From: Candidatus Uhrbacteria bacterium
Lineage (GTDB): Bacteria; Patescibacteriota; Patescibacteriia; UBA9934
Length of the DNA: 64,000 nt
Assembly: GCA_018664485.1 (NCBI GenBank)
Contig: JABJOE010000007.1
Location: 132,353-196,352, forward strand
Direction of reading: 5' to 3'
Shown: positions 1 through 64,000 of the stretch, in pieces
How positions within the stretch are numbered: position 1 is the stretch's first letter
Layout: every line of letters begins with the position of its first letter
Position numbers and translations under genes: made by a program
The notes under the pieces: model-generated
What the model saw: only the letters and a program-made list of their open reading frames with translations
The model's database searches: none
Told to the model about the DNA's origin: nothing

Positions 1-147
1 GAAAAGCGCTACCAAGCCTATTACAATATTAGCGCCTACAATCTTGAAAATTTTGACGTTACCATAGACACCACCCCACTCACACTTGATGAGGTATTTG
101 AGCAAACCGTAATAGCAATCGCTACACATTTACACAGCGAATCTTAA
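1..147 (+). CDS. 3' end (C-terminal 48 aa) of a gene that begins upstream of the window. The tail (...FDVTIDTTPLTLDEVFEQTVIAIATHLHSES*) resembles the C-termini of small P-loop nucleotide kinases (cytidylate-kinase-like), but it is too short to assign.
   Basis: Open frame 1 runs from the window edge to TAA at 145-147. Composition is protein-like. The short DT/LTLDEVxE motif pattern is typical of NMP-kinase C-termini. This is inference only. Confidence 0.3.
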   Translation, partial: EKRYQAYYNISAYNLENFDVTIDTTPLTLDEVFEQTVIAIATHLHSES

Positions 148-162
148 GAAGCCAGTATCTTT

Positions 163-585
163 ATGGATTTCCTTGTTCTGCTCTGCATAATACTGTCGCC
201 GATTGTATTGTTCGCGATAAGCACACTTATAGTTAATAGGTATAACTTTCAGCTCGGTTGGACGCTGCCCTTTCCAGTAATTTTAGGCTTTTTCTTCATG
301 TACTTTTTGGATCATTCTGCAGGAGTATCTGGAGGGCCGGCCGCAATTGCAGCATTTATATCCCTCCTTTTACTTATTCAGATAGCTGGAATGTTTGTTT
401 TGTCCTTTGTTTTATTTATCGAGCAGAGCAACAAGGCTTTTCAATTAACTCTCATCGCCATCCTGGCGGGTGCATCCCTTGGGATGATATACGACAGAAT
501 CTTTATTGAGCCTCACGAGATAGGAGAAAAAGGCAATTCCTCGATCCAAGCGCAATATCCAGATTGGAGGATTTTAGATAACTAG
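163..585 (+). CDS. Hypothetical integral membrane protein (about 4 TM helices).
   Basis: 140-aa ORF with four long hydrophobic segments. I recognise no conserved motif. Confidence 0.5.
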   Translation: MDFLVLLCIILSPIVLFAISTLIVNRYNFQLGWTLPFPVILGFFFMYFLDHSAGVSGGPAAIAAFISLLLLIQIAGMFVLSFVLFIEQSNKAFQLTLIAILAGASLGMIYDRIFIEPHEIGEKGNSSIQAQYPDWRILDN

Positions 586-687
586 CTACTATATAGTTTA
601 AGTCTCATTTTCAAAGTCCAACATTGAGTAGCGAGACCTTGACAAAAAGAGCGTTTTTTCCTACAATTCTGCCGTCTTAAGAAATAC

Positions 688-1302
688 GTGAAAGAAAGGC
701 TTAATCCTTTCCTCTGGCGGCAAAATCACATTTTTATGTCTGATGAAGAGAAGAAAGCCGACGAAGAGGTAAAAGAAGTTGTTGCTCCAAAGCCTGAAGC
801 GGCTGTTGAGGAAAAAGCGGCTGAAAAGGCTCCTGAAGCTCCTGCCGAGGCAAAAGCTGACGAAGCTACCGCTGAGGTTTCTCAGGAAGAAATCACTGGA
901 CGTGCTGAATCAACTGAGGTTGAGGAAGAAGTTACTCCAGACCAGGTTGAAGAGCTCCCATATACAGACATTCGGCCAGGAATGGAAGTACGAGTCCACG
1001 AGCGTATTCTCGACGTATCACCAAAAGGTGAAAAGCGTGAGCGCGTTCAGATCTTCCAAGGAATGGTTATTGGAATGAAGAGCGGTGGAGTTTCTCGAAC
1101 AATGACTGTACGAAAGGATTCGAAAGGTTGGATGGTTGAAAAGATCTTCCCTCTCTCATCTCCTAACGTTACAAAGGTAGAAGTTGTGAAGAAATTCCGA
1201 GTACGACGTGCAAAGTTGAACTTCCTACGTAAGAGCACAAGACGTAAGGGAGGTAAGAAGCGATTCAAGCGAAAGATGCACGAGATCAAAGAGTCAAAAT
1301 AG
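688..1302 (+). CDS. rplS: 50S ribosomal protein L19, with an N-terminal acidic/Ala-Glu-Lys-rich low-complexity extension.
   Basis: The C-terminal 115 aa match the L19 family pattern (IRPGMEVRVHERI...ERVQIFQGMVIGMKSGGVSRTMTVRK...GVEKIFPLSSPNVTKVEVVKKFRVRRAKLNFLR). The ORF-track start at 688 is GTG. An in-frame ATG at 736 (MSDEEKK) is an equally plausible start. An intrinsic terminator follows. Confidence 0.9.
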   Translation: MKERLNPFLWRQNHIFMSDEEKKADEEVKEVVAPKPEAAVEEKAAEKAPEAPAEAKADEATAEVSQEEITGRAESTEVEEEVTPDQVEELPYTDIRPGMEVRVHERILDVSPKGEKRERVQIFQGMVIGMKSGGVSRTMTVRKDSKGWMVEKIFPLSSPNVTKVEVVKKFRVRRAKLNFLRKSTRRKGGKKRFKRKMHEIKESK

Positions 1303-1315
1303 AATAGAATAAAAA

Positions 1316-1342
1316 GTAGGCCCCAACGGGTCTACTTTTTTT
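1316..1342 (+). terminator. Rho-independent terminator of rplS.
   Basis: Stem GTAGGCCC (1316-1323) / GGGTCTAC (1328-1335) with one G-U pair and loop CAAC, followed by a T7 run (1336-1342). Confidence 0.6.
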
Positions 1343-1689
1343 CACGAAGCAAGATCGATGTATTACCTATCACTACAGAACCTGTTCGCTGCTCCAGCGG
1401 CAGCTCACCTAGCGCTTCGGCCTGTTTCCCCGTCTACGCCGGGGACCAATCAAACAGACCTTAGAGCTTTCTGAAGTGATAACTAATAATCTCCAGAGCA
1501 ATAAAGCAACTAATCGAATGCCCAACCTTTATTTGTCATATCTTTAATTTTAAAAGAAGAGAGGTGGAAAACAAATTGTCCTTCGAGATACCTGTAAGTA
1601 GACTGTTTCTTTTTCCAAAAAATATAAAACAAATTTTTATAGCGCCCAACCTACGATCTTCTTTTTATTTCAAAGAAAAAGAGAGGGGG

Positions 1690-1738
1690 GATAAAGAGAA
1701 AACAAGCGCGCACCCGGATCCAGGAGGACCGGGTGCGC
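1690..1738 (-). terminator. Putative terminator for the minus-strand ORF 1777..2298.
   Basis: Perfect 10-bp inverted repeat GCGCACCCGG (1708-1717) / CCGGGTGCGC (1729-1738). On the minus strand it is followed by a U-rich stretch (GCTTGTTTTCTCTTTATC). It lies 40 nt downstream of the ORF stop. Confidence 0.45.
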
Positions 1739-1776
1739 AACGAAGTTGCTGAGGTTGTGCGAGCTGACTGTGACCT

Positions 1777-2298
1777 TCAGGCCCGTCGAGCCTGTTCCGC
1801 AGCCATCTGTGCAGCGGTCTCTGCGTGTCGGGCGTCAGTCCTGGCGCACTTCCACGTGAAGTACTCATCCTTCAAAGTGGTGTCACTCAGGAACGGCAGC
1901 AGGCCCCACTGAGCTGGAGCCGTCTTACGAATCTCATCTGCCAACGAATCTTCCGTCAGACTGCAGAACGGCATCTGGAAGTCTTGATGCGCAACCCTGA
2001 AGCCGAGCCTCTTGAGCTTTTTGAGAAGCGCTTTGAAATCATCTTCATTACCATGGATGCGGCCACGAATGTCTTCACCGGTGATAGCCAGCAAAGCATG
2101 TGAACGAGAGGTAATTCCTTGGCGGAGATTTCCATATGCCCAAATACTACTACTCAGCCAGACCGGAATTCCGCGCGTATCCTCTTGGCGACGCCCCTTT
2201 GGATCTCCAATCGGATTCGGCTTGATCGCCCATACTCCAGCATTGGCGTGCCAGATGAAGTGGGCAGTCTCGGGGTCCACGTATTTTCCTCGTCCCAT
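1777..2298 (-). CDS. Hypothetical protein (173 aa) in a local high-GC patch. No family recognised.
   Basis: Long ORF in a GC-rich block (~1740-2400), with a hairpin terminator downstream. The codon usage differs visibly from the neighbours. Overlapping plus-strand ORFs (1825..2103, 2012..2413, 2119..2538) look like high-GC antisense artefacts. Confidence 0.5.
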   Translation of the reverse strand: MGRGKYVDPETAHFIWHANAGVWAIKPNPIGDPKGRRQEDTRGIPVWLSSSIWAYGNLRQGITSRSHALLAITGEDIRGRIHGNEDDFKALLKKLKRLGFRVAHQDFQMPFCSLTEDSLADEIRKTAPAQWGLLPFLSDTTLKDEYFTWKCARTDARHAETAAQMAAEQARRA

Positions 2299-2569
2299 GT
2301 TAGTTCCGATGACGGCAAGCCGTCATTTTGTTCAAGTCACCTCTCACACACAACGCGTGCGCAAGTCAGCTCTCGAACGCTACAGATGTTGCCACCTGAT
2401 TGGGCGATCATAGCACTTTTTTGCCCTTTTGTCAAGGGTACGTGGCTAATATTAGCTAAATTATTTCGCTCAAAACTGATCAAAAAACTAAATATATATA
2501 AAGTAAACATATGGCCCGTACTGACCTTATGTTTGTAAAAAACAGGCCTTGCGGCCCGTTCTTTATATC

Positions 2570-5476
2570 CTATTTCTTTTTCGTCTTTGCTTTCGTTTTC
2601 TTGACTGGTGCCTTCCGAGCCGCAAATGCAAGCTTAAGCGCTTTCCCAGTATGCGTCTTATGCTTTGCGATATCTTTTGGCACACCGTTACCGACAACCA
2701 AGCCACCCTTCACACCACCTTCAGGCCCCATATCTATAATCCAATCAGATGACTGCATCACATCGGTATTATGCTCGATCACCAGAACCGTATTCCCCTT
2801 CTCAACTAAAGCATGCAACACTCCCAACAACTTACCAACATCATCAAAGTGAAGCCCCGTAGTTGGCTCATCTAAAATATACAATGTCTTTCCAGTTGCT
2901 CGACGAGAAAGTTCTGTTGAAAGCTTCACACGCTGCGCCTCACCACCCGAAAGAGTAGTTGCAGACTGTCCAAGTTTCAGATAACCAAGTCCAACTTCAT
3001 GAAGTACATTGAGCTTGTCATAAATGTTCGACCGATTAGCAAAGAACCGGCGAGCTTCATCAACCGTCATGTCCAGAACATCCGCAATATTCTTCTGACG
3101 ATAATGAATCTCCAACACCTCCTGCACATACCTACGACCTGAACACTCAGGACAATCCGAATACACATCAGGCATGAATTGCATCTCGATCCGAATTTGT
3201 CCGTCACCTGAACAGTTCTCACAACGTCCCCCACCCTTTACGTTGAAACTGAACTTTCCAGCGTCGTATCCACGAAGCTTAGCCTCGGGAACCTCTGTAA
3301 ACAAATCTCGAATAGCCGTGAACACACCAGTATATGTCGCCGGGTTCGATCGTGGAGTACGCCCAATTGGAGACTGGTCAACTGTTACAACTTTATCGAT
3401 GTTCTTAAGCCCCTTAATATCTTTATGCTGTCCGGGATATGCCTTGGCACGATAAAAGTGCTTTGAAAGCGCACGCCCCAAGATATCTAAAATCAATGTA
3501 GACTTTCCAGAACCTGATACACCGGCCACACAAACAAGCATTCCAAGTGGAATATCAACCGTAACGTTCTGGAGGTTATGCTCTTTAGCTCCAACGATTG
3601 TAATCTTCTTCTTATTTCCAGGGCGAGGCTTCTTCGGCGCAATTAGCACCTTCTGCCCTGTTAGATACTGCCCAGTCAGTGAATCTTTATTCTTCTTAAG
3701 CTGTGCTGGCGTTCCGTGAGCCACGATCTGTCCACCATATTCTCCAGCACCCGGACCGATATCAAATACATAGTCGGCAGCTTCGATCATCTCCTCATCA
3801 TGCTCTACAACCAAAACTGAGTTTCCAAGATCACGCAGACGTTTTACCGTTGCGATCAAGTGACCGTTGTCGCGTGGATGCAAACCGATAGAAGGTTCAT
3901 CTAAAACATAAATCACACCAGACAACGCCGCACCAAGCTGAGTTGAGAGCCGTACACGTTGAGACTCACCACCTGACAACGACATAGCGGCCCGATCCAA
4001 TGTGAGATATCCAAGTCCAACTTCCACAAGGTGCTTAACGCGGTCGTGAACCTCTCGAGCAACACGCTCAACAACTTTCTGCTCACCATCTGAAAGCATC
4101 TTTTGCCCCTTATTCCCTTTACTTCCCTTTTTTGCAGTCTCTAAAATCTCGTCAAAGAACGAAACAACGTCCTCAATAGGGCGCGACACAACGTCAGCAA
4201 TCGATGTACCACCGATCGTGAACATGAGTACCTCTTTACGCAGTCGTTTACCATTACAATCCGGACAAATCATCGAACGCATATAGCTCTCAAGCTCTTT
4301 GCGAACATATTCACTACTTGTCTCCTTATACTTAGTCTCAAGCATCCCAAGCACGCCAGGGAATGTCACTTCCTTCCCGGAAACGACGTAAACAGTGTCC
4401 CCTGTTCCATTGAGCAGAGTATCCATCTTCTCCGCACTAAAGGTATCCAACTCTTTATTCAAACTAAATTTCTTTTTCTTCGCAACCGCCTTTAACATCT
4501 CGATATAACTGTTCTGATTCCCAGCAATACGACTCCATGGCTTCACAGCACCCTGCTCGAGAGTAAGACGTTTGTTTGGAATAACCAGATCTGCTTCCAA
4601 AACCAATTTCATTCCAAGGCCAGTACAATCAGGACATGCACCATGTGGGGAGTTGAAAGAAAAAAGACGAGGTTCCGGCGTTGGGATCCGCATTCCACCC
4701 GGAAGATTGTATCCACGAACCAACTCAACCTCGTCACCAGTATCATCTCGATACATTAAAAGCTCATCGTTCCCCATATCAAGTGCCTGCTCGAGGATAA
4801 CGCGCATGCGCTCGATTGGAATATCTTGTCCGCCATCAAAACGCTTTGAAAGTACTTCAATTGTATGTTTCTTACTCTTCTGTTTTTTCATCGCAATAGC
4901 CTCATCCAAATCCATTGTAAGACCATCGTATCGAACTTCCTTAAACCCAGCGTTCTGTGCTGCAACCAAAACCTGATTATGCTCACCCTTCTGATCTTTG
5001 ACCATTGGCACAAACAGCATCACCTCACCTAACTTCACAGCAGCAATAATTTCCTCGGCCAAGTCATCGATAGAATTTTTCCGAATCAAGTCACCAGTCT
5101 CTGGGTTGTGAGGCTGTGCAACGCGAGAAAAAAGAACACGCAGATAATCATAAATCTCCGTCACAGTTCCCACGGTAGATCGCGGATTATGTGAAGAAGA
5201 CTTCTGGTCAATTGCAATTGTCGGTGAAAGTCCGACTATCTCGTCGACGTCAGGCTTATCTTGTAACTCAAGGAACTGTTTTGCGTAAGACGAAAGCGAC
5301 TCCATGTAGCGACGCTGTCCTTCGGCATAAATGGTGTCAAAGGCGAGAGACGACTTCCCTGACCCAGACAACCCCGTGAAGACTACGAGCTTATTTTTTG
5401 GAATGTCGCAGTTAATATTTTTCAAATTGTGAACCCGCGCACCGCGGATCGAAAGGGACTCATGTTGCACAAGCAA
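2570..5476 (-). CDS. uvrA: Excinuclease ABC subunit A (UvrA).
   Basis: 968 aa with two ABC ATPase modules: Walker A GLSGSGKSSLAFDTIYAEGQRRY and a second GVSGSGKSTL. Signature LSGGE appears twice. Zinc-finger Cys clusters (CPDCNG, CENCSGDG) are present. The start is the classic UvrA MLVQHESLSIRGARVHNLKNI. Confidence 0.97.
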   Translation of the reverse strand: MLVQHESLSIRGARVHNLKNINCDIPKNKLVVFTGLSGSGKSSLAFDTIYAEGQRRYMESLSSYAKQFLELQDKPDVDEIVGLSPTIAIDQKSSSHNPRSTVGTVTEIYDYLRVLFSRVAQPHNPETGDLIRKNSIDDLAEEIIAAVKLGEVMLFVPMVKDQKGEHNQVLVAAQNAGFKEVRYDGLTMDLDEAIAMKKQKSKKHTIEVLSKRFDGGQDIPIERMRVILEQALDMGNDELLMYRDDTGDEVELVRGYNLPGGMRIPTPEPRLFSFNSPHGACPDCTGLGMKLVLEADLVIPNKRLTLEQGAVKPWSRIAGNQNSYIEMLKAVAKKKKFSLNKELDTFSAEKMDTLLNGTGDTVYVVSGKEVTFPGVLGMLETKYKETSSEYVRKELESYMRSMICPDCNGKRLRKEVLMFTIGGTSIADVVSRPIEDVVSFFDEILETAKKGSKGNKGQKMLSDGEQKVVERVAREVHDRVKHLVEVGLGYLTLDRAAMSLSGGESQRVRLSTQLGAALSGVIYVLDEPSIGLHPRDNGHLIATVKRLRDLGNSVLVVEHDEEMIEAADYVFDIGPGAGEYGGQIVAHGTPAQLKKNKDSLTGQYLTGQKVLIAPKKPRPGNKKKITIVGAKEHNLQNVTVDIPLGMLVCVAGVSGSGKSTLILDILGRALSKHFYRAKAYPGQHKDIKGLKNIDKVVTVDQSPIGRTPRSNPATYTGVFTAIRDLFTEVPEAKLRGYDAGKFSFNVKGGGRCENCSGDGQIRIEMQFMPDVYSDCPECSGRRYVQEVLEIHYRQKNIADVLDMTVDEARRFFANRSNIYDKLNVLHEVGLGYLKLGQSATTLSGGEAQRVKLSTELSRRATGKTLYILDEPTTGLHFDDVGKLLGVLHALVEKGNTVLVIEHNTDVMQSSDWIIDMGPEGGVKGGLVVGNGVPKDIAKHKTHTGKALKLAFAARKAPVKKTKAKTKKK

Positions 5477-5560
5477 ATTCCGTTATTGAGTGAATCTTGC
5501 GTCTGATGTGAAATTGTATCGAGATACATGATCTCAAAAGCGTGTCGGAGCATATCACTT

Positions 5561-5596
5561 AAAACGCCACCTGGCAAGAGTGCTAGGTGGCTTTTG
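5561..5596 (-). terminator. Hairpin terminator (usable in both directions) downstream of the Cys-rich gene 5720..7348.
   Basis: GCCACCT (5566-5572) / AGGTGGC (5585-5591) 7-bp stem with a 12-nt loop. T4 follows on the plus strand and an A/T run flanks it on the other side. Confidence 0.4.
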
Positions 5597-5719
5597 AAAA
5601 CTTTTGGCGAAGGTCGGGCACATTCGTACACCACAAACTATCTTTGCAGCATGCACCTATACAAATTTATAAAATTTTGAATTCCGCGACAGTACAACAA
5701 TATTCAAACAGAAAACTTA

Positions 5720-7348
5720 CTACCAAGTCGGATTACAATCTACTTCATTCCCTTCTACATCCTTACAGTAAAACCAACCAAATGCTGACGTAGAGTTTGC
5801 ACAGTTAGCAAAGCTGTCAGCCTGCAAAGCACCCAGCCAATCCAACACAACGTCGCCGGCAAGAGCTACTTCCATCTCTGCTATCTCGAGCGCACTCATA
5901 TTATCCAATGCCTCCTGCGAGATATCATCAACAGATGTAGCGTTTGTGAACACTTTACATCCTTCCCCACCGGCAGGTGCGAGTCCACATGGATCGCTAT
6001 CACATAAAGCGCTCAAGAGCGGAAAATCATCATCGGCGCCTGTACGATCATCAACTTCATTATCATATTGATATTCATACTCATACTCAAAGACTGTGTC
6101 ACCTGCCTCATATACAGATTCAACAAGATCATACGCTCGACACCCCATACTCTCGTCAGCAAGAGCATCTTGTCTCAACGTGTCGCAATCAAGCGTATCG
6201 CCATCAGCCGGGTATACAAGCTCGCTGCAAGCATCAAAGCTTGTGTCTAAAACCGGAGCATCATAATAAAGACAGTATAGTTTCTCTCCAGTAATAGACG
6301 ATGCAGCAGCAGCATCTAACACATCCTGCTCATCCTTATCTACAAGGTATCCGCACATCGAGCTCGATGGCGTGGCACCGCTCACACTGGCTAACCCTGA
6401 AAATACCTCTTTACAACGCAAACATGCAAAACCATTTTCACTCTCGGCAGATGCAGCACACACTTCATACGCAGTATCACATCCACTATAGAAACACTCG
6501 TCTCCAACTTGGATAGTGGCTTCGGTATCTCCAACGTCATCAACAGTTCCTTTATTTCCACAATCTTCCTGTCCTGAAATCTCAGGGGTAATAGTAAGCC
6601 CCGCAACTTCCATCGCTTCACAGGTAGATTCAGGATCAATGAACACAACCGTACGAATGGCTGGCGGTGTTAGGCGGTTCAAGTTCGTAAGATTCGGATC
6701 TACCATCTGCCCCATAGCAACTGCTGACAGCAAAAGCACAAGACCCGTTACTGCATTTTTAACTCTCTCCTTAGCTCTTCCGATACGTCCACTATCCCCT
6801 CGAGCCAACATCCACTGTAATCCCCCTACCATTATGACAAGCACAACAAGTAATGAAGCTGTGGGAAGTAAAAAGTTGTATACGACGTTAATATAATCCG
6901 GAATACTATCCACCTCCTCGGCAGATCCAATTACAATACTTAAGTCCACTGCCTCTGGTGGTCGGTAACAATAATGCTCACCTGGAATACAATCAGCTGG
7001 CTGGCCCTGATCCCACTCATAGGGAACTTCCTCCCCATCAATCTCTGTTAAGTTATTTTCACATTCATATTGAGACCAACATTTATCATTATCTGCCGGC
7101 GTTGAACCCGTCGTATAGCAAGCCATGTAATTTGAGCCTGCATCACTACACGCGGTACGACAAGATGCAGTATCTTCTAGATTCGACTCCGATAGCTGAG
7201 TAGCTCCGGCAGAAGTCTTGCACCAACAATCACAACTAGCCTCCGAATCCTCAGCAAAAACAAAACCAACCGAGCCAAAAAGCATTGAAACGGTTAGGAG
7301 CGAAATAAAAATGGCTGTTATCCTCCGCATACACAAATATGAACTCAT
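5720..7348 (-). CDS. Secreted or membrane-anchored Cys-rich acidic protein with an internal two-helix pilin-like (VirB2/TrbC-like) hydrophobic hairpin.
   Basis: N-terminal signal peptide (MRRITAIFISLLTVSMLFGSVGFVFA; the likely start is the internal ATG around 7330). More than 40 Cys residues in Asp/Glu-rich extracellular regions. The central segment LLPTASLLVVLVIMVGGLQWMLARGDSGRIGRAKERVKNAVTGLVLLLSAVAMGQMV is TM helix - basic loop - TM helix. No enzymatic motif is present. Confidence 0.6.
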   Translation of the reverse strand: MSSYLCMRRITAIFISLLTVSMLFGSVGFVFAEDSEASCDCWCKTSAGATQLSESNLEDTASCRTACSDAGSNYMACYTTGSTPADNDKCWSQYECENNLTEIDGEEVPYEWDQGQPADCIPGEHYCYRPPEAVDLSIVIGSAEEVDSIPDYINVVYNFLLPTASLLVVLVIMVGGLQWMLARGDSGRIGRAKERVKNAVTGLVLLLSAVAMGQMVDPNLTNLNRLTPPAIRTVVFIDPESTCEAMEVAGLTITPEISGQEDCGNKGTVDDVGDTEATIQVGDECFYSGCDTAYEVCAASAESENGFACLRCKEVFSGLASVSGATPSSSMCGYLVDKDEQDVLDAAAASSITGEKLYCLYYDAPVLDTSFDACSELVYPADGDTLDCDTLRQDALADESMGCRAYDLVESVYEAGDTVFEYEYEYQYDNEVDDRTGADDDFPLLSALCDSDPCGLAPAGGEGCKVFTNATSVDDISQEALDNMSALEIAEMEVALAGDVVLDWLGALQADSFANCANSTSAFGWFYCKDVEGNEVDCNPTW

Positions 7349-7512
7349 TCTAAAAACAACTTTAGAGAATTTCTTAGAATATGTTTAGCGAAAACGTTGA
7401 AACGTGATGGAGGCATAGCCGTAGCTACGTCGACGAACGTTGAAGCGTTTGCAGCAAAGATAGACAATAAATTCTCAAAGTTTGTCTTTATTATGAGTTC
7501 ATCATATCATGG

Positions 7513-7541
7513 TTGACAGAAACATCCCTCACTGTTAGAGT
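7513..7541 (+). promoter_or_regulatory. Sigma-70-type promoter of secG (TTGACA-N17-TAGAGT).
   Basis: TTGACA at 7513-7518, a 17-nt spacer, TAGAGT at 7536-7541. ATG of secG lies 10 nt after the -10 box, so the transcript is near-leaderless. The ORF-track TTG 'start' at 7513 is actually the -35 box. Confidence 0.5.
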
Positions 7542-7551
7542 TTCTCGCGTT

Positions 7552-7761
7552 ATGATATTTGACATTATCCAACTTATTTTAGCCCTACTACTAACAGGGG
7601 CAATCCTCATGCAATCAAGCAGTGCTGGTCTTGGTGCTGTATTTGGAGGAGACGCCGGTGTACAGCGCACCAAACGTGGAGTAGAGAAGAAACTACATCA
7701 CACAACTATTATACTTGCTATTCTTTTCCTGGGTGTAGCCCTTGTAAACGTTTTGAACTAG
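7552..7761 (+). CDS. secG: Preprotein translocase subunit SecG.
   Basis: 69 aa with two TM helices flanking a Gly-rich loop (ILMQSSSAGLGAVFGGDAGVQ), matching the SecG LLQ-x-KG-G-x-FGG pattern. Start reassigned to ATG 7552 (MIFDIIQL...). Confidence 0.75.
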   Translation: MIFDIIQLILALLLTGAILMQSSSAGLGAVFGGDAGVQRTKRGVEKKLHHTTIILAILFLGVALVNVLN

Positions 7762-7904
7762 GGTCCGCCCCCTATAACTAGTCGTCACATACTCTTCTGA
7801 GTTTACGGCAAAAAATTGAACATCTTTCCAAACGCCTAACTAGTAGATGGCGTAAATTTTCTAATCGTTCTTCTCGCGCTAAACGTGCGAATACGAATTT
7901 AGCG

Positions 7905-9818
7905 ATGGCACAAGTAATAGGTGCACGCGAGACTAAAAAACTCCCAAGCAAAGAACAAATCAAATACCTCCCTCTTCTACTTTCAAAGCGTGAACGAATC
8001 ATCGCGAGTGTAGCGATCATTATAATAATCGTCGCGAGCGTTTTCCTTGTTCGTCACCTTATAAATGCACAACGCGTAACTATCCCTGCAGTGGGTGGTG
8101 AATATACCGAAGGAGTCGTTGGATCTCCTCAATTGATCAACCCTCTCTATACAGGTATCAGTGATGTCGACGCAGATTTGGCTCGCCTCGTGTACAGTGG
8201 ACTGATGACCTTTGACGCTAACGAAGGACTCACAACAGACCTAGCAGAATCCTACGAAATTTCAGAGGATGGCACACAATACACTTTCACACTACGAAAT
8301 GACGCTCGTTGGCACGATGGTCAACGTGTTCAGGCTGACGATATTATCTTTACTATAAGTGCGATGCAGAACATGGACTACCGCAGTCCACTTGAAGCAC
8401 ATTTTCAAGACGTAATCGTAGAACAGATTGACGATCGATCTGTACGCTTCACAATTGACGAACCTTTCGCCCCATTTATCTCTTACCTCACAGTAGGTAT
8501 TCTTCCGTCACATATTTGGCAGGAGATTCCGGCGGTAAACGCTACTTTAACCGAGCTCAATACAAAACCGATTGGTTCTGGACCTTATCAGTTTGAAAAA
8601 TTAGTAAAAGACTCTAAGGGATCCGTCATTAGCTACTCCCTGACACGGCATGATGGATATCACGGCGAGTCACCTTATCTTGAAACGATAACTTTCAAGT
8701 TCTACCCAAGTAATGAAGCTGCTTTGGACGCTTTGCGAAACCACAACATCCAAGGTGTCGGTTTTGTACCTGCGCCTCTCGTTGATGAGCTACAAGAAGA
8801 TGTAAACGGAACACTCGTAACTCCAGGGATGACTCAGTACACTGCCGCGTTTTTCAATCTAGACGAAGATATACTCTCAGATGAAGACGTTCGAGAGGCT
8901 CTAGTTCATGCAACGGATACACAAACTATCATTGATGAAGCGTTATTTGGATATGGCGCACAAATCAATTCATTCCTAGTTTCCGGAATGCTTGGTGAAC
9001 ATCCTGACCTTGAATCTGTATCCTACGATGTATCTGCAGCTCAAGAATTACTGGTAAGTGCCGGATGGACCCTACCTTCTGAGGAAGCTGTTGAGGAAGT
9101 CGTAGAAGAAGCAGTCGAAGAAACTGCGGATGAATCGTCAGACGAAGCTGATATTTTAGATAGCGCAGAGACTACTGACGATATTTCCGACGAAGAGGTA
9201 CTCGCAGAAGATATCGTAGAAGAAGACGTAGTGGTGGAAGAAGAAACTCCAGCAGAACCTGTTGAAGTGTCTACAATTCGAGAAAAGAACGGTACAGCCC
9301 TATCACTTGAGCTCGTTACTTTAAACACCCCAGAGCTTGTTGCAGTATCTGAGTTACTGAAAGCCCAGTGGCTTGAAATTGGTGTGCAAGTCGATGTTAA
9401 AACAGTCGACAGCAGTACACTTCATTCAGATATTCTGAAAAATCGATCTTACGACATCTTACTTTCAGGTGAGCTCTATAGAATCGATCCAGATCTCTAT
9501 GCTTTCTGGCACTCTTCACAAACTAGTTACCCTGGGCTGAACTTGTCAGGCTACGAGAATTCGAGCGTCGATGAATTGATATTGCAGGCCCGCACCAGCA
9601 CAGATGAAGTAGAGCGTGCCGACCTTTACCGTGAGATTCAGGAAAACGTTCTTGCCGATACACCTGCTGTATTCCTATACCAACCTCTGTATACATACTT
9701 CGTATCTGATGAGCTTCAGGGCGTTGAGCTCTCGACTGTAGTCAGTCCATCAGACCGTTTCTCACAAGTAAATGAGTGGTATATAAAGACCCGAAAGGTT
9801 CTTCGAGTGAACGAATAA
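7905..9818 (+). CDS. ABC transporter substrate-binding protein, family 5 (OppA/DppA/NikA-like). It has an N-terminal membrane anchor and an internal acidic low-complexity insertion.
   Basis: SBP_bac_5 signature region (LAESYEISEDGTQYTFTLRNDARWHDGQRVQADDIIFTI). N-terminal TM IIASVAIIIIIVASVFLV. A roughly 70-aa Glu/Asp/Val-rich insertion (about 9040-9260). No permease or ATPase genes are adjacent, so it is an orphan SBP. Confidence 0.85.
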   Translation: MAQVIGARETKKLPSKEQIKYLPLLLSKRERIIASVAIIIIIVASVFLVRHLINAQRVTIPAVGGEYTEGVVGSPQLINPLYTGISDVDADLARLVYSGLMTFDANEGLTTDLAESYEISEDGTQYTFTLRNDARWHDGQRVQADDIIFTISAMQNMDYRSPLEAHFQDVIVEQIDDRSVRFTIDEPFAPFISYLTVGILPSHIWQEIPAVNATLTELNTKPIGSGPYQFEKLVKDSKGSVISYSLTRHDGYHGESPYLETITFKFYPSNEAALDALRNHNIQGVGFVPAPLVDELQEDVNGTLVTPGMTQYTAAFFNLDEDILSDEDVREALVHATDTQTIIDEALFGYGAQINSFLVSGMLGEHPDLESVSYDVSAAQELLVSAGWTLPSEEAVEEVVEEAVEETADESSDEADILDSAETTDDISDEEVLAEDIVEEDVVVEEETPAEPVEVSTIREKNGTALSLELVTLNTPELVAVSELLKAQWLEIGVQVDVKTVDSSTLHSDILKNRSYDILLSGELYRIDPDLYAFWHSSQTSYPGLNLSGYENSSVDELILQARTSTDEVERADLYREIQENVLADTPAVFLYQPLYTYFVSDELQGVELSTVVSPSDRFSQVNEWYIKTRKVLRVNE

Positions 9819-9865
9819 TTAACCTATAAATAAAGGCTAAACGCATCAAAAGTAGCCCAGAGAGG

Positions 9866-9894
9866 TTGACAGCAAAGGCTATATATGGTAGAGT
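9866..9894 (+). promoter_or_regulatory. Putative promoter (TTGACA-N17-TAGAGT) about 575 nt upstream of rnj.
   Basis: TTGACA 9866-9871, a 17-nt spacer, TAGAGT 9889-9894. The box arrangement is identical to the secG promoter. Confidence 0.4.
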
Positions 9895-10468
9895 GAGTTC
9901 TTCTACAAACGTTACCGATATCGTTTTTACAGAAAGAAGTAGCTTTACAGATACGACCCTTCACAATATTAAAAAGAATATACATTCACCACCACGTTTT
10001 TATATTCATGGAAATATTTCTGTGATGACCGACGATTGAAGCCTAAGCTAAAGCACAAAGTAACACTTAGACCACAACCGGCGATCACCACCTCTTACCT
10101 CTCAAGTTCTTGTATGATACGGTTCGCAGAGAGTACAGAGAAACGACGAAAGTTTACAACAGACATGAGAATTCGACTTATTAGATTTTGGAATTACTGC
10201 ATGAATACACTGTAAATACCAGTCGTGATGGATTTCATCACTGGAATCCATTCGACTGATTATAGACGTCAAAGCGACAACACATCTTCCGAAGTTTCAT
10301 TACCAATTAGGCGTATAGATGACCGAGAGAAAGCACATTATGGTGCCCTACGCTCTTTATCATCGACAGCGCCCAAATAGTTTCTAAAACTTTTTGAAAA
10401 TTGAAACGTCGTACTGATTTCTAAATATTTAGTTCATAAGTCAATAGATAACGAAGGTCGAGCAACGC

Positions 10469-12475
10469 TTGACCGGCACTCGCATAGCGGCCGTGACAGG
10501 GCCCTATCTGAGGCGAATGAATAATATTCGAGCCGGATCCAAGTACTTGCAATGGCCCCCAACACATATGGTGCAAAAAAGACGTACCACGACGCATAGC
10601 AATTCACGCAATCGTCGTCATATTAAAAAAAGTTCAGGTAGCCCAGCAAAACCTCGAACAAGCAGCGTAGCTAAAGCTGGAACAACTAGTAAGGCGAAAG
10701 CTGCAACGAAGCGTCCAACTACCGCTCGCTCAACTTCTGCGCGTTCAAGCGGACGACCGCATACCAAGTCGAAAACAACAACGTACAAAACTCCATCAGG
10801 AGATTCTGTTCGAGTGATTGTACTTGGAGGCCTCGAAGAGGTCGGTCGTAACTGTACCCTCATTGAGTACAAGAACGACATTATTATAATCGACATGGGA
10901 CTCGAGTTCCCAGAAGAAAACATGCCTGGAGTTGATTACATCATCCCAGACATGACATACCTCAAGGGCAAAGAAAAGAATGTCCGAGGAGTTATTATCA
11001 CCCATGGTCACTACGACCATATCGGGGCAATCCCCCACACTATTCCAAACATCGGGAACCCACCAGTATATGCGCTTCCGATTGCAGCTGGAATTATCAA
11101 AAAACGTCAGACAGACTTTAAAACTCCTGCAATCAATCTTAAGCAAATTACAATTGCTGACGAGTTGCAGCTTGGTGTATTTAAAGTTCATTTCTTCCAC
11201 ATCAACCACAACATTCCAGACTCAGCCGGAATCGTGATCGAAACTCCTATGGGAACGATCTGTCACACCGGTGACTGGAAGTTTGATTACCACCCTGTTG
11301 GAACTGAACCGTCTGATTTCCACAAGATCGCGCGCGTTGGTGAAGCTGGAGTTGCCCTACTTATGGGAGACTCTACAAATGCCTGCATGCCAGGACACCA
11401 AACATCAGAGCGTGTTATTGGTGAGGAAATTAAGGGTATTCTGGAGCGTGCAAAGGGACGAGTAATCGTCGGAACCTTCGCGTCTCTACTTTCACGAGTG
11501 AAGCAGATTATTGAAATCTCAGAAACTCTAGGGCGTAAAGTTGCGCTAGACGGATACTCGATGAAAGCCAACGTTGAAATCGCTCGAGAACTTGGATTCA
11601 TCCACGTGAGCGACAAAACAATGATCACAACAGATCAAATTAAAAACTATTCTGACGACAAAGTTACAGTTATCTGTACTGGAGCTCAGGGAGAAAAACG
11701 TGCAGCACTTTCACGAATTGCAACCGATGAACATCGTTCAATCCGCATGAAGCCGACTGACACTGTAATCTTCTCAAGTTCTGTTATTCCAGGTAACGAA
11801 GCTTCTGTTCAGCGACTGAAAGATACTTTCTACCGCAAACGAGCAACTGTGATCCATAAAGACATCATGGACGTTCACGCAGGTGGACATGCAAAGCAAG
11901 AGGATATTAAGCTCATGCTTTCGCTCTTCAAACCTACGTACTACATGCCAATTGAGGGGAACCACTTCCTACTACGTGAAAACGCAGAGGTCGCCTACTC
12001 AATGGGGTGGAAAGAAAAGAACGTTCTCGTTGCCGACAATGGTCAGGTGATCACTCTGTCAAAAGACAAGCGATCCGGAGAGCCTATCGTCAACATGACA
12101 AAAGAAAAGGTACCTACAAATTACGTCTTCGTTGACGGACTAGGTGTAGGAGATGTGTCTGAAGTTGTGTTGCGAGATCGTCGAGCGATGTCAGAGGACG
12201 GAATGATCGTAGCGATTTTCCAGATCGAGAAAAAGACTGGAAAGCTAGTCGGTAATCCAGACCTTGTGAGTCGAGGATTCATTTACATGAAAGAAAACCG
12301 AAAGCTTATCGGTGCTGCAATGACTGTAGTCCGAAAAGCTGTGGCTGATAGCGATCCTAAATCCGCAGCAGATCCACATTACATCAAGGGAAATGTGCGA
12401 GATGCTCTTGGAAAATTCCTATACAAACAAACTGAGCGTCGACCTATGATCCTCCCTGTGATGATTGAGGTGTAG
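10469..12475 (+). CDS. rnj: Ribonuclease J (metallo-beta-lactamase / beta-CASP family) with an N-terminal basic low-complexity extension.
   Basis: Core from VRVIVLGGLEEVGRNCTLIEY...; MBL motif GVIITHGHYDHIGAIPH; beta-CASP and C-terminal domain conserved (...HAGGHAKQEDIKLM...). The first ~110 aa are Lys/Arg/Ser/Thr-rich. In-frame alternative starts at 10517 and 10573 are possible. Confidence 0.9.
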   Translation: MTGTRIAAVTGPYLRRMNNIRAGSKYLQWPPTHMVQKRRTTTHSNSRNRRHIKKSSGSPAKPRTSSVAKAGTTSKAKAATKRPTTARSTSARSSGRPHTKSKTTTYKTPSGDSVRVIVLGGLEEVGRNCTLIEYKNDIIIIDMGLEFPEENMPGVDYIIPDMTYLKGKEKNVRGVIITHGHYDHIGAIPHTIPNIGNPPVYALPIAAGIIKKRQTDFKTPAINLKQITIADELQLGVFKVHFFHINHNIPDSAGIVIETPMGTICHTGDWKFDYHPVGTEPSDFHKIARVGEAGVALLMGDSTNACMPGHQTSERVIGEEIKGILERAKGRVIVGTFASLLSRVKQIIEISETLGRKVALDGYSMKANVEIARELGFIHVSDKTMITTDQIKNYSDDKVTVICTGAQGEKRAALSRIATDEHRSIRMKPTDTVIFSSSVIPGNEASVQRLKDTFYRKRATVIHKDIMDVHAGGHAKQEDIKLMLSLFKPTYYMPIEGNHFLLRENAEVAYSMGWKEKNVLVADNGQVITLSKDKRSGEPIVNMTKEKVPTNYVFVDGLGVGDVSEVVLRDRRAMSEDGMIVAIFQIEKKTGKLVGNPDLVSRGFIYMKENRKLIGAAMTVVRKAVADSDPKSAADPHYIKGNVRDALGKFLYKQTERRPMILPVMIEV

Positions 12476-12684
12476 GGAGATCTCTTCAGCCAACCGTTGT
12501 CCCTACTTCATTTAACCCCTGTCTGGCTACAGCTCGCCCATGACTCGTTGCCTTAGATCCACTAAGACTCCTCGTCCTGAACGCGCTTCGCCAACGACAG
12601 TCGTTAAATGACTACGAAACATGGACGATCGGAGAGATCTGGACGAAAAGATCGAAATAACTAGGTATATCGCCTGCCAAACTA

Positions 12685-12705
12685 CCGCCGAAAGGCGGTT
12701 TTTTG
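12685..12705 (+). terminator. Rho-independent terminator about 210 nt downstream of the rnj stop.
   Basis: CCGCC (12685-12689) GAAA GGCGG (12694-12698), followed by T7. Confidence 0.6.
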
Positions 12706-12869
12706 GTATACTCTCTCCACGGAAAGAAATAGTCCCTAGGGCTGATCTCATTTGAGGCTAGTTCTAGGCGCGGGGGAAACGACAAGGAGCCGTACTCAAG
12801 TGTACGGTGACGAGTCGTGGGGCCCCGCAACACAGAAATAGCCCAAATGAATAAGTCCTAGAAAGATAT

Positions 12870-13850
12870 ATGCGAGTACTTACTGGAATACAGCCAACAA
12901 ACTTTCTTCACATTGGAAACCTCTTTGGTGCGCTTCGGCCAGCCATCGATCTTCAACGTGAAAATGATCTCTTCATGATGATCGCCGACTATCATGCGAT
13001 TACAGCAGAGCATGATCCAGTCAAACTTCATGACAACATCCTCTTCACTGCAGCGTCCTACATTGCAGCTGGAATTGACCCTACAAAGACAGTTCTCTTT
13101 CAGCAATCTCAAATCCCAGCACATACTGAATTGGGATGGGTTCTTCAAACCGTTGCGCGAATGGGTGAGGCGAAACGCATGACTCAGTTTAAAGATAAAT
13201 CTGGATCCAACGAAGATAAGGTGTCTGTCGGGCTCTTCACCTACCCTACCCTCATGGCTGCCGACATTCTTCTCTATGATGCAGAGAGCGTTCCAGTTGG
13301 AGATGACCAGAAACAACATATTGAATTTACACGAGACTTAGCACAACGTTTTAACCGTGATTTTGGTGACACTTTCGTCGTTCCAGAACCTATGATTCGA
13401 AAACATGGTGCTCGACTGAAGTCACTTACAGAGCCTGAAAAGAAAATGAGCAAGAGTGCACCAAGTGCTAAGAGCTACATATCTCTTACTGACGATCCAG
13501 ATATCATCGCAAAAAAAGTACGGAGTGCTACAACGGATTCAGAACCCGGCATGACCTTCTCAAAAGATCGACCAGGTCTTCACAACCTCCTTACAATTTT
13601 AAGCTTAATCGAAGACGCACCTGGCGACGAACTCGCTAGCCGTTACGATGGCATGGGCACAAAAGCACTAAAAGATGACCTTACAGAACGTCTCGTAGAG
13701 CATCTTCGACCAATTTCCAAAGAGGCCCAAAATCTCGTAGACAATAAAGACGAGCTAATCCGAGTGATTGCGAACGGAACTGCAGCGGCCGCGAAAGTAG
13801 CAAATGCCAAGATCGCAGAGGTCAGAGAGCGAATTGGAGTCGCCTTGTAG
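12870..13850 (+). CDS. trpS: Tryptophanyl-tRNA synthetase.
   Basis: Class I aaRS. HIGH-type motif (TGIQPTNFLHIGNLFGA), KMSKS motif (KMSKSAPS), length 326 aa, and TrpRS-specific conserved blocks (GLFTYPTLMAADILLY, VPVGDDQKQHIEFTRDLAQRFN). Confidence 0.93.
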   Translation: MRVLTGIQPTNFLHIGNLFGALRPAIDLQRENDLFMMIADYHAITAEHDPVKLHDNILFTAASYIAAGIDPTKTVLFQQSQIPAHTELGWVLQTVARMGEAKRMTQFKDKSGSNEDKVSVGLFTYPTLMAADILLYDAESVPVGDDQKQHIEFTRDLAQRFNRDFGDTFVVPEPMIRKHGARLKSLTEPEKKMSKSAPSAKSYISLTDDPDIIAKKVRSATTDSEPGMTFSKDRPGLHNLLTILSLIEDAPGDELASRYDGMGTKALKDDLTERLVEHLRPISKEAQNLVDNKDELIRVIANGTAAAAKVANAKIAEVRERIGVAL

Positions 13851-13873
13851 GACTCAAAACCGTTAACCTTCGA

Positions 13874-13902
13874 TTGACAAACAGCGCCAGACATGATAGT
13901 CT
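13874..13902 (+). promoter_or_regulatory. Putative promoter (TTGACA-N17-TAGTCT) for the high-GC ORF 13975..14772.
   Basis: TTGACA 13874-13879, a 17-nt spacer, TAGTCT 13897-13902. Same architecture as the backbone promoters. Confidence 0.45.
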
Positions 13903-13974
13903 CGCGCTGTCTTGCTATCCGCTCGACATCACTGTTCGCTGAGAGAAAAACCCTGAGACTGAGGCTCTTTACTG

Positions 13975-14772
13975 ATGACTACCGCCCCCTGGAAAACAAC
14001 GCTGCTCGCGCGCCACATTGACGCCGAAACAGCTCACCGCACTGCCATTGAAGACATGTTGACTGCCGCTCCCGACCAGATGACGAGCGATCGCATCCAT
14101 ATCGTGGATCGCTTGATCTCCTGGATCAAGGCAGACGCCAAGACCCTCCCAATCGCGGGCGCGGTCACCAGACTGCTGGCATTCAGCACCCACCGCTACA
14201 CCGAACTTCGCTGGCAAGTGATCGATCAGATTCCCCAGGGTGACATCCCAACCCTGCGTGACATGATCACCACCCTGCCCGGCCCCCTGCGCGCAGGGGT
14301 GTTCACCACGAAAGACATCGAGGCCGCCCGCATCAGCGTGCTCGCCGAACATGTCCTCACTTCGGCCAATGGCGACTGGGACCTCTTCTGCCGACTGACC
14401 CAGACGAACGGCTTCGACAGCCCAGAACAGGCCTGGAAAATGGTTCCTGTGGACCAACGCGTGGATTTCGTCAACGGCGGGAAGCGGCGCATGCTCGAGG
14501 CTGCCAGAAAGGGCGCTCAGTTCTTCAGCGGCGGACCATCTGCCAACGCGGAGTTCTGGAATCGTCTGCTCGCGCAGGTCCAAAACCTCGACTTCCCAAC
14601 CTGGGAGCACTTCTGCAATGCTGTGCCTTCGCACACGCACACTACGCTCGGTATCTCTGCGACTACTGCAGCACCAAACAAGCGTCGCGAACCCATCACG
14701 ATTGATTCCGACGACGTCTTCGTCGAGGCTTCTACCGTGTCTGGTGACAGCTCCATTGCCGACTGGCGATGA
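13975..14772 (+). CDS. Hypothetical protein (265 aa) encoded in a high-GC insert. No family recognised.
   Basis: A stop-free 800 nt in GC-rich DNA is very unlikely by chance. It has a protein-like composition and its own promoter. The antisense ORFs (13969..14640, 14226..14492, 14517..14756 minus) are Arg/Gly-rich artefacts typical of the opposite strand of a GC-rich gene. Confidence 0.5.
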   Translation: MTTAPWKTTLLARHIDAETAHRTAIEDMLTAAPDQMTSDRIHIVDRLISWIKADAKTLPIAGAVTRLLAFSTHRYTELRWQVIDQIPQGDIPTLRDMITTLPGPLRAGVFTTKDIEAARISVLAEHVLTSANGDWDLFCRLTQTNGFDSPEQAWKMVPVDQRVDFVNGGKRRMLEAARKGAQFFSGGPSANAEFWNRLLAQVQNLDFPTWEHFCNAVPSHTHTTLGISATTAAPNKRREPITIDSDDVFVEASTVSGDSSIADWR

Positions 14773-15166
14773 TCTGCACTAGCAAAACTCGGACTACATA
14801 ACTTAAACCTAAGTCATGCAGTCGACCCTATCCCTGCCCCGGTACGCCGGCGGTGGGGATATTGTGCATCTAGATGGCATTCATTCAATCCCCAACGTGT
14901 GTTCATAAGAAATTACAACCGAGAACATCTAGGGCTAATATCCGGCAAATAATATAATCATCCACCCTAGCCGCAATCGTAGGGTTTCTTCAATAAAAAG
15001 CTTCCGATGTTTGTTGAAGAATATTTGGCAGAAATATCGATTAACGAAACCGCCTCCGTTGCATCCGCCGTAATATAACAACGGACGATCGGTTTTGTCG
15101 TTATTTCTGACGAATACATTCCTTCGACAAACGAGGCGCTTTTTACTTGAAGGAACCCGTAGATCA

Positions 15167-15195
15167 TTGACAAAGGCTTAATTACGTGATAGCAT
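15167..15195 (+). promoter_or_regulatory. Promoter of rnpB (TTGACA-N17-TAGCAT).
   Basis: TTGACA 15167-15172, a 17-nt spacer, TAGCAT 15190-15195. The predicted TSS is about 15202, at the start of the RNase P RNA P1 helix. Confidence 0.5.
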
Positions 15196-15201
15196 TCGGA
15201 C

Positions 15202-15657
15202 GTTCGGGATACGAGACAGTCGCCCTGCGCCCAGCGCTCAGGGAGGAAAGTCCGAACACCGCGTAGGCAGCAATGTTTACGGATACAGAACGTCGCTAAC
15301 GGCGACCGGGATATAGCATTATCAAACGAGGAATGAATTCGTTCTTTCCTCGAGCCATGAATTTAGGTTCACGGCCACACCAATGTAAACCTAGGGAAAG
15401 TGCCACAGAGACAATACTAGTTTGGCTCCGGTCAAACAAAAGGTGAAAAGTGATTTGAGGTTTGAGATCAGATGATCTAGGTAACTGTTACCAACAAGCC
15501 ACATTTCTCGCCCCACGGTGACGTGGTGGCGTGGTAAACCCGTTCTGGTGCAAGAGCAAGTTTGGTAGCTCGCTCGACCGGCATAGCAATATGTCGGCTA
15601 GATAGATGACTGTCGCCTCGCAAGAGGATACAGAATTCGGCTTACAAGTCTCCCGAC
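15202..15657 (+). ncRNA. rnpB: RNase P RNA (bacterial type A).
   Basis: Universally conserved P4 strands are present: 5' GGGAGGAAAGTCCGAACACC (15241-15260) and 3' ACAGAATTCGGCTTACAAG (about 15630-15648). The 5' AGACAGTCGCC and 3' TAGATAGATGACTGTCGCC segments match E. coli M1 RNA positions. It is a GC-rich island with a promoter upstream and a terminator downstream. Confidence 0.85.
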
Positions 15658-15668
15658 GAACATCAAGA

Positions 15669-15699
15669 ACGATTCGCTAACGCGAGTCGTTTTTGTTTG
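15669..15699 (+). terminator. Rho-independent terminator of rnpB.
   Basis: ACGATTCGC (15669-15677) TAAC GCGAGTCGT (15682-15690) with one G-U pair, followed by TTTTGTTTG. Confidence 0.55.
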
Positions 15700-15723
15700 A
15701 ATAATGCGCTATAATCCCCTCAT

Positions 15724-17124
15724 ATGAATAGAGCAAATCTCTTTTTCACAGCCGTTCTTGTACCGCTAGATTTTATTACCCTCATAGCGGCAGCAACGGC
15801 AGCTTATAGCCTTCGTTTCTCAGAATCGATCCAGGGCATTCGGCCGATTATATTCGAGCTTTCTTTTCAGCAATATTTCGATGCTGCAATATCGTTTTCT
15901 CTAGTATGGCTTTTGATCTTTGCACTTGCAGGCCTTTACGCTGTCCGCCCACATCGACTCGCGGTTGAAGCGACTCGTGTACTACTTGCCTGCTCCGCCG
16001 GAATCGCGGTTGTGCTCGCCATCGCCTTTTTCTCACGCGAATTATTCGACTCACGTTTCATCGTAATTGCCGTATGGGTCCTTGCAGTTATATTTATTGT
16101 TATTGAAAGGCTTCTGGTGCGTGCAATCCAGCGATCACTTCGACGATACGGAATCGGCATGCAGCGCGTTTTGATAATTGGTAAAACAAAATCCGGTCAG
16201 GCCCTTCGAAAATATTTTGAAGCGTATCCTCGTCTTGGCTATGAAGTCATCGGACATGCTGCACTATTCAACGAATCAACAAAAGACAAAATCCTTGCTC
16301 TAAAAAAGCGTGAAATGGTCGACATGGTCCTTCTTGCAAACGGGGACGCTGATCGAAAAGAGGTACAAGAGATTAAAACTTTTACAGATATTGAACATCT
16401 CGGATTCTTATATTCTGCGGAGCTCGTTCCAGGATCTGGAGCGCGGCCAATCGTCCATACACTTGCAGGGCAACCCGTAATTGAAATCCCAAAAACACCA
16501 CTAGATGGTTGGGGCGCTATCTACAAGCGTGCTTTCGATATTATCGTCTCACTTATTTTGATAATTTTGACACTGCCAATCCAACTTATCGCAGCAATTG
16601 CGATTATCATTGAAAATCCAGGCCCTATTTTGTTTGTACATAAACGAGTTGGCCAAGGTGGCCGGATCTACAACCATGCTAAGTTCCGGTCAATGATTAA
16701 AGATGCCCACAAATATCGCTTCGATCCTGATTTTATAAAGAAATACGGAAATGAACGTGAGGGCACTCCCCTTTTTAAACTTGAGCATGATCCACGAATA
16801 ACACGCGTCGGTGCGATAATGCGAAAACTCTCCATCGATGAAATCCCTGAATTCTACATGGTACTTTTTGGAAAGATGAGCTTGATCGGACCACGACCTC
16901 ATCTCCCTGGAGAGGTAGAACAATACAAGGATCAACATAAACGAGTCCTTACAATCAAACCCGGCATTACAGGTATGGCACAGGTCGGAGGGCGTGCTGA
17001 CTTAAACTTCGACGAAGAAGTTCGGCTCGATATGCACTACATTGAAAACTGGAGCCCTTGGCTCGATCTCGTTATCCTTATAAAAACACCACTAGTCGTA
17101 TTTTTTGGAAGAGGCGCGTACTGA
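15724..17124 (+). CDS. Polyprenyl-phosphate glycosyl-1-phosphate transferase (WbaP/CpsE-type 'bacterial sugar transferase'); initiating enzyme of a glycan pathway.
   Basis: N-terminal multi-TM region plus the C-terminal sugar-transferase domain (ILFVHKRVGQGGRIYNHAKFRSM...PGITGMAQVGGRADLNFDEEVRLDMHYIENWSPWLDLVIL). TATAAT at 15710-15715 lies 8 nt before the ATG, so the mRNA is leaderless. Confidence 0.9.
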   Translation: MNRANLFFTAVLVPLDFITLIAAATAAYSLRFSESIQGIRPIIFELSFQQYFDAAISFSLVWLLIFALAGLYAVRPHRLAVEATRVLLACSAGIAVVLAIAFFSRELFDSRFIVIAVWVLAVIFIVIERLLVRAIQRSLRRYGIGMQRVLIIGKTKSGQALRKYFEAYPRLGYEVIGHAALFNESTKDKILALKKREMVDMVLLANGDADRKEVQEIKTFTDIEHLGFLYSAELVPGSGARPIVHTLAGQPVIEIPKTPLDGWGAIYKRAFDIIVSLILIILTLPIQLIAAIAIIIENPGPILFVHKRVGQGGRIYNHAKFRSMIKDAHKYRFDPDFIKKYGNEREGTPLFKLEHDPRITRVGAIMRKLSIDEIPEFYMVLFGKMSLIGPRPHLPGEVEQYKDQHKRVLTIKPGITGMAQVGGRADLNFDEEVRLDMHYIENWSPWLDLVILIKTPLVVFFGRGAY

Positions 17125-17201
17125 CAAAAACCAATAAGATGCAACGACACCCGTCGGATCGAGGTCCAACGGGTGTTTAAGTTCTAGGAAGATCAGCAAG
17201 C

Positions 17202-17786
17202 TCAAGGAGCGAGCTGGCCCCATGGGAAGTGGGTGACATCGAGGTCTAGGTCTATGCCAAGACTATCTCGGAGAAACACTCGAAGTGCATCGAATGTCCT
17301 TGGTCCGAATCCCACCATCTTCGTACCCGAATCGGTGATAGTCCGTATGGTTGGCATTTCTCGGCGCGTACCCGTACGATGCCGTACCCAGAATCCACCT
17401 TTCCCCTTGTAGATCAAGAGAAGATCTGCGACATGAGTAATTCCATGATCTTGAGAGCGATTGAATATCGCTGTCGGAACGTCATCGAGTTTATCAATCA
17501 GCTTGAACAAGTTCGGATTCCATCTTGGCTCAGGGTCACGCAGAAGCGCCTCGGTAAGCTCGCTCGCTGGACACACGATGGTCAATTCTGCCCCCTCTCG
17601 TTCCCAGTCGTGGGCAACCGAGGTGAATCCCTCGAACAAAAACGCAGTATTCTCGCCTGCTCCGCCGGTATAAATGAATGACTCAGCTGAACGATTGCGC
17701 GCAAGGACCATGAGCTCAGAGGCTGTGGGCTCGCGTCTGATCGGACTGGGACCATTACCATCTTGTAGGTCGATGAAAATCTTCAT
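17202..17786 (-). CDS. Hypothetical protein (194 aa) in a high-GC insert.
   Basis: ORF in a GC-rich block. A weak Rossmann-like G-rich motif (FIYTGGAGENTAF) is not enough to assign a family. Confidence 0.45.
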   Translation of the reverse strand: MKIFIDLQDGNGPSPIRREPTASELMVLARNRSAESFIYTGGAGENTAFLFEGFTSVAHDWEREGAELTIVCPASELTEALLRDPEPRWNPNLFKLIDKLDDVPTAIFNRSQDHGITHVADLLLIYKGKGGFWVRHRTGTRREMPTIRTITDSGTKMVGFGPRTFDALRVFLRDSLGIDLDLDVTHFPWGQLAP

Positions 17787-18003
17787 GAAAGCTCCCCTGT
17801 GTGGATCTGCACGTTATCAAGATCTTCCGTTTTTTTCAATAAATACAGGTTATACATCTGCTGAAGATTTGAGCCTTAAGTTATCCTACTTTTTATAATC
17901 TCAATATATATCAGGCGCTCAATCCTTCTGATAAATTTTTTCCACACTCAAACCCCGCGCCATAGCCCGGCGCGGGGTAAGTTTGATCGTAGCCAGTTTT
18001 CAG

Positions 18004-18441
18004 CTAGATCAGAAAGTTGATTGCAAGTCTTGATACCACTGGCACCGTCCACCCAACGCACAACACGCAAGTGACAAGAAGAGCGTCACGCTCAACGAAG
18101 TCCCAATCAGCCACGCTCTTTCCGTAGTTTTTCTTTCGTGCCGTGTATCCGACAAAAAAGAAAAAACAAACGAGGCAGATGGCAATTGCAGTTAGCTCGG
18201 CCAGGGAATCATCAGCGTACAGTGAGACTGTTGCAAACGACAAGTCCAAATACAGGCAGGCGAATATGCCGATCGGAATCAAGGTCCAATACTTCGCAAT
18301 AATGGACCACCTGTTTGAGATCGCGAGCTCAACAGCCGAAACCAATCTAAATATGGCTATAGCGACCATCAGCTTGATCCGATACCTTAGAGTTCCTCTC
18401 GCCAAAATGCACCTCCAAACGTTGTAATTTTCGCTGACCAA
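18004..18441 (-). CDS. Hypothetical small membrane protein (145 aa, 3-4 TM).
   Basis: Hydrophobic segments. No conserved motif recognised. Confidence 0.45.
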   Translation of the reverse strand: MVSENYNVWRCILARGTLRYRIKLMVAIAIFRLVSAVELAISNRWSIIAKYWTLIPIGIFACLYLDLSFATVSLYADDSLAELTAIAICLVCFFFFVGYTARKKNYGKSVADWDFVERDALLVTCVLCVGWTVPVVSRLAINFLI

Positions 18442-18566
18442 AGATCAACGAGCCAGTTAAACAGATTTACAGCAATAAGTCAATAGTCATAGCCTAAAAT
18501 AGATGTTGCACAAACGCCCACCCAGGAGTTCCCGGGCGGGCATCGGACGTCGTCAGTCAGTAGCGA

Positions 18567-20024
18567 CTAGCAGATCTTGCGAAAAGATATGGTGCCATCA
18601 CCAACGTGACGGACTGTACACACCCCGTTACCTACAGAGACGAGGTCTTTCACCGTTGTATTCCCTGCGCGCACTCGAGTACGAATCAAACCATCCCAGA
18701 CTGAATCTATGCTAGTTGATCTGGTAAGAACCGAGAACACGGGGATTGCACGCCCGCTATCCTCCCTCACCTCTCTGTCATCTTGCCAGTACAGAATCAA
18801 ACGGTCACCAACGCGACGCATACTGCTACCGCGAGTCCGCAGTACGATTTCGTCCAGACCATCAATCAACTCACCGCTCGCACTGTCGATGAACACAAGT
18901 CGGTCAGTTTTCTCGAACGTAATCAACGCGGCGAGAGTCCTGTCGTTGAGCACTTCGATTTGCCTGAATGTATAGCCCTGAGGAAGAAGAAAGGACTTCA
19001 TTCCACCTTGGAATCTGAATTCAACGATTCTCTCCCGTGATTCAGCCCCTTCGGAGACCACGAAAAAAACACGATCACCCCCTCTACACTGCCTACCTGC
19101 ACGAATGTCCACTTTACCATCGATAGTGATCTGTCCGATGGTGCCATCAATGGTCATCAGAAACACTATCGAGCCACCTCCACGGGCCGGGAAGGTTTCC
19201 AGCCACTGTCGGTTTCCCTCTACCTCTCGTAAAGTACCAAACAGCGCCTGCCCACCATTGCCCGACTGACGCATACCGCCCCAAATGACAGAGTTGAGTC
19301 GACGAATGCCGATGACCGGGAATGCACCCATAGCGCCAAGTACATACGCACCTTCAGCACTACAAAGCTCACGGTGAGTTTTATCCGATCCTTTTGCACG
19401 CCACAAATGAAGTACGCGGCAGACGCGATCTTGCGAGATTTGAACCGCCATATGCCGTGCACCCTCACTATCCTCCCAAAGCCAAGGGAGAAACTTCCGA
19501 TTGAAGAGCGCCTCTTCTCCCTTATTGTAGCCCTGACGATGCGTGACGAGATACTCTGGCGCAAGCTCTACACTCCAATCACCCCACACGAGATGATACA
19601 AGCCCCTATCGTCACGGTAGGAGAATGAAATTTCCCCACGCTCCCATTGAAGATGACTCACGTTGAAATGCCCTCTATCCGATGGCGCATTCTTGCTCCA
19701 GTCACCGTAAGGAGCGGACCTGTCTAGAATCTCAACACGACCATGACCATCAGCCCCCCGAGCACTCACGGCAATCGTACCGTCAGCGGCAACTGCAATA
19801 TCATGCACCTGCAGTATCCGACATTTGATCTGACCACTCTCACCCGATGCGAGGGTTGTAGGGTTGCCACGGAGACCCTCATGGGCACGCTCAAGGCGTG
19901 GGTTGTCGAAATCACCAGTACTAATGGCTGTAGCTATTTCCACAAGCATACCGGCGAACACACTTCTCAGACTTTCTGACATCATGTACTCCATTCCTAA
20001 AATGATGCAACGCGGATCAACCAA
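18567..20024 (-). CDS. Hypothetical protein (485 aa) in a high-GC insert; possibly a beta-rich/propeller-like fold.
   Basis: Long ORF in a GC-rich block with recurring DG-T/S-I and GxVxI strand-like repeats. No catalytic motif recognised. The start is uncertain (MVDPRC... or an internal MEYMMSES). Confidence 0.5.
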   Translation of the reverse strand: MVDPRCIILGMEYMMSESLRSVFAGMLVEIATAISTGDFDNPRLERAHEGLRGNPTTLASGESGQIKCRILQVHDIAVAADGTIAVSARGADGHGRVEILDRSAPYGDWSKNAPSDRGHFNVSHLQWERGEISFSYRDDRGLYHLVWGDWSVELAPEYLVTHRQGYNKGEEALFNRKFLPWLWEDSEGARHMAVQISQDRVCRVLHLWRAKGSDKTHRELCSAEGAYVLGAMGAFPVIGIRRLNSVIWGGMRQSGNGGQALFGTLREVEGNRQWLETFPARGGGSIVFLMTIDGTIGQITIDGKVDIRAGRQCRGGDRVFFVVSEGAESRERIVEFRFQGGMKSFLLPQGYTFRQIEVLNDRTLAALITFEKTDRLVFIDSASGELIDGLDEIVLRTRGSSMRRVGDRLILYWQDDREVREDSGRAIPVFSVLTRSTSIDSVWDGLIRTRVRAGNTTVKDLVSVGNGVCTVRHVGDGTISFRKIC

Positions 20025-20198
20025 ACCTTTTTGGCTAAGAAGATTGCTAACATCAAATCGGGAATTATGGATTGACAGGCATATGCCCGGCCGTCGAGTG
20101 ACGGCATCTCAAACTATCACTTTAAAGTACTATTCGTCAATCATTTCAACATAAAAGTACGTATTGCGCAGCCTCGCCTTTCCTGGTAAGTTCCTCTT

Positions 20199-21314
20199 AT
20201 GAAAGTCGCACTTATTCACGACCATCTCATCCAAAGCGGTGGAGCCGAACGGGTTCTTGAGGCTATGCAGGATATTTGGCCGGATGCTCCAACGTTTACG
20301 CTGCTATACGATCCTAATCGTATGGACGGCACTTTTGGACATCGCGACATTCGAACATCGTTTTTACAAAAACTCCCGGGCGCTACATCTGCACCCCGAT
20401 GGCTCCTACCTCTCATGCCAATGGCGACTGAGAGTTATGACCTTTCTGGATTTGATGTCATCGTGTCGTCAACCAGCGCATTTTCAAAGGGCATTATTCC
20501 ACCACAAGATGCAATCCATATTTGCTACTGTCACACGCCAACGCGATACCTTTGGTCTGACACCCACAGTTACGTCGAGAGCTTAAAAGTTCCCACCCCG
20601 ATCAAGTACGCACTTCGACCACTACTTACAAAACTTCGAACATGGGATCGCCTGGCTGCAGATCGCGTAGACCATTTCATTGCAAACAGCCAAACTGTCT
20701 CAAGCAGAATCGATCGCTACTACGATAAAGACAGCGACATCATTTTTCCACCGGTAGATATCGATCAATTTTCTATCTCAGATCGTCCAAAAGAGTACTA
20801 CCTAATCGGTGGACGGCTAGTGGACTACAAACGATACGACTTAGTCGTGGATGCTTTCACAAAACTTGGCTTACCTCTTAAAATATTTGGATCTGGTCCA
20901 ATTGAGGAAGACCTTCGTGCACGTGCTGGAAAAAATATTCAATTCCTAGGACGAGTTTCAAACGAAGAACGTGCTCACTTATTCTCAAACGCAATCGCTT
21001 TCCTGCACCCACAGGAAGAGGACTTTGGAATCACGCCAGTTGAATCCATGGCTGCAGGCCGACCTGTAATCGCATATCGAAAAGGTGGAGCCCTTGAAAC
21101 TGTAATCGAAGGCAAGACAGGTACATTCTTTGATTACCAAGAATGGGAAGAGATAGCCGACACGGTTATGCGTTTTAAACACGAAGAATTTGACCCGCAA
21201 GCAATCCGAGAACACGCCAAACAATTCTCAGTAGAGAAATTTCACAATAATCTTCGATCTTTCGTTGATAACACCTGGAAAGACCATCGTCAAAAGCATT
21301 TAGGACTTTTATGA
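20199..21314 (+). CDS. Glycosyltransferase family 4 (GT-B fold, retaining).
   Basis: N-terminal MKVALIHDHLIQSGGAERV and a C-terminal GT1/GT4 nucleotide-sugar binding region (FLHPQEEDFGITPVESMAAGRPVIA). It overlaps the next gene by 4 nt (ATGA), so the two are in one operon. Confidence 0.85.
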   Translation: MKVALIHDHLIQSGGAERVLEAMQDIWPDAPTFTLLYDPNRMDGTFGHRDIRTSFLQKLPGATSAPRWLLPLMPMATESYDLSGFDVIVSSTSAFSKGIIPPQDAIHICYCHTPTRYLWSDTHSYVESLKVPTPIKYALRPLLTKLRTWDRLAADRVDHFIANSQTVSSRIDRYYDKDSDIIFPPVDIDQFSISDRPKEYYLIGGRLVDYKRYDLVVDAFTKLGLPLKIFGSGPIEEDLRARAGKNIQFLGRVSNEERAHLFSNAIAFLHPQEEDFGITPVESMAAGRPVIAYRKGGALETVIEGKTGTFFDYQEWEEIADTVMRFKHEEFDPQAIREHAKQFSVEKFHNNLRSFVDNTWKDHRQKHLGLL

Positions 21315-22399
21315 AGATCGCGATAGACATACGACATCTCGGCGCACCGCATCAAGCTGGGGTCGGAAAATATACGCTCAAACTAATTTCTGAGTTAGCT
21401 CAATTGGCACCCGATGACCAATTTTTTCTATTTGCATCTGGTAGACCGCAAACACTAGCCTATCTACCAAAGTTCACAGCACCAAATATTACTGTGATCG
21501 AAAAAAATATTCCAAATCGATTACTGTTTCTACTATTTCTTTTAAAAATCAAAACAATCGAGTCTCTTCTTCCTGAGCAACCAGATATCTGGCTATTTCC
21601 AAATCATAATATTATACACACCAAAATTCCCTACGCACTCACTGTGCACGACATTAGCTTTGATATTTTTCCTGCTTTTTTCACGCTTAAAGACCGGCTG
21701 AGGTACAAACTTGGAAGAGCAAAAGAATTCACACAAAAAGCAAAACATATCTTTGCAGTATCGGAGTCAACAAGGCGTGACCTGATTGACCGTTGGAATA
21801 TCGATCCTTCCAAAGTAACCGCAACCCCTCTTGGCGTTGATTCCAAATACAATGGGAAAGAATTGCCTTCGGACAGCTCTTATCTCTCACTGCATAAGAT
21901 TCGAGGCGAATATCTACTATGCCTTTGTACCCGAGAGCCTCGCAAGAATCTCGAAGCGGTTATCGAGGCTTATGCCAGTTGTGACAACCTTCCAAATCTA
22001 GTAATTGCCGGAGGTCGTGGCTGGAAATCTAAAACCTTGGACGAAGTTATCAAGAAATCTGGGGTGAAACATCGAATTCAAGTAATCGGATACGTACCCG
22101 AAAAACATAAACCAGCGCTATACCGTCATGCAAAAGCTTTTCTCTTCCCATCGTTTTATGAAGGCTTCGGACTTCCCGCCGCCGAGGCAATTGCGTGTGG
22201 CACGCCAGTTATTGCGAGCTCAACAGGTTCACTGCCTGAGATAGTCTCCAAAAATGCCATACTAGTAGATCCGTTTAATGTGACCGACCTGGTACAGGCG
22301 CTGAAGATGGTGAATGAAAAAAAGACTCAAGATAAACCCGAGCATTCCTGGAGCGACACCGCAAAACGCACATACGAAATTTTGAAAAATCTTTCATAG
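21311..22399 (+). CDS. Glycosyltransferase family 4.
   Basis: EX7E-type motif region (EPRKNLEAVIEAYA...FPSFYEGFGLPAAEAIACGTPVIAS). Confidence 0.85.
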   Translation: MKIAIDIRHLGAPHQAGVGKYTLKLISELAQLAPDDQFFLFASGRPQTLAYLPKFTAPNITVIEKNIPNRLLFLLFLLKIKTIESLLPEQPDIWLFPNHNIIHTKIPYALTVHDISFDIFPAFFTLKDRLRYKLGRAKEFTQKAKHIFAVSESTRRDLIDRWNIDPSKVTATPLGVDSKYNGKELPSDSSYLSLHKIRGEYLLCLCTREPRKNLEAVIEAYASCDNLPNLVIAGGRGWKSKTLDEVIKKSGVKHRIQVIGYVPEKHKPALYRHAKAFLFPSFYEGFGLPAAEAIACGTPVIASSTGSLPEIVSKNAILVDPFNVTDLVQALKMVNEKKTQDKPEHSWSDTAKRTYEILKNLS

Positions 22400-22434
22400 G
22401 CCATCGGATCAAGACATAGACTCTAGAAGAGTGA

Positions 22435-22458
22435 ATACGCAACCCGGTTGCGTATTTT
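22435..22458 (+). terminator. Rho-independent terminator of the GT operon.
   Basis: ATACGCAAC (22435-22443) CCG GTTGCGTAT (22447-22455), followed by TTT. Confidence 0.55.
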
Positions 22459-22481
22459 GCTATATGGGCACAAAGCACATT

Positions 22482-22509
22482 GGACCGGCTCCCAAAAAGG
22501 GGCCGGTCC
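22482..22509 (-). terminator. Convergent hairpin terminator for the minus-strand ORF 22522..22896.
   Basis: GGACCGGC(T)CCC / GGG(G)CCGGTCC, about an 11-bp stem with an A5 loop, 12 nt past the minus-strand stop. Confidence 0.4.
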
Positions 22510-22521
22510 ACGACGCTGCTC

Positions 22522-22896
22522 TCACGAGTTCTCCAATTTTACACTCTTGATGTCCATACGGTGTCTAGAAGCCCACTCAGTGACTACGACTACACCTACT
22601 CCCTTGATAGAGATCCGCCCATTGCAGAGCTTCACAAGCCACGCGTTTACAGTGTAGCGCTTGCCATCAAATTCAAATGACGTCATGTATACAGCGATGT
22701 TAGCCACACACTGAGGCTCGCCACCATATGTAGTAAGACATGCAATCACAGAGCCGACGCTGTGACCAATATTCTTCACCTGCACCACCTTGCCCGACGG
22801 CAACCCTACAAGGAATACCGGGACTGTCGTTCTGTCTGGTACAAAGTTGTACCGGATTCCTTCGAATGAAAGTTTATACACTCCTACTTCCATCAA
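22522..22896 (-). CDS. Hypothetical protein (124 aa), opposite strand, GC-rich, inserted between glycosyltransferase genes.
   Basis: ORF with its own downstream hairpin and back-to-back convergent terminators. No family recognised. Confidence 0.4.
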   Translation of the reverse strand: MMEVGVYKLSFEGIRYNFVPDRTTVPVFLVGLPSGKVVQVKNIGHSVGSVIACLTTYGGEPQCVANIAVYMTSFEFDGKRYTVNAWLVKLCNGRISIKGVGVVVVTEWASRHRMDIKSVKLENS

Positions 22897-23108
22897 TCAC
22901 CTCCCGAGATGTTTTAGCATACATAAATTAAACAAGGAAGCCCGCTCTTAGCACATCTCAAATCCCGCAAAACTTTTTTAAGAATCACACCCTCCATGCA
23001 TTATCGTGTAACTAAATTGTTCACCTGATTTTTCACTGTACACAAAAGATAACGTTATCCACTTTTCGCATATTTTAGCTAAAAAACAACTACCCTGCGT
23101 GGTATAAT

Positions 23109-24248
23109 GTGTGCATGAGGATTGGTATCGATGCACGATTTTACGGTCCACGTTTTGGAGGTGGCGGCCTTGGTCGTTACGTCTCCGAATTAGTGACTCA
23201 TCTTCAGCTCATCGATACAGACAATGAATACGTTTTGTTCTTGCGAAAAGAAAACTTTCACGAGTGTGAAATTGTAAATCCTCGCTTCTCAAAACGACTG
23301 GTAGATATACCCTGGTACACAGTTCAAGAGCAACGACAAATGCCTGGCCACGTACGCCGAGCACGAGTCGATGTCATGCACTATCCTCACTGGAACATCC
23401 CGGTGTTTAGCAAAACTCCGTTCATTGTAACGATCCACGATCTCATTCTCCTACAAGATAAGGCGAGCGCAAGGAGCTCAACGCGACATCCGCTGATACA
23501 CGGTTTCAAATATGCAGGCTTTAGAACGGTTCTGGAAAATGCGATCCACCGATCAAAACACATCATCTCAGTTTCACAATATACAAAAGACACAATCCTA
23601 GACCACTTCGGACTTCACTCAGACAAAATCACAGTCGTTCCAAATGGAGTGATCCCGCAACGTGAATCTCGAGGGGTGAACCTAACAGCACTTGGTGTTT
23701 ATCAGCCATACTTCCTGTACGTCGGTAATGCATACCCGCACAAGAACCTCGAGATGATGATGCATGCATTTGCGCAGTTCCACCCACATCACCCACATGT
23801 ACAACTCGTAATTGCAGGCCGTCGTGACCTTTTCTCGCATAATCTTGAAAAAGAAGCTTCTGAGTTAGGTCTTGCACCCGGAGCCGTACGATTCGTTGAT
23901 CTACCAACCGATGAAGAGGTCGCCGCATTATACAAAAACGCTGCCCTATTCATCTTCCCATCGCGCATTGAAGGATTTGGAATCCCTCCGCTGGAAGCTC
24001 TCTCATACGGAACACCAGTAGCTGCGGCACATAGCGCATCTCTACCTGAAGTATTACGCGACGGTGCTCGATACTTCGATCCAGATGATATCGAAAAGTT
24101 AACGCTCCTAATGCGTGATGCCACAGAAGCACCTCATCGATTTGATGACTCGATCCATGCCGGAAAAAGCCAGGTAGATCGCTTTACATGGATGAAAAGT
24201 GCCAAACAAACTCTAAAAGTTTACAACGAGCTAAGTTTGCTCGATTAG
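23109..24248 (+). CDS. Glycosyltransferase family 4.
   Basis: Motifs (YPHKNLEMMMHAF...FPSRIEGFGIPPLEALSYGTPVAA). Extended -10 TGGTATAAT lies immediately upstream at about 23100. Confidence 0.85.
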   Translation: MCMRIGIDARFYGPRFGGGGLGRYVSELVTHLQLIDTDNEYVLFLRKENFHECEIVNPRFSKRLVDIPWYTVQEQRQMPGHVRRARVDVMHYPHWNIPVFSKTPFIVTIHDLILLQDKASARSSTRHPLIHGFKYAGFRTVLENAIHRSKHIISVSQYTKDTILDHFGLHSDKITVVPNGVIPQRESRGVNLTALGVYQPYFLYVGNAYPHKNLEMMMHAFAQFHPHHPHVQLVIAGRRDLFSHNLEKEASELGLAPGAVRFVDLPTDEEVAALYKNAALFIFPSRIEGFGIPPLEALSYGTPVAAAHSASLPEVLRDGARYFDPDDIEKLTLLMRDATEAPHRFDDSIHAGKSQVDRFTWMKSAKQTLKVYNELSLLD

Positions 24249-24277
24249 TAATCACCCCGTAATCACCCGGAAGTCCC

Positions 24278-26917
24278 ATGCCTTCTTCCTCAAAAAAACG
24301 TAACACCTCCCGCTTGTCATCACGAGCTTCAAAGGGAAAGAAAAAAACTGATACACAAAAAGTATCAATGCTTTATGATGCGTCATTGCCAATTAGCCTC
24401 AAAAAGAAAGGCGTTGAGACGTCAAAAGGCTTTTCAATAAAACCTCGCACGCATCAAGCGAGCCCATCACCTTACATCGTGCATCTGTCGCACGAGAAAG
24501 AAGTTGCCAAGCCGGTTTCTGCAGCGCAACGCATCGATCAGCTAGCTAAAGAACTAGTTATTGACCACGCATACGAAGAAACAGTGTCTGAGGATGAGGT
24601 AAACGAGTCTTTAACAATAACCCTAGACGATTTATCAGCACAGCTGCGTGAACCGGAAGTGAACATCAGTTCAAGCTCACTTAAGATCGAGCGAGCTGTA
24701 ATTGAGCATGCTGTTATCGAGCCATCACGCGCGCCAGTGCAAGCAGTACAGCCAATTATCTTATTTGAGCAGGAAAATGTTATAGCACCTGTTGATGAGG
24801 TCATAATTATCCAAGAGGTCGAAGAAGAGCGAACGAAGGAACCGATTCGTCTTCGTCTTCCAACCATTTCATTACCAAGTTTTCAAAACATAGCAGCACG
24901 CCTTCCAGGATTACTACCAACGCAGGTTCGTCACAGAGCGATCGCATCATTCGTTGTACTTTCGATGGTTGCAGTCCTCCCTCTTCACGCCATGCAGTCA
25001 ATCGTGAACGTAACGGACACAAAAGACGACATCACTTCAATCGGAACACAAGCAATCGATGAGCTGAGCCGTGGAGCACATGCAGTTGAAGCGCAACGAT
25101 ACGATGTAGCACAGTCAGACTTTACGCGTGCCGGAGAACGATTCGCTGAAGCTCAGGATTCTCTACAAGACATGCATCTCGCTGTATCTGCACTAGTTAA
25201 CCTCATCCCACAGACCGACAGAACGTACGAAACAGTGCGTGGACTTGTGGTTGCAGGAAAAGAACTATCGACTGCAGCTTCCCTCTTCGCACAAGCGGCG
25301 GATGACCTAGCAAACAAAGATAGCATCACACTCACAAGTAAAATCAATCTACTTTCAGCGTACATCGCATCAGTACAACCGCATGTTCAGCTAGCACGAG
25401 AAGCGCTTGAAAATGTTGATCCAACTCTAGTGCCAGATGATCAACAAGAGCGAGTAACGGAGCTACTCCTCACCGTCCCGCAGCTCGAAGAGTCTGTTAA
25501 AGAATTTCTTACATTCTCAGAAACTTTGGTTCTCATCCTCGGTGATGAACAAAAAATGCGATACCTTGTAAGTTTCCAAAATAACACCGAGCTTCGTGCT
25601 ACTGGAGGATTTACTGGTAGTTTTGCAGAAATGGACCTCCTAAACGGAGAAGTAGAGAGCGTTTACATCCCAGAGGGTGGAACATACGATCTTCAAGGTC
25701 AGCTATCAAGTTTCGTTGAACCACCACAGCCACTCAGCTTACTTAACAGTCGCTGGGAATTTCACGACGCAAACTGGTTCCCTGACTTTGGAGCTTCTGC
25801 TTCTAAAATGATCGACCTCTATACTGATGCCGGAGGACCAACGGTTGATGGAATGGTCGCAGTAAATGCAACTCTACTACCTAAACTCCTTGAAATCACC
25901 GGGCCGATCGAGATGCCGGAGTATGGGCGCACAATCGATGCGGAGAACTTCCTATTTGAAACTCAAAAGATCGTCGAATACGAATACGAGCAGTATCAAG
26001 GCGTTGATGGACGTGAGGAAGATGCTCCAAAACAGTTTATTGGAGACCTTGCTCCAAAAGTTCTCGAGCTACTAGCGCAAGGTGACATGGAGACGCTACT
26101 TTCTGTCGCAGACGTGCTTGGGTCAGCACTCAACGAAAAAGATATCCAAGTCTATTTCCAAGACAACGACATCCAACGTGAAATCGAAGCATTGGGTTGG
26201 TCTGGATCAATGAAGCAAACTTCCGGCGACTATCTCATGGTAGTAAATACAAATTTGGGAGGTGGAAAGACAGACTCTGTCATCGGTCAAGACATCATCG
26301 TAGATATCGATATCACAGAAGCTGGTGAAATCATCAATACAGTTACTATTACAAAAGAACATCACGGTCTGCGCGATGCAATCTTCGAGGGAGCAAACAA
26401 CGTAGACTATCTCCGGCTCTATGTTCCAAACGGTAGCGAGCTTATTGAAGCTAGCGGATTCGAAGTACCTCCGTCCGACCTATTTGAAACTTCAGAATTT
26501 CTCCTAAACCAAGACGAGGACCTTGAACTTATGACGGCGGGCTTCTGGCATGATCCAGAATACGACGTTGATGTTTGGCAAGAGTCTGGAAAGACTGTAT
26601 TTGGATCTTGGATGCAAACAGCACCTGGCGAGATCGAAACCGTAACGTTCCGATACAAACTTCCATGGACAGTAGATCTATCTTCGCCAAACGACCTTCT
26701 ATCAGCCGCAAAAGAACGACTTGGTCTACGTGACCTTGAGAGCTACAGCCTACTGCTACAAAAACAATCCGGAGTAGAAACTCGCAATACATCAGTATTC
26801 CTACACCTTCCAGAATCAATGAACCTTCTGTGGAGCTCACACGAAGGACTGCGTACCGATGGCGTTGATCTTACAAACAAACAGGACGTATTCGTGCATT
26901 TCCTGATGGAACGATAA
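24278..26917 (+). CDS. DUF4012-like membrane-anchored protein, of the kind found in polysaccharide-synthesis loci of CPR and Actinobacteria.
   Basis: Basic N-terminus, a single TM (IASFVVLSMVAVLPL), a long extracellular region, and the central block MRYLVSFQNNTELRATGGFTGSFAEMDLLNGEV characteristic of DUF4012, as I recall the family. Confidence 0.55.
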   Translation: MPSSSKKRNTSRLSSRASKGKKKTDTQKVSMLYDASLPISLKKKGVETSKGFSIKPRTHQASPSPYIVHLSHEKEVAKPVSAAQRIDQLAKELVIDHAYEETVSEDEVNESLTITLDDLSAQLREPEVNISSSSLKIERAVIEHAVIEPSRAPVQAVQPIILFEQENVIAPVDEVIIIQEVEEERTKEPIRLRLPTISLPSFQNIAARLPGLLPTQVRHRAIASFVVLSMVAVLPLHAMQSIVNVTDTKDDITSIGTQAIDELSRGAHAVEAQRYDVAQSDFTRAGERFAEAQDSLQDMHLAVSALVNLIPQTDRTYETVRGLVVAGKELSTAASLFAQAADDLANKDSITLTSKINLLSAYIASVQPHVQLAREALENVDPTLVPDDQQERVTELLLTVPQLEESVKEFLTFSETLVLILGDEQKMRYLVSFQNNTELRATGGFTGSFAEMDLLNGEVESVYIPEGGTYDLQGQLSSFVEPPQPLSLLNSRWEFHDANWFPDFGASASKMIDLYTDAGGPTVDGMVAVNATLLPKLLEITGPIEMPEYGRTIDAENFLFETQKIVEYEYEQYQGVDGREEDAPKQFIGDLAPKVLELLAQGDMETLLSVADVLGSALNEKDIQVYFQDNDIQREIEALGWSGSMKQTSGDYLMVVNTNLGGGKTDSVIGQDIIVDIDITEAGEIINTVTITKEHHGLRDAIFEGANNVDYLRLYVPNGSELIEASGFEVPPSDLFETSEFLLNQDEDLELMTAGFWHDPEYDVDVWQESGKTVFGSWMQTAPGEIETVTFRYKLPWTVDLSSPNDLLSAAKERLGLRDLESYSLLLQKQSGVETRNTSVFLHLPESMNLLWSSHEGLRTDGVDLTNKQDVFVHFLMER

Positions 26918-26958
26918 GGAAACGGGCGTAGATGCAACAGATACTTATCATCCGATGA

Positions 26959-28857
26959 ATGCGCAACACCAATCAAACCGAAAGCAGCTTCAAATGTGCA
27001 ACTTTCCAAAAAAATATGACACATAAAAAAACGTCCCACCGTAAACGTGCACACAAGAAAAAGCCTTCACGAGAAGAAGAGCAAGAGCTCCTCATGGAAG
27101 AAGGTCTTGAAGCTATTTATGGAAAGAAGGAGGACATCGACTTTTCAAAACTCGACCACGATCAGGATCGTTTAACTAAACTCCTGATTCGTTTAGTTGT
27201 CGGTCTGGGTCTAGTAGCTACTATGGCTTGGAGCGGCTTTTTTGTCTTCATGAACTATGTAAACCCGCCACGAGATGAAACATTCACTCTGGAAATCTTG
27301 ATGGATGAAACTTTGGTTAGCGGAGAGGCTACAACGATTGAAATACTTTACACAAATCCAACCACCGTCCCTATCGCTGCCCTCTCGATCGACGTGAACC
27401 TTCCATCTTCCTTTGTAATAAGCCAAACCAATCAGCCACCGACAGATACGGATCAACTCATTTGGGATCTTGGAGAACTGACTGGCTTAAGTGACAATCA
27501 TATCGTAATTGAAGGAACTTGGTTTGCAGACACGCCGTCTGAAACACCCATACAGGCCTACGCGACCTACCGACCAGGTAATTTCAACTCTGAGTTTGAA
27601 GAGATTGCTGTAGCATATGTGACCAGCCTTTCAAGTGTCTTGGAGCTAAGTGTAGACGGTCCTGAGGAGCTTGCTCCTGGTGAAACTGGTGCCTACGCAA
27701 TTACATTGATAAACAATGGTGAATTGGCATACGAAGAAGTGGATATTTCGTTAGATTTGCCCGATGGTTTTTATCTTGAAAGTAGTGAACCTGAGCTTGA
27801 AGCCGGCTCACCTGCAAACTGGACAATTGAAACAATTGACCCCGAACTCGAAACGACTATTCTCTTTGAAGGTTCCTTTGCGGCCGACATCGAAGGTTTC
27901 CAATACTTTGATACCTTGGCCTACATGCAAATTGATGGACGTGAGCTTTTGCAAACGCAAGTACAGAACTATACAGACGTATTACGGAGTGATGTTTCCG
28001 TATCCCTCGCAGCCAATGGTGCGACAGACACCGTAGCACTCGATCAAGACGGCACATTACGCGTCAGTTTAGGTCTTGAGCAGTCAGGAAGCGAGGATCT
28101 AGAAGACTATTCCGTCCTATTGAGTTTTGAAAGTGAAGACAGCTTCCCAATTAACTGGAGCAGCTCACAGCTAGACGGAGGTACGCTTACACAAGACGGA
28201 ATCGCGTGGAGCGCTGAGGACATTGGAGCGATGGCGTCGGGTGTAAAAGAACTTCTCAACCTCTCATTCCCTATTGAAGCTATCGGATCTGGAGATGCTG
28301 ATCAATTTGAAATAACCGCACTCTTTACAACGGCTGACGGTACAGTTCGTTCGTCACCAATCACCGTATCGATAAACTCAGAGGCAGAACTCGCGACATC
28401 TGTTCGTTACTTCAACGAAGAGGGGCAAGCACTTGGATCTGGACCAATCCCTCCAGTCATCGATGAGGAAACAAGTTACCGGGTGTACTGGGTTTTGGAA
28501 AACGACCTACACACCCTCAAAGATATTCGCGTGAGCGCTACCCTACCACCACATGTAACGTGGTCTGATAAAGTAAATACTGATCTGGGTGATATAACCT
28601 TCGACAGCGGAAGTAGTACAGTGAGCTGGACTGTCGCAGAGCTCTCAACTGCAATCAGTCATCTGGAAGGCTACTTCACCATCTCTATCACACCGGACGT
28701 GGACGATATCGGATCTTTTGTAAAATTAACCTCGAGCACGGATTTGCTTGCGACAGACACAGTAACTGGTACACAGCTTCACCGGGCACAGGACAATCTC
28801 ACTACCGAGGCGCCTGATGATGAGTTTGCAAGCGGGCAAGGAATTGTTGTAGAGTAG
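26959..28857 (+). CDS. Membrane-anchored surface protein with repeated beta-sandwich (DUF11/CARDB-like) domains.
   Basis: Basic N-terminus, one TM (LLIRLVVGLGLVATMAWSGFFVF), then repeated ~100-aa acidic Thr/Ser-rich modules. The start is uncertain: in-frame ATGs at 26959 and 27016 are both possible. Confidence 0.5.
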   Translation: MRNTNQTESSFKCATFQKNMTHKKTSHRKRAHKKKPSREEEQELLMEEGLEAIYGKKEDIDFSKLDHDQDRLTKLLIRLVVGLGLVATMAWSGFFVFMNYVNPPRDETFTLEILMDETLVSGEATTIEILYTNPTTVPIAALSIDVNLPSSFVISQTNQPPTDTDQLIWDLGELTGLSDNHIVIEGTWFADTPSETPIQAYATYRPGNFNSEFEEIAVAYVTSLSSVLELSVDGPEELAPGETGAYAITLINNGELAYEEVDISLDLPDGFYLESSEPELEAGSPANWTIETIDPELETTILFEGSFAADIEGFQYFDTLAYMQIDGRELLQTQVQNYTDVLRSDVSVSLAANGATDTVALDQDGTLRVSLGLEQSGSEDLEDYSVLLSFESEDSFPINWSSSQLDGGTLTQDGIAWSAEDIGAMASGVKELLNLSFPIEAIGSGDADQFEITALFTTADGTVRSSPITVSINSEAELATSVRYFNEEGQALGSGPIPPVIDEETSYRVYWVLENDLHTLKDIRVSATLPPHVTWSDKVNTDLGDITFDSGSSTVSWTVAELSTAISHLEGYFTISITPDVDDIGSFVKLTSSTDLLATDTVTGTQLHRAQDNLTTEAPDDEFASGQGIVVE

Positions 28858-29147
28858 TAGACTCCTGTAACAGCCATTGTCCTGACTTCATTCGCTGTCT
28901 GTTGGGCTACAACAAGCTCCAACCTCGTTAGCGTAGCCCTGCTATGCTTCCTTGATTGTCATTTGTTTCGCCACAACATCCACTCGAATGAATCTAGAAC
29001 ATGACCGTCACAGGAGTCTTTCGCTTTCAATTTTCAGATACAAACCAATACACAGTTTTATAATAATCAATAGACACTCGCAACCTCACACTCTTTTTAA
29101 TCGATAAGCTGCGGAGCGTTTTCTTTTACAGGGAGAGTAGATCTGGT

Positions 29148-29324
29148 ATGCTATTTACGCCATTTGGCATCAACCTGATACCCGGAAACATCGTGAACAA
29201 CATCATTGCAGGCGGCGGATACGGCTATGTCGTCACAGACGGAGGCAGCCTCGGCGTCAAGAACGGAAGTACCCTCGTGACCATTGGCGGCCACGGTCAG
29301 TCACCCCAGCTCATGGAGAAGTGA
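29148..29324 (+). CDS. Small Gly-rich peptide (58 aa), MLFTPFGINLIPGNIVNNIIAGGGYGYVVTDGGSLGVKNGSTLVTIGGHGQSPQLMEK; missing from the ORF track because it is under 60 aa.
   Basis: GGAGAG sits 10 nt upstream of the ATG. A hairpin terminator lies 40 nt downstream. Composition resembles Gly-rich bacteriocins/microcins. It sits in a high-GC insert. Confidence 0.3.
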   Translation: MLFTPFGINLIPGNIVNNIIAGGGYGYVVTDGGSLGVKNGSTLVTIGGHGQSPQLMEK

Positions 29325-29366
29325 CCGTCACCTCCACCGCGTAGCGTCAACTCTCGGCGCCTTGGA

Positions 29367-29400
29367 CCGGTCAGCTCTGCTGGCCGGTTCCTTCGTTTTC
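29367..29400 (+). terminator. Intrinsic terminator after the 58-aa peptide gene.
   Basis: CCGGTCAGC (29367-29375) TCT GCTGGCCGG (29379-29387) with one G-U pair, followed by TTCCTTCGTTTTC. Confidence 0.4.
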
Positions 29401-29480
29401 ACGCCACAATACCCTTTACATAATAGACCTTTCTGCTATGCTAATCAGGCTCATCTCCGAGCTCCAGCAAGAAGGTACCC

Positions 29481-29615
29481 ATGAACTACGAACTCATCTC
29501 CGGCGAACTCCAAGGAGCACCACCCGACGGCGTGCGTGTCCCTGTCGGTGGTGGCCGAAAACGCTCACTCTCCATCGTGCATCGCGGCGAAAACGGCATC
29601 GTCTCGACCGTCTGA
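29481..29615 (+). CDS. Small basic peptide (44 aa), MNYELISGELQGAPPDGVRVPVGGGRKRSLSIVHRGENGIVSTV.
   Basis: ATG preceded by AAGGT. TTTACA-N17-TATGCT lies upstream at 29415-29443. A perfect 8-bp hairpin follows (29679-29700: ATCCGGCC / GGCCGGAT, then T-rich). Confidence 0.25.
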   Translation: MNYELISGELQGAPPDGVRVPVGGGRKRSLSIVHRGENGIVSTV

Positions 29616-29812
29616 TGGATACCTCCATCGACGAGAGCGCGTGCGTCTAGGTGGCCTGAAGTCACCAATACGCTTCTGATCCGGCCCCTTGTGGCCGGAT
29701 CTTTGCATTGTGGATATTTATTGTATTCACCTCTCAATCATGCTATCGTATATTAGAACTTTGACTTGTCATCCAGACACTTCGGGTTCGTGCTCCACGC
29801 TTTGGACACATC

Positions 29813-29944
29813 ATGGAACAGCCGCTGACCGCCATCCCACCCGCCGCCGCTTTCGACCACACCGCCGACCATGCCGACTGCGACGCCGCGGACACCGTGC
29901 ACACCGCCTACACCGACGTCAACAACGAAGCCGCCGCTGGCTGA
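29813..29944 (+). CDS. Small acidic peptide (43 aa), MEQPLTAIPPAAAFDHTADHADCDAADTVHTAYTDVNNEAAAG.
   Basis: Third small ORF in the same high-GC insert. It is followed by hairpin CCTGG-ATAAA-CCAGG plus T6 at about 30030-30050. Confidence 0.2.
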   Translation: MEQPLTAIPPAAAFDHTADHADCDAADTVHTAYTDVNNEAAAG

Positions 29945-30068
29945 GACCGCGCAAGACGCGCAGTCTGAGTCAGTGAGTCTGGGCGCGATCGGAACTCCGA
30001 TCGCGCCCGCTTGCTTTATACAAAAACACCTGGATAAACCAGGCGTCTTTTTTATTACAAATTTATTA

Positions 30069-31019
30069 CTACAGCCGAATCCTCAACCGTCTTAAAACAC
30101 GGACTGTGCGGTATGCTCCGTACCACAAATGCTTCACTGGTAAATCAAACGTACCAGGATGCTCTACAACCTCACCTGAAAATCCATATTTATATCGAGA
30201 TATTCCAGACCACGCATGTTTCTTTGAAGCACCAACTGGAGCCACTCCCCAAAAATCAAACCACTTCATATCTTTTTCTATAGCATCAGCTATCAAATGC
30301 CAATGCAGCGCGTAGGGCGCCATAACGTTACGATGCAAATTACTAGATGCGCCGTGCAAATATGTTCTCACTCCAGCAAAATCGATCATTATGTTTGCGG
30401 CCAGTGGTCTCCCTTCATAAAACCCCATAGCAAGGTATGCCTTCGCCTCCCCATTCAACGTATCGAGCATCTTCTGATAATACGCATTTGGGTGTCCTGA
30501 AAACTGATCACGATTAGTTGTCTGGTCAAGCAGCCTCACAAAATCTGGGAACCTCTTTCGTGGAACTATTTTAGACTCAACCCCCTTTTTCAAACCTAAA
30601 CGAATATTATAACGGGTTTTCGATTTACACTCCTTAAGTAAAGTCTCCTCGCCCTTAGACAAATCCAGCATAACCGTCGTTGCAGGTTGCATATGCGGAA
30701 CTTTCAACATACGCCCACCCTCACCGGGTTCAATACGCAAAAACATGGCTTCTGGCAGCTGTTCGCGGAGCACCTCAACCTGCCGTTCGATAGACGCATT
30801 TCCAAACGGCCCCTTTGGCACGTACCAGTAAAACTGACCAGCGGGCAAAGGGATCTTAACCGCTTGAGCCATAACTACCCCCTGCATATCAGACACATAG
30901 ACGCGCTCAACCTCACGCCCTAGCGCACGCTGAAACTCACCCCACTCCCATGAGTGTAAAAACGCACCGAATCGAGGAGCGTACCGTTTAACCGCATTGT
31001 TCCATTCTGTGTGATTCAT
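30069..31019 (-). CDS. FemAB-family peptidyltransferase (peptidoglycan interpeptide-bridge formation; GNAT-like fold).
   Basis: 316 aa with FemAB/FemX-type N-terminal (MNHTEWNNAVKRYAPRFGAFLHSWEWGEF) and C-terminal acyltransferase regions (FDFWGVAP...KYGFSG). Confidence 0.65.
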   Translation of the reverse strand: MNHTEWNNAVKRYAPRFGAFLHSWEWGEFQRALGREVERVYVSDMQGVVMAQAVKIPLPAGQFYWYVPKGPFGNASIERQVEVLREQLPEAMFLRIEPGEGGRMLKVPHMQPATTVMLDLSKGEETLLKECKSKTRYNIRLGLKKGVESKIVPRKRFPDFVRLLDQTTNRDQFSGHPNAYYQKMLDTLNGEAKAYLAMGFYEGRPLAANIMIDFAGVRTYLHGASSNLHRNVMAPYALHWHLIADAIEKDMKWFDFWGVAPVGASKKHAWSGISRYKYGFSGEVVEHPGTFDLPVKHLWYGAYRTVRVLRRLRIRL

Positions 31020-31046
31020 GAAATATAACTAATTGCCTTCTAGTTT

Positions 31047-31589
31047 TTATGACCCCAATAACTTAAGAGCCTCCCGAATTCTGTCGTCTGTTGTTTCGGC
31101 CGTAAGCTCCGCAACGACCAACTGAGCATCCTGACGACCATACCCCAAGCTCATCAAAGCATCGACAGTCTCGTAATCACTTGATGTTTCCTCCTGCGTA
31201 GTTACAAGCACACCCTGTAACTCAAGGATAATTTTTTGAGCAGTCTTCTTCCCAACACCCGGAACCTGCGTTAGGAATGCTACATCACCCTTTTCAATAT
31301 GTGTGTGTAATTGGGCTCTTGGAGCAGCTCTCAAAATCTTCTGAGCCATTTTTGGACCAATCCCAGATATATCAATCATCTTTTCAAAAAGAGTGCGCAT
31401 ACCCTCGTCTACAAATCCAAACAATTCATGTCGATCCTCGCGAATATAGTCGTAAATATGTAGACTTAATACCTCTCCAGCTACTGGGTTGGCGTCGGTA
31501 TAATAAACACTATAACCAATACCACCTACTCGTAACACAATAGAGTCTACGCCTACGTTTTGAACATTCCCTTCAAGAAAAGCAATCAT
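31047..31589 (-). CDS. ruvA: Holliday junction DNA helicase RuvA.
   Basis: N-terminal OB domain (MIAFLEGNVQNVGVDSIVLRVGGIGYSV), two helix-hairpin-helix motifs (ISGIGPKMAQKIL, VPGVGKKTAQKIILEL), and a C-terminal RuvB-interaction domain. Confidence 0.85.
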   Translation of the reverse strand: MIAFLEGNVQNVGVDSIVLRVGGIGYSVYYTDANPVAGEVLSLHIYDYIREDRHELFGFVDEGMRTLFEKMIDISGIGPKMAQKILRAAPRAQLHTHIEKGDVAFLTQVPGVGKKTAQKIILELQGVLVTTQEETSSDYETVDALMSLGYGRQDAQLVVAELTAETTDDRIREALKLLGS

Positions 31590-31610
31590 ATAGTATTTAT
31601 TGTCTACAAA

Positions 31611-32810
31611 TTACCCTCTTTTGCTTGATTGGTAAAGCGCCCGTGCACGGGTAATCCCATTTAAAATCTCGGTTGGATATTCATCAATTGATACCTCGGC
31701 ATGACTATGCATTACCAGTCTTCGTATATCCTCTAAAACCTCTGCCCGCACATGACCAACTGGAAGCTTCAATAACTCAATTACGCTAATCGCATCAATC
31801 CCGGCACGTTCCGTAGCACTTTTCAGCTCACGAGCCTCGCGCAATCGAAGCCTTTCGTGCCTTCGGTCCAAACGATCTGGCGCCCCCTGTTGCTCGCTCT
31901 GCAGGAACCCGACAAAAGGGCCTATATCCACCGATGTCTTTCCATCTTTATAATGTAATGAACCTATCGCTGTGTCCAAAAGCAGTACGGCAAGCTGTAA
32001 ATCTAAAATATTGTTCCCGTCCAAACCTACTTTCTGTGACCGCTTTAATAAAACATCGATCTTTGCAGGATCCGCTCCATCTTTGAAGAATTTTATTACA
32101 TCGATGTGAGAGCGAACGAGTAAAGCCAACACTTCCCGATCCCGATCTCCCAAACGAAACAGATCCGACAATGAATCGCGCGCGTGTTCAAATCGATCCT
32201 CCATAGCACCTTGTGCATGTCCATAATAATGAACACGAGCACTGGTCTGATCATAAAACTTCTTCAGAGATTCCGAGATATCCAGTGAATCATCAGACGC
32301 TTCAACTGAACGAACAAGTTTAGAATACCGTTGGCTCAATGTATCTACATCCAGCCTAGACCCCTCAATAAAGCCTTCTGATGCACCAACGGAACCTTCT
32401 GTAGATGTAAATGAAACCGTGCTGGACTTTGCTAAATCGTGAATAAAAACAAAAGCCTCAAGTGTAGCCGCATATTCCCGCATGGTCTCCTCCAGCTCTC
32501 GAAGCTGCGGATGCCAGGACTGTTCTCTAGCAAATTCTTCAATATCCAAAAGTGATGCGCCCTCAATAATGGCAAAAAGCCCGGTCAACATTCGTTCAAG
32601 ATGATCCATTACCATCAAGCCCTCGCTGTGATATGGCGGAGACTGAACGACTGTTCGAAGCGCTGTGACTTCCGGAGCAACAGCCTCTGCTTCAAATATC
32701 ACGTCCCTCACACTTCTCATTACAGATTCAGATTTTTGAGCATTTGAAATCCAATCTTCAAAAAAGACCGTTTCCGACTGACTTCTTTTTGTTTCAAACG
32801 AATCCCACAT
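31611..32810 (-). CDS. HD-domain-like hypothetical protein.
   Basis: His...His-Asp metal-binding pattern (YHSEGLMVMDHLERM ... FIHDLAK). The rest is unassigned. Confidence 0.45.
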   Translation of the reverse strand: MWDSFETKRSQSETVFFEDWISNAQKSESVMRSVRDVIFEAEAVAPEVTALRTVVQSPPYHSEGLMVMDHLERMLTGLFAIIEGASLLDIEEFAREQSWHPQLRELEETMREYAATLEAFVFIHDLAKSSTVSFTSTEGSVGASEGFIEGSRLDVDTLSQRYSKLVRSVEASDDSLDISESLKKFYDQTSARVHYYGHAQGAMEDRFEHARDSLSDLFRLGDRDREVLALLVRSHIDVIKFFKDGADPAKIDVLLKRSQKVGLDGNNILDLQLAVLLLDTAIGSLHYKDGKTSVDIGPFVGFLQSEQQGAPDRLDRRHERLRLREARELKSATERAGIDAISVIELLKLPVGHVRAEVLEDIRRLVMHSHAEVSIDEYPTEILNGITRARALYQSSKRG

Positions 32811-32959
32811 ACCCCTTTATCTTTGATTTTACAGATCAATTTTATCACATCTGTGTAAATCAAGGCCCCATTCTCTGCATGGCGGTATAGACATACAACA
32901 ATACTTCTGTTTCAAACAAAATAACCGCCCAGATACTCCAGACGGTCATTCTATAGAAT

Positions 32960-33706
32960 TTACTTTTTGTACGGTGTCGCTGTGCTCCAAGCCGTGTTGA
33001 ATAACACACGCATAGTATCGGAGAAAATCTGCTGCTCAATGATTACCGTCTCCATGTCCCCTATCAAATTAATCATCGCAACACGATCAGCATATATCCA
33101 GATAATTCCAACAAAATCACCAAAAGCTTTATCAATTACTCTAGCCTCTACGCCGGCACTCATATTTCGTGGCTCCCCCTGTATAAGAACACGAATTGGT
33201 ACATGCTTGAAATGTTCTGTTTTTCGAAGATCTAGCAAAACAGACTCGTCTAGCTGATCATAAACCGTATCGATGTTAGCCACCTCCAAAAGCTCGTCAC
33301 TCTTAACCGAAACAACATCTCGGAACAACGCACGCAGTCCCTGTTCACCCGTATAAAAGCGAACTCGTGGACGGCCTCCTCCAACGCTCATTACGCGAAG
33401 TTCCGGCATGAGACGCTTCAACACATCAAGCTGACCCTTCATCTCAGTCATCCGACCTTTGAAATAGTCATCTAGCTTGTCAGGATCTTCTGCACTAAAA
33501 AATTTCTTCTTTCCACGCTGGAACGAACTGGCCAATCCCTTGTGCTGAAGAGCTCCGATGAGATCATACGCAGCAGTTCGTGATACTCCAGCTTTACGCG
33601 AAATATTCTGAACGCTCTCCGGACCAAGCGTAAGCATGGCCAAATACATGCGGGTCTCGGTATCAGTCAGGCCAAGTTTTGTTAGTACTTCCTTAAGATC
33701 TTTCAT
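32960..33706 (-). CDS. TrmB-family (sugar-specific) transcriptional regulator.
   Basis: N-terminal winged HTH typical of TrmB (MKDLKEVLTKLGLTDTETRMYLAMLTLGPESVQNISRKAGVSRTAAYDLIGALQHKGLAS), plus a C-terminal effector domain. Confidence 0.7.
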   Translation of the reverse strand: MKDLKEVLTKLGLTDTETRMYLAMLTLGPESVQNISRKAGVSRTAAYDLIGALQHKGLASSFQRGKKKFFSAEDPDKLDDYFKGRMTEMKGQLDVLKRLMPELRVMSVGGGRPRVRFYTGEQGLRALFRDVVSVKSDELLEVANIDTVYDQLDESVLLDLRKTEHFKHVPIRVLIQGEPRNMSAGVEARVIDKAFGDFVGIIWIYADRVAMINLIGDMETVIIEQQIFSDTMRVLFNTAWSTATPYKK

Positions 33707-33876
33707 ATAACTAAATCTAAACTAATGGTTTCATCTCGATTAATAACCTCCATAACCTAGGACGTTTATATTTGAGATCAATTTCGGTGCCTGCCTGCCG
33801 GTAGGCGGGCACGGGAAGTCCAGCTTAGCTGGATCGGGACCCGTAAGCCGAAAGTGGACCAAATACAAATGTCCTA

Positions 33877-34716
33877 CTAAGATTCTAACACTGTCTTTAT
33901 CACTTCGTCGACCACTGGAAGCACTTGGCCACCCTCAACCAATACACCCCAGCACTTTTCCTGACCGAATAGGAATCCTCCGAAGCGTTCATGTAGGCGT
34001 CCGGCAGCATCGGTATCTTGTACATATATTCTACGATTTCCCTGACGAATCAGCACAGGTCGTGGCTCATCGAATGATTTTGCGACAAGATAAGAAAGTG
34101 CGTCGCGGAATCCAACATCTCCCACTTCACTCTCAACGATGAGAAGCCCATCTTGCTCGCGTCGACCCTCCCACGCCTCGCGTGCGACCGCCTCTTCACG
34201 GGCACGACGCTCAGGTCCGAGCTCCATTGTAAATTCACGGTAATAATCCATCACCTGCTCCTGCTGCTCCTTCGTGATAGGTTCTCGCTTGAGCTCCCAT
34301 AAAAATCCGCGATCAATAGCAGCTACTCCGCGTACCATCACTGGATCAAATCCAAATTCAATCAATTTAGCGTCGTCGAGGCTAAATGTAACAAGAAATT
34401 GCTCAAGCGAACTTGTGTCGTGAGTCCGATCAAGGTCATCGTAACGGTGATGATCGATAATAATAACTTCATAGCCATCGGACTTAAGCGTATCCTCTAC
34501 TTCAGGCCCTGGAATCTCTACAATCACAATTTTCGTTGCATCTGGATTTGTACTCTTTAGACGCTCTAAGAGTTTTTCTTCTCGCTCAAGCTTAGCGCCA
34601 TGTGGCTGATCAGAAATCAAAGTCGATATACCAAAAGCCGCTGAGATTTTTAAAATCTGCAGCGACTCTTCATCGTTCTTCGGACACACTAAAATCGTTT
34701 TATCAAAATTTTCCAT
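33877..34716 (-). CDS. Hypothetical protein, possibly a DHH-like phosphoesterase.
   Basis: Contains IIIDHHRYDD (a DHH-like motif). The other DHH motifs are unclear. Low confidence. Confidence 0.35.
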   Translation of the reverse strand: MENFDKTILVCPKNDEESLQILKISAAFGISTLISDQPHGAKLEREEKLLERLKSTNPDATKIVIVEIPGPEVEDTLKSDGYEVIIIDHHRYDDLDRTHDTSSLEQFLVTFSLDDAKLIEFGFDPVMVRGVAAIDRGFLWELKREPITKEQQEQVMDYYREFTMELGPERRAREEAVAREAWEGRREQDGLLIVESEVGDVGFRDALSYLVAKSFDEPRPVLIRQGNRRIYVQDTDAAGRLHERFGGFLFGQEKCWGVLVEGGQVLPVVDEVIKTVLES

Positions 34717-34718
34717 AA

Positions 34719-37607
34719 TTAGAATCCAATTTCGATATCAAACTCAGATGCGCGGAAAGATGACGACTGTTTGGTGTCAGGCTTTTCAAACGCAACAGAT
34801 GATGAAAGTGTGCCGTCCCCAATCGCAGTATTGTGCTCATCAAACATCTTCTTCACCTCTGCATTGTCTGAGTAAACGAATAGATCAATCTTGTCCTCTA
34901 TCGTGAGGCCTGCCTCTTTGCGTAGCTGGTTAACTTTTCGTACAACCTCACGAACCAAACCTTCTCGAATAAGGGCAGGTGTAAGCTCAGTATCTAACTC
35001 TACTTTTAAATCTCCTTCAGCTACAACTACTTCTTTCACGTTTACCTCTTGTGCTATCACTTCTGAGTAACCCTCACCCATACTTCCTGACGGTACGCTC
35101 ACCTTCATAGATGCGAGCGGCTGCTTAATTGCACGTCCAGCTTCTTCTCGAGCGTCAAGTGCGCGACTCACAAGTGCACGAGCCTCTCCCATTTTCTCAA
35201 TAACACCCTCATCAACCGCATCGGCAACTGGCCAGTCTGTAAGATGCACACTCACTCGCCCTTCTTGCGCTCCATATCCACCATCAACTGACTGATAAAT
35301 ACTCTCAGCTAACATCGGCATGAATGGCGCGATCATCTGCGCAAATGTATCTAGAACATGTCGCAAAGTAGCAAGTGCCTCGGTCTGGTCAGCACCCTCC
35401 TGCTTAAATCGGTCACGTGAGCGACGGATATACCAGGTTGAAAGATCGGTTACGAACGGTTGTAATACGCGAGCGGCCGTTTGAAGATCATAACCTTCCA
35501 TAGCCTCTGTCTGCTCCGTAAGCACAGTATTAAGACGAGCCAGAATCCATCTATCCAACACATGCTCACCTGATGGTGATCTTCCATCTCCACTATCCTT
35601 ATAAAGATTGTAGAAAGAAACAACGTTGCTCAAAATATTTATGAACTGCTTTGAAACATCCTCAACACCCTTTTCGTTGAAGCGAAGATTCTCAGCGTGC
35701 ACGACTGGTGACGACATCAGATAATATCGAATTGCATCTGACCCAAAACGTTCCATCACTTCCATCGGATCTGGATAGTTCCGTAACCGTTTAGACATCT
35801 TCTTACCGTCTTCCGCAAGAACAATTCCGTTTACAATTACATTTTCGTACGCCGGCTTATCAAAGAGGATTGTAGCGATCACGTGAAGCTTATGGAACCA
35901 CAAACTTGTCTGATCAGCGCCCTCAGCAATGAATTTAGCCGGGAAACCTTTTTCAAACAGCTCTTTATTTTCAAACGGATAATGGTGCTGAGCATACGGC
36001 ATAGAACCTGACTCAAACCAACAGTCTAACACTTCAGGAACACGCTTATATTCTTTTCCATCCTTATTAAGAGTGAGTCCATCCACATACTGCTTATGAA
36101 GGTTGTCGATCTTCTCACCGGAAAGCGTCTCCAACTCCTCAATTGATCCAACACATAGGATGTCTCCATCTTCTGCACGCCATAATGGAAGAGGCGTTCC
36201 CCAATAACGTGATCGAGAAACCGACCAATCAGGTGAGGATGCCAATCCCTTTCCAAACCGTCCTTCTTTAATGTGTTCAGGCATCCAGCTGACCCCAGCG
36301 GCATTTTTTGTAAGTCGATCAACTATTGAACTCACTGACACAAACCAAGAAGTTGTGGAGTAGTTAATAAGAGGAGTGTCACAGCGCCAACAGTGAGGAT
36401 AACTGTGTTCGATTTTCTGCTTTGAGAAAAGCTTTCCTGCGTGTGCTAAAGCCTTGATGATCTCAATATCAACCTTTGTATTGTCGTCCTTGGTCTTTAC
36501 CGGCACGCCCTCAACTTTATAGCCAGCTTCCGAAAGTGGCTTTGCAACCTCATCAACAAATATTCCATTCATCTCAACGTGCATGATAGGTGCCACCCCT
36601 TCCTTCTCACCGAGAGCCTTATCATCATCTCCAAACCCAGGAGCAATATGCACTACACCGGTTCCATCCTCAACAGTTACAAAGTCGGCAGACACGACGC
36701 GGAATGCATTTTTATGATCAGCGAAATATGGAAATAGAGGTTCATACGTAGACCCTAGAAGGTCCTCAGTCTTTACCGGCCCCTCAACGGTATACTGCGA
36801 ATCAGCAAATACATTTTCAACCAACTCCTTTGCCATTATAAACCTTCCTTCTTCTGTCTTAACTAAAACGTAATCAATATCCTCACCTATAGCGAGCAAT
36901 ACATTTCCAGGCAAAGTCCAAGGTGTTGTAGTCCATGCCAGAACATTAACTCCTTCATACTCACCGCTGGTCAACTTAAATTCTGCAATAACTGAAAGAT
37001 CCTTAACATCCTTATACCCTTCGTTAACTTCAAACTTTGATAAAACAGTTTCACAACGTGGGCATACATGCAAAGACTTATTCCCCTCGTAGATAACTCC
37101 CTTATCCCACATCTGTTTGAAAACCCACCACACAGATTCCATGAAATTCAAATCCATCGTCTTGTAATCATTCTCCATGTCTACCCAGCGGCCAAGTCGG
37201 CGGACAACTTTCTTCCACTCCTTCGCATACACCATCACCTCTGAGTGACAGCTATCGTTAAACTTCGCGACTCCCATCTCTTCAATCTCTTTCTTGGAGT
37301 TCAACTCAAACTTTTTCTCGACAATGTTCTCAATCGGAAGACCGTGACAATCCCACCCCCATTTTCGATCAACTTTATACCCTTTCATTGTCCAAAAACG
37401 AGGAACTACATCCTTCATAACACCGGCGACGATATGACCATAGTGAGGAAGTCCGGTTGCAAATGGAGGTCCATCGTAAAAAGTAAACAATTCAGCATCG
37501 CTTCTTTGCGCGATTGAACGCTCGAAACAGCCATGTTCATCCCAATATTCTAGGACTTTATTTTCAACATCTGAGTGAGTTTCTCGTTTCGACATATAAT
37601 TATTCAA
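34719..37607 (-). CDS. ileS: Isoleucyl-tRNA synthetase (type 2, archaeal/eukaryote-like form).
   Basis: 962 aa. HIGH motif PHYGHIVAG, KMSKS variant KMSKRLRNYP, the CP1 editing domain, and the tRNA-synt_1 anticodon-binding region. Confidence 0.95.
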   Translation of the reverse strand: MNNYMSKRETHSDVENKVLEYWDEHGCFERSIAQRSDAELFTFYDGPPFATGLPHYGHIVAGVMKDVVPRFWTMKGYKVDRKWGWDCHGLPIENIVEKKFELNSKKEIEEMGVAKFNDSCHSEVMVYAKEWKKVVRRLGRWVDMENDYKTMDLNFMESVWWVFKQMWDKGVIYEGNKSLHVCPRCETVLSKFEVNEGYKDVKDLSVIAEFKLTSGEYEGVNVLAWTTTPWTLPGNVLLAIGEDIDYVLVKTEEGRFIMAKELVENVFADSQYTVEGPVKTEDLLGSTYEPLFPYFADHKNAFRVVSADFVTVEDGTGVVHIAPGFGDDDKALGEKEGVAPIMHVEMNGIFVDEVAKPLSEAGYKVEGVPVKTKDDNTKVDIEIIKALAHAGKLFSKQKIEHSYPHCWRCDTPLINYSTTSWFVSVSSIVDRLTKNAAGVSWMPEHIKEGRFGKGLASSPDWSVSRSRYWGTPLPLWRAEDGDILCVGSIEELETLSGEKIDNLHKQYVDGLTLNKDGKEYKRVPEVLDCWFESGSMPYAQHHYPFENKELFEKGFPAKFIAEGADQTSLWFHKLHVIATILFDKPAYENVIVNGIVLAEDGKKMSKRLRNYPDPMEVMERFGSDAIRYYLMSSPVVHAENLRFNEKGVEDVSKQFINILSNVVSFYNLYKDSGDGRSPSGEHVLDRWILARLNTVLTEQTEAMEGYDLQTAARVLQPFVTDLSTWYIRRSRDRFKQEGADQTEALATLRHVLDTFAQMIAPFMPMLAESIYQSVDGGYGAQEGRVSVHLTDWPVADAVDEGVIEKMGEARALVSRALDAREEAGRAIKQPLASMKVSVPSGSMGEGYSEVIAQEVNVKEVVVAEGDLKVELDTELTPALIREGLVREVVRKVNQLRKEAGLTIEDKIDLFVYSDNAEVKKMFDEHNTAIGDGTLSSSVAFEKPDTKQSSSFRASEFDIEIGF

Positions 37608-37789
37608 ATTTTCTATAAAAAAGGCCCGCTCTCGGCAGGTTTTTCGTGCAAACAGATCATCGAAAAAACCCCGCCATTTAAAGGCGAATGATTGTTTCTA
37701 TAATAATCTGAGAACTTTTCATAACAGTGATAGCTTAGCGAAATTAGGCACAGGAGTCAATCTCCTCTATTGCTGTATAATGCCATCAT

Positions 37790-38893
37790 ATGAACCAGAC
37801 TATTTACATCGGTGCAGACCATGCAGGCTTTGATCTGAAAGAAATTCTCAAAGAGCATCTCGAATCAAACGGCTATCATGTTGAAGACCTCGGAGCATAC
37901 TACCTAGACCCGGCGGATGACTACCCACGTTATGCAAAAGAAGTCGCATCAGCCGTAGCCGAGCATCCTGGATCCCTCGGTATTCTTTCATGCGGAAACG
38001 CTGAGGGGATCTGTATTGCCGCAAACAAATTTGACGGTATTCGTGCTGGAATCGGTTACTCCACAAAATCAGCAGAGACAATGCGGGCTGACGACAACGC
38101 AAATATCATCTGCATTCCGGGCAGACTCAAAACGCCAGACGATCCGCTTGTAATTGCAGAAGCGTTCTTGGGAACCCCATTCTCCAAAGCCCCCCGACAT
38201 GTACGCCGACTAGGATCACTCCACGCCATCGAGCATGAAGACGGTCCACTCACAACCGTAGTACCGGCATTACTCGTGCAACACGAAAATGAATTTCGAA
38301 AAAAAATAAACCATGCAGGACTACGTCAAATTGCCCCGCTATGGCAAATCGATATAATGGACGGTACACTCGTTGATCCTGTTTCCTGGGCAGACCCGCG
38401 AGTTATCAAAACAATGGGACAACTTCCAAACTTTGAACTGCATCTAATGATAGAAGATCCATTGCCGACAATCGTAGCTTTCAAAGAACAAATCCCTACC
38501 CTTACTCGCGCAATCATTCACGCCGAAATTCAAGAACCACTCAAACCTCTGATAACAGCCATAAAAGATCTGGACATTGAAGTCGGTATCGCGCTAAATC
38601 CTGAAACAAAAATCAGAAAACATCTCACTGATATCGAGCGATGCGATCTACTCCTTATTATGGGCATACATCCTGGGGCATCAGCACAACCATTTCTAGG
38701 ACGTAAAATCCTGCGGAAGATAAAACGAGCTCGCAAACTCGCCCACCACATTCCAGTTGCAATCGATGGTGGCGTAAATATGAAAACAGCTCCTAAAATA
38801 GTAAGTGCGGGCGCACGACAGCTATGTACAGCGTCAGCTATATGGAAAGCAGAGGATCCAGTTGAGGCCTACCGCAATTTCCAGCACTTATAA
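37790..38893 (+). CDS. Fusion protein: N-terminal ribose-5-phosphate isomerase B (RpiB/LacAB) plus C-terminal ribulose-phosphate 3-epimerase (Rpe).
   Basis: Residues 1-150 match RpiB (IYIGADHAGFDLKEILKEHLESNGYHVEDLG...GILSCGNAEGICIAANKFDGIRAG...DNANIICIPGR). Residues ~170-367 match Rpe (IDIMDG...HLMIEDP...GIALNPET...LLIMGIHPG...AIDGGVN). The gene is leaderless: TATAAT 37776-37781 lies 8 nt before the ATG. Confidence 0.85.
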   Translation: MNQTIYIGADHAGFDLKEILKEHLESNGYHVEDLGAYYLDPADDYPRYAKEVASAVAEHPGSLGILSCGNAEGICIAANKFDGIRAGIGYSTKSAETMRADDNANIICIPGRLKTPDDPLVIAEAFLGTPFSKAPRHVRRLGSLHAIEHEDGPLTTVVPALLVQHENEFRKKINHAGLRQIAPLWQIDIMDGTLVDPVSWADPRVIKTMGQLPNFELHLMIEDPLPTIVAFKEQIPTLTRAIIHAEIQEPLKPLITAIKDLDIEVGIALNPETKIRKHLTDIERCDLLLIMGIHPGASAQPFLGRKILRKIKRARKLAHHIPVAIDGGVNMKTAPKIVSAGARQLCTASAIWKAEDPVEAYRNFQHL

Positions 38894-39000
38894 GCTAAAC
38901 ACATTCCCCAACCCCCCTTTAAATCAAAAAACACCCGTGTTATACTCGTTTTGTACATAAGGAACTCTACAAGAAGTAGAATCCATAATATTTTTCACCT

Positions 39001-39810
39001 ATGCGAATAGCTCTACACTTTAAGCAGTTAATTATTGCTTTCTTGGCACTTTCCATCGCTTTTGTCGGCGTTATGGTCGCACACGAAGCACAGGCACTTA
39101 CAGATATCGACGATGTCGGTTCTGACTCACTGATCCGAGGTGAGACTTTTTCTGCCGTTTACTACATGGGTGCTGACGGATTCCGATACGTTTTCCCGAA
39201 CTCAAACACATACTTCACTTGGTATGACGATTTCGATGCAGTTAAGATGATCTCTGACTCTGATCTCGCTACTATCCAGATTGGCGGAAACGTAACTTAC
39301 CGACCAGGGTCAAGCATGATCAAGATCCAGTCTGATCCAAAGACTTACGCTGTAGCTCAAGGAGGAACGCTCCGACACATCGACTCAGAAGAAGTTGCTG
39401 TAGCTCTATACGGATCAGCTTGGAACACTCACATTGATGACGTTTCAGACGGATTCTTCACAAACTACAACATTGGAGACGTAGTCGAAGATGCAGATGA
39501 CTACTCTATTTCTGACGAACAGGATGCATCAGACAGTATCAATGATGACAAAGGACTTGAGGAACCAGAGTTGATCGAGCTCACATCTGATGGATTTGAT
39601 CCAATTGATGTCACAATCGACGCTGGGCAGGTAGTACAGTTCATCAACACTGATACTGAGAAGCACTCCGTTACTGCTGACGACCTATCATGGGGTTCTG
39701 GAACTATGCAGTCAGACGGTGAGTACGTTCACCGCTTCGAAGAAGAAGGAACTTACACATTCTTCGATAGTTATGACTCTTCAAACACAGGAGCGATCTA
39801 CGTAGAGTAG
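39001..39810 (+). CDS. Secreted hypothetical protein with a C-terminal cupredoxin-like beta-sandwich that lacks Cu ligands.
   Basis: Signal peptide (MRIALHFKQLIIAFLALSIAFVGVMVAHEA). The C-terminal IDVTIDAGQVVQFINTDTEKHSVTADD...GEYVHRFEEEGTYTFFDS...GAIYVE follows a plastocyanin-like strand pattern without Cys/Met ligands. Confidence 0.45.
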   Translation: MRIALHFKQLIIAFLALSIAFVGVMVAHEAQALTDIDDVGSDSLIRGETFSAVYYMGADGFRYVFPNSNTYFTWYDDFDAVKMISDSDLATIQIGGNVTYRPGSSMIKIQSDPKTYAVAQGGTLRHIDSEEVAVALYGSAWNTHIDDVSDGFFTNYNIGDVVEDADDYSISDEQDASDSINDDKGLEEPELIELTSDGFDPIDVTIDAGQVVQFINTDTEKHSVTADDLSWGSGTMQSDGEYVHRFEEEGTYTFFDSYDSSNTGAIYVE

Positions 39811-40091
39811 AGCACCACAGAGCAGCGTCCTTCGAACTTCTCGTCATAATCCTTCGTCACCGTACAGTTAGTACGACTCCTCGGATTACTCCTCGAGCGT
39901 CCGAATGACATCTACTCTGAGGAGTTTACAAAAATTCAAGCAACAAAAGATGCGGCTAAGTGCCGTGTCTTTTGTTATACTGAGACTACAATCATTAGAC
40001 AGCAATCAATCGAAATTGCTTTAGATACCGGTACGTCACGAGGCGGTCACGACAAGCCGATATATGAAGTAATTTTAAAAGATGAAACACT

Positions 40092-40469
40092 ATGAAAACA
40101 ATTCACTGGATCCTCTTTACTATCTCCTTCTGGATTATCCTTGCGCCATTCATTGGTGACGATATCCTCGTTCTATTTTTCGGAGAATTATTTGATCAAG
40201 ACCAGATAGTGAGTCTGCTTCGTTGGGACGACCTCTTCCTCGGACTCGGTATTACAGTCCTAGCGCTCGTTGCAGTCACGATGGAACAAGGCTCAAAAAA
40301 ATACCCTGGCCTCAAAGCAATGCACTGGATGCAGGTAATGCTTGGTACCTGGATTGCCGTTGCGCCATTCGCACTTAACTTCACCTACGAGCAATTCACC
40401 TGGTCACACCTTGTAACCGGTATGCTCGTGACGACATTCGCGCTGATGCACATAACCTACGAACCATAA
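40092..40469 (+). CDS. SPW-repeat-like small membrane protein (an APF variant of the SPW motif).
   Basis: Two repeats: W-I-I-L-APF-IG and LGTWIAV-APF-ALNF, each embedded in TM helices. They resemble the LGxWLxxSPW pattern of the SPW_repeat family. Confidence 0.45.
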   Translation: MKTIHWILFTISFWIILAPFIGDDILVLFFGELFDQDQIVSLLRWDDLFLGLGITVLALVAVTMEQGSKKYPGLKAMHWMQVMLGTWIAVAPFALNFTYEQFTWSHLVTGMLVTTFALMHITYEP

Positions 40470-40497
40470 AAACCGTCTCCTAAACTTGATCATATAT

Positions 40498-41376
40498 ATG
40501 CCATCTGTACGAGACATACCCTCTATTACTGACAAAAAGCTTCATTCACTGGAGAAAAAAGCGAACTTGATTCGCCAAGATGTTTTAAAAATGCTCCGCG
40601 AAGCCGGCTCTGGTCATAGTGCCGGACCACTCGGACTTGCCGATATTTTTACATCTTTATATTTTCACGTACTCAAACATGACCCTAAGAAACCAGGCTG
40701 GAGCGATCGTGACCGTCTATTGCTTTCATGTGGCCATGTAGTTCCTATTCGTTACGCTGCAATGGCGCATGCCGGATACTTCCCAAAGAAAGATCTGATG
40801 ACATTGCGAAAGCTTGGATCCAAACTTCAGGGACATCCGGAAGTGACACAGATGAAATCGCTCGAAAATACGTCTGGACCACTCGGCGACGGTGGACCTC
40901 AGTCCTGTGGAATGGCTTACGTTGCAAAAGCAGACAAACTTCCTTGGCACACATACTGTGTACTTTCTGAGGGAGACTTGGAAGCAGGAATTACCTGGGA
41001 GGCTGCGATGTTCGCCGGTAAAAATAATCTCCACAATCTCACATGGATAATTGATCGTAACAATATTCAAATCGACGGCTACACAGAGGACATCATGCCC
41101 CTTGAGCCATTGGCAGATAAGTTTGCAGCATTTAATTGGACCGTCATTGAAATAGATGGTCACAACATAATGCAATTCGTTGACGCATGTCGTTACGCAC
41201 AGACAATCTGGGAGAACCCGGTCGTAATTATCGCCCACACAGTCCCAGGAAAAGGAGTAGACTTCATGGAGTTTGAACCAGGGTGGCACGGAAAGCCTCC
41301 GGGAAGCGATGAGCTACGTGATGCATTACGTGAATTACGAACACTCGGAGGAACTATTGAAAGTGAATCAGAATAA
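40498..41376 (+). CDS. Transketolase, N-terminal (thiamine-diphosphate-binding) subunit of a split enzyme.
   Basis: GHSAGPLGLADIFTSLYF...DRDRLLLSCGHVVPIRYAAM...GPLGDGGPQSCGMAY...NLTWIIDRNNIQIDG. The ORF-track start at 40486 is TTG; the ATG at 40498 is the likely start. Confidence 0.9.
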   Translation: MPSVRDIPSITDKKLHSLEKKANLIRQDVLKMLREAGSGHSAGPLGLADIFTSLYFHVLKHDPKKPGWSDRDRLLLSCGHVVPIRYAAMAHAGYFPKKDLMTLRKLGSKLQGHPEVTQMKSLENTSGPLGDGGPQSCGMAYVAKADKLPWHTYCVLSEGDLEAGITWEAAMFAGKNNLHNLTWIIDRNNIQIDGYTEDIMPLEPLADKFAAFNWTVIEIDGHNIMQFVDACRYAQTIWENPVVIIAHTVPGKGVDFMEFEPGWHGKPPGSDELRDALRELRTLGGTIESESE

Positions 41377-41377
41377 T

Positions 41378-42280
41378 ATGAAAAATGTAAAAACAATTTG
41401 GATCTGGGTTAGCTCCATAATCATCATCCTATTAGCTGCAATCATACTTGTCTCTCTACGCGGAGCGAGTACATCATCAATGGATCCCGTATATATAGAT
41501 TACGGCTACGATGAGGTATTCATGGAATCAGAATTCGCAGAGTCTGCTGCATCATCGCTGTACCTTGCCGATGGTAGCCTTGATAGGAGTTACGATGACG
41601 ATGTTTCTGAACAAAATTATATTATTAAAACTGGAAGTATTGAGATGCGAGTGGATTCCGTTGCAGATGCCATGGAACAGCTCGAGACTACAGCGGCAAC
41701 ATACGCTGGCTACATCCAATACAGTTATATTGATCGATCCGATGAATTCGTTGACGGGTTCGCAACCGTTCGTGTGGACGCTTCAGTATTCGCTGCTGCC
41801 ATGGACGATATTCAGGGACTTGCAACCGCAATTCACTACTCACAAGTTTCAAGCGACGATGTTACGGAACAGGTTTTCGACATCCAAGCACGACTCTCAA
41901 ACGCTCAAGCAGAAGAAGAGAGCTATCTAGAAGTCCTTAACATCGCAACAAGTGTAGAAGATATCCTAGACGTCAGACGCTACCTCTCACAGGTGCGTGA
42001 AACGATAGAACGTTACGAGGCACAACTTGAATACTACGAAACAGCTACGTCTCTTGCCACGATCAGCGTTGAGATGACTGAAGAGACCTCTATCTTGTTA
42101 GACTCAGATACTTTTAGACCTAGTCAGTCCGTAGTAGAAGCAGCACAGACAGTTGTGTCACTAGCACAATCTCTAGTGATCGCAGTGATATGGATCATCA
42201 TCGTTGGAGGAGGAATCCTCATCCCTATCGCTATCTTCTACTGGCTTGCAGGTAAGGTATATAGACGACTGAAAAAATAG
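41378..42280 (+). CDS. DUF4349-like membrane protein (N-terminal TM, acidic and coiled-coil middle, C-terminal TM pair), inserted between the two transketolase halves.
   Basis: The likely start at ATG 41378 (MKNVKTIWIWVSSIIIILLAAIILV) lies 2 nt after the tktN stop. The C-terminal TM is VIAVIWIIIVGGGILIPIAIFYWLAG. The gene ends 2 nt before tktC. I recall this architecture as DUF4349, with moderate certainty. Confidence 0.5.
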   Translation: MKNVKTIWIWVSSIIIILLAAIILVSLRGASTSSMDPVYIDYGYDEVFMESEFAESAASSLYLADGSLDRSYDDDVSEQNYIIKTGSIEMRVDSVADAMEQLETTAATYAGYIQYSYIDRSDEFVDGFATVRVDASVFAAAMDDIQGLATAIHYSQVSSDDVTEQVFDIQARLSNAQAEEESYLEVLNIATSVEDILDVRRYLSQVRETIERYEAQLEYYETATSLATISVEMTEETSILLDSDTFRPSQSVVEAAQTVVSLAQSLVIAVIWIIIVGGGILIPIAIFYWLAGKVYRRLKK

Positions 42281-42282
42281 AT

Positions 42283-43272
42283 ATGAAAAAGGAGCAACCA
42301 AAACTAGCAAGAAGCTGGAAAAATCCAAGTCGTCTTAAGCTAATCCCTACCCGTAATGGTTTCGGTGAGGGATTAGTCGAAGCTGGAAAGGCTGACAAGA
42401 ACGTAATGGTGATCTCTGCTGACCTTACAGACTCAACAAGGGCAAGCTACTTCAAAGATGCCTTCCCTGATCGGTTTGTTCAGTTCGGAGTTGCAGAGCA
42501 AGCGATGGCAGCAACAGCGGCGGGTATGGCTCTCGCCGGAAAGACGGTTTTCATCGCAAGCTACGCCGCATTTTCACCTGGACGAAACTGGGAACAGATT
42601 CGAACAACTGCTTGTCTACAAAAAGCTAACGTAAAAATAGCTGGAGCGCATGCTGGGATCTCCGTCGGTCCAGATGGTGCAACTCACCAGATGGTTGAAG
42701 ACATTGCAATTACGCGTGTACTCCCTGAAATGAAAGTACTAGTACCATGTGACTCAATCGAGACTCGTAAAGCGACGATTGCTGCAGCAAAAATGAAAGG
42801 ACCGGTATATGTCCGCTTTGCAAGATCATCAAGCCCTGTCTTTACAACAAACGCAACTCCGTTTGCCGTTGGTAAAGCGCAGGTCTTCCGTGACGGATCC
42901 GACCTTGCCATCATCGCCTGTGGACCTCTTGTATATGAAGCCCTGATGGCGGCAGAGGAACTTTCAAAGCTCGGTATCGAAGCTCGAGTTATCAATAACG
43001 TGAGTGTAAAGCCGATGGACGAGAAGACAATCGTGCAAGCTGCAAAAGACTGTGGTGCGATCGTCACAATAGAGGAAGCTCAAGCGGCTGCCGGAATGGG
43101 TTCAGCGGTATGTGAAATAACATCGCAACACTTCCCCGTCCCAGTAGAACGTATGGGCATGCAAGACCGCTTCGGTGAATCCGGAGAGCCCAACGAGCTA
43201 CTAGAGCACTTCGGATTAACTGCTCCGTATATTGTAAAAGCAGCCAAACGAATAATGAAAAAGAAGAAATAG
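42283..43272 (+). CDS. Transketolase, C-terminal (pyrimidine-binding plus C-terminal domain) subunit.
   Basis: NGFGEGLVEAGKADKNVMVISADLTDSTRASYFKDAFPDRFVQFGVAEQAMAATAAGMALAGKTVFIASYAAF... Confidence 0.9.
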   Translation: MKKEQPKLARSWKNPSRLKLIPTRNGFGEGLVEAGKADKNVMVISADLTDSTRASYFKDAFPDRFVQFGVAEQAMAATAAGMALAGKTVFIASYAAFSPGRNWEQIRTTACLQKANVKIAGAHAGISVGPDGATHQMVEDIAITRVLPEMKVLVPCDSIETRKATIAAAKMKGPVYVRFARSSSPVFTTNATPFAVGKAQVFRDGSDLAIIACGPLVYEALMAAEELSKLGIEARVINNVSVKPMDEKTIVQAAKDCGAIVTIEEAQAAAGMGSAVCEITSQHFPVPVERMGMQDRFGESGEPNELLEHFGLTAPYIVKAAKRIMKKKK

Positions 43273-43341
43273 TCATAGGCTCAATTTTGACAGAAAAGGG
43301 GTAAAACAAGGCTTTTTACCTCTTTTTTTGTTCATTGGCAC

Positions 43342-43370
43342 TTGACAAAAGTGCTATTTTGTGCTACTAT
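43342..43370 (+). promoter_or_regulatory. Promoter (TTGACA-N17-TACTAT) at the head of the cassette-like array.
   Basis: TTGACA 43342-43347, a 17-nt spacer, TACTAT 43365-43370. Confidence 0.5.
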
Positions 43371-43376
43371 GTGAGG

Positions 43377-43498
43377 GTAGTTAAATTTCAAGTCTCTTTA
43401 CAATTTAGTGAATGTGAGCCCACGTTGATATTTTGGGTGATGCCTCTAGGCTCACTCTACCCCCAGCTATAGCCTATGAGTTATAGCTATTTTTATTT
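43377..43498 (+). ncRNA. Candidate small structured RNA or attenuator leader of about 120 nt (promoter to intrinsic terminator).
   Basis: Closing helix GGGTAG / CTACCC. Internal hairpin GTGAGCC...GGCTCAC. Terminal hairpin AGCTATA (43465-43471) / TATAGCT (43483-43489), followed by ATTTTTATTT. Confidence 0.4.
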
Positions 43499-43585
43499 GG
43501 GAAAAAGATGAAAGGACAGGCCTTTTCATCTCGGTCTCAAACCGAGTGTTCACACAGCTCTCGTTAGCACGAGAACACCCAATAC

Positions 43586-43684
43586 ATTCTCGGTAATCAC
43601 TGAGTGAGGGTGGCAAGCTGTACAAGATGTCCTGGCGCCTATGTCATGGACAGCTATCCCGACCATGGGATAGGAGAACATACA
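43586..43684 (+). repeat. Array repeat copy A (M2-type module only), immediately upstream of ORF1.
   Basis: ...GAGGGTGGCAAGCTGTACAAGATGTCCTGGCGCCTATGTCATGGACAGCTATCCCGACCATGGGATAGGAGAACATACA-ATG is homologous to copies B, C and D. The SD (AGGAG) is embedded in GGGATAG, which can pair with the upstream CTATCCC. Confidence 0.6.
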
Positions 43685-44047
43685 ATGGAAGAAAAGCTTG
43701 CAACCGATCAGAAGCGCCTCTCAAATGAGTTCCTGCTTGAATTCTTGAGTGCGACTAACAATGACGAGCGCTGCAAAGCGCTTATCAAGGAGTCATACCG
43801 ACTCTGGCCGAACAGGGATGGAAATCTCTACGATGGAGCCGACCACCCGTACTGTGTCTGGGAGAACAATGCCACAACTGCCGTTTCACGCGAGGAGAAT
43901 GCAAAGATCTGTCTCCAACACGCGAAATATGCAGACAGCAACTGCCCGTTCGCAGATGGCGGAGTCCTCTACGACTTTGTCACAACTAGTGTACTTCTGT
44001 GGGAGCCAGAAAAAGCCCGCATCAAAGAAGTTTACGAGTCACTGTAG
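43685..44047 (+). CDS. Cassette ORF1: hypothetical 120-aa soluble protein.
   Basis: Start ATG 43685, with GGAG 8 nt upstream. The ORF-track start at 43604 would read through the repeat. No recognised family. Confidence 0.5.
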   Translation: MEEKLATDQKRLSNEFLLEFLSATNNDERCKALIKESYRLWPNRDGNLYDGADHPYCVWENNATTAVSREENAKICLQHAKYADSNCPFADGGVLYDFVTTSVLLWEPEKARIKEVYESL

Positions 44048-44058
44048 TTCTACTATCT

Positions 44059-44269
44059 CCCCAAGCAACTCGCTTGGGGCTCCGCAGAGCACATCACACA
44101 GTGGTGGATTCCGCAGAGCAGGAATACTTCCCGCTTCAATACAGCCCTCGACCAACGAGGACATCTAATACATTCCCGGAGACTACCGGGTGAAGATGGC
44201 AGTCTGTGTAATATATCCTGACATTTGTGTCATGGATAACTATCCCTTGGTACGGATAGAAGTATACAT
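44059..44269 (+). repeat. Array repeat copy B (modules M1+M2) between ORF1 and ORF2.
   Basis: M1 contains hairpin CCCCAAGC-AACT-GCTTGGGG (44059-44079) and a direct repeat CCGCAGAGC x2. M2 contains CCTCG-ACCAA-CGAGG, CCGG-AGACTA-CCGG, the GGATAACTATCC palindrome, and CTATCC-CTTGGTAC-GGATAG just before the ATG. Confidence 0.65.
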
Positions 44270-44656
44270 ATGAGCGCGATCCTCTTTCTCCTGCTTTCAA
44301 GTCTCCTAGCACACGCAGACGACATCGTCACTACAACAAGGGCCGAAACGGTTGTCGGTTATAGTGACGAGACTCTGATCTCCATAACTTCCGAAGTTGG
44401 AAGAGAGTGCTACGCCGCACGAAAGTGGCGACACTCAACTCTCGTATGCAGCGACATAGCAGTCTACACAATCCTTACGCACTCAGGTACATCATTGAAA
44501 AGTGTCAGTGTACCCATGTCGGCAACGACCTGGAATACTGCTCCGGTACCTGGTAGCCGAATCGAAATTAGGTGCGAAGTAACAGTAGATGAGTACAACA
44601 ACACAAACGGGTACCCGCTATTCATCCGGCGCCTTGATGAGTGCTGGGCGAACTAG
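44270..44656 (+). CDS. Cassette ORF2: hypothetical secreted 128-aa protein (signal peptide, 6 Cys).
   Basis: MSAILFLLLSSLLAHADD signal peptide. No recognised family. Confidence 0.5.
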   Translation: MSAILFLLLSSLLAHADDIVTTTRAETVVGYSDETLISITSEVGRECYAARKWRHSTLVCSDIAVYTILTHSGTSLKSVSVPMSATTWNTAPVPGSRIEIRCEVTVDEYNNTNGYPLFIRRLDECWAN

Positions 44657-44751
44657 TCAAACCCTTCTCCCCCTGGTACTAACCGGGGGCTCGATATAGA
44701 GCATGACAGAATCGTGCCTTGCGTCGAGCTAGATCATATCTGGCCTACATG

Positions 44752-44876
44752 CAGCCCTCGACCAACGAGGACTTCCAATAATCCGGATTTCCCGGTGAGG
44801 ATGACAAGCTGTACTAGATATCCTGCCCCTCGGGTCATGGATAGCTATCCCTTGGTACGGATAGAAGTAATAAGAG
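44752..44876 (+). repeat. Array repeat copy C (M2 module); the preceding M1 is replaced by a different GC hairpin (44669-44689).
   Basis: GCCCTCGACCAACGAGGACTTCCAATAATCCGGATTTCCCGGTGAGGATGACAAGCTGTACTAGATATCCTGCCCCTCGGGTCATGGATAGCTATCCCTTGGTACGGATAGAAGTAATAAGAG-ATG is about 95% identical to copy D across M2. Confidence 0.65.
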
Positions 44877-45404
44877 ATGCCAGAACATCAGAAAACTGAG
44901 GCTATGCTAAAAATGATGGCCAGCCGGACGGCAAAGGAGCTTCCGCCCCTTCCAGATGGATCCAAAATCATTCTGGAAGACGCACCTTCCGGACTCGTTC
45001 TAGCCAGAAACAGTCAGCGAGGAGGAATGTTTAGAAGGTGGAACGATGACAGAGGTCTTTTTCGCCGATTACTAGATCTGCTTCTTGGGTACAGTAGGAA
45101 AGGAGTACCCGTTCGACTGTTCGACCTGACCTGCTCAAACCAGTTCGACCTAGTTGAGTCAGAGCACGTCATAAAGGAAGCGTACATGGAGCTTCGGTGC
45201 ATCATCCAAACAAAGCCCAAACAGGTCTACCGAGAACTGTTTGGTAAAGCTGCACCTCCTCACTGGTCAAATAAGGAGGAGATGTGTATGCATAGACTAA
45301 ATGATGCATTCAAAATCAATCAACGGAACCGCACTGATCTCTCTGGGGTCTTCGCGATCCGGTATGCGTGCGAATGCGCCATAAAAGCAAGCTACCCACT
45401 CTAG
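44877..45404 (+). CDS. Cassette ORF3: hypothetical 175-aa protein.
   Basis: ATG directly follows repeat C. No recognised family. Confidence 0.5.
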   Translation: MPEHQKTEAMLKMMASRTAKELPPLPDGSKIILEDAPSGLVLARNSQRGGMFRRWNDDRGLFRRLLDLLLGYSRKGVPVRLFDLTCSNQFDLVESEHVIKEAYMELRCIIQTKPKQVYRELFGKAAPPHWSNKEEMCMHRLNDAFKINQRNRTDLSGVFAIRYACECAIKASYPL

Positions 45405-45410
45405 TACCTT

Positions 45411-45610
45411 CCCCAAGCTCTAAGCTTGGGGCTCCGCAGAGCACATCACATCGTGGTGGATTCCGCAGAGCAGGATAATATCCCGCTTAAATACAGCCCT
45501 CGACCAACGAGGACTTCCAATAATCCGGATTTCCCGGTGAGGATGACAAGCTGTACTAGATATCCTGCCTCTCGGGTCATGGATAGCTATCCGGAAGGAT
45601 AGTGGTAGTC
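45411..45610 (+). repeat. Array repeat copy D (M1+M2) between ORF3 and ORF4.
   Basis: CCCCAAGCT-CTA-AGCTTGGGG (45411-45431), then CTCCGCAGAGC...TTCCGCAGAGC, then M2, ending with the GGATAGCTATCC palindrome and CTATCC-GGAA-GGATAG. Confidence 0.65.
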
Positions 45611-45886
45611 ATGAAAATTCAAACAAAAACAGCTAAAGCGTTCCTTGAAGATAAAGTTGGCACAGCCACCATCCAGCTAATGTGGCTCCTGTTCACAGTC
45701 GAATGGGCATGGATGTTCTCTGGTGTAGCAGAGTACATGATCGCAGCACCAATCGGTGGAACGATCGTAACCTTTATTATCGCCGCGGCAAGTGAAAGCC
45801 GCGAGCAAGCAGAGGCCAGACAAGTGTCGCTAATGTTCCTCGCCTCTCCGCTTGCGTTCGCTATCTACGTCGTCCCTATGTTTTGA
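45611..45886 (+). CDS. Cassette ORF4: hypothetical 91-aa membrane protein (2-3 TM).
   Basis: Start ATG 45611 (MKIQTKT...). The ORF-track GTG at 45602 lies inside the repeat. An intrinsic terminator follows at 45913-45962. Confidence 0.5.
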   Translation: MKIQTKTAKAFLEDKVGTATIQLMWLLFTVEWAWMFSGVAEYMIAAPIGGTIVTFIIAAASESREQAEARQVSLMFLASPLAFAIYVVPMF

Positions 45887-45912
45887 TGAGCTTCACACCT
45901 CTTCAATTCCCT

Positions 45913-45962
45913 CCCCCGCGCCATCTGGTATAGCGGGGGTTTGAGTTTGGGCTTTATTTTTT
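45913..45962 (+). terminator. Rho-independent terminator ending the cassette-like array.
   Basis: CCCCCGC (45913-45919) / GCGGGGG (45933-45939) with a 13-nt loop, followed by TTTGAGTTTGGGCTTTATTTTTT. Confidence 0.55.
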
Positions 45963-46032
45963 ACCAATAAACTGCGTGAGCTCAGCAAATTAAGGTTGAT
46001 TTCATTACCTATAGCTGTTTGCGTGAACTGCG

Positions 46033-46758
46033 TTGTTAGCGTACGATACGCCTATTATGCGACTGAATAAATATATTGCTCAATCAGGATACTGTTCACG
46101 CCGAAAGGCTGATCAGCTAATTGAAGACGGTGTGGTGACCATCAATGGGAATCCATCAGAGGTAGGTCAAAAAGTGGCCCACAATGATGTTGTTGCAGTG
46201 AACGGTCAAAAAATAGAAATAAACGAAAAGGAAGTTTATTTAGCTTTTCACAAACCATTTGGCGTAATCTGTACCGCTGACGAAAAAGCCGACAATACTA
46301 TTTACGACTACCTTCCTACTGATCAACGACTTCTGTATGTTGGTAGACTCGACGTTGAATCAAGTGGACTCCTGATCATGACAAGCGACGGGAATGTTGC
46401 AAACGCGATTGCGCACGGAAGCGGAAGTCACGAAAAAGAATACATCGTAACTGTCGACAAACCGATCAATCGAGCATTCGCTAAAAAAATGCGTGACGGT
46501 GTAATCATCGAAGGAGAAAAAACAAAACCAGCTCTTATCAAAAAAATGCGAGATGACCGATTCTCTCTCATCATCACACAAGGACGCAACCGACAGGTCA
46601 GAAAAATGTGTGAAGCTTTTGGATACAAAGTAAAAACACTTCGACGCGTTCGCGTTATGAACGTAAAGCTAGGAGCGCTTGGCGAAGGAAACTACCGGCC
46701 ACTTACAAAAAATGAACGCCGAGGACTTTTGGCATCGCTAGGAATGAAACAAGCTTAA
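46033..46758 (+). CDS. Pseudouridine synthase, RsuA/RluB family (S4 domain plus catalytic domain).
   Basis: S4 RNA-binding N-terminus (RLNKYIAQSGYCSRRKADQLIEDGVVTING). Catalytic-Asp motif region (LLYVGRLDVESSGLLIMTSDG). C-terminal ...RQVRKMCEAFGY. Confidence 0.85.
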   Translation: MLAYDTPIMRLNKYIAQSGYCSRRKADQLIEDGVVTINGNPSEVGQKVAHNDVVAVNGQKIEINEKEVYLAFHKPFGVICTADEKADNTIYDYLPTDQRLLYVGRLDVESSGLLIMTSDGNVANAIAHGSGSHEKEYIVTVDKPINRAFAKKMRDGVIIEGEKTKPALIKKMRDDRFSLIITQGRNRQVRKMCEAFGYKVKTLRRVRVMNVKLGALGEGNYRPLTKNERRGLLASLGMKQA

Positions 46759-46794
46759 GGCCGGTTAATTTCGTTTTCCACTAACTACAAGTAT

Positions 46795-47382
46795 GTGATG
46801 AATAAACGGACGGTACAAATCATTGATTTTTTGAAAACCATTGAGGCTTTTAAAACGATTGAGCGAGAAATCCCAACGTCAGCCGGGCGACCAGAGAGCG
46901 ACGCTGAGCACTCTTGGCACCTAGCCATGTTCCTTATCGCCTTTCAAGCAGAACTACCACCAACCCTCAACATGCAACGAGCACTGGAACTCGCACTCAT
47001 GCATGATCTTGTTGAAATCTACGCAGGTGATACCTTTGCTTTTGATATTGAAGGTCGTAAAACAAAAAAGGACCGAGAAGAACGAGCAGCTGTTCGTCTT
47101 TTTGATAAACTGCCAGACGACATCAAAGAACGTTTTACAAAATTATTCCGAGAATACGAAGACCAAACCTCAATCGAAGCACAAATCGTAAAGGCACTCG
47201 ACAAATTGCAGCCAAGCCTCGTAAATTCTCAACTTGAAGGTGGCACTTGGGCAAAGCATGATCTTTCATATGAGAAAATCATGAAATACAAACGCCAATA
47301 CGTAGAGCCATTTCCGTTCATCGAATCACTAATGGACGACATACTACAGGGCTCTGTAAACGAAGGACATCTTAGTCCGTAA
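46795..47382 (+). CDS. HD-domain phosphohydrolase (YfbR-like 5'-deoxynucleotidase family).
   Basis: SDAEHSWHLAM ... ALMHDLVEIYAGDT: a His, HD, Asp metal-site pattern of the HD_3 / YfbR type. Confidence 0.75.
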   Translation: MMNKRTVQIIDFLKTIEAFKTIEREIPTSAGRPESDAEHSWHLAMFLIAFQAELPPTLNMQRALELALMHDLVEIYAGDTFAFDIEGRKTKKDREERAAVRLFDKLPDDIKERFTKLFREYEDQTSIEAQIVKALDKLQPSLVNSQLEGGTWAKHDLSYEKIMKYKRQYVEPFPFIESLMDDILQGSVNEGHLSP

Positions 47383-47390
47383 ATTCTCTT

Positions 47391-47912
47391 ATGATCAAAA
47401 CTATCATTTTAGCTTTTCTCTGGGCAGTTATCGCAACAGCTGCCTGGGCTGGATGGTCCGCAGCACCTTGGGTTCCGAGCAAAACGAAATATAGAAGATT
47501 GTTTTTAGGCCGAATTCCAATAAATGAAGGAGATACCGTTTATGATCTCGGTTGTGGAACCGGAACCGTTTTAATCGATGTACTTGAGAAATATCCAAAT
47601 ACCAAAGCAATTGGCGTTGAAATATCAATCATTCCCTACCTCGTAGCGAAATTCAGGTCATTAACGCGACCCAACATGCAAGTGCGTTACGGGAACCTTT
47701 TTCGGACAAACCTAGCAGACGCCGATGTTGTTTTCATATACCTTCTGGAAAAAGCGTATCCAAAACTGCTCAAAAAACTCCGTGGTGAGCTTAAACCAAC
47801 CTCCTTACTCGTACTTGAAGCCTGGCCTTTCAAAGGAATCGAACCGTGGAAAATAATCAAAGAACAGGACACCCTTCCAATCAATCTATATCGAGGAGAA
47901 GACCTTCAATGA
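47391..47912 (+). CDS. Class I SAM-dependent methyltransferase.
   Basis: Motif I VYDLGCGTGTVLIDVL and the downstream acidic residue pattern. The substrate is unknown. Confidence 0.75.
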   Translation: MIKTIILAFLWAVIATAAWAGWSAAPWVPSKTKYRRLFLGRIPINEGDTVYDLGCGTGTVLIDVLEKYPNTKAIGVEISIIPYLVAKFRSLTRPNMQVRYGNLFRTNLADADVVFIYLLEKAYPKLLKKLRGELKPTSLLVLEAWPFKGIEPWKIIKEQDTLPINLYRGEDLQ

Positions 47913-47940
47913 AATAGGCTGAAGATGATACAATGTACGT

Positions 47941-48915
47941 ATGTATAATCTTCTTACCGTAGGCGACATCAAGCTCGATACCTTTATTTCTATCCCAAAG
48001 GCGAGTGTTCAATGTCAGCTGAAAATGCCGGCCTGCCAACTCTGTATTGAGTATGGTAAAAAAATTCCTGTACACAATATCGTTACCCAAGTTGCAGGCA
48101 GCGCTCCAAATGTAGCTGTTGGAATTGCTAAGATGAAGAAAACCGTCGCTGTGAGCAGCATAATGGGAAAAGACGCTACAAATGTTCTCGCTCTAGATTT
48201 TTTAAAGGAACACAAGGTCGATACAAAATATATTAAGGCTGATCCAAAGCACAAAAGTAGTTTTGCTGCAGTATTGAATTTTAAAGGAGAGTCTACTCAG
48301 CTCGTATCACACGGTGATGTTGAATACCGTCTCTCAAACCGCACACCAAAGAGCGAGTGGATCCATGTATCGGAACTCGGTGGAGGATACGAAAAACTCT
48401 ACAAAGATCTTGTAGTCCTGCAAAAGAAACGGGGTGTAAAAATAAGCATCAACCCGGGTGTGATCCAGATCGAAGAAAGAAAAAAGGAATTGCTCGCCCT
48501 TTTAAAAGTTACTGAGGTTCTATTCGTGAACCGACGTGAAGCAGGGCAACTAATCGGCAAAAGTCACAAAAACGATGTCCGTAAAATAATGACAGGACTT
48601 AAAGACCTTGGACCAAAATACGTAGTAATGACAGATGGACGCGACGGGGCCTACGCATACGACGGTGAGCAGTTAGACTTTGCCCCAATGTTCCCAGGAA
48701 GGCGTGTAGAGGCAACTGGAGCCGGTGATGCATTCACTACAGGGTTCTTGGGTGCAATGATACATGGGAAAACACACCGTGAATCACTAACCTGGGGTGC
48801 TGTAAACGCAGCATCAGTAGTATTCCATATCGGACCCACAGAAGGACTACTTACACATACACAAATCCGAAAACAATTACGAGAACGCCCAAAATACAAA
48901 ACAAAAGAACTGTAG
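47941..48915 (+). CDS. PfkB-family carbohydrate/nucleoside kinase (ribokinase-like).
   Basis: PfkB signature 2 ...ATGAGDAFTTGFLGAM, plus an N-terminal GG-containing lid region. Confidence 0.8.
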   Translation: MYNLLTVGDIKLDTFISIPKASVQCQLKMPACQLCIEYGKKIPVHNIVTQVAGSAPNVAVGIAKMKKTVAVSSIMGKDATNVLALDFLKEHKVDTKYIKADPKHKSSFAAVLNFKGESTQLVSHGDVEYRLSNRTPKSEWIHVSELGGGYEKLYKDLVVLQKKRGVKISINPGVIQIEERKKELLALLKVTEVLFVNRREAGQLIGKSHKNDVRKIMTGLKDLGPKYVVMTDGRDGAYAYDGEQLDFAPMFPGRRVEATGAGDAFTTGFLGAMIHGKTHRESLTWGAVNAASVVFHIGPTEGLLTHTQIRKQLRERPKYKTKEL

Positions 48916-48919
48916 ACAT

Positions 48920-49846
48920 ATGCCTCTAGTCACCCTTAAAAAAGTTCTCACAAAAGCCAACAAGCGTAACTATGCGGTTGGAGCTTTCAATATCAACAAC
49001 CTTGAAATGTTGCAGGCCATAATGGAAGCTGCCGAGGCTGAACGCTCTCCGGTAATTATCTCTACAAGTGAAGGGGCGATTAACTACGCTGGTATGATGG
49101 AGCTAGGTTCTTTGGTCCACATTGCGGCAAAACGCTCAAAGCGTCCCGTTGTCTTTCACCTAGACCATGGAAAGAACTACAACCTAGTTGTAGAAGCTAT
49201 CAAAAGTGGGCTCTACACCAGTGTAATGTACGACGGCTCTTCTCTACCCTTCGAACAAAACATTAAAAAGACAAAAAAACTTGTTGCGATGGCACATAAG
49301 CGAGGAATTTCGCTCGAAGCTGAATTGGGATCTATCGCAGGAATTGAAGACTTCGTATCAGTAGAAGAAAAGGACGCTCATCTTACAAATCCAGATCAAG
49401 CGAAAGATTTTATAAGGCGGACCGGATGCGACGCATTGGCAATCGCTGTGGGAACAAGTCACGGTGCATACAAATTCTCAGGAGCATCTAAATTAGACCA
49501 GAAACGCCTCACACAAATCAAACTACTCACAAAGATGCCGCTAGTATTACATGGCGCTTCGGGAGTGCCATCAAATATCAAAAACCTCTGCATTAAATAC
49601 GGATGTAAAATCGAAAAAGCAAAGGGTGTATCTGACGCGAGTATCAAGAAAGCTATTTCAAACGGTATCAACAAAATTAACATCGACACGGATTTACGCA
49701 TCGCATTTGATGCCGGCATCCGAAAGTTTCTCAAAGATAATCCAGAGGTAATTGATCCACGAAAAATACTTACTCCAGCAAAGGAGCTAATTACAAAAGT
49801 CGTTCGACACAAGATGAAGATGTTCGGAAGTAGCAACAAGGGATAA
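48920..49846 (+). CDS. Class II (metal-dependent) fructose/tagatose-bisphosphate aldolase.
   Basis: MPLVTLKKVLTKANKRNYAVGAFNINNLEMLQAIMEAAEAERSPVIISTSEGA...LDHG...HGASGVP are typical FbaA/GatY-family blocks. Confidence 0.88.
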   Translation: MPLVTLKKVLTKANKRNYAVGAFNINNLEMLQAIMEAAEAERSPVIISTSEGAINYAGMMELGSLVHIAAKRSKRPVVFHLDHGKNYNLVVEAIKSGLYTSVMYDGSSLPFEQNIKKTKKLVAMAHKRGISLEAELGSIAGIEDFVSVEEKDAHLTNPDQAKDFIRRTGCDALAIAVGTSHGAYKFSGASKLDQKRLTQIKLLTKMPLVLHGASGVPSNIKNLCIKYGCKIEKAKGVSDASIKKAISNGINKINIDTDLRIAFDAGIRKFLKDNPEVIDPRKILTPAKELITKVVRHKMKMFGSSNKG

Positions 49847-49874
49847 GTACTGGATAAACACGGGGCAAAACCTC

Positions 49875-50888
49875 GTGTTTTGTTATACTGTTATTGAACC
49901 CAAATATACTATGTACGATGTAATAACTATAGGATCAGCAACAAAAGACATCTTTTTAGTGTCTAAACATTTTCAAATAATTCAGTCTGAGCAATTCGCC
50001 ACTGGATATGGAGAGTGCGTTGCTTTCGGATCAAAAATTGAAATCGAAAAAGCGATAATGACGACTGGTGGTGGTGGTACAAACGCAGCTGCAACATTCG
50101 CACAGCTTGGATTTAAAACCGCCGTCATAACTCGAATTGGAGATGACTCTTCGGGACGAGATGTATTAGAGGACTTGAAGTTAGCAGGCGTAAAGACAAC
50201 GCTAGTACAAAAAATTAAAGATGGACAAACCGGTCTCGGAGTTCAGCTCACAGCAAAAGACGGTGAACGATCCGTACTTGTAAACCGAGGTGTCTCAAGT
50301 TCGTTTTCTCCAAAAGATATTCCATGGCCCAAGCTGAAATCAAAATGGATCTACATGACTTCCCTTGCCGGCAACACCGCGCTCGCAGCGCGCATTGCAA
50401 AACACGCAAAAGCAAATAACATTAAGATTGCGTTTAATCCTGGCTCAAAAGAATTAAAAAAAGGTCTACGTGGAATGAAGTCTATAATGGCCAATCTCAC
50501 ACTACTAAACCTCAATCTTGAAGAAGCTCAGCTACTTGCAGGCTCTAAAACAAAAGAGGTCGATGCACTTTGTAAAAAGATCGGACGAGAAGGGCTGACA
50601 CTTATCATTACAGACGGCCCTCGTGGCGCATATGCTCATCAAAACGGAGAAACCTGGTTTGTACGACCAAGCCCTACCAAGGGAATCTCGCGAACAGGGG
50701 CTGGAGACGCTTTCGGATCAGGGCTCGTTGCGAGTCTTGCGAAGGGTAACGATATCCCACACAGCCTTCGTGTCGGAGTCGAAAATGCAGAGTCTATCAT
50801 CCAATCATATGGTGCAAAAATCGGAATTCTCAAAAAGTGGCCAACAAAATCAAGGCTAACTCGATATAAAGTCCGTAAACTTTCTTAA
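49875..50888 (+). CDS. Second PfkB-family carbohydrate kinase.
   Basis: ...RTGAGDAFGSGLVASL signature. The likely start is ATG 49911 (MYDVITIGSATKD). Confidence 0.8.
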   Translation: MFCYTVIEPKYTMYDVITIGSATKDIFLVSKHFQIIQSEQFATGYGECVAFGSKIEIEKAIMTTGGGGTNAAATFAQLGFKTAVITRIGDDSSGRDVLEDLKLAGVKTTLVQKIKDGQTGLGVQLTAKDGERSVLVNRGVSSSFSPKDIPWPKLKSKWIYMTSLAGNTALAARIAKHAKANNIKIAFNPGSKELKKGLRGMKSIMANLTLLNLNLEEAQLLAGSKTKEVDALCKKIGREGLTLIITDGPRGAYAHQNGETWFVRPSPTKGISRTGAGDAFGSGLVASLAKGNDIPHSLRVGVENAESIIQSYGAKIGILKKWPTKSRLTRYKVRKLS

Positions 50889-50889
50889 T

Positions 50890-51579
50890 ATGAACGCACG
50901 ACAGCCGCAGGCGCATAAACATCACAATGGAATTCTAATAGTTCTGGTCATATGCTGTCTATCTCTCTTTATTACTATATTTGGACTTATCGCAATTGAT
51001 CTTTTTGAGACAGAAACCGAAGTACCGTCAGAAACTGTGACCGAAGTTACTAGCGATGAAGATGACGTCGAAGATGATGAGTCAGTAATTGAAATAAGTA
51101 TATTCGATAGATTTGGATCATTGCCTGATTTTGAATACCCATCATCATGGCATATGGTCATAAATGATTACTTCTTCGAAGGAGACAAGACCCAAATACT
51201 AGACATGAGCCCACAACCAATGTGGTTTTGTGAAGGGTGCGACGGACCATACACGCCAATTACAATAACCTCACAAGACTCAGATGCAATTATCAGTAAT
51301 CACGAATCGTTCCTGGCGTTTGTAGAAGCTCGATATGCAGACGAGATGTTTTATACCGATGTTGTAGTAGTGGAGCTAAGCAATGAGCACGGTGATCTTT
51401 ATCAAGTTAGCGGTTCATTTGACGCTCTCGGCTCGGGAACCTTCGATGAACTTGTTTTTGATAACGGAGACCAACTTATAATAGTTAACCTGATGCTTCT
51501 AAGCGGCCTCGAAGAATCTTCCGAATCCGCTGCCTGGGACATCGTTTCATCTTCAATCGACTTTAGTAACATCAACTAA
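50890..51579 (+). CDS. Hypothetical membrane-anchored acidic protein.
   Basis: N-terminal TM (ILIVLVICCLSLFITIFGLIAI), then an acidic Ser/Thr/Glu/Asp-rich extracytoplasmic region. Confidence 0.45.
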   Translation: MNARQPQAHKHHNGILIVLVICCLSLFITIFGLIAIDLFETETEVPSETVTEVTSDEDDVEDDESVIEISIFDRFGSLPDFEYPSSWHMVINDYFFEGDKTQILDMSPQPMWFCEGCDGPYTPITITSQDSDAIISNHESFLAFVEARYADEMFYTDVVVVELSNEHGDLYQVSGSFDALGSGTFDELVFDNGDQLIIVNLMLLSGLEESSESAAWDIVSSSIDFSNIN

Positions 51580-51581
51580 AT

Positions 51582-52571
51582 ATGACTAAAATTTTCATCA
51601 CTCGAGACATTCCTGATGAAGGGATTAAAATGCTAAAAAAGCGTAAGAGTATAAAGCTCGATATCTATAATAAGGATACAAAAATTCCTCGACGGGAATT
51701 ACTTAAGCGAGTACGTGGCTGTGACATCATACTGTCTATCCTTACAGAGAAGATCGACGCAAAAGTAATGGATGCAGCAGGGCCTCAGCTTAAAATGATC
51801 GCTAACTATGCTGTAGGATTCAACAACGTAGACCTGGCAGCTGCAAAAGAACGTGGCATCGTAGTTACAAATGCTCCAGGACCTGAAATCGTAGAGTCTG
51901 TAGCTGAACATGCGATCGCCCTTATCTTTGCGCTTGCTCACAGAGTCGTTGAAACCGACAAATTTACTCGAGCCGGAAAATATCATGGATGGGGACCAAA
52001 ACTTCTCCTTGGATCCGACGTCTCGGGGAAAACTCTCGGTGTTATCGGAACTGGTCGGATTGGAAAAGGTCTCATCAAGCGGATGTACGACGGTTTCGGG
52101 GTAAAGATTATCTATAACAACATCAGTCGTGACAAAGCGTTGGAGAAAAAGTACAAAGCAAAATATCGAACGAAGATGCAACTCCTCAAAGAAGCAGACT
52201 TCGTAAGCCTCCACGTACCGCTCTTAGACTCAACTCGACATCTTATTAGCACGAAGGAGCTCAAGGCCATGAAGAAGACCGCTTTTCTCATAAACACCTC
52301 ACGCGGACCGGTTATCGACGAACTCGCGCTTACAAAAGCACTAAAAAGAGGTGAGATCGGAGGAGCCGGCCTCGATGTATATGAATGTGAGCCACTCACT
52401 GACTGCAATCCGAGAGATAGCTACCAGCTTCGAAAGTTATCCAACGTGGTCTTAACACCTCATACTGCATCTGCTACGGTGGAGACACGACAAGCAATGA
52501 GTAGAGTGGCAGCGAAAAATATCTTAGCCTTTTTGGATGGGAAACGACCGCCAAATAGGATAACCAAATAG
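51582..52571 (+). CDS. D-isomer-specific 2-hydroxyacid dehydrogenase (glycerate / hydroxypyruvate / phosphoglycerate dehydrogenase family).
   Basis: NAD-binding GxGxxG (LGVIGTGRIGKGLIKRM) and the catalytic region (...RGPVIDELAL...LDVYECEP...TPHTASAT). Confidence 0.88.
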   Translation: MTKIFITRDIPDEGIKMLKKRKSIKLDIYNKDTKIPRRELLKRVRGCDIILSILTEKIDAKVMDAAGPQLKMIANYAVGFNNVDLAAAKERGIVVTNAPGPEIVESVAEHAIALIFALAHRVVETDKFTRAGKYHGWGPKLLLGSDVSGKTLGVIGTGRIGKGLIKRMYDGFGVKIIYNNISRDKALEKKYKAKYRTKMQLLKEADFVSLHVPLLDSTRHLISTKELKAMKKTAFLINTSRGPVIDELALTKALKRGEIGGAGLDVYECEPLTDCNPRDSYQLRKLSNVVLTPHTASATVETRQAMSRVAAKNILAFLDGKRPPNRITK

Positions 52572-52574
52572 TAT

Positions 52575-53285
52575 ATGACAGACCCTATGCCAAACGGAGC
52601 GCAGTCAAAGAAAAAGACTCATAACCTCATAATCGGGATTCTGGCGATTATCGTAGTTATACTTCTATTCTCTTGGCTTAACGAAGAGTCAGAGGAGATG
52701 TCAAACGACATTTCTGATAATGAGGAAGTTGTAAACGATGATACAGCTGACGAAAAACCAGAAGTTACCGGATCAAATTTTGACGGTATTAGTCCAAGTG
52801 ACTGGGAATTGACAGAGCGTGCAGAGACTGGAATTTCCTCGCTCACATCTGGGCAGCAAATTGATTTCTATGTAATGCCAGATCCTTCAGACGAGAACGT
52901 AGTATACTTTGCTGCAAGCGCATATGACGAAGGTGATGATCAACAGATGATCGGAATCTATAAATATAATACTGACGACTATAATTTCGAACGAATTTTC
53001 CGACGATCTTATGACGCCGGAGATATCGAAGGACTTCCTGAGGAAGCTCGACCTGTTATCCGAGTTGTAGGAGTTGACGACGGACGGCTTGTTCTACTAG
53101 TACAGAGCAACGACGATTCTCCAGGACCATGTTCACAGCCACTTCTGCTCGCTGACTCAGATGGTCGGCTAATGTGGAGTATGAGTGTGTCGGATCCATA
53201 TGGTGGATTTGAAGAATACGTACTTGATGAAGAAGTTCGTGCGGATGCAGAGTTAGCACAAGCAACTTGCGAAGAAGCTTTCTAG
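52575..53285 (+). CDS. Hypothetical membrane-anchored acidic protein.
   Basis: N-terminal TM (LIIGILAIIVVILLFSWL). No motif recognised. Terminator at 53310-53352. Confidence 0.45.
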   Translation: MTDPMPNGAQSKKKTHNLIIGILAIIVVILLFSWLNEESEEMSNDISDNEEVVNDDTADEKPEVTGSNFDGISPSDWELTERAETGISSLTSGQQIDFYVMPDPSDENVVYFAASAYDEGDDQQMIGIYKYNTDDYNFERIFRRSYDAGDIEGLPEEARPVIRVVGVDDGRLVLLVQSNDDSPGPCSQPLLLADSDGRLMWSMSVSDPYGGFEEYVLDEEVRADAELAQATCEEAF

Positions 53286-53309
53286 GCGCCACAAGCCCGC
53301 AAAGCAAAG

Positions 53310-53352
53310 CGACCGCCAGCCCGACAAAATGGGCGGCGGTCGTTTTAGTTTT
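53310..53352 (+). terminator. Rho-independent terminator.
   Basis: CGACCGCC (53310-53317) / GGCGGTCG (53335-53342), followed by TTTTAGTTTTC. Confidence 0.55.
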
Positions 53353-53450
53353 CATAACTGCTCATGGAGATAATAAAGGAGTTTAATCGTACTATTAACC
53401 CATCTACAAAACAAAACATCCTGACCAGCAAAATTGATCAGAATGCTTCA

Positions 53451-53527
53451 TGGTGGACCCTAAGGGATTCGAACCCTTGACCCCCTGCTTGCAAAGCAGG
53501 TGCTCTAGCCAACTGAGCTAAGGGCCC
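53451..53527 (-). tRNA. tRNA-Ala (anticodon UGC), with CCA encoded.
   Basis: The reverse complement, GGGCCCTTAGCTCAGTTGGCTAGAGCACCTGCTTTGCAAGCAGGGGGTCAAGGGTTCGAATCCCTTAGGGTCCACCA, folds as a cloverleaf. Anticodon loop TTTGCAA (TGC). T-arm GGGTTCGAATCCC. It has the G3:U70 wobble pair that is diagnostic of tRNA-Ala. Confidence 0.93.
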
Positions 53528-53613
53528 ACATTCTTGAGACAGTATCTCAAAGCGACAATAGCATACGTTTATAGCGTAAAACTGTCAATAAGGGCAGGGA
53601 TATATAGGGCTCC

Positions 53614-55011
53614 ATGTTACAATATCGTCATATGAAAAAAGTTATATTACTGGCATTTATATTAATTTTTGCGCCAGTTTTCACGTTTGCAGCTCAAGAA
53701 GACAGCGATCAGATCCAAGCTCGCCTATTTTCCACAGATGGTGCCATTACGGGGTCTTTCACGCCTTTTGATGAAGATTATCGTGGTTCAGGCAGCATAG
53801 CTACAGCTGACCTTGGTAATGACGGGATTTCGGAACTTATCATAGGTGCCGGACCCGGCCTTACCCCTGACGTCATGATCTATCGGCAAGACGGGACAGA
53901 AATCGGATCGTTCCTAGCATACGAGGAAACATTTGATCGCGGAGTAAATGTTGCGGTATGCGATGTCGACAATGATAGTGAAATGGATATTATTACAGCT
54001 CCAATGTTTGGCGGCGGTCCGCATGTTCGCATATTTAATACTTGGGGCGAACTTAAATCCGAATTCTTTGCGTACGACGAAACATTTTTGGGTGGCGTAA
54101 ACATTAGTTGCGGAGATGTAGACGGCGATGGTTTTGACGACATAATTACTGGCCCCGGAATTACAGGCGGTCCGCATGTTCGTATTTTTTCAAATGACGG
54201 TACACAACTTTTTGAAATGTTTACCGGGAGTGCTGATGACAACACAGGAATCACCGTTGCAGCCGCTGACTTAAACGGAGACGGAGATGCAGAAATAATT
54301 TCTGGCCGAGCCGGTTACGGAAACCCGACAGTTGTAGTTCTCGATCTCATAAACGGTCAACTTCGTTTCGTTCTTTCACTAGATGCATTCGATGATTATC
54401 GAAACGGTATCCAAGTTTTTTCAGGAGATATTGATCAGGATGGAATGGATGAAATTGGTGCCACAACTCAAGGTGGATACGAAACTTCCATAGCATTATT
54501 CGAAATGACTGGAGCGAAAGCGCTCTCGCTTACGACCGACGGAGAAAGTACAGAACACGGTATCGTGGCATCATTCATTGAAGATGATGACCCTACACTT
54601 TTTACGCTAACATCAGAGCAAAAAACGCAAAATGAAACAGGTCAATATATTCTCGTTGACCTCTCTGAACAAACACTTTATGCATACGAAGACGGGGCGC
54701 TTGTACTCGCTTCCCTGGTATCAACTGGTAAGTATTACTATCCGACACCCCAAGGTAGAACTGAAGTATCTGCAAAACTTTTGTGGCATGATTACGTGTG
54801 GTCATACGGTGAAGATGACCCAAGTAATTACAGTTTACCTGATGTAAAATACAACATGCGTTTCCGTTCACACTACTATTTACATTACGCATACTGGCAC
54901 AACAACTTCGGAAATAAAATGAGTCACGGTTGTGTGAATATGCCTTACGATGAAATTGAATTTGTTTACAATTGGGCAGACGTCGGAGTTGGAGTAGAAA
55001 TTGTAGAGTAG
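53614..55011 (+). CDS. Secreted FG-GAP (integrin-alpha-like) repeat protein with a C-terminal L,D-transpeptidase (YkuD) catalytic domain.
   Basis: Signal peptide MKKVILLAFILIFAPVFTFAAQ; the likely start is 53632, which is leaderless (TACAAT at 53618-53623 lies 8 nt before that ATG). Repeated D-x-D/N-G-D-G FG-GAP units (DLGNDGISELIIG, CDVDNDSEMDII, GDVDGDGFDDII, ADLNGDGDAEII, GDIDQDGMDEIG). C-terminal ...SHGCVNM... is the LDT catalytic-Cys motif. Confidence 0.8.
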   Translation: MLQYRHMKKVILLAFILIFAPVFTFAAQEDSDQIQARLFSTDGAITGSFTPFDEDYRGSGSIATADLGNDGISELIIGAGPGLTPDVMIYRQDGTEIGSFLAYEETFDRGVNVAVCDVDNDSEMDIITAPMFGGGPHVRIFNTWGELKSEFFAYDETFLGGVNISCGDVDGDGFDDIITGPGITGGPHVRIFSNDGTQLFEMFTGSADDNTGITVAAADLNGDGDAEIISGRAGYGNPTVVVLDLINGQLRFVLSLDAFDDYRNGIQVFSGDIDQDGMDEIGATTQGGYETSIALFEMTGAKALSLTTDGESTEHGIVASFIEDDDPTLFTLTSEQKTQNETGQYILVDLSEQTLYAYEDGALVLASLVSTGKYYYPTPQGRTEVSAKLLWHDYVWSYGEDDPSNYSLPDVKYNMRFRSHYYLHYAYWHNNFGNKMSHGCVNMPYDEIEFVYNWADVGVGVEIVE

Positions 55012-55235
55012 AAAATTTTATTGTTGTGCATAACTTTCACGTTTTTGTTTTTTTTATTGCACAAACAACGATATACTTTAAACAGAAGCATTTTTGTTTC
55101 TTCGTTGTATGGTGCACGCACGTGCGCATGATGCAGTGAAAAAAATTTGCGCGACGATCAAAAAAAACTTTGCTGTCGACAAAGTGATCGACGTGACATA
55201 TGACATTTCAATTGTCACTAGAAAGGGTACAAAAT

Positions 55236-55526
55236 ATGCCTGCTAAAAAACGAAAGCCAGCTAAAAAGAAAGTAGCTAAGCGAAAGCCTGCGAAACGCAA
55301 AGTTGCGAAACGTAAGCCAGCTAAGCGAAAGGTTGCTAAGCGTAAGCCTGCAAAACGAAAGACTGCAGCAAAGCGTAAACCAGCTAAAAAGAAAGTAGCT
55401 AAGCGAAAGCCTGCGAAACGCAAAGTTGCGAAACGTAAGCCAGCTAAGCGAAAGGTTGCTAAGCGTAAGCCTGCAAAACGAAAGACTGCAGCAAAGCGTA
55501 AACCAGCTAAACGTAAAAAGCGTTAA
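55236..55526 (+). CDS. Histone H1-like / Hc2-like basic repeat protein (AKRKPAKRKV repeats, 96 aa).
   Basis: MPAKKRKPAKKKVAKRKPAKRKVAKRK... is almost pure Lys/Arg/Ala/Pro. RBS-like AAAGGG lies upstream. Start ATG 55236 is preferred over the ORF-track start at 55200. Confidence 0.7.
   Translation: MPAKKRKPAKKKVAKRKPAKRKVAKRKPAKRKVAKRKPAKRKTAAKRKPAKKKVAKRKPAKRKVAKRKPAKRKVAKRKPAKRKTAAKRKPAKRKKR
55258..55503 (+). repeat. Perfect 123-bp x 2 tandem duplication inside the histone-like gene.
   Basis: 55258-55380 is 100% identical to 55381-55503, verified base by base. Each unit encodes 41 aa and itself contains roughly 30-nt sub-repeats. Confidence 0.9.
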
Positions 55527-55782
55527 GCTAACGGTATCTCTGCGGAATCATGTCCCGAGATCAAAGTTAGATAATTTCAATCAAAGAGAAGAAAGATTGA
55601 TAAAGCGATGCATGAGCATCGGTGAAGAAATCTGACGAAGTCTTTGGAAGAAAGGATCGCTTTTATCCGGTACAAGATTCTGTAGAGGTGCCGCAACAAC
55701 AAAATACCCGCCGTTCCAGGAGGACTCCGTAGGAGGAATCAACTTGGGACGTGCGGGAATTTTGTTTGAAAATTTTGTATAC

Positions 55783-57162
55783 CTAACTACGTCGAACAAT
55801 CGATGTAACCGAACCAATACATAGCCCCAATAAAGAACCTGCCATACCTTTTACTATTAGCGTTGGTTCAATCCCCGCACCAAGAATATCAAGAGTTGAA
55901 ATTAGCAAGAGAAACACCAATCCGACAACCAGCGTTATCTCAATAGTTAATCTTTTAATACTCGGCCGTACCCAGGTGGCAATTACTGGAACAGCAAGAG
56001 CTGCAGCGAACGCGACAAACAAATATGTAGTAACAATAACGCTTGCAAGTAGCAGTGCTACGATAGTGCAGATTACGACCATTACAGCGATAAAAATACG
56101 TGTCAATTTTACAACCTTCCGTTTTGAATAGTCGCGCGACAAATAGTCTTGAACGAAAGACGACGCTGCAGTAAATGCATACGTATCCATAGAAGACATG
56201 AATGCTCCGAAGAACACGATCACTGCTAAGCCTCCGAACCCTACAGGTAGTAGCTGCGTAAACCCTTCAATTATAGCCGTATCAGGGTCCAAACCTGGTA
56301 ACGCCGACTTAATCGCAAGACCGACGAGCGTTAAAATCGCTCCAACGACAACATATATAATGATTGAATAAAAAATGCTCTTGCTCATCGTATCGGTATC
56401 TTTCATTGCATAAACCCGCTGCCAAAGGTCTGGTGACGCAAACGGAAGCAAAAATCCCATCAACAAGAAACCTATGATCGTCTTTGCACCAGCCGAGACG
56501 ATGTTCATATCTCCAACCTCAAATCCCCCACCCATCATTAACGTTCCCGCGAATAACGCTAGGATGAATACTATTACCCCATACTGCAATACGTCCGTCT
56601 TAACTACAGCCTTGAAACCTGCAAGAAGCAAATATATCAAAACCACAGAAGACGTAAGAATTGTTGCCACCGTATAATTGATACCCGTATATAAGTTGAT
56701 TACCTTCGCAGAACCAACTAAACTTGCCACAAAAAATCCAACCATCATAATAATATTGATGCTAGATGCCAGCTTCGCCGATAATGGACTGAACTTTTTC
56801 CGAAAATAATCCCCAAGAGTATAAAATCTTCCCTCAGATATCTTACGTAACTTTTTAGCAAATGGAATAAATGCAAAATATCCCAAACCTATTCCAATGA
56901 AAACCCAAAAAGCTGAAATGCCATAAAAATACAATAACGCTGTATACGCCAGCAGAATTCCGCCGGTCTTAGTCGCATTGATCGTGGCAATTCCCGACAA
57001 AATACCTAGCTTTCTGTCAGCAATTAAAAAGCTCTCCTCTGTTTCACGCTTGGAAGCTACATAACCGATCGCAACAACGAGGATAAGATATATAGCTATG
57101 AAGAAATAATCTATTGGTACAAACATATAAGTAATAATTTTATAGAAAGAGAATACCAACAT
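55783..57162 (-). CDS. Sodium:solute symporter family (SSF) transporter.
   Basis: 12-13 TM helices with the SSF-like N-terminal region (ILVVAIGYVASKRETEESFLIADRKLGILSGIATINATKTGG). The likely start is ATG 57126 (MFVPIDYFF). Confidence 0.65.
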   Translation of the reverse strand: MLVFSFYKIITYMFVPIDYFFIAIYLILVVAIGYVASKRETEESFLIADRKLGILSGIATINATKTGGILLAYTALLYFYGISAFWVFIGIGLGYFAFIPFAKKLRKISEGRFYTLGDYFRKKFSPLSAKLASSINIIMMVGFFVASLVGSAKVINLYTGINYTVATILTSSVVLIYLLLAGFKAVVKTDVLQYGVIVFILALFAGTLMMGGGFEVGDMNIVSAGAKTIIGFLLMGFLLPFASPDLWQRVYAMKDTDTMSKSIFYSIIIYVVVGAILTLVGLAIKSALPGLDPDTAIIEGFTQLLPVGFGGLAVIVFFGAFMSSMDTYAFTAASSFVQDYLSRDYSKRKVVKLTRIFIAVMVVICTIVALLLASVIVTTYLFVAFAAALAVPVIATWVRPSIKRLTIEITLVVGLVFLLLISTLDILGAGIEPTLIVKGMAGSLLGLCIGSVTSIVRRS

Positions 57163-57265
57163 TGAGGATAAAATGGGCTAAGATATAGACAAAATTGGCT
57201 AACTTTGGTATAAAATCAGCACAAATCAAGATAAATATTGTCAACGGTTTTCTGACAACTTAGAT

Positions 57266-58015
57266 ATGACTGGAAAACAACTACTAAAAAGGCTGGGCCT
57301 TAACAAACGTGAAGTAGAAGTCTACTTAGCCGGATTAAGCGCCGGACCATCAACGGCACGTGCGTTATCACAAAAAGCAAAGCTCGGTCGCCAACTAACC
57401 TACAACGCCCTTACTTCCCTTCAAGATAAGGGGCTCTTAAGTACATCCGGGCCAAAGTACAAAACAGTTTTCATAATGGAGTCTGCAGATAAACTCGCAA
57501 AGTTGATTCACAGAAGGCGGATGGAGCTCGAAACAATCGAAAACAATCTTGACCAGCTAGCTGGACTGCTAGAGAAACCGAAAAAGAATGCCAACAAGTC
57601 AAATGTCCGTGTCTACACTGGTATAGAAGGACTCAAACAAATCGCTATGGAGTCAACTGAATCAAAAGAAAAAGTCGTACGCTCTTTGGTTTCGATAAAG
57701 CATGTTACAGATACTATAAGTCGATCTTTTTTATCCAGTTGGATTGGAGAAATTCGAGAGCGTAAAATCAAAAGCAAAAGTTTGTGGACAGTGGAAAATG
57801 TCGATCCGATATATCAAACCGGTTTTCGAAATCTGCGTGTTATTCCAAAAGGTATGAAGCTTCCAGCAGGTCTGCTAATTTACGACAATACAGTAATGAT
57901 CTTCACGCCTAAACCAGATGTAATGGGGATAGTTATTGATAATAAAGAAATCGCGCAAACCATGAAAACGATCCACGATAGCATTTGGAAACAGTCATCT
58001 CCTCCCAGGAGATAG
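57266..58015 (+). CDS. TrmB-family transcriptional regulator (second copy).
   Basis: wHTH LLKRLGLNKREVEVYLAGLSAGPSTARALSQKAKLGRQLTYNALTSLQDKGLLS, divergent from the SSF transporter gene. Confidence 0.7.
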   Translation: MTGKQLLKRLGLNKREVEVYLAGLSAGPSTARALSQKAKLGRQLTYNALTSLQDKGLLSTSGPKYKTVFIMESADKLAKLIHRRRMELETIENNLDQLAGLLEKPKKNANKSNVRVYTGIEGLKQIAMESTESKEKVVRSLVSIKHVTDTISRSFLSSWIGEIRERKIKSKSLWTVENVDPIYQTGFRNLRVIPKGMKLPAGLLIYDNTVMIFTPKPDVMGIVIDNKEIAQTMKTIHDSIWKQSSPPRR

Positions 58016-58046
58016 TCGTGTACCTGTAAATTTAGTAATAAGACTT

Positions 58047-58571
58047 ATGAACTACCCAATACTCATTACAGGAATCGCTGCATCAGGAAAAACAACGGTC
58101 TGCAAAGAATTGAAACGGCTAGGATATAACGCTGTAGACATAGAACGAATAGAGGGAATGTTTACAAAAGTAGTTCGATCAACGGGAGAGCCGTATACTG
58201 GTCCCGATAAAAACAGTATTGCTGTCGTGAAGCGAACAGACTGGATTTGCGATAAGACCAAACTTACTACCTTTCTGAATGATCAAGAAGGGATTATTTT
58301 CTGTGGTGGTGTCGCCGCCAATATAGAAGAAATCATTCCACTTTTTAAAAAAGTAATTCTACTAACGGCAGGTCGTGAAACTATTGGCGAACGACTGCAA
58401 ACTCGTACCGGAACAGGTTTTGGAAAAGATCCGGAAGTTCAAGAAATGATTCTTGGACAAATCGACTCTGTAAATCAAGATATTGTAAGTAACGGCGCAG
58501 TTACAGTTGACACCGATCGACCACTTAACGAAGTTACAGAAGAAATCCTAGGAAAGACAAATTTACATTGA
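58047..58571 (+). CDS. P-loop NTPase, small kinase-like (AAA_33 / nucleotide-kinase-like).
   Basis: Walker A ILITGIAASGKTTVCKEL. 174 aa. No further specificity determinable. Confidence 0.55.
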   Translation: MNYPILITGIAASGKTTVCKELKRLGYNAVDIERIEGMFTKVVRSTGEPYTGPDKNSIAVVKRTDWICDKTKLTTFLNDQEGIIFCGGVAANIEEIIPLFKKVILLTAGRETIGERLQTRTGTGFGKDPEVQEMILGQIDSVNQDIVSNGAVTVDTDRPLNEVTEEILGKTNLH

Positions 58572-58639
58572 TTACCTATAAGTAAAATCAGTAACTCTAG
58601 TCGCTCTTTCCAATTAGATTCACATGATATAATTTACAC

Positions 58640-58918
58640 ATGAAAAATGACCCAGCATACAAAACGTTGCTTCAGGCAATCATTGATGAAGAGGCTAAGC
58701 AGACAGGTAAAATGTATGTAGGGATACTTGCATCAAAATTTGGAATCGAGGTAGATTTCGACTTTAAAATTAAGAAATACTCAGGTCACGGACAAAAAAC
58801 TGCAAAACAGTTAGTTACAAGATTTATCGATTTTGGAGGAGAGGCTACACGAATCAAATTAATAAAAGCGACACAACCTGTGCTAGATGCCAACCCAAAA
58901 ATAAAACTAAATATTTAA
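58640..58918 (+). CDS. Hypothetical protein (92 aa).
   Basis: ORF only. Confidence 0.35.
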   Translation: MKNDPAYKTLLQAIIDEEAKQTGKMYVGILASKFGIEVDFDFKIKKYSGHGQKTAKQLVTRFIDFGGEATRIKLIKATQPVLDANPKIKLNI

Positions 58919-58919
58919 T

Positions 58920-59213
58920 ATGATTTTGTACGAAATTTTTCCAAACGCAATTGCCGCCACACTATCTTTAGTGGCGATAATTATGCTATTTAAATTCGCT
59001 CAAAAAATGAAGGGCGGTAAACTTTCAGAGGTAATAAACTATCTGGTAGTTGGAATACTGTTCTCAGTTACTATCCATGCGGTTTTTGAACTATTGCATG
59101 CAATGGAATTGATAAGTGCCGAGGCACTATTACCTATCATGGGAGCTCTACTTTCAATAGGATCTGTCAGTTTTCTCATTGCAGGATACAAAGGACTAAA
59201 GGCACTGAAATAA
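58920..59213 (+). CDS. Hypothetical membrane protein (97 aa, 3 TM).
   Basis: Hydrophobic helices. Starts 2 nt after the previous stop. Confidence 0.4.
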   Translation: MILYEIFPNAIAATLSLVAIIMLFKFAQKMKGGKLSEVINYLVVGILFSVTIHAVFELLHAMELISAEALLPIMGALLSIGSVSFLIAGYKGLKALK

Positions 59214-59223
59214 ATTACTCTTT

Positions 59224-60468
59224 TTACACCGGGAGTCCTTCATCGTCATTAAAAATCTTCACTTTTCCAAATACACCGTCATAACCTGGGCGAATGTGTA
59301 GCTGCCCTGCCCGCATACGTCGAATTGCTTCGGCGATTGCCGGCGTAGAGCCTTTTTGAATCTCATCAATCGGGACATCAAGTAAAATTGTAAACTCGTC
59401 AGCAATATCTGCAATCATTTTCTCATACATCGCCTGAACTTTCTTTCCATTTGTTAGTTTCATGCCGAGCCCCTCTGCCACGATCTCCTGCAAAGGCACA
59501 ATGGACTTAAACGGAACCTGTCCCTTAGGAATTTTTTTAATATCTCGATCGGCAAGTTCACGCACTCTCGACAACACACCAATTGTTAAACCTTTTCCGC
59601 ACATCTTACATTTACCGCTAAGCTTCGCAGTTTCACGAGGCTCACACCAAAATCCACAACCTGAACATCCATCTGCATAATACTTTCCTTCCTCGGGATG
59701 AAACTCAATCGTGTATTTAAATTTATCCGTATCACGCTCTCGCAATATTCGTACGAACTCATCAAAATTTATTTCATCCGGCTCGAGCTCAAATACATTT
59801 GCTTCACGTCCAAAGTTGCGCGGCGAATGAGCGTCGGAATTTGAAATTAACATTACGTTATCAAGAGCCGAAAGCTGGCGGTTCATCAACGGGTCAGATG
59901 ATAATCCAGTTTCAATTGCGTAAATATACTCAGACATCTCTCCAAAACATTCTTCAATCGAATCGAACCCGGACTTCGATCCAAAAATGGCAAACCAAGG
60001 GGTCCATGCATGTGCCGGAATAATAATGACTCGATCATCAATATCCTTCAGTCGTTTGTACAATTCCTCTGAATCAAGTCCCAAAATCGGTCGGCCATCG
60101 GCCTTCAAATTAAACCCCTGACCAGACAACCACTTATTAATCTTACGTACCGACTCAAGTGAGGGTGCCATCACAATATTATGAACGCGTCGTCCTTTAT
60201 CGCCACGGCGATACATCTGTGAGAGCTCTGTCGTGAACATGTAGCGCATCTTAGCGTATGCACCAGACTTCAAGCGATACATTCCTGGCTCAGCCTCCTC
60301 AAGACCTTCCTCGAGTTCCTTAAACCATGTGGGATGAGTAAAATCAGCAGTCCCTAAGACGTTCACGCCCTTCTTCTCACACCATAAAGCATTATTCTCT
60401 AACGTAAGCTTCTTTGAGCAAGCTCTTGAGAATCTAGAATGAAGATGCCAATCTGTTATTACTCGCAT
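59224..60468 (-). CDS. PHP-domain protein with a Zn-ribbon; Endonuclease Q (EndoQ)-like.
   Basis: N-terminal PHP motif DWHLHSRFS. An internal Cys4 cluster (CSGCGFWCEP...CKMCGK). Length about 414 aa. This matches the architecture of archaeal/bacterial EndoQ as I recall it. Confidence 0.5.
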   Translation of the reverse strand: MRVITDWHLHSRFSRACSKKLTLENNALWCEKKGVNVLGTADFTHPTWFKELEEGLEEAEPGMYRLKSGAYAKMRYMFTTELSQMYRRGDKGRRVHNIVMAPSLESVRKINKWLSGQGFNLKADGRPILGLDSEELYKRLKDIDDRVIIIPAHAWTPWFAIFGSKSGFDSIEECFGEMSEYIYAIETGLSSDPLMNRQLSALDNVMLISNSDAHSPRNFGREANVFELEPDEINFDEFVRILRERDTDKFKYTIEFHPEEGKYYADGCSGCGFWCEPRETAKLSGKCKMCGKGLTIGVLSRVRELADRDIKKIPKGQVPFKSIVPLQEIVAEGLGMKLTNGKKVQAMYEKMIADIADEFTILLDVPIDEIQKGSTPAIAEAIRRMRAGQLHIRPGYDGVFGKVKIFNDDEGLPV

Positions 60469-60488
60469 ATCTTGTTAGAAAATTTCAG

Positions 60489-61136
60489 CTATGAAACCAC
60501 TACCACCGGCTTCTCGTTTTGCAATTTTCTCTTGCGAGTATACGGGCTCATTTTAAACAAAGACCAAAATGTCAGAAGAGCATCTGCACCCATAAATATC
60601 ATGAACGATCCGAGTGTAATATCTTGGTGAACTGTTGCGTCTAAAACATCTGGCGCGTTCATCAAAAATGCCAAAATGACAATTACAATCAGTAGAATTC
60701 TCCATCGTCCAACATAATAAATGCGAGATAATAAAGTGATGATCACTTGTAAAGGCAATCTAATCATTGCAGCGGGTAGTGCAGTAATAAACAGCAAAGT
60801 AACTCCGATCAATTCGGCAATCTGTAAACACCAACGCTTTGCCCTTCCCTGCAGTGAATGTAAAGCCAGTGCTCCGACAACAAGAATGACAACCATAATC
60901 ATTAATGTTCTTCCAGATGATATTGCATCACCTGTGACGGTACCTATTCCTCGAGCACCCACAAGAGCATCAATTAGACCACCGAACACAATTATCGTAT
61001 ATGGAACACCGACACCAACGATCACAGAGACAGCGACCAACCCCAAGAAAAACTTTACTGACGCACCCCAAAGCATCTCACCGGTACCCCTCAACCTAGT
61101 ACTATATTGCTTAATTGCCTGTAGTATTTCATGCAT
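60489..61136 (-). CDS. Hypothetical integral membrane protein (about 6 TM).
   Basis: Hydrophobicity pattern only. Confidence 0.45.
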   Translation of the reverse strand: MHEILQAIKQYSTRLRGTGEMLWGASVKFFLGLVAVSVIVGVGVPYTIIVFGGLIDALVGARGIGTVTGDAISSGRTLMIMVVILVVGALALHSLQGRAKRWCLQIAELIGVTLLFITALPAAMIRLPLQVIITLLSRIYYVGRWRILLIVIVILAFLMNAPDVLDATVHQDITLGSFMIFMGADALLTFWSLFKMSPYTRKRKLQNEKPVVVVS

Positions 61137-61222
61137 ATCAGTGTTTATTAGATGAATCCAATATGTACCTATTTTATCAGAAAATAAAAAGAAGCGCTTA
61201 GCGCGCCCTCTTTATTTTATAT

Positions 61223-61966
61223 CTAGCCAAGAAGCTTCTCCGCTGCAGCTAAATCTTCTGGAGAATTCACGCCGACAACCTCAAATGGATCTGCGGTAGC
61301 TGTAACGATATCAGCGCCTTCTTCGATTGCCATTTCAATCAAGTCCGTCAAATAATACTCTCCGCTAGCATTTTTATTTTTGATCTCAGGCAAATGTTCC
61401 CAAAGCCACTGAGCACTAAAAGCGAATAGAGATGGATTTACTTCTTTGATATCTAATTCCTCCTCGCTTGCATCCTTAGCCTCACGAATTGCGAGGATAC
61501 GTCCTGTTGAATCCCGCACAATACGCCCCCACGTTTTAAATGTTGTGTAATCTTTTTTATAATTCGGAACCTTGGTGGTGATCATTGCAATAGCTGTCTC
61601 GTGCTCCGCATGCAGGTCATTGAGCTTATTCAGAGTCTCTCCACTAATAAATGGATGGTCACCATTGAGTACTATTATTCTCTCAGCATCGTTTGCAGCA
61701 TCTTGCGCACATGAAACTGCATTTCCAGTTCCGAGCTGCTCAGCCTGAACACTGTACTCACAACGGTCTGCACAAATCGTGTTGAAATCCTCAATCGTAT
61801 CTGGTGCGACTATTACTATCGGTCGCGAATCAATTCCGGAATCTTCAATGCCGTCGAGCAGGTGTTCAATCATCGGTCTGCTGGCGATTTCTACAAGAGG
61901 CTTGGCAACATCTGCCCCCATTCTCTTACCTTTTCCAGCTGCCATTACAATAATACGTGTACCCAT
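61223..61966 (-). CDS. Sugar-phosphate nucleotidyltransferase (GlmU N-terminal-like / NTP_transferase), without an acetyltransferase domain.
   Basis: IIVMAAGKGKRMGADVAKPLVEIASRPMIEHLL is the canonical (L/M)AAGxGxRM NTP_transferase motif. Its promoter TTGACT-N17-TACAAT is on the minus strand (plus coordinates 61998-62026). Confidence 0.75.
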   Translation of the reverse strand: MGTRIIVMAAGKGKRMGADVAKPLVEIASRPMIEHLLDGIEDSGIDSRPIVIVAPDTIEDFNTICADRCEYSVQAEQLGTGNAVSCAQDAANDAERIIVLNGDHPFISGETLNKLNDLHAEHETAIAMITTKVPNYKKDYTTFKTWGRIVRDSTGRILAIREAKDASEEELDIKEVNPSLFAFSAQWLWEHLPEIKNKNASGEYYLTDLIEMAIEEGADIVTATADPFEVVGVNSPEDLAAAEKLLG

Positions 61967-62046
61967 ATACTAGATCTAATATCATTACTTCGGAAAAATT
62001 GTAGCCAGATTCGACAATAAAGTCAATAAATGGTTAGATTATTAGG

Positions 62047-62340
62047 TTCTAGGAGATTACAAAGGGACTGGTGTCCTCCGCATCATCGAAAAGCGTGTTC
62101 TCTCGATAATGAAGTTCAGGCCCGAAGATTTACGTCCATTTAATCTGTCGGGACCCGCTCTGCGTGACACCGCAGTCACGTTGGAGGACATCTCCACCCA
62201 TTCGTTTACGTGGGTGCGTCTGATGACATGCGCGACCGTAGCTGAGCTCACGCCCAGATGCGAACGCAAGTCTCGACGTACCCACGACAATCACAAGCAC
62301 TAAACCCGCCGATGTCTCGCATCAGCGGGTTTATCTTTCT
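62047..62340 (+). ncRNA. Candidate GC-rich structured ncRNA of about 290 nt, with its own promoter-like element and intrinsic terminator; class unknown.
   Basis: TCGACA (62011-62016), an 18-nt spacer, TAGATT (62035-62040). Multiple nested helices (GGAG[GGAC-TGGT-GTCC]CTCC; CGTGAC-ACCGCA-GTCACG; TGGAG-GACAT-CTCCA; CGTGGGT...ACCCACG). Terminal AAACCCGC (62303-62310) / GCGGGTTT (62325-62332), followed by ATCTTTCT. The overlapping ORFs (62057..62290 minus, 62109..62303 plus) are Arg/Cys-rich and implausible. Confidence 0.4.
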
Positions 62341-62357
62341 AAAACTCATCCTACCTT

Positions 62358-62975
62358 TTACTTATAAATACCGAGCACAGCAAGCCATGTAAGTCCTGAC
62401 TCACGAACAAATCTCTGCGTCCGTACAGAAACCTTGGTGCCCCACGAATACTGACTACGATCGATACTTCCACTTAACTCTGCCGGGAAGCCGTATCCAT
62501 CTATACCCAGCTTGTTGCACTGATAGATTGCTCTAGGAAGATGAAAATCTTGCGATACAAAAACTACTGACAGATCGATCAAATATTCATGACTATCGGT
62601 ATCGCATGAATCGGTCGTCACGACAGCCGTAGTGTCTAAGATAATAGAATCCTCTGGCACATTTCTTTCTGTTAAATATTCCATCATAACTAGAGCAGCA
62701 CTTTCAGTATTTGATACAACTAGCCTTTCAACCATCCCATTTTCATAAAGTAAAATACCCGCCTCCAAGCGTTCTTTTAAAAGGGGTGTCGGCAATCCAT
62801 CAGAATCTACATGCGCCCCTAGGATTAGGGCAATGTCAAAATTACCTTCTGACACAATCCTCTTGGAAGAAATGCCGCCGACAACCATTCTGGGCGCGAA
62901 AAAAAGCACACAAAGCAAAAGAATAGCGGCAAAAAATCGTTTTAACTTATTCAAAAACACTAATAATAACACCAT
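62358..62975 (-). CDS. DUF218 / YdcF-SanA (ElyC) family protein.
   Basis: N-terminal TM, then ILGAHVDSDGLPTPLLKERLEAGILLYENGMVERLVVSN, which matches the DUF218 core. Confidence 0.65.
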   Translation of the reverse strand: MVLLLVFLNKLKRFFAAILLLCVLFFAPRMVVGGISSKRIVSEGNFDIALILGAHVDSDGLPTPLLKERLEAGILLYENGMVERLVVSNTESAALVMMEYLTERNVPEDSIILDTTAVVTTDSCDTDSHEYLIDLSVVFVSQDFHLPRAIYQCNKLGIDGYGFPAELSGSIDRSQYSWGTKVSVRTQRFVRESGLTWLAVLGIYK

Positions 62976-63669
62976 AATCTAAACCTTCATCAAATCTATT
63001 TATTTCCGGTGCATACGTTTGCGATATGTACCCATCAAGATAAAGCGCATCTACACACCCCGTATCTAGCAAGAATGAAGAAAAGTCATAAAAAGAGATC
63101 TCTTCATTTGAGATAGCAAACTTCAATATTTCGCCATCTAAACAAACGCCACTTCTAATAAAGACATTGTCCGAACTTTCATTGAAGGCTTGATTTATCT
63201 GACCGTCAATTATCAACATTGGCCCAGATTGTGTTGCAAAAATTGGATCAATCTCCGCTAACAAAAATTCATCAGTTGTCAGAATAGAATATCTATCACT
63301 AAAAATACTGAAAACGCCGTTTGGTTCAATGAAAAAATTTCCCTCCCCTTCACTTACGTTTAGTTCCGAAAAGGTTAAACCATTTTCAACATACAGCCCA
63401 ACCGGATCCTTAGAAACATGAAACATCCCACCATTCGTAGCAAAGACCATCCCTGCATCAGGTCTAGAAGATGCTAGGTTTGAAAAATTATTATAGAGAT
63501 CTCCGGTAGAATCCTTCCAAGACATCGTCACCTCTGTTAACTCTTCAATCACATACAGGTCGACTAGTTGAACTGCATCTTCTTCCGTTTGATTCAAGTT
63601 ACGCCCTCCTATAAAAATATAAGCCAAGATAGCGAGTGATAACACTGCAAGTTTTAGCCAAGGAAACAT
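62947..63669 (-). CDS. Phosphodiester-glycosidase-like (DUF2233 / NAGPA-domain) protein.
   Basis: Signal/TM N-terminus. Conserved ...ATNGGMF... and ...CVDALYLDGYIS... blocks resembling DUF2233. Confidence 0.55.
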   Translation of the reverse strand: MFPWLKLAVLSLAILAYIFIGGRNLNQTEEDAVQLVDLYVIEELTEVTMSWKDSTGDLYNNFSNLASSRPDAGMVFATNGGMFHVSKDPVGLYVENGLTFSELNVSEGEGNFFIEPNGVFSIFSDRYSILTTDEFLLAEIDPIFATQSGPMLIIDGQINQAFNESSDNVFIRSGVCLDGEILKFAISNEEISFYDFSSFLLDTGCVDALYLDGYISQTYAPEINRFDEGLDYGVIISVFE

Positions 63670-63825
63670 AACTTAACTATATCAAATCCGGTTGTAAAAA
63701 CGAACGTATTAGTTCGGATGAGGTATCTACGACATCCGGCATCGAAGTAAGGAGTATATACAATATGTTGTCGGAGATAAGTAAATTTACTAAATTGTGT
63801 TAGATGTAGCGGCGTGACGAGGAGC

Positions 63826-63851
63826 AGAGTAAAACGTACTTACGGTACGTT
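63826..63851 (-). terminator. Terminator of the rRNA operon (after 5S).
   Basis: Palindrome AACGTAC (63833-63839) TTACG GTACGTT (63845-63851), followed on the minus strand by UUUUAC. It lies about 70 nt past the 5S 3' end. Confidence 0.45.
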
Positions 63852-63921
63852 GTCGAGCACCACAGTCACAACGCTACAGATGACGTGATTTAAAAATTTT
63901 GTATCAAAAAATCTTCATGAT

Positions 63922-64000
63922 TCTGGCGCCCACCTACTCTCGCGCGTCTGCACTACCATCGGCCCTAAAAGCTTAACTTCCGTGTTCGGGAAGGGAACGG
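63922..64000 (-). rRNA. rrf: 5S rRNA, partial: the 3' ~78 nt. The 5' part and the rest of the rRNA operon lie beyond the window edge.
   Basis: The reverse complement, CCGAACACGGAAGTTAAGCTTTTAGGGCCGATGGTAGTGCAGACGCGCGAGAGTAGGTGGGCGCCAG, aligns with the bacterial 5S consensus (CCGAAC...GAAGTGAAAC...GCCGATGGTAGTG...GCGAGAGTAGG...GCCAGG). Confidence 0.8.

What the first reader, a model, noticed from the sequence alone, without database searches (positions are those of the whole stretch)
17202..20024. High-GC three-gene ORFan island (194 aa, 145-aa membrane, 485 aa) inserted in the envelope-glycan locus on the opposite strand
Three genes sit between the initiating sugar transferase (15724-17124, plus strand) and the GT4 operon (20199 onward, plus strand). 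They run on the minus strand, are GC-rich, and lack recognisable domains.

- The 194-aa protein has a weak G-rich Rossmann-like motif (FIYTGGAGENTAF).
- The 485-aa protein has repetitive beta-strand-like DG(T/S)I motifs.

Placement, strand and composition all suggest an inserted accessory module. It could be a defence or effector function, but no domain evidence supports any specific claim.
Basis: partly seen in the sequence, partly recalled or inferred. Interest (0 to 1): 0.55.

Follow-up and report, generated by a model that had tools for sequence, protein, structure and literature searches.

The report
Orphan-gene islet splitting a glycan operon
Three real but orphan genes, one of them probably a beta-propeller protein, were inserted between two normally adjacent cell-envelope sugar-transferase genes of a tiny uncultivated bacterium (Candidatus Uhrbacteria); they are a pile-up of separate, dispensable accessory genes, not a recognisable defence or biosynthesis module.

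Summary
Three minus-strand ORFs (194 aa; 145 aa, or 121 aa as annotated, with 4 TM segments; 485 aa, best start giving 471 aa) lie between a polyprenyl-phosphate sugar transferase (PGT) and a GT4 glycosyltransferase gene. The genome is a Candidatus Uhrbacteria (CPR) genome.

- **Composition:** "High-GC" is modest overall (47.5-52.5% against 44.3%) but clear at third codon positions (GC3 0.50-0.58 against 0.39, z 3-5).
- **Domains:** No Pfam, NCBIfam, PHROG, PADLOC or PDB sequence hit.
- **Insertion:** In 71 related Uhrbacteria genomes the two flanking genes sit a median of 49 bp apart, so this is an insertion.
- **Not a module:** Each gene has its own terminator hairpin. Only the large gene has relatives, in two sister genomes at the same site (27-39% identity), where it stands alone.
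- **Dispensable:** That gene is frameshifted, nonsense-mutated or partly deleted in one sister population, and absent from two other close relatives.
- **Fold:** A modest AlphaFold model resembles only beta-propellers.
- **Hot spot:** The same spacer holds unrelated cargo in other lineages.

Verdict: an ordinary flexible orphan-gene islet of unknown function. One odd feature is unexplained: orphan genes at this site keep a very high GC3 whatever the host composition.

The parts
15724..17124 (+). Left flank: polyprenyl-phosphate sugar transferase (PGT), a conserved core gene
   Evidence: Pfam Bac_transf 2.9e-61 plus CoA_binding_3. Orthologues at 47-86% identity in 160 loci.
17147..17176 (.). 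Hairpin downstream of PGT. It belongs to the core locus, marks the left edge of the insertion, and also lies just after the 3' end of the 194-aa gene.
   Evidence: 12-bp stem, z -3.1. Nearly the same hairpin follows PGT in L096 and L089, which lack the 194-aa gene.
17202..17786 (-). 194-aa soluble orphan protein, found only in this population
   Evidence: ORF longer than any rank-2 ORF in shuffles. GGGGAG lies 7 nt before the ATG. GC3 0.53. Only a self-hit in 5.8 billion proteins. No hit in 175 related loci, phages, plasmids, viral contigs or PDB.
17952..17978 (-). Terminator-like hairpin after the membrane-protein gene
   Evidence: 11-bp perfect GC-rich stem followed by UUU, z -6.8.
18004..18441 (-). 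Small membrane orphan protein: 145 aa from TTG, or 121 aa from the ATG at 18369 as annotated publicly. About four TM segments.
   Evidence: Hydropathy segments 22-43, 47-75, 77-103 and 118-145. GC3 0.58. The cluster holds only this population plus one F-to-V variant. No family hit. Weakest of the three by ORF length alone.
18513..18544 (-). Terminator-like hairpin after the large gene
   Evidence: 14-bp stem, z -4.1. A near-identical hairpin (loop GGAGTTCC) follows the homologue in L009.
18567..19982 (-). 471-aa orphan protein (the ORF runs to a TTG at 20024, 485 aa): an N-terminal helical hairpin plus an all-beta, probably seven-bladed propeller. No signal peptide or TM segment.
   Evidence: Homologues exist only at the same site in L009 (27%) and L089 (36-39%). 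Codon-position identity runs pos2 > pos1 > pos3. AF2 with 4 sequences gave pLDDT 57, pTM 0.55 and about 29 strands. Foldseek top hits are all propellers, at low TM-scores.
19983..20140 (-). Promoter-like site (20113-20140, TTGACG-16-GATAGT) and about 120-nt leader of the large gene, with two or three small hairpins
   Evidence: Promoter scan. Nucleotide conservation with L089 and L009 even though synonymous sites in the flanking genes are near saturation. RNAalifold found 21 pairs, 3 with compensatory changes, from only 3 sequences. No Rfam match.
20199..21314 (+). Right flank: first GT4 glycosyltransferase (GT4a), a conserved core gene
   Evidence: Pfam Glycos_transf_1 2e-26. Directly follows PGT in most relatives.

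Best explanation
The region is a flexible orphan-gene islet, not a functional module.

**How it arose.** The short spacer between PGT and the first GT4 gene of the conserved Uhrbacteria envelope-glycan locus is a permissive landing site. Foreign or lineage-specific genes accumulate there, mostly in the opposite orientation. In the ancestor of a small clade (this genome, L009, L089) a GC-rich gene was inserted there with its own promoter, structured leader and terminator. This genome later added two further single-gene units (194 aa soluble; 121/145 aa with four TM segments) between that gene and the PGT terminator.

**What the large protein is.** It is a cytoplasmic protein with an N-terminal helical hairpin and a roughly seven-bladed beta-propeller. 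It is most likely a non-enzymatic binding platform whose ligand is unknown.

**How it behaves in evolution.** The gene evolves very fast and is dispensable. Sister lineages carry it frameshifted, nonsense-mutated or partly deleted, or lack it. A side effect of the insertion is that PGT and GT4a, probably co-transcribed in relatives, are now separated by 3 kb of antisense genes and hairpins.

**Shown:** the insertion, the lack of module conservation, the protein-coding nature of the large gene, the propeller-like fold class (at modest confidence), and decay or absence in relatives.

**Inferred:** horizontal origin, one gain followed by losses, the binding-scaffold role, independent transcription of each gene, and co-transcription of PGT and GT4a in relatives.
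For: **Insertion and hot spot.**
- The PGT-GT4a gap has a median of 49 bp in 71 genomes, against 3,074 bp here.
- Ten genomes have gaps above 400 bp, holding unrelated cargo that is mostly on the opposite strand: GrpB, a GDSL hydrolase, a reverse-transcriptase fragment and other orphans. These include a second orphan family shared by L065 and L070 at 33% identity.

**Separate units.** Each gene is followed by its own hairpin (z -3.1, -6.8, -4.1). No flanking repeats were found. The hairpin next to PGT is conserved in relatives that lack the island.

**Family of three.** HMMER against 1.84 billion representatives and a profile search of 5.8 billion proteins find only the copies in L009 and L089. 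All sit at the same site and in the same orientation.

**Coding.** tblastn gives E 6e-28 and 6e-61. Codon-position identity is 0.46-0.49 / 0.53-0.58 / 0.30-0.49.

**Decay.**
- L089 carries a frameshift that splits the gene into 213 + 263 aa, with a GTGA overlap, seen on 16 contigs.
- L095 adds a nonsense change; both of its SNPs fall inside the gene.
- L177 has a 69-bp deletion.
- L096/L097 (91% aa to L089) and L176 (93% aa to this genome) have no copy. L176 keeps a 14-24 nt piece of the leader.

**Fold.** The AF2 model is all-beta after two helices. The top 50 PDB hits are almost all propeller-containing proteins such as Sec12, DPP-IV, prolyl oligopeptidase and WD40 proteins, and many of the viral hits are too. 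One blade resembles the repeat of a repeat-rich protein (P0017) with a weak Pfam CBM_6 match. No TM or signal segment was found.

**Atypical composition.** GC3 z-scores are 3.2-5.5.
Against: **No donor.** No donor or mobility gene was found, so horizontal origin rests on composition and synteny alone.

**GC3 persistence.** The homologues keep GC3 0.84-0.93 in hosts of 0.46-0.67, although fourfold sites of the flanking genes are near saturation between these genomes. A single old acquisition should have ameliorated, so repeated delivery or a gene-specific force may be involved.

**Parsimony does not decide.** One gain plus two losses costs three events; so do three independent gains.

**Signs of use.** The conserved leader, and retention of an intact gene in two lineages, imply the large gene is used and not junk.

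**Weak structural basis.** The model is of modest quality (pLDDT 57, with the central third below 50) and TM-scores are 0.23-0.36. Only the fold class can be claimed, not a family.

**The two small genes.** Nothing experimental or comparative shows that they are expressed.
Confidence: 0.6

Rival explanations
1. A novel anti-phage defence or effector module. A soluble sensor (the propeller and/or the 194-aa protein) would work with the small four-TM protein as a membrane-disrupting effector.
For: - Atypical composition, orphan status and fast evolution fit conflict genes.
- Many small defence systems pair a soluble protein with a TM effector (my own knowledge).
- Rapid gain and loss among relatives.
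Against: - No PADLOC hit at E <= 1 for any of the three.
- No nuclease, NTPase, TIR, SIR2 or protease domain.
- The three genes are not conserved together: the propeller stands alone in L009 and L089.
- Each gene has its own terminator and the spacers are long.
- No neighbouring defence genes; the flanks are core envelope genes.
Confidence: 0.1
2. Accessory envelope-glycan functions. The propeller would be a lectin, lyase or hydrolase acting on the locus's polysaccharide, and the four-TM protein a GtrA-like helper for lipid-linked sugar translocation.
For: - Location inside a glycan locus.
- Some carbohydrate-active enzymes are propellers; a PL42 rhamnose-glucuronate lyase (7esn) is among the top ten Foldseek hits.
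- One blade resembles the repeat of a protein with a weak Pfam CBM_6 match.
- GtrA proteins are about 120 aa with four TM segments (my own knowledge).
- Other lineages carry a GDSL acylhydrolase at this site.
Against: - No CAZy-type or GtrA Pfam hit even at E <= 1.
- No signal peptide on the propeller.
- Opposite strand, with its own promoter and terminators.
- Absent from nearly all genomes that keep the same glycan locus, including the closest relative.
- Pseudogenised in L089 while the glycan genes stay intact.
Confidence: 0.12
3. The two small ORFs (194 aa, 145 aa) are not genes. They would be chance ORFs in decaying foreign DNA, leaving the propeller as the only real gene.
For: - No homologue anywhere, so there is no comparative evidence of coding.
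- The 145-codon ORF is only just beyond the shuffle range.
- Elsewhere the window holds a 1.2-kb GC-rich stretch with no long ORF that looks like a decayed insert.
Against: - The 203-codon open frame exceeds every rank-2 ORF in 1000 shuffles.
- A Shine-Dalgarno-like GGGGAG precedes the 194-aa start.
- Each ORF is followed by a strong hairpin.
- The 145-aa product has four regularly spaced hydrophobic segments.
- GC1 > GC2 in the 194-aa ORF, as in real genes.
- The sequence is identical on 9 contigs from several samples.
Confidence: 0.15

Closest known systems
Flexible genomic islets or hypervariable regions in cell-envelope polysaccharide loci of free-living bacteria (for example O-antigen and glycosylation islands of marine bacteria; my own knowledge)
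   Same: Sits in an envelope-glycan locus. Differs between close relatives. Atypical base composition. Cargo is mostly hypothetical proteins. Gained and lost repeatedly.
   Different: The cargo is not glycosyltransferases. The islet is very small (3 kb, three single-gene units). GC is higher than the host, not lower. It lies antisense inside what is otherwise a tight gene pair.
Bacterial ORFans as described for enterobacteria: short, fast-evolving, compositionally atypical genes of suspected phage origin (my own knowledge)
   Same: No homologues outside a narrow clade. 27-39% identity where the flanks keep 81-86%. Frequent pseudogenisation.
   Different: Classical ORFans are AT-rich and short. 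Here they are GC3-rich, and one is 471 aa with a complex fold. No phage or plasmid relatives were found.
Beta-propeller proteins (WD40, PD40/TolB-like, and the propeller domains of prolyl oligopeptidase and DPP-IV)
   Same: The predicted all-beta architecture has about seven four-stranded sheets. Foldseek hits at E 2e-6 to 7e-5 are almost all propellers. DG-turn motifs are present.
   Different: No sequence-family membership. No peptidase or other catalytic domain is attached. It has an extra N-terminal helical hairpin. TM-scores are only 0.23-0.36, from a model with pLDDT 57.
Integron gene cassettes
   Same: Same-orientation orphan ORFs, each followed by an inverted repeat.
   Different: No integrase nearby. 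The hairpins are short perfect stems followed by T-rich sequence, without the attC R''/R' (RYYYAAC/GTTRRRY) ends (read from the sequence). At least the large gene has its own promoter-like site and leader.

Membership tests
Known anti-phage defence systems (PADLOC-DB v2) | At least one protein matching a defence-system HMM | tested here: not met
   0 families at E <= 1 for all three proteins and two neighbouring orphans.
Known anti-phage defence systems (PADLOC-DB v2) | Component genes conserved together as an operon across genomes | tested here: not met
   Only the large gene recurs, and it recurs alone. Separate hairpins follow each gene.
Beta-propeller fold | Repeated four-stranded antiparallel sheets arranged around an axis; structural similarity to solved propellers | tested here: inconclusive
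   The model has about 29 strands in about 7 groups, and the top Foldseek hits are almost all propellers. But pLDDT is 57, the central third is below 50, and TM-scores are 0.23-0.36.
WD40 / PD40 / Kelch / PQQ / BNR repeat sequence families | Significant match to the repeat HMM | tested here: not met
   No Pfam or NCBIfam hit at E <= 1. The PDB profile search was empty at E <= 10.
   TGGAGENT does not fit GxGxxG in any register (read from the sequence). No Pfam or PDB hit. Structure not predicted.
GtrA-like small membrane proteins of glycan loci (PF04138) | Match to the GtrA HMM; about 120 aa with four TM segments | tested here: not met
   Size and TM count fit. There is no GtrA hit at E <= 1; the only hit is DUF4131 at E 0.94.
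Integron cassette array | IntI integrase and attC sites with R''/R' core sequences | tested here: not met
   No integrase domain was found in the neighbouring genes scanned against Pfam. The hairpins lack the attC cores (read).
Integrative mobile element (IS, prophage, ICE, tRNA-targeting island) | Recombinase or transposase, flanking direct or inverted repeats, tRNA/tmRNA target | tested here: not met
   No flanking repeats beyond chance level. No recombinase domain. The only tRNA is at 53451. No phage, plasmid or viral-contig similarity.
Conserved core synteny of the Uhrbacteria envelope-glycan locus | Present at this position in most related genomes | tested here: not met
   Absent from 68 of 71 genome loci. 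Only the large gene is present, in 2 sister genomes.

The most novel reading that the evidence does not exclude
The PGT|GT4a spacer of Uhrbacteria may be a dedicated landing pad. Under this reading it is repeatedly supplied with GC3-rich orphan genes from an unsampled high-GC gene pool, by a mechanism that leaves no integrase or repeats. Alternatively, a gene-specific force holds these orphans at GC3 0.7-0.9 for longer than synonymous saturation, whatever the host composition. In either case the orphan propeller, with its conserved structured leader, would be a regulated and rapidly diversifying host- or phage-interaction factor of an episymbiotic CPR bacterium.
Probability: 0.15. Interest if true: 0.6.

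Novelty: new member of a known kind. Interest (0 to 1): 0.3.

Why it matters
As it stands this is a routine result: a small flexible islet of hypothetical genes with no evidence of a new system.

Its modest value is threefold.
- It documents, with about 160 syntenic loci, a well-defined insertion hot spot inside a conserved CPR envelope-glycan locus.
- It shows the full life cycle of an orphan gene in a handful of related genomes: gain, fast divergence, frameshift, nonsense, deletion, loss.
- It defines a new three-member protein family with a probable propeller fold.

If the persistent high GC3 of orphans at this site proved to be a general rule, it would bear on where CPR orphan genes come from.

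Tried and rejected
**Family and sequence searches that found nothing.**
- Pfam, PADLOC, PHROGs and NCBIfam scans of the three proteins, two neighbouring orphans and the L009 homologue found nothing usable.
- PDB sequence searches with the 194-aa protein and with the family profile returned no hit at E <= 10.
- tblastn against phage and plasmid collections found nothing.
- Viral-contig scans found nothing.
- A metagenome scan with motifs of the large family found nothing.

**Structure prediction.** Single-sequence AF2 of the 471-aa protein was useless (pLDDT 36).

**Ideas tested and dropped.**
- Flanking repeats or attachment sites: only chance-level matches.
- Integron cassettes: no integrase, no attC cores.
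- A non-coding RNA explanation for the GC-rich DNA: no Rfam match at E <= 1, and the codon-position pattern shows the large gene is coding.
- Paralogy among the window's orphans: none.
- Co-transfer of the flanks with the island: no GC3 spill-over into PGT or GT4a.

**Literature.** Searches found nothing relevant.
Full report
**Source and observation.**
The window belongs to a Candidatus Uhrbacteria (CPR/Patescibacteria) genome. The proteins match NCBI MBT4857223-29, on a 986-kb contig.

They lie between a Bac_transf/CoA_binding_3 sugar transferase (PGT) and a GT4 glycosyltransferase.

Their lengths exceed shuffled expectation: 513/203/146 codons against 95th percentiles of 179/137/120. The smallest is only moderately beyond chance.

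Compared with 41 ordinary genes of the window (GC 0.443 +/- 0.022, GC3 0.392 +/- 0.035):

| Gene | GC | GC3 |
|---|---|---|
| 194 aa | 0.525 | 0.53 |
| 145 aa | 0.475 | 0.58 |
| 485/471 aa | 0.525 | 0.50 |

The GC3 z-scores are 3.2-5.5. So 'high-GC' is real, but it is mainly a third-position effect.

None of the proteins hits Pfam, PADLOC, PHROGs, NCBIfam or PDB sequences. The 'Rossmann-like' motif does not fit GxGxxG. The DGTI repeats are there.

**Gene anatomy.**
- *Large gene.* The best start is the ATG at 19982 (471 aa). It has a GGAG 6 nt upstream and agrees with the homologues' N-termini.
- *194-aa gene.* It has GGGGAG 7 nt upstream of its ATG.
- *Small gene.* It encodes about four hydrophobic segments. 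The other two proteins have none and no signal peptide.
- *Terminators.* Each gene is followed by its own strong hairpin (z -3.1, -6.8, -4.1), and the spacers are 217 and 125 nt.
- *Left edge.* The hairpin nearest PGT is conserved downstream of PGT in relatives that lack the island, so it belongs to the core locus and marks the left edge.
- *Mobile-element signs.* No flanking repeats, recombinase or tRNA target is present.

**Is it an insertion?**
A scan of one genome per species with PGT returned 80 Uhrbacteria loci, and a metagenome scan returned 80 more.

The order RNaseJ-TrpRS-PGT-GT4a-GT4b-GT4c-DUF4012-p632 (the 632-aa ORF at 26959-28857) is conserved, with some inversions of the distal part. 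In 71 genomes where both genes are on one contig, the PGT-GT4a gap has a median of 49 bp. Here it is 3,074 bp, the largest seen. The region is therefore not core synteny.

Ten genomes have gaps above 400 bp. They hold unrelated cargo, mostly on the opposite strand:
- a GrpB protein;
- a GDSL acylhydrolase;
- a reverse-transcriptase fragment;
- several orphans, including a second orphan family shared by L065 and L070 at 33% identity.

The spacer is a recurrent landing site.

**Relatives of the three genes.**
The 194-aa and 145-aa proteins have no relative anywhere. Tested were 5.8 billion clustered proteins for the 194-aa protein, an exact-sequence cluster look-up for both, and all 175 loci. 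The 194-aa protein was also searched against phages, plasmids and viral contigs without result.

For the large protein, an exhaustive HMMER search of 1.84 billion representatives found only three related entries. These resolve to two genomes:
- *L009.* Flanks are 86% identical; the homologue is 486 aa at 27-29% identity.
- *L089-L095.* Flanks are 80-81% identical; the homologue shows 36-39% identity.

In both genomes the gene is at exactly this site, in the same orientation, and alone. Codon-position identities (pos2 > pos1 > pos3) show it is protein-coding. A promoter-like TTGAC box and a roughly 120-nt leader with two or three small hairpins are conserved at nucleotide level among the three genomes. 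The terminator hairpin is shared with L009. No Rfam family matches.

**Decay and loss.**
- In L089 the gene is split by a frameshift into 213 + 263 aa, with a GTGA overlap, on 16 contigs from several samples.
- Strain L095 adds a nonsense mutation; its only two SNPs in 3.5 kb fall in this gene.
- Strain L177 has a 69-bp deletion in it.
- L096/L097, sister to L089 (91% aa identity in the flanks), has a 167-bp gap with only the PGT hairpin.
- L176, the closest relative of this genome (GT4a 93% aa identity), has a 405-bp gap without any of the three coding regions. It keeps a 14-24 nt piece of the leader.

The simplest story is one gain in the clade's ancestor, followed by fast divergence and repeated decay or loss, with the two small genes added later in this lineage only. 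Three independent gains would cost the same number of events. I think that less likely because the leader and terminator are homologous.

**What the large protein is.**
Single-sequence AF2 failed (pLDDT 36). With the four-sequence alignment the model reached pLDDT 57 and pTM 0.55. The N-terminal 145 and C-terminal 135 residues score about 70-85. The model has two N-terminal helices followed by about 29 strands in about seven groups.

In Foldseek, the top 50 PDB hits are almost all propeller-containing proteins: Sec12, DPP-IV, prolyl oligopeptidase, acylaminoacyl peptidase, plexin sema and WD40 proteins. Many BFVD hits are WD40, BNR, FG-GAP or Kelch proteins. E-values go down to 2e-6, but TM-scores are only 0.23-0.36.

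One blade (residues 62-97) resembles the repeat of a repeat-rich protein (P0017) that has a weak Pfam CBM_6 match.

I conclude only the fold class: a cytoplasmic beta-propeller with a helical N-terminal hairpin and no attached catalytic domain. Its most likely role is as a binding platform.

**An unexplained regularity.**
The homologues are far more GC3-rich than their hosts:

| Genome | Orphan GC3 | Host GC3 |
|---|---|---|
| L009 | 0.85-0.93 | 0.59-0.67 |
| L089 | 0.84-0.88 | 0.46-0.56 |
| This genome | 0.50-0.73 | 0.39-0.40 |

(the orphan ranges include the neighbouring orf265 family, 13975-14772 in the window.)

Other opposite-strand orphans at this site in distant Uhrbacteria also have GC3 of 0.67-0.84, whatever the host value (0.43-0.81). 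The GrpB and GDSL cargo is host-like.

Fourfold sites of the flanking genes are close to saturation between the three genomes: identity 0.22-0.46, mostly about 0.3, against 0.21-0.28 expected. A single old foreign gene should therefore have ameliorated. There is no GC3 spill-over into the flanks, and no donor exists in the databases. Either delivery from an unsampled high-GC pool is recurrent, or something gene-specific holds GC3 high. I could not decide between these.

**Comparison and verdict.**
The finding behaves like a flexible genomic islet of orphan genes in an envelope-glycan locus. It fails every tested membership criterion for defence systems, integron cassettes, integrative elements, GtrA, Rossmann proteins and named propeller repeat families (see the membership table).

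It is a new member of a known kind, of low to moderate interest.

Noticed in passing
window 13975-14772 (+): Another orphan gene (265 aa) between TrpRS and the RNase P RNA gene, much more GC-rich than the island (GC 0.60, GC3 0.73). It has a 43%-identical homologue at the same place in L009 (GC3 0.93) and what looks like a truncated 135-aa remnant in L089 (GC3 0.88). The life history matches that of the large island gene.
   Followed up: partly
window 22522-22896 (-): A 124-aa orphan ORF (GC3 0.54) on the opposite strand in a 710-bp gap between the second and third GT4 genes. L009 and L089 have only about 60-90 bp there and no homologue. This is a further small insertion in the same locus.
   Followed up: partly
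window 28858-30068: A 1.2-kb stretch at about 55% GC with no ORF over 95 aa, between the p632 (DUF11-like) gene and the FemAB gene. The equivalent gap in L089 is about 350 bp. It looks like a decayed GC-rich insert. No Rfam match at gathering threshold.
   Followed up: no
window 20025-20140 (-), with L009 13030-13150 and L089 9830-9975: The leader upstream of the large orphan gene is conserved at nucleotide level across three genomes whose synonymous sites are near saturation. It has two adjacent short hairpins and a third near the start codon (21 predicted pairs, 3 compensatory, from only 3 sequences). No Rfam match.
   Followed up: partly
window 15204-15660 (+): The bacterial class A RNase P RNA (161.8 bits) spans 457 nt against a 367-position model, so it carries extra insertions. 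It sits between the 265-aa orphan and PGT.
   Followed up: no
window 43604-45600 (+): Three consecutive domain-less ORFs (147, 128, 175 aa) with raised GC (0.49-0.51, GC3 0.51-0.56). The first 20 residues of the 147-aa ORF recur at 44795-44851 and 45537-45596 (65-68% identity), suggesting a shared N-terminal leader on neighbouring small genes.
   Followed up: no
L083 11725-12399 (-): In a distant Uhrbacterium the same PGT|GT4a spacer (2.85 kb) holds a reverse-transcriptase fragment (RVT_1, E 1.9e-9) next to a 315-aa orphan. That orphan has a 74%-identical copy in L079.
   Followed up: no
L065 11449-12087 (-) and L070 8130-9041 (-): A second orphan family (33% identity, E 2e-19) occupies the same spacer, on the opposite strand, in two other Uhrbacteria. 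It is compositionally native in the high-GC host (GC3 0.71 against 0.80) and foreign-looking in the low-GC host (0.67 against 0.45).
   Followed up: partly
L177 (population of L089), about 1056 in the locus: This strain's contig also lacks 54 bp inside the PGT gene relative to L089, and its PGT is called as two pieces (249 + 143 aa). This may be a real disruption of a core gene or an assembly artefact.
   Followed up: no
window 21311-22399 and 23109-24248 (+): Two of the conserved GT4 genes score above the Pfam cut-off for PF20706 'GT4 in conflict systems' (47.6 and 45.7 bits against a cut-off of 26). They are core genes of the locus in all Uhrbacteria examined, so the label is probably just overlap with Glycos_transf_1.
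   Followed up: no

Follow-up and report, generated by a model that had tools for sequence, protein, structure and literature searches.

How did a GC-rich block of less than 1 kb, with three very short open reading frames (ORFs), come to lie between two convergent genes of a streamlined bacterial chromosome, and what does it encode? The block is part of a 64,000-nt stretch of DNA (the window) from the chromosome of a Candidatus Uhrbacteria (CPR) bacterium, on a source contig of 986 kb. The initial annotation of the window proposed that the ORFs are small peptide genes of the bacteriocin and immunity or toxin–antitoxin kind.

A GC-Rich Block between Two Convergent Genes

The block (positions 29157–30054, 898 nt) has a mean GC content of 0.57, with 200-nt windows peaking at 0.615–0.665, compared to a mean of 0.453 in the 64-kb window, and only one other block in the window stays over the GC threshold for more than 800 nt. 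The high-GC insert between convergent backbone genes that had been described initially was therefore borne out (~57% GC with peaks of 62–66%, against 45%), as was the statement that no ORF in it exceeds 100 aa, the largest being 95 aa long. The longer Arg-rich ORFs, which had been set aside as out-of-frame artefacts, indeed lack codon periodicity: GC in these overlapping frames is flat across codon positions. Neighboring genes in the chromosome code for RuvA, FemAB, an aminoacyl-tRNA synthetase, and glycosyltransferases, and the block adjoins an envelope cluster (glycosyltransferase/DUF4012/DUF11/FemAB). RNase P RNA, tRNA, and 5S rRNA are also carried in the window. The block is bordered by the following features:

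26959–28857, plus strand: DUF11 surface-protein gene, 632 aa, convergent flank of the block
28859–29020, plus strand: long imperfect hairpin of ~160 nt directly 3' of the DUF11 stop codon, with basal stem AGACTCCTGT / ACAGGAGTCT
30069–31019, minus strand: FemAB gene, convergent flank of the block

The block is genuine sequence and not an assembly chimera, an artefact that the initial annotation had allowed for, because all of the nearby contigs found in public assemblies (15 of 15; ENA, JGI, Logan) were 100% identical to the window, and three of these (L091, plus L001 and L092, which stand for a single ENA contig) spanned both block junctions in two independent assemblies. The complete identity of the near contigs left no micro-variation for estimating selection. 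Public gene calls on the source contig include all three ORFs, contrary to the expectation that standard annotation would miss them. No DGR or long repeat involving the block was found.

The hairpin downstream of the DUF11 gene had a folding energy of −56.7 kcal/mol, compared to −35.2 ± 3.8 kcal/mol for shuffled sequences (z = −5.7). When compared by eye, its basal stem resembled a short terminator hairpin that fills the whole corresponding spacer of a relative, L009. Within the block, four terminator-like hairpins were found, all on the plus strand and each following an ORF, where 1.3 were expected.

Three Short Transcription Units

The three ORFs, of 58, 44, and 43 aa, were confirmed exactly as initially annotated. 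Together with their signals, they are arranged as follows:

29125–29152, plus strand: promoter-like box TTTACA-N16-(TG)G-TATGCT, a near-duplicate of the unit-2 promoter
29131–29137, plus strand: Shine–Dalgarno sequence GGGAGAG of ORF58, 10 nt before the ATG
29148–29324, plus strand: ORF58 (unit 1), 58 aa, Gly-rich (13 of 58 residues), net charge 0, without a transmembrane segment
29364–29390, plus strand: unit-1 intrinsic terminator, a 12-pair stem followed by CTTCGTTTTC
29415–29442, plus strand: unit-2 promoter TTTACA-N16-TATGCT with an extended −10 TG
29469–29475, plus strand: Shine–Dalgarno sequence AAGAAGG of ORF44, 5 nt before the ATG, duplex energy −5.7 kcal/mol
29481–29615, plus strand: ORF44 (unit 2), 44 aa, Gly/Val/Arg-rich, net charge +1
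29678–29701, plus strand: unit-2 terminator, 9 perfect pairs with a weak T-tract
29721–29749, plus strand: unit-3 promoter TTGTAT-N17-(TGC)TATCGT
29813–29944, plus strand: ORF43 (unit 3), 43 aa, acidic (net charge −8), Ala/Asp/Thr-rich
29980–30053, plus strand: unit-3 double terminator, a 13-pair perfect hairpin (29980–30009) followed by CCTGG-ATAAA-CCAGG and a T-run (30029–30053)

Units 2 and 3 are each bracketed by a promoter and an intrinsic terminator of their own, while only a terminator could be assigned to unit 1. The anti-Shine–Dalgarno duplex of ORF58 (−8.5 kcal/mol) was the strongest among 41 gene starts examined in the window. The GGAGAG upstream of ORF58 and the hairpin with a T-tract downstream of it, both recorded initially, were found, the stem containing 12 pairs rather than 9. 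Two identical matches to TTTACA-N16-TATGCT (29125–29152 and 29415–29442) are present where 0.03 would be expected, and a 19-nt repeat (D4) recurs at these boxes with a spacing of 290 nt. Since the ATG of ORF58 falls within the −10 hexamer of the 29125–29152 box, this box cannot be the promoter of ORF58; it could be a vestige, or the promoter of a shorter transcript. Given an ATG located inside a strong promoter-like −10 box, the true start or promoter of ORF58 is uncertain; the unit-1 promoter probably lies upstream, near TATAAT at 29059.

The initial description of unit 2 (TTTACA-N17-TATGCT before ORF44, a perfect 8-bp hairpin after it) was right as to both elements but not as to their dimensions, the spacer being 16 nt and the stem 9 pairs long. 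In the case of unit 3, the acidic character of the peptide and the CCTGG-ATAAA-CCAGG hairpin with its T-run agreed with the initial annotation, which had not included the additional 13-pair hairpin. The Shine–Dalgarno sequence of ORF43 is weak (−3.0).

Content of the Slot in Related Lineages

Comparison with relatives, which had been proposed initially as a check, revealed that the insert is present or absent at the same site. It is lacking in L013 and in L009 (FemAB 85% identical), whose slot is empty except for a 65-nt hairpin spacer, and the content of the others differs. Two different units each are found in L006 and L007, four genes (149, 49, 38, and 59 aa) in L100, a methyltransferase in L104, and 2.2 kb with several TG-extended promoters in L109. 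Between L010 and L102, the terminators and FemAB ends are nearly the same, and the ORFs are unrelated. The slot is a variable accessory-gene site at a conserved position, the content of which is gained and lost among relatives. Beyond the promoter and terminator, slot DNA was too divergent to be aligned across relatives, and BLAST between the loci produced no significant match.

The slot ORFs of relatives have GC3 values of 0.47–0.98, most of them at least 0.71 (the low exception is L007_74, at 0.47), compared to 0.32–0.65 for FemAB and RuvA of the same relatives. Across lineages with backbone GC3 values between 0.41 and 0.60, the FemAB-adjacent cassette remains much richer in GC than the backbone, and a simple scheme of recent transfer followed by amelioration fails to explain this persistence.

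All similarities between the peptides and those of relatives are short and weak. The best-conserved of the three units is that of ORF43. L006 shares the promoter block TCATGCTATCGT of this unit without change and has TTGAAC as its −35 hexamer, at equal spacing. An N-terminal [AG]IPP / PPxAAF motif is shared by ORF43 and its FemAB-adjacent counterparts in L006, L010, and L007, and is found in a looser form in L100 and L102; IPP is the sole tripeptide common to all four positional counterparts (p about 3 × 10−4), and the codon differences in it among the four lineages are all synonymous. Among the planned peptide pairs, only w43–L010 (p = 0.008) and w43–L007 (p = 0.018) stood out. The start (MN) and C-terminus (..SIV....GIVSTV*) of ORF44 are collinear with a 34-aa slot peptide of L102 (MN..ISII....SIISTV*), a similarity that is not significant when taken alone (p = 0.26). 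ORF58 shares the collinear motifs II-A-GGGY..DGG..IGGH with two adjacent genes, of 49 and 38 aa, in the L100 slot (p = 6 × 10−4, z = 4.6, for an alignment to a concatenation chosen post hoc). An AlphaFold2 single-sequence model of ORF58 had low confidence (pLDDT 47) and three short strands, and was unusable for a fold search. Peptide conservation in homologous inserts, another check proposed at the outset, thus weakly favors coding through short collinear motifs and synonymous differences.

We interpret the block, with a confidence slightly better than even, as a variable slot holding three monocistronic mini-gene cassettes of foreign-type composition that resemble the morons of phages. Units 2 and 3 would each consist of a σ70-type promoter with a TG-extended −10 element, a 30–60-nt leader, a short GC3-rich ORF with C-ending codons, and one or two terminators. 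The terminators may let each cassette be expressed alone and prevent antisense transcription into FemAB. The predicted products are small and soluble: ORF58 is probably β-stranded, ORF44 is Gly/Val/Arg-rich, and ORF43 is acidic and probably disordered. GC, codon usage, and Shine–Dalgarno use are foreign to the backbone and point to horizontal acquisition or exchange of the cassettes, much as for morons; composition is what this suggestion is built on, since no donor lineage was found. Cassette turnover would be quick, through gain, loss, fusion, and replacement.

Some of the same observations could be read as decay, the block being an eroded remnant of a larger GC-rich set like the 149/49/38/59-aa genes of L100 and the ORFs being non-functional fragments. 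The alignment of ORF58 to L100 runs over the junction of two separate genes, and an N-terminal stretch of the 149-aa L100 protein (GDNSIVSTV) is similar to the C-terminus of ORF44. In L102, ORF44-like and ORF43-like pieces are fused in frame across a TGA, the second piece lacking a start codon. The 29125 promoter box is duplicated and badly placed, the L009 slot is empty, and GC3 here (0.66–0.86) is lower than in L006 and L100 (0.86–0.98), as would be the case under amelioration or relaxed selection. We nevertheless consider decay of the whole block unlikely, because the starts are intact and followed by clean stops and terminators, ORF58 and ORF44 keep properly spaced Shine–Dalgarno sequences, no variation was seen in the sequence over many samples, changes in the IPP motif of the four lineages are all synonymous, and the unit-3 promoter is conserved with L006. 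What the empty L009 slot and the start-less ORF43-like part of L102 imply is that the cassettes are dispensable and that some copies are decaying.

Coding Capacity of the Three ORFs

The composition of the three ORFs is given below:

ORF58: GC1/2/3 of 0.54/0.41/0.69; C at third positions (C3) 0.52
ORF44: GC1/2/3 of 0.69/0.47/0.64; C3 0.57
ORF43: GC1/2/3 of 0.70/0.50/0.84; C3 0.72

GC3 of the three ORFs (about 0.64–0.86, mostly from C-ending codons) exceeds that of the backbone (~0.40), C3 (0.52–0.72) exceeds the ~0.24 of plus-strand backbone genes, and total GC (0.55–0.69) exceeds the 0.43–0.47 of surrounding genes. Codon-usage scoring revealed a three-base periodicity that supports the initial claim of small protein-coding units in the chosen frames. 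Shine–Dalgarno sequences are strong in ORF58 and ORF44, while most backbone starts score 0 to −3 kcal/mol, and all three ORFs begin with an intact start codon and end in a clean stop with a terminator downstream.

The dimensions of the units, 240–300 nt with a promoter and a terminator of their own, are also those of small RNA genes, in which the ORFs would be incidental; GC above the backbone level is likewise a property of structural RNAs, and the L109 slot contains a block with two cUUCGg hairpins. When whole units were folded, z values of −2.5 and −2.8 were obtained for units 2 and 3; unit 1 had a z value of −0.6. However, once terminators were removed, the bodies of units 2 and 3 had z values of −0.25 and +0.44, and the excess folding is attributed to the terminators. 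A search of Rfam at a permissive threshold (E up to 1) with the block and six related loci returned nothing but a chance 25-nt match (E = 0.69) on a terminator. The strong three-base periodicity with C at position 3 (GC3 up to 0.98 in relatives), the correct spacing of Shine–Dalgarno sites, and the synonymous nature of differences in shared motifs further make non-coding RNAs improbable. Considering GC3, Shine–Dalgarno sites, the absence of excess structure or an Rfam match, and recurring peptide motifs, the ORFs look coding rather than RNA, and, as judged from sequence, they are probably real protein-coding mini-genes that would be translated.

Three other interpretations of the composition were rejected. 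High expression does not account for the high C3, since ribosomal-protein-like and other core genes in the window are not C3-rich. GC3 does not merely track fast evolution, as moderately fast core genes (a 399-aa protein, 40–64% identical) keep backbone GC3. Genes with GNN codons on the minus strand would make all IPP differences non-synonymous, and every signal is on the plus strand.

Elsewhere in the window, other GC3-elevated ORFs that were tested had no Pfam family, with the exception of one SPW-domain protein (40092–40469). A 265-aa GC3-elevated orphan is 42–44% identical to its positional orthologue, while its neighbors are 86% identical. Another high-GC3 orphan gene is located at 13975–14772.

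Homologue Searches and Peptide Function

No match for the three peptides was found in Pfam, NCBIfam, or PHROGs (E up to 1) or in PADLOC (E up to 0.1), and searches of the same databases with most of the counterparts in relatives yielded nothing over noise. When the concatenated peptides were searched against 5.8 billion proteins by a word index, no match was obtained either; this is a weak negative, as self-matches were missed as well and the index may cover short proteins poorly. By exact look-up, each of the peptides is a singleton cluster. Searches of viral contigs returned nothing for the L100 149-aa protein or the 265-aa protein of the window, and BLAST against phage DNA produced no match. 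The three peptides are orphans, without a credible homologue among the billions of proteins searched.

Two sets of apparent matches were discarded. Exhaustive HMMER with ORF58 against 1.84 billion representatives yielded five matches (E from 1 × 10−6 to 7.5 × 10−4) that are repeat-driven and belong to unrelated repetitive proteins. A 184-aa marine-phage protein with a 23-residue stretch 70% identical to ORF58 was picked up through an 8-mer seed and shares a strand-turn motif rather than homology.

The initial annotation likened ORF58 to class II bacteriocins or microcins, with ORF44 and/or ORF43 as immunity proteins. In favor of this, ORF58 is a small Gly-rich peptide whose glycines include a GxxxG pattern (G32-G36-G40), and “IIAGG” at residues 19–23 could pass as a double-glycine site, but the conserved acidic and hydrophobic pattern expected upstream in a leader is absent. 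The search for bacteriocin or RiPP precursors and a double-Gly leader, suggested initially, ended without a consensus leader and without a bacteriocin, leader, or immunity family match in Pfam or NCBIfam (E up to 1); the exhaustive HMMER matches of ORF58, to unrelated large proteins, offered no help. The peptide is uncharged and insufficiently amphipathic or hydrophobic (maximum KD19 1.12). Neither signal nor transmembrane segments were found in the three peptides, and with maximum 19-residue hydropathies of 0.23 and 0.15, ORF44 and ORF43 lack the membrane segment of an immunity protein; in L100, one member of the paralogue family, of 149 aa, does have a signal or anchor sequence. Within ~10 kb on each side, precomputed Pfam assignments (tRNA synthetase, TrmB, RuvA, FemAB, DUF11, DUF4012, glycosyltransferases) included no ABC transporter, C39 peptidase, or accessory or modifying enzyme. 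The distribution is variable and strain-specific, as at bacteriocin loci, but terminators lie between the genes, which are not organized as an operon. The bacteriocin assignment is therefore unsupported, and we regard it as quite improbable.

Most improbable of all is the suggested basic/acidic toxin–antitoxin-like or mutually neutralizing pair of ORF44 and ORF43: the genes are adjacent, small, and of opposite charge tendency (+1 and −8), and similar pieces lie adjacent in the same order in L102, but ORF44, at +1, is barely basic, a terminator and a promoter divide the two into independent units, searches for type I or type II toxin and antitoxin families in Pfam, NCBIfam, and PADLOC gave no match, none of the peptides is hydrophobic like a type I toxin, and ORF43-like genes occur without an ORF44-like partner in L006, L007, and L100.

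Discussion

Phage morons are accessory genes of deviant base composition that have been inserted singly between conserved genes, each with a promoter and terminator of its own. The block resembles them in having one small ORF per unit, a terminator for each and a promoter for units 2 and 3, and in its location between two conserved genes, deviant GC and codon usage, and presence or absence at the same site. Unlike morons, which reside in phages or prophages, it is located in a CPR bacterial chromosome with housekeeping neighbors; searches of viral contigs, phage DNA, and PHROGs yielded no phage homologue, and its cassettes are much smaller than typical morons. With flexible or hypervariable islets it shares a constant chromosomal position with differing content, the border of an envelope cluster, and deviant composition; however, the slot is only ~1 kb long, holds mini-genes of 43–58 aa rather than enzymes, and has no tRNA, integrase, or repeat boundary. 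Integron cassettes and CALIN arrays likewise line up short ORFs in one orientation, most of them orphans and each with an imperfect palindrome downstream, but integron cassettes are normally promoterless, while units 2, 3, and possibly 1 carry their own promoters. No attC core pairs (RYYYAAC...GTTRRRY) were found on either strand of 28801–30120, and no integrase Pfam family was found among the neighbors of the block. Class II bacteriocin or microcin loci are similar in combining a small Gly-rich peptide with small neighbor genes in a strain-variable fashion, and differ in their leader consensus, exporter, peptidase, membrane immunity protein, family match, and operon structure, all absent here.

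As it stands, the locus is an ordinary islet of hypothetical proteins. For the moron-like cassettes that we favor, a role can be suggested tentatively: the peptides, encoded beside the cell-envelope cluster, might be dispensable accessory factors in interactions with hosts, phages, or competitors.

A broader and rather speculative proposal, which we think has a small chance of being correct, is that Uhrbacteria, and perhaps other CPR bacteria, draw on a mobile pool of extreme-GC3, Shine–Dalgarno-led mini-genes that are swapped at fixed slots and serve as fast-evolving effectors in episymbiont–host or phage conflicts. The idea comes from the terminators and FemAB ends, but not ORFs, shared by L010 and L102, and from the persistently high GC3 of the slot. 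Swapping would occur by recombination in conserved flanks, without a recognizable integrase, and the slot GC3 excess of 0.3–0.45 over very different backbones, along with the high GC3 of other orphans such as 13975–14772, would stem either from the composition of the pool, for which a phage, plasmid, or host of high GC that has escaped sampling is a possible source, or from GC-biased conversion at hot spots of recombination.

If the peptides are made, they would represent three unclassified small-protein families in the almost wholly uncharted accessory genome of a CPR bacterium. The locus illustrates cleanly how tiny autonomous genes are gained and shed at one fixed site of a streamlined ~1-Mb genome while essential convergent genes are left undisturbed. 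Orphan genes that are set apart by GC3, C-ending codons, and Shine–Dalgarno use provide a simple compositional flag for the flexible pool, and possibly a handle on its source. This wider orphan-gene pattern may prove more useful than the three peptides themselves.

Three Probable Small Genes in a GC-Rich Slot

The window is part of a ~986 kb contig of an uncultured Candidatus Uhrbacteria (CPR/Patescibacteria). The locus studied is the spacer at a convergent gene junction, hereafter the slot, whose three small ORFs each lie in a mini-gene cassette (units 1, 2, and 3).

Features of the locus
Upstream side of the locus: DUF4012 gene and three GT4 glycosyltransferase genes
26959-28857, + strand: DUF11-type surface protein, 632 aa
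28858-30068: slot spacer, 1.2 kb, between the two convergent genes
29148-29324, + strand: ORF58, 58 aa (unit 1)
29481-29615, + strand: ORF44, 44 aa (unit 2)
29813-29944, + strand: ORF43, 43 aa (unit 3)
30069-31019, - strand: FemAB-family peptidoglycan-bridge transferase, RuvA next

The GC content of positions 29157-30054 averages 0.57 and reaches 0.62-0.67 in 200-nt windows, compared to 0.453 for the window, and the longest ORF inside this block is 95 aa. The GC-rich block noted in the initial annotation is thus confirmed, and the coordinates of the three ORFs are as proposed there. The expectation that standard annotation would miss them was wrong, since all three are already among the public gene calls for this contig. 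MBT4857224.1, a deposited protein of this contig, is labelled “Candidatus Uhrbacteria bacterium”, and so is FemAB. An assembly chimera is ruled out by 100% matches to the window in 15 public contigs (ENA, JGI, Logan), some of which span both junctions (L001 and L092, which are the same ENA contig, and L091).

Expression Signals and Coding Character

Five promoter-like sites were observed in the block vs 1.7 expected, and four terminator-like sites vs 1.3 expected, all four being on the + strand and each located 3' of an ORF. A TTTACA/TATGCT promoter box had been described before ORF44 with a 17-nt spacer; the hexamers are there, while the spacer is actually 16 nt. Two copies of TTTACA-N16-TATGCT lie 290 nt apart, with 0.03 expected in the whole window. 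The first copy cannot serve ORF58, because the ORF58 ATG falls within its −10 hexamer. The promoter block TCATGCTATCGT is identical in the window and in L006, a relative's locus. Hairpins follow the ORFs as described, with stems of 12 and 9 pairs instead of 9 and 8, and an additional perfect 13-pair hairpin (29980-30009) is found 5' of the CCTGG hairpin.

A non-coding nature of the block was also considered. Rfam gave no match on it beyond a chance 25-nt one on a terminator. Whole units 2 and 3 are mildly structured (folding z = −2.5 and −2.8, respectively; unit 1, −0.6), and without their terminators the structural excess is gone (z = −0.25 and +0.44). The three frames show coding-type periodicity, with GC1/2/3 of 0.54/0.41/0.69 (ORF58), 0.69/0.47/0.64 (ORF44), and 0.70/0.50/0.84 (ORF43), whereas the overlapping Arg-rich ORFs, dismissed as artefacts in the initial annotation, have flat GC by codon position; that choice of frames was sound. 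Third positions are mostly C (0.52, 0.57, and 0.72 for ORF58, ORF44, and ORF43, respectively, vs ~0.24 in same-strand backbone genes). Properly spaced Shine-Dalgarno sites precede ORF58 (duplex energy −8.5 kcal/mol, the strongest among 41 starts examined) and ORF44 (−5.7); that of ORF43 is weak (−3.0). The coding interpretation of the three ORFs is therefore probably right.

Most backbone gene starts, at 0 to −3 duplex energy, are without a Shine-Dalgarno site, in contrast to the GC-rich orphan genes, which have leaders containing one. The backbone genes starting at 15724 and 37790 carry TATAAT 8-9 nt 5' of the ATG, an arrangement suggestive of leaderless transcripts.

The Slot in Related Uhrbacteria

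Relatives were found by FemAB searches of a one-genome-per-species set, metagenomes, and a protein collection, followed by contig look-ups. The same convergent junction was recovered in several Uhrbacteria.

Slot content of relatives' loci (FemAB identity to the window in brackets)
L006 (86%): two GC-rich units, 46 and 52 aa
L009 (85%): 65-nt hairpin spacer only
L102 (83%): ORF44-like 34-aa peptide, then ORF43-like stretch
L010 (81%): ORF43-like unit, partial
L100 (72%): four genes, 149, 49, 38, and 59-81 aa
L007 (67%): two units, 74 and 28 aa
L109 (65%): 2.2-kb slot
L104 (65%): methyltransferase in slot
L013 (58%): insert absent

GC3 of the relatives' slot ORFs is 0.71-0.98, the 74-aa ORF of L007 (0.47) being the sole exception, while the adjoining FemAB and RuvA genes have 0.32-0.65. 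Slot content is of coding type everywhere, since non-coding DNA cannot produce GC1/2/3 values such as 0.46/0.62/0.98, and by composition the slot sequence is always foreign to its own backbone.

BLAST across loci revealed no significant similarity among slot peptides, and most pairs were unremarkable in Smith-Waterman comparisons with shuffling controls. The FemAB-adjoining units of four loci share IPP near the N-terminus (window …LTAIPPAAAF…, L006 …GGIPPTV…, L010 …TGIPPTA…, L007 …NAIPPGQ…). No other tripeptide occurs in all four peptides; any tripeptide was shared by all four in 56 of 200,000 composition-preserving shuffles. Its codons (ATC/ATT, CCA/CCG/CCT, CCC/CCG) differ purely synonymously, and L100 has …KPPNAAF… at the same position. 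ORF58 aligns across two adjoining L100 genes, with the end of the 49-aa one and the beginning of the 38-aa one (IIAGGGYGYVVTDGG…TIGGH vs IISGGGGYLQDGG…AIGGH; p = 6e-4, z = 4.6, for a concatenation picked after the motifs had been seen), with synonymous differences in Gly and Ile codons. ORF44 and the L102 peptide have in common an MN start, an (L/I)SI(V/I) block, and the C-terminus (G/S)I(V/I)STV*, a similarity that is not significant alone (p = 0.26). These comparisons provide weak but consistent evidence that the slot frames are translated now or were recently, and that their peptides evolve very fast. We read the FemAB-adjoining unit as the oldest and most persistent.

Individual slots have further peculiarities. 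In L102 (1145-1500, minus strand), a single TGA separates the ORF44-like peptide (…SIISTV) from the in-frame ORF43-like stretch (…LPANDH…VEAAGI*), whose start codon is missing; the arrangement is a relic of deletion and fusion or else a candidate for read-through. A near-identical terminator and FemAB end is common to L102 and L010, with unrelated ORFs upstream of the terminator. L109 (3949-6109, minus strand) contains four GC-rich bumps and several TG-extended promoters; two successive cUUCGg hairpins in its ~5290-4960 block suggest a structured RNA, for which Rfam gave no match. In L100 (4506-5220, minus strand), the 149, 49, and 38-aa genes are tightly coupled through overlapping stop and start codons (GC3 0.86-0.97). 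The 149-aa protein carries a signal or anchor sequence at its N-terminus, contains the II-x-GG motif repeatedly, and is clearly paralogous to the 49-aa gene product (z = 7.6).

Raised GC3 Elsewhere in the Window

Raised GC3 marks lineage-specific genes without a Pfam family in the window.

GC3-raised genes outside the slot (GC3 of the five Pfam-less ORFs within 0.50-0.58)
1777-2298, - strand: Pfam-less ORF
13975-14772, + strand: orphan gene, 265 aa, GC 0.60, GC3 0.73 (backbone 0.40)
17202-17786, - strand: Pfam-less ORF
18004-18441, - strand: Pfam-less ORF
18567-20024, - strand: Pfam-less ORF, 485 aa
22522-22896, - strand: Pfam-less ORF
62109-62303, + strand: small GC-rich ORF, 64 aa, GC3 0.64, in a spacer between two minus-strand genes

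A TTGACA-N17-TAGTCT promoter and a ~75-nt leader precede the 265-aa gene, which also has a Shine-Dalgarno site and is flanked by trpS and RNase P RNA (15204-15660). The single homologue of this gene, P0005 of the relative's locus L088, is syntenic, 42-44% identical, and has a GC3 of 0.93; the neighbours, TrpRS and Bac_transf, are 86% identical to those of L088 (GC3 ~0.6). Between the 485-aa ORF and the gene at the equivalent position of L088 (GC3 0.85), identity is just 27%. The 64-aa ORF has no family match; a hairpin (~62303-62335) and a T-run lie directly 3' of it.

Raised GC3 is not simply a correlate of evolutionary rate, because moderately fast core genes retain backbone GC3; it seems to flag a lineage-specific gene set in the source genome. 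The pattern may stem from recurrent exchange with a high-GC pool not yet sampled or from a locus-specific bias, e.g., GC-biased gene conversion. In Patescibacteria, horizontally acquired regions consist mostly of genes of unknown function (PMC12455944), a finding that fits, though the GC3 pattern is not addressed there.

Other features of the window were recorded. A repeat of 84-165 nt occurs in four copies (43595-45611; 63-88% identical; spacing 586, 605, and 742 nt). Copy 1 overlaps the start of the Pfam-less ORF 43604-44047, copies 2 and 3 lie just upstream of Pfam-less ORFs 44270-44656 and 44877-45404, and copy 4 is downstream of the latter; the region resembles an array of paralogous genes that have a conserved leader. 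An apparently intergenic tandem array (55210-55485; 15/30-nt period) has six overlapping 123-nt copies. C3 exceeds G3 in + strand genes (~0.24 vs 0.15) and the reverse holds for minus-strand genes; GC skew is negative over ~2-41 kb and near zero beyond.

Nature of the Cassettes

Integron cassettes are excluded by the lack of both attC cores and a nearby integrase. The initial annotation likened the peptides to bacteriocins or microcins with an immunity or toxin-antitoxin-like module. Pfam, NCBIfam, PHROGs, and PADLOC contained no family for the window peptides or the scanned peptides of relatives. An exhaustive HMMER search with ORF58 yielded nothing beyond repeat-amplified hits on unrelated repetitive proteins, and the viral-contig match of the peptide is a 23-residue strand-turn motif within a 184-aa phage protein. 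ORF58 modelled alone in AF2 gave three short strands at low confidence (pLDDT 47). Of the supposed basic/acidic pair, ORF43 is indeed acidic (net charge −8), while ORF44 is hardly basic, at +1. The bacteriocin/immunity reading is unsupported, its defining features failing wherever testable: the three window peptides have no signal peptide, transmembrane segment, bacteriocin leader consensus, or bacteriocin family match; genes for an exporter, a peptidase, or a modifying enzyme are absent within ~10 kb; and neither a membrane immunity protein nor an operon structure was found at the locus. A toxin-antitoxin module of ORF44 and ORF43 fails likewise, and L006, L007, and L100 moreover carry an ORF43-like gene but lack an ORF44-like one.

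The locus is best described as a variable slot holding three mini-gene cassettes that are autonomous, orphan, and fast-evolving. The closest architectural analogue is the phage “moron”, a small single gene of deviant composition that brings its own promoter and terminator and is variably present between conserved genes. Unlike morons, the window cassettes sit in a bacterial chromosome, with no phage sign found. A cassette-exchange system fed by a GC3-extreme gene pool is an unproven possibility. From the population-genomic viewpoint, the cassettes constitute a small, flexible islet whose position, adjoining a cell-envelope gene cluster, is fixed.

Follow-up and report, generated by a model that had tools for sequence, protein, structure and literature searches.

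Promoter-early stem-loops (PeSLs) are regulatory cassettes of T4-type phages (Arbiol et al. 2010, PMC2839356; Comeau et al. 2014, PMC4122927). Each provides a GC stem-loop in the space from a stop codon to the following start codon, their location upstream of ORFans is hyperplastic, and their copies recombine, with mosaics, indels and mini-circles as signs, and swap unrelated genes; a promoter of sigma-70 type inside each repeat is their defining feature. The recombinase-associated orphan-immunity arrays of Bacteroidales (rAID-1) are arrays of small genes with skewed GC content and repetitive intergenic sequences, defined by a XerD-like recombinase at the 5' end (Ross et al. 2019, doi 10.1101/471110). 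Putative mobile promoters are homologous stretches, 50-100 nt long or longer and at least 80% identical, found upstream of unrelated genes of a single genome (Matus-Garcia et al. 2012, PMC3488235). Integron arrays and CALINs have one upstream promoter and co-directional promoterless ORFs, unrelated and mostly of unknown function, with one repeat per ORF. Their attC sites span 57-141 nt, each forming one imperfect palindrome that carries RYYYAAC...GTTRRRY cores. Cassette content differs among close strains, and in complete integrons the array adjoins a gene for an IntI-type tyrosine recombinase.

Homologous structured RNA also recurs between the cistrons of single transcripts. For instance, the early genes of T7 have RNase III sites between cistrons, and the Bacillus pyr operon has three PyrR-binding attenuators. 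These elements act on each cistron, the genes that they serve are related or functionally linked, and the trans factors involved have been identified.

Here we analyzed a 2.6-kb segment in the gap between the housekeeping genes tktC and rluB of a marine Candidatus Uhrbacteria bacterium, within a window of 64 kb (the whole stretch of DNA that was analyzed, from a genome of 986 kb). The genomes of CPR bacteria are tiny and streamlined, and the ways in which these bacteria gain and express new genes are poorly known. The first-pass annotation had seen in this segment a cassette-like layout reminiscent of integrons; the layout, the ORFan cargo and the variability of the site stand, but the integron analogy does not. 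In our estimate the chances are evenly balanced that the segment is a foreign island of ORFans with a structured intercistronic module in common. It is more like the PeSL cassettes of T4-type phages than like an integron.

Organization of the array

The left edge of the conserved backbone is the intrinsic terminator of tktC (43292-43328, plus strand), which was found by a terminator scan and lines up with its counterpart in the closest relative, L010. It is followed by the promoter P1 (43342-43370, plus strand), reported earlier as TTGACA-N17-TACTAT and indeed matching 10 of 12 consensus positions, with a TG before the -10 element (extended -10). P1 is the sole sigma-70-like promoter that the promoter scan found on the plus strand of the array; none was found on this strand inside the repeats. 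It is conserved in L010 (CTTGACAAAA...TGCT..ATGT.AGGG) and drives another cargo gene there; homology with L010 stops at ~43395. The array-specific leader that comes next (43371-43547, plus strand; scan and folding) is structured, as had been stated for some 120 nt; besides a GUGAGCC/GGCUCAC hairpin and hairpins at 43507-43530 and 43531-43547, it contains a terminator-like hairpin with a U-run (43465-43497) that the earlier description lacked. The fold of 43371-43700 has a z-score of -3.5.

At the other end of the array (45913-45962, plus strand), ORF4 is followed by a GC hairpin with a CUCCCC... 5' arm (CCCCCGCG...GCGGGGG, 45913-45945) and then by an interrupted U-tract. This hairpin is of the same type as the first hairpin of the repeat module M1 described below, but has a U-rich tail. 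It is plausibly the terminator of the array, but not the canonical intrinsic terminator first proposed here. The terminator scan missed it because the hairpin loop is longer than 8 nt.

The four ORFs are all on the plus strand, unrelated and of the lengths first reported: ORF1 (43685-44047) encodes 120 aa, ORF2 (44270-44656) 128 aa, ORF3 (44877-45404) 175 aa and ORF4 (45611-45886) 91 aa. Gene callers prefer an alternative start for ORF1 at 43646, inside the repeat module M2, which gives 133 aa. The signal peptide and the membrane protein noted at first reading correspond to the hydrophobic, signal-peptide-like N-terminus of ORF2 and the two hydrophobic segments of ORF4. All four are ORFans: protein searches across billions of proteins returned self-matches only, and the cargo shows no similarity to the immunity families known in Pfam or PADLOC. 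ORF1, which is species-restricted, has no match in Pfam, PHROG or PADLOC. The annotated frame scored best of six for coding signal in every ORF, so they look coding and would be real genes unique to the species; they are not the fragments of one frameshifted gene that the first reading had named as a possible refutation.

The ORF set is compositionally foreign to the host. GC content is 0.49-0.51, and GC3 is 0.50-0.57 versus 0.36-0.43 in host genes, in agreement with the GC richness relative to the flanking genes that was noticed initially. The foreign GC content is even across the island, which suggests a single arrival of the entire array; the shuffling would then have taken place in a donor.

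The repeat and its fold

The reported homologous repeat immediately before each ORF was confirmed by nhmmer, which found four copies, and only four, in the window (43499-43688, 44054-44274, 44665-44879 and 45408-45614; E-values 1e-49 to 1e-68). The 17-mer GTCATGGAYARCTATCC occurs four times versus 0.05 expected, and the spacing between repeats is 586, 605-610 and 742 nt. The repeat is modular, with an M1 of ~90 nt and an M2 of ~130 nt. The first GC hairpin of M1 lies 6-12 nt past the stop codon, and M2 ends 10-15 nt ahead of the start codon, in an unpaired A/U-rich tail. The post-stop hairpins have no U-tract, with the exception of the last one.

All copies are on the plus strand. Copy A (43548-43684; nhmmer and covariance model R1, 143 bits) is the first in the array, consists of M2 only and has no ORF before it; it is the most diverged copy and the source of most compensatory changes. 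In copy B, M1 (44048-44140) comprises a GC hairpin directly past the stop codon (44059-44079), a long hairpin of 15 pairs and a short hairpin, and is followed by M2 (44141-44269; nhmmer and covariance model). The direct repeat of CCGCAGAGC initially reported is in fact the two flanks of this one long hairpin. Copy C, first taken for an M2 after a different hairpin, has a diverged M1 (44657-44750) that is 67% identical to that of B and whose three helices are kept by compensatory changes; its M2 (44751-44876) is identical to D at 98 of 99 positions, with a 3' tail identical to B. Copy D combines a B-type M1 (45405-45492) with a C-type M2 (45493-45610), and its last hairpin has a GGAA tetraloop in place of the 8-nt loop. 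The remaining M2 identities, ~78% for B and ~70% for A, are also as claimed before.

The repeats fold into ten helices. Three are in M1 and common to copies B, C and D, and seven, where three conserved stems had been recognized, are in M2, which forms a three-way junction and two hairpins. Covariation, the test proposed at the outset, is present: compensatory changes affect 14 of the 60 pairs, in a sample that comes from one species and counts four copies of M2 and three of M1, so that independent events are few, and with a structure derived from the same sequences. For M2, 8 of 34 pairs changed on both sides and 97.8% of cells are paired versus 33-45% in slid controls. None of 500 shuffles reached the observed both-side changes, percentage paired or covariation score, and 24 of 500 did so for further pair types. 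For M1, 6 of 26 pairs are compensatory and 96% are paired versus 32-46% in controls. Because the helices covary and G-U cells outnumber A-C cells by 16 to 2 over both modules, the repeats probably act as plus-strand RNA. Single copies of M2 fold modestly more stably than shuffles (z = -1.4 to -1.9). Stems are kept while loop lengths vary between copies, and the unpaired stretches AAUA and GUGARGAUGRCA between covarying helices of M2 are invariant. A conserved ATG in M2 is fully accounted for by helix 6 pairing, and the peptide frame that starts from it is broken by a 5-nt indel.

The repeat is an RNA motif new to Rfam and so far seen in one species only. Rfam 15 gave no match to the repeats at the gathering threshold, and nothing above noise for the region 43200-46100 with E up to 10. 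No copies were found in the rest of the window, in IMG/VR or, by pattern scans, in GTDB species genomes and JGI metagenomes. The covariance-model search advised for related sequences was run on the relatives' loci (1.3 Mb and 0.6 Mb) and likewise gave no further copies. The first-pass annotation had counted a lack of covariation, coupled with occurrence here only, against a novel element; the second is what we find and the first is not.

Variation at the site and between copies

The tktC-rluB gap is a hypervariable hotspot, ~80-150 nt long in many relatives and 0.4-3.2 kb long, with unrelated cargo, in others. The syntenic comparison suggested earlier thus shows that cargo differs between species at the locus. 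This cargo has different repeats or none. L010, which shares P1, carries a sigma-factor gene. L015 has four ORFans, encoded on the opposite strand, and for each of them a TTGACA-N17-TATATT promoter and a terminator are repeated; with this repeated sigma-70 promoter and terminator the L015 array matches the full definition of PeSLs (PMC2839356). In marine Uhrbacteria the site is a defined hotspot where unrelated lineage-specific genes arrive with standardised regulatory spacers, which parallels the cassettes of T4-type phages and the intergenic repeats of rAID-1, but without a recombinase.

Within the species, the same cassettes occur in the same order in six of the nine retrieved contigs, with identities of 99.96-100%. 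These six, from different samples, are the contigs that span at least two cassettes, and no strain-level cassette turnover was seen among them. Between copies, the nearest partner switches by segment: B is closest to D in M1 (50/57), C to D in M2 (98/99) and B to C in the 3' tail (21/26), with sharp breakpoints at a 21-nt stretch common to B, C and D. Because the copies are mosaics with switching partners, we infer recombination between them. A C-to-T SNP at 44828 in contig L001 erases the sole difference between C and D in M2.

A proposed shared intercistronic module and its alternatives

The fallback offered in the first-pass annotation, cis-regulatory leaders or RNA processing sites in a polycistron, fits best with the covarying helices, the plus-strand G-U bias and the lack of internal promoters. 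The island would be read as one transcript from the resident P1. The GC hairpin of M1 may be a 3'-end barrier or a leaky terminator for the upstream cistron, and M2 a standard insulated translation-start region whatever ORF follows, perhaps also a processing or regulator-binding site. Since the copies appear to have recombined, the repeats may also serve as homology tracts of ~100 nt for gene exchange, homogenisation, gain and loss; by analogy with PeSLs, exchange through such homology may need no dedicated integrase. If the spacer is an expression module portable to any ORF, it would be nature's equivalent of engineered insulator and translation-start parts, and a marker for ORFan islands in uncultured bacteria.

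Like PeSLs, the array has a GC stem-loop between stop and start codons (44059-44079, with equivalents in C, D and after ORF4) and a hyperplastic location upstream of ORFans (a gap of ~80 nt to 3.2 kb, 4 of 4 genes ORFans). As possible traces of recombination, the assemblies show a three-segment mosaic and one homogenising SNP. Unlike PeSLs, its module has no detectable promoter, is ~200 nt long with ten covarying helices instead of a promoter and one stem-loop, and lies on a bacterial chromosome rather than in a phage. The small genes, skewed GC content and intergenic repeats are those of rAID-1, but the defining 5' recombinase is absent from the window and the cargo lacks similarity to Pfam or PADLOC immunity families. 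As with mobile promoters, highly similar upstream regions (98% for C/D, ~78-80% for B/C) precede unrelated genes, but the shared region shows no promoter and is a structured 5'/3' UTR module whose copies are all adjacent in one putative operon. T7 and pyr share with the array the recurrence of structured RNA between cistrons, but there the genes are related or linked.

It is rather unlikely that M2 is instead a trans-regulated leader or a self-processing RNA, exerting control or cleavage ahead of each cistron as a riboswitch, protein-binding site or small ribozyme. Such an element, without an Rfam family and so of a new class, would fit the three-way junction, the invariant unpaired stretches, the stems kept under varying loop lengths and the fixed position directly before each start codon. 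However, ligand sensors and ribozymes are usually phylogenetically wider than a motif absent from every relative and collection searched, no alternative expression-platform fold was identified, and the M2-alone z-scores are low. The element would be repeated since all four genes answer one signal, with recombination between copies incidental.

That the repeats are recombination sites of an integron-like or other site-specific system, perhaps as folded single-stranded DNA, with the recombinase elsewhere in the genome and P1 as a Pc-like promoter, we consider distinctly improbable. The resident promoter ahead of co-directional, promoterless, unrelated ORFs with one repeat each, its retention in L010 with other cargo, the sharp mosaic breakpoints and the species-specific cargo would all be expected. 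However, the recombinase search recommended earlier was negative within the window: tblastn with E. coli XerD gave a best E-value of 2.6 in the 64 kb, HxLRH or LGH..Y motifs occur in none of its frames, and no called gene within 10 kb on either side has an integrase Pfam match. RYYYAAC/GTTRRRY cores are absent from the four repeats and the end hairpin, again as first stated. The repeat has about ten helices over 200 nt rather than one imperfect palindrome, RNA tolerates its many G-U pairs better than DNA does, relatives' cargo has other repeats or none, and strains keep the same cassettes in the same order. The integron/CALIN analogy itself fails: the array shares their layout, but the window has no tyrosine recombinase or IntI gene, no R'/R'' cores and no attC-like single hairpin, and the repeat family is private to the array.

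We give similarly little credence to the module being the working part of a new gene-capture or gene-expression device of ultra-small (CPR) bacteria. In such a device, foreign ORFs might be loaded behind a resident promoter, with the module as the recombination site of a retro-type mechanism or of an unrecognised recombinase. Alternatively, the module might be a new RNA that processes itself and so divides the polycistron into standard units, each translatable individually. On either view, the PeSL-like array on the opposite strand in L015 would represent another variant of this capture hotspot.

That a selfish short repeat of MITE, REP or BOX type invaded the intergenic spaces of an existing operon is very improbable. 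The modular build, with M1 present or lacking, recalls BOX/ERIC and the GC hairpins directly past stop codons recall REP. However, all four copies are packed into 2.6 kb and the remaining 61 kb of the window have none, unlike the randomly scattered MITE envisaged at first, neither terminal inverted repeats nor target duplications were observed, the distance from the end of each copy to the start codon is fixed, and a small ORF called inside copy C belongs to a protein cluster of two members, both from this locus. Least probable of all is tandem duplication of a gene with its upstream region, followed by extreme ORF divergence or de novo origin under conserved spacers, which would suit the regular spacing and the ORFs without homologues, but not ORFs without residual similarity to each other in DNA or protein between spacers that are 70-98% identical, their different lengths and types (soluble, secreted, membrane) and the clear one-frame coding signal in all four.

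Layout of the array and distribution of its repeats

The array is a real, well-defined feature. On the plus strand, at 43292-45962, it comprises the terminator of tktC (the upstream neighbour), the promoter P1, a leader, four repeat-ORF units and an end hairpin, in that order. P1 (43342-43370) is a strong, TG-extended, sigma-70-like promoter (TTGACA-N17-TACTAT). Within the structured leader 3' of it, ~175 nt long, lies a terminator-like hairpin plus U-run (43465-43497). Because this hairpin lies ~90 nt beyond P1 (stretch 43377-43497), transcription from P1 could stop early as a ~120-nt short RNA, or be attenuated ahead of the array. The stretch 43377-43497 has no Rfam match. The array ends, on the same strand, in a GC hairpin with a U-rich tail. 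Internal sigma-70 promoters are absent from the array, and a promoter within M2 (the ~130-nt second module of the repeat, after the ~90-nt M1) was dropped because no -35/-10 pair is conserved there. Inverted repeats at 43464-43479 and 46002-46017 were likewise dropped as element ends, since a match at 13 of 16 positions is at chance level. We infer that P1 would give a single transcript across the array, in which the M1 hairpin may act as a 3' barrier or leaky terminator, while M2 may provide an insulated site for translation initiation, for processing or for the binding of a regulator.

Searched by nhmmer with profiles of the four repeat copies (A to D, preceding ORF1 to ORF4), the 64-kb window yielded exactly these four sites (E = 1e-49 to 1e-68). 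The 17-mer GTCATGGAYARCTATCC, invariant among the copies, is present four times in the window, against 0.05 expected. The first-pass annotation, which described four repeats, each ahead of an ORF, between one promoter and one end signal, was accurate in outline. It had taken copy C for M2 alone after a different hairpin; the M2 assignment stands, but C also has an M1, 67% identical to that of B and with the same helices. Lesser corrections to it concern the leader hairpin and the end signal.

Within the window and the collections searched, the repeats are private to the array. The exact pattern GTCATGGAYARCTATCC-N3-12-GGATAG has no match in GTDB species genomes, nor in JGI metagenome contigs, a scanned collection that evidently lacks this species. 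Three pattern scans of IMG/VR gave chance seed matches only, as confirmed by nhmmer, and the entire array has no match among 50,697 phage records (blastn). A covariance-model search of relatives, proposed in the first pass as a way to find more copies, returned none: neither nhmmer nor the repeat model R1 detected a copy in 169 loci. As a proxy for further copies we used a small ORF called inside copy C; its protein cluster is limited to two sequences, each from this locus. Apart from these repeats, the window has just one repeat family, a coding one rich in lysine. A small ORF at 55200-55526 consists almost wholly of KRKPAKRKVA-type repeats, rich in lysine, proline and alanine; its product may be a histone-H1-like DNA-binding protein.

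A covarying RNA module

The repeats are a structured RNA module whose helices covary on the plus strand. RNAalifold on the copies yielded two sub-structures, M1 and M2. M1 begins with a GC hairpin 6-12 nt past the stop codon, followed by a 15-pair interrupted hairpin and a short hairpin; the two CCGCAGAGC "direct repeats" previously reported in M1 are the flanks of the interrupted hairpin. M2 has seven helices rather than the three stems initially described. A closing helix surrounds a three-way junction, with a CCUCG hairpin and an extended arm that carries a conserved AAUA/GUGA internal loop, and two hairpins follow.

Covariation, which had been put forward as a check, was found in both modules: 8 of the 34 pairs of M2 are changed on both sides and 97.8% of cells are paired (33-45% with slid partners), while M1 has 6 compensatory pairs out of 26 and 96% of cells paired (32-46% with slid partners), these figures being drawn from four copies (three for M1) in one genome, with a structure derived from the same copies. 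For M2, none of 500 shuffles reached the observed values for pairs changed on both sides, percentage paired or covariation score. Over M1 and M2 there are 16 G-U cells versus 2 A-C cells; therefore it is the plus strand that folds, and RNA fits better than DNA. The repeats match no Rfam family, and hammerhead, twister and other known ribozymes were dropped for want of an Rfam signal. The RNA motif is new and, so far, confined to one species.

A conserved ATG in M2 could be read as the start of a conserved upstream ORF (MDSYP...) or of a shared leader peptide. We rejected this reading because the ATG lies within the 3' arm of helix 6, whose pairing fixes it, and because a 5-nt indel between copies disrupts any common reading frame in M2. 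A shared leader peptide is also ruled out by conservation no better than that of the nucleotides and by a stop position that differs in every copy.

In each copy, an unpaired A/U-rich tail follows the last hairpin and holds the start codon, 10-15 nt further on. The idea of a Shine-Dalgarno sequence hidden in this hairpin was dropped: the hairpin is unlikely to mask a ribosome-binding site, because a Shine-Dalgarno is missing from most of this genome's genes and several look leaderless. At several gene starts in the window (for instance 15724, 23109, 37790 and 58640), a TATAAT-like hexamer precedes the start codon by 0-10 nt. Together with the scarcity of Shine-Dalgarno sequences, these hexamers suggest that leaderless or Shine-Dalgarno-independent translation is widespread in this genome. 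The rluB gene of relatives carries TGCTACACT 6 nt ahead of its ATG.

ORF content, repeat mosaicism and the tktC-rluB gap

ORF1 to ORF4 are ORFans that are coding and foreign in composition. For each ORF, the annotated frame is the best of six when scored with a codon model trained on long genes of the window (0.20, 0.05, 0.05 and 0.30 bits per codon, in order; host genes, 0.28 +/- 0.08), and the other five frames are all negative. As noted in the first-pass annotation, the ORFs are GC-richer than the flanking genes (GC3 of 0.50-0.57 versus 0.36-0.43), and the island is therefore compositionally foreign. Their description as unrelated to each other or to known families also held: we found no similarity among the four and no match in Pfam, PHROGs or PADLOC. 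ORF1, ORF2 and ORF3 have self-matches only among 5.8 billion protein clusters, as does ORF4 among 1.84 billion representatives scanned in full with HMMER. At NCBI, ORF3 and its neighbours are hypothetical proteins of Candidatus Uhrbacteria bacterium (HON52_03610 to HON52_03620). The N-terminus of ORF2 is hydrophobic and ends in AHA-DD; ORF4 has two hydrophobic segments. Structure prediction, another suggested check, was of little help, the AlphaFold2 single-sequence models of ORF1 and ORF3 (pLDDT 52 and 46) being too poor to use. The array may have been acquired from an unsampled donor, possibly a phage.

Besides a 986-kb JGI contig, nine contigs that could be retrieved from other samples carry the same locus, and all are 99.96-100% identical. 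Saanich Inlet samples are among those that contain the species. Six of the contigs span at least two cassettes; cassette order is the same in all six, and no cassette variation between strains was seen among them. Within the array, segment-wise identity indicates that the copies are mosaics and have recombined, as the closest partner switches along the repeat. B and D are nearly identical in the M1 segment (50/57), where C is divergent; C and D match at 98/99 in the M2 segment (B, ~78%); and B and C match at 21/26 over the last 26 columns, where a deletion leaves D with a GGAA tetraloop. Breakpoints lie at a CAGCCCUCGACCAACGAGGAC stretch common to B, C and D, and just after CUAUCC. In L001, a contig of the same species, the sole C/D difference in M2 (44828; L001 3241) carries the D base, so that copy C has the sequence of copy D. 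This is the only SNP within the repeats among contigs of the species. It fits gene conversion; assembly collapse of near-identical repeats could also produce it. Homologous recombination between copies would provide a route for gene exchange.

The 169 relatives' loci were fetched through TktC. Their comparison shows tktC-rluB to be a hotspot: the locus is hypervariable, and its resident promoter is conserved. A syntenic comparison had been suggested earlier, and gap cargo does differ between relatives; the repeats, however, are not shared with them. Many loci (L011, L014, L020, L022, L024, L031 and L140) have a gap of only ~80-150 nt; in others it is 0.4-3.2 kb long and holds unrelated cargo. 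L010, the closest relative (85% TktC identity), retains the tktC terminator and P1, and its homology to the window stops ~25 nt beyond the likely transcription start. Behind P1 it has a sigma-70-family gene of 62% GC with regions 2, 3 and 4 (L010 4552-5283), FliA-like by eye. If not a product of MAG mis-binning, this putative alternative sigma factor, foreign in composition, is not what one would expect in a CPR genome. The cargo of L137 includes a TrmB-type regulator, a receiver-like protein and small paralogues. L015 (74% TktC identity) has four unrelated ORFans on the opposite strand (L015 10966-13345). A TTGACA-N17-TATATT/TATTCT promoter with its 5' UTR and a terminator hairpin recur with each of them; the promoter matches the consensus at 11/12 positions in three copies. 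In sequence, the L015 repeats have no relation to those of the window. They are confined to the L015 array but for one 38-nt match to the terminator in the gap of L145. Inserted DNA is richer in GC than its host in the window, L010, L015 and L019.

Likeness to known cassette systems

The array is best classed among regulatory-cassette ORFan arrays, as a variant, rather than as an integron. The PeSLs of T4-type phages are promoter and stem-loop cassettes between ORFans in hyperplastic regions, and they recombine and shuffle genes (Arbiol et al., PMC2839356; PMC4122927). Like them, the array has a stem-loop, an association with ORFans, a hyperplastic location and mosaic copies, but it lacks internal promoters and its covarying RNA module is much larger. 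The layout of L015 is that of a PeSL as defined by Arbiol et al. (PMC2839356), making it a PeSL-like array that lies in a chromosome, in the same tktC-rluB gap. The rAID-1 arrays of Bacteroidales resemble the window array in their skewed GC and repetitive intergenic sequences, although rAID-1 is defined by a XerD-like recombinase. Putative mobile promoters share the general pattern of common upstream regions before unrelated genes. The integron or CALIN likeness raised in the first pass was rejected: as that annotation itself recorded, the window has no integrase and the repeats have no RYYYAAC/GTTRRRY cores; tyrosine recombinases are absent both from the window and from the genes called up to 10 kb to either side; the multi-helix architecture is not attC-like; and cassette order is constant in the six contigs of the species that span at least two cassettes.

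Two other features of the window were observed. Upstream of the array, separate genes encode the N- and C-terminal parts of transketolase (40486-43272), with a DUF4349 membrane-protein gene (41273-42280) between the halves that overlaps the N-half ORF by ~100 nt; this order of three genes recurs in many relatives. The RNase P RNA (15204-15660) is of class A (162 bits, 457 nt against a 367-position model), and relative to the model it lacks a 34-position segment and contains two large inserts, 79 and 54 nt long.
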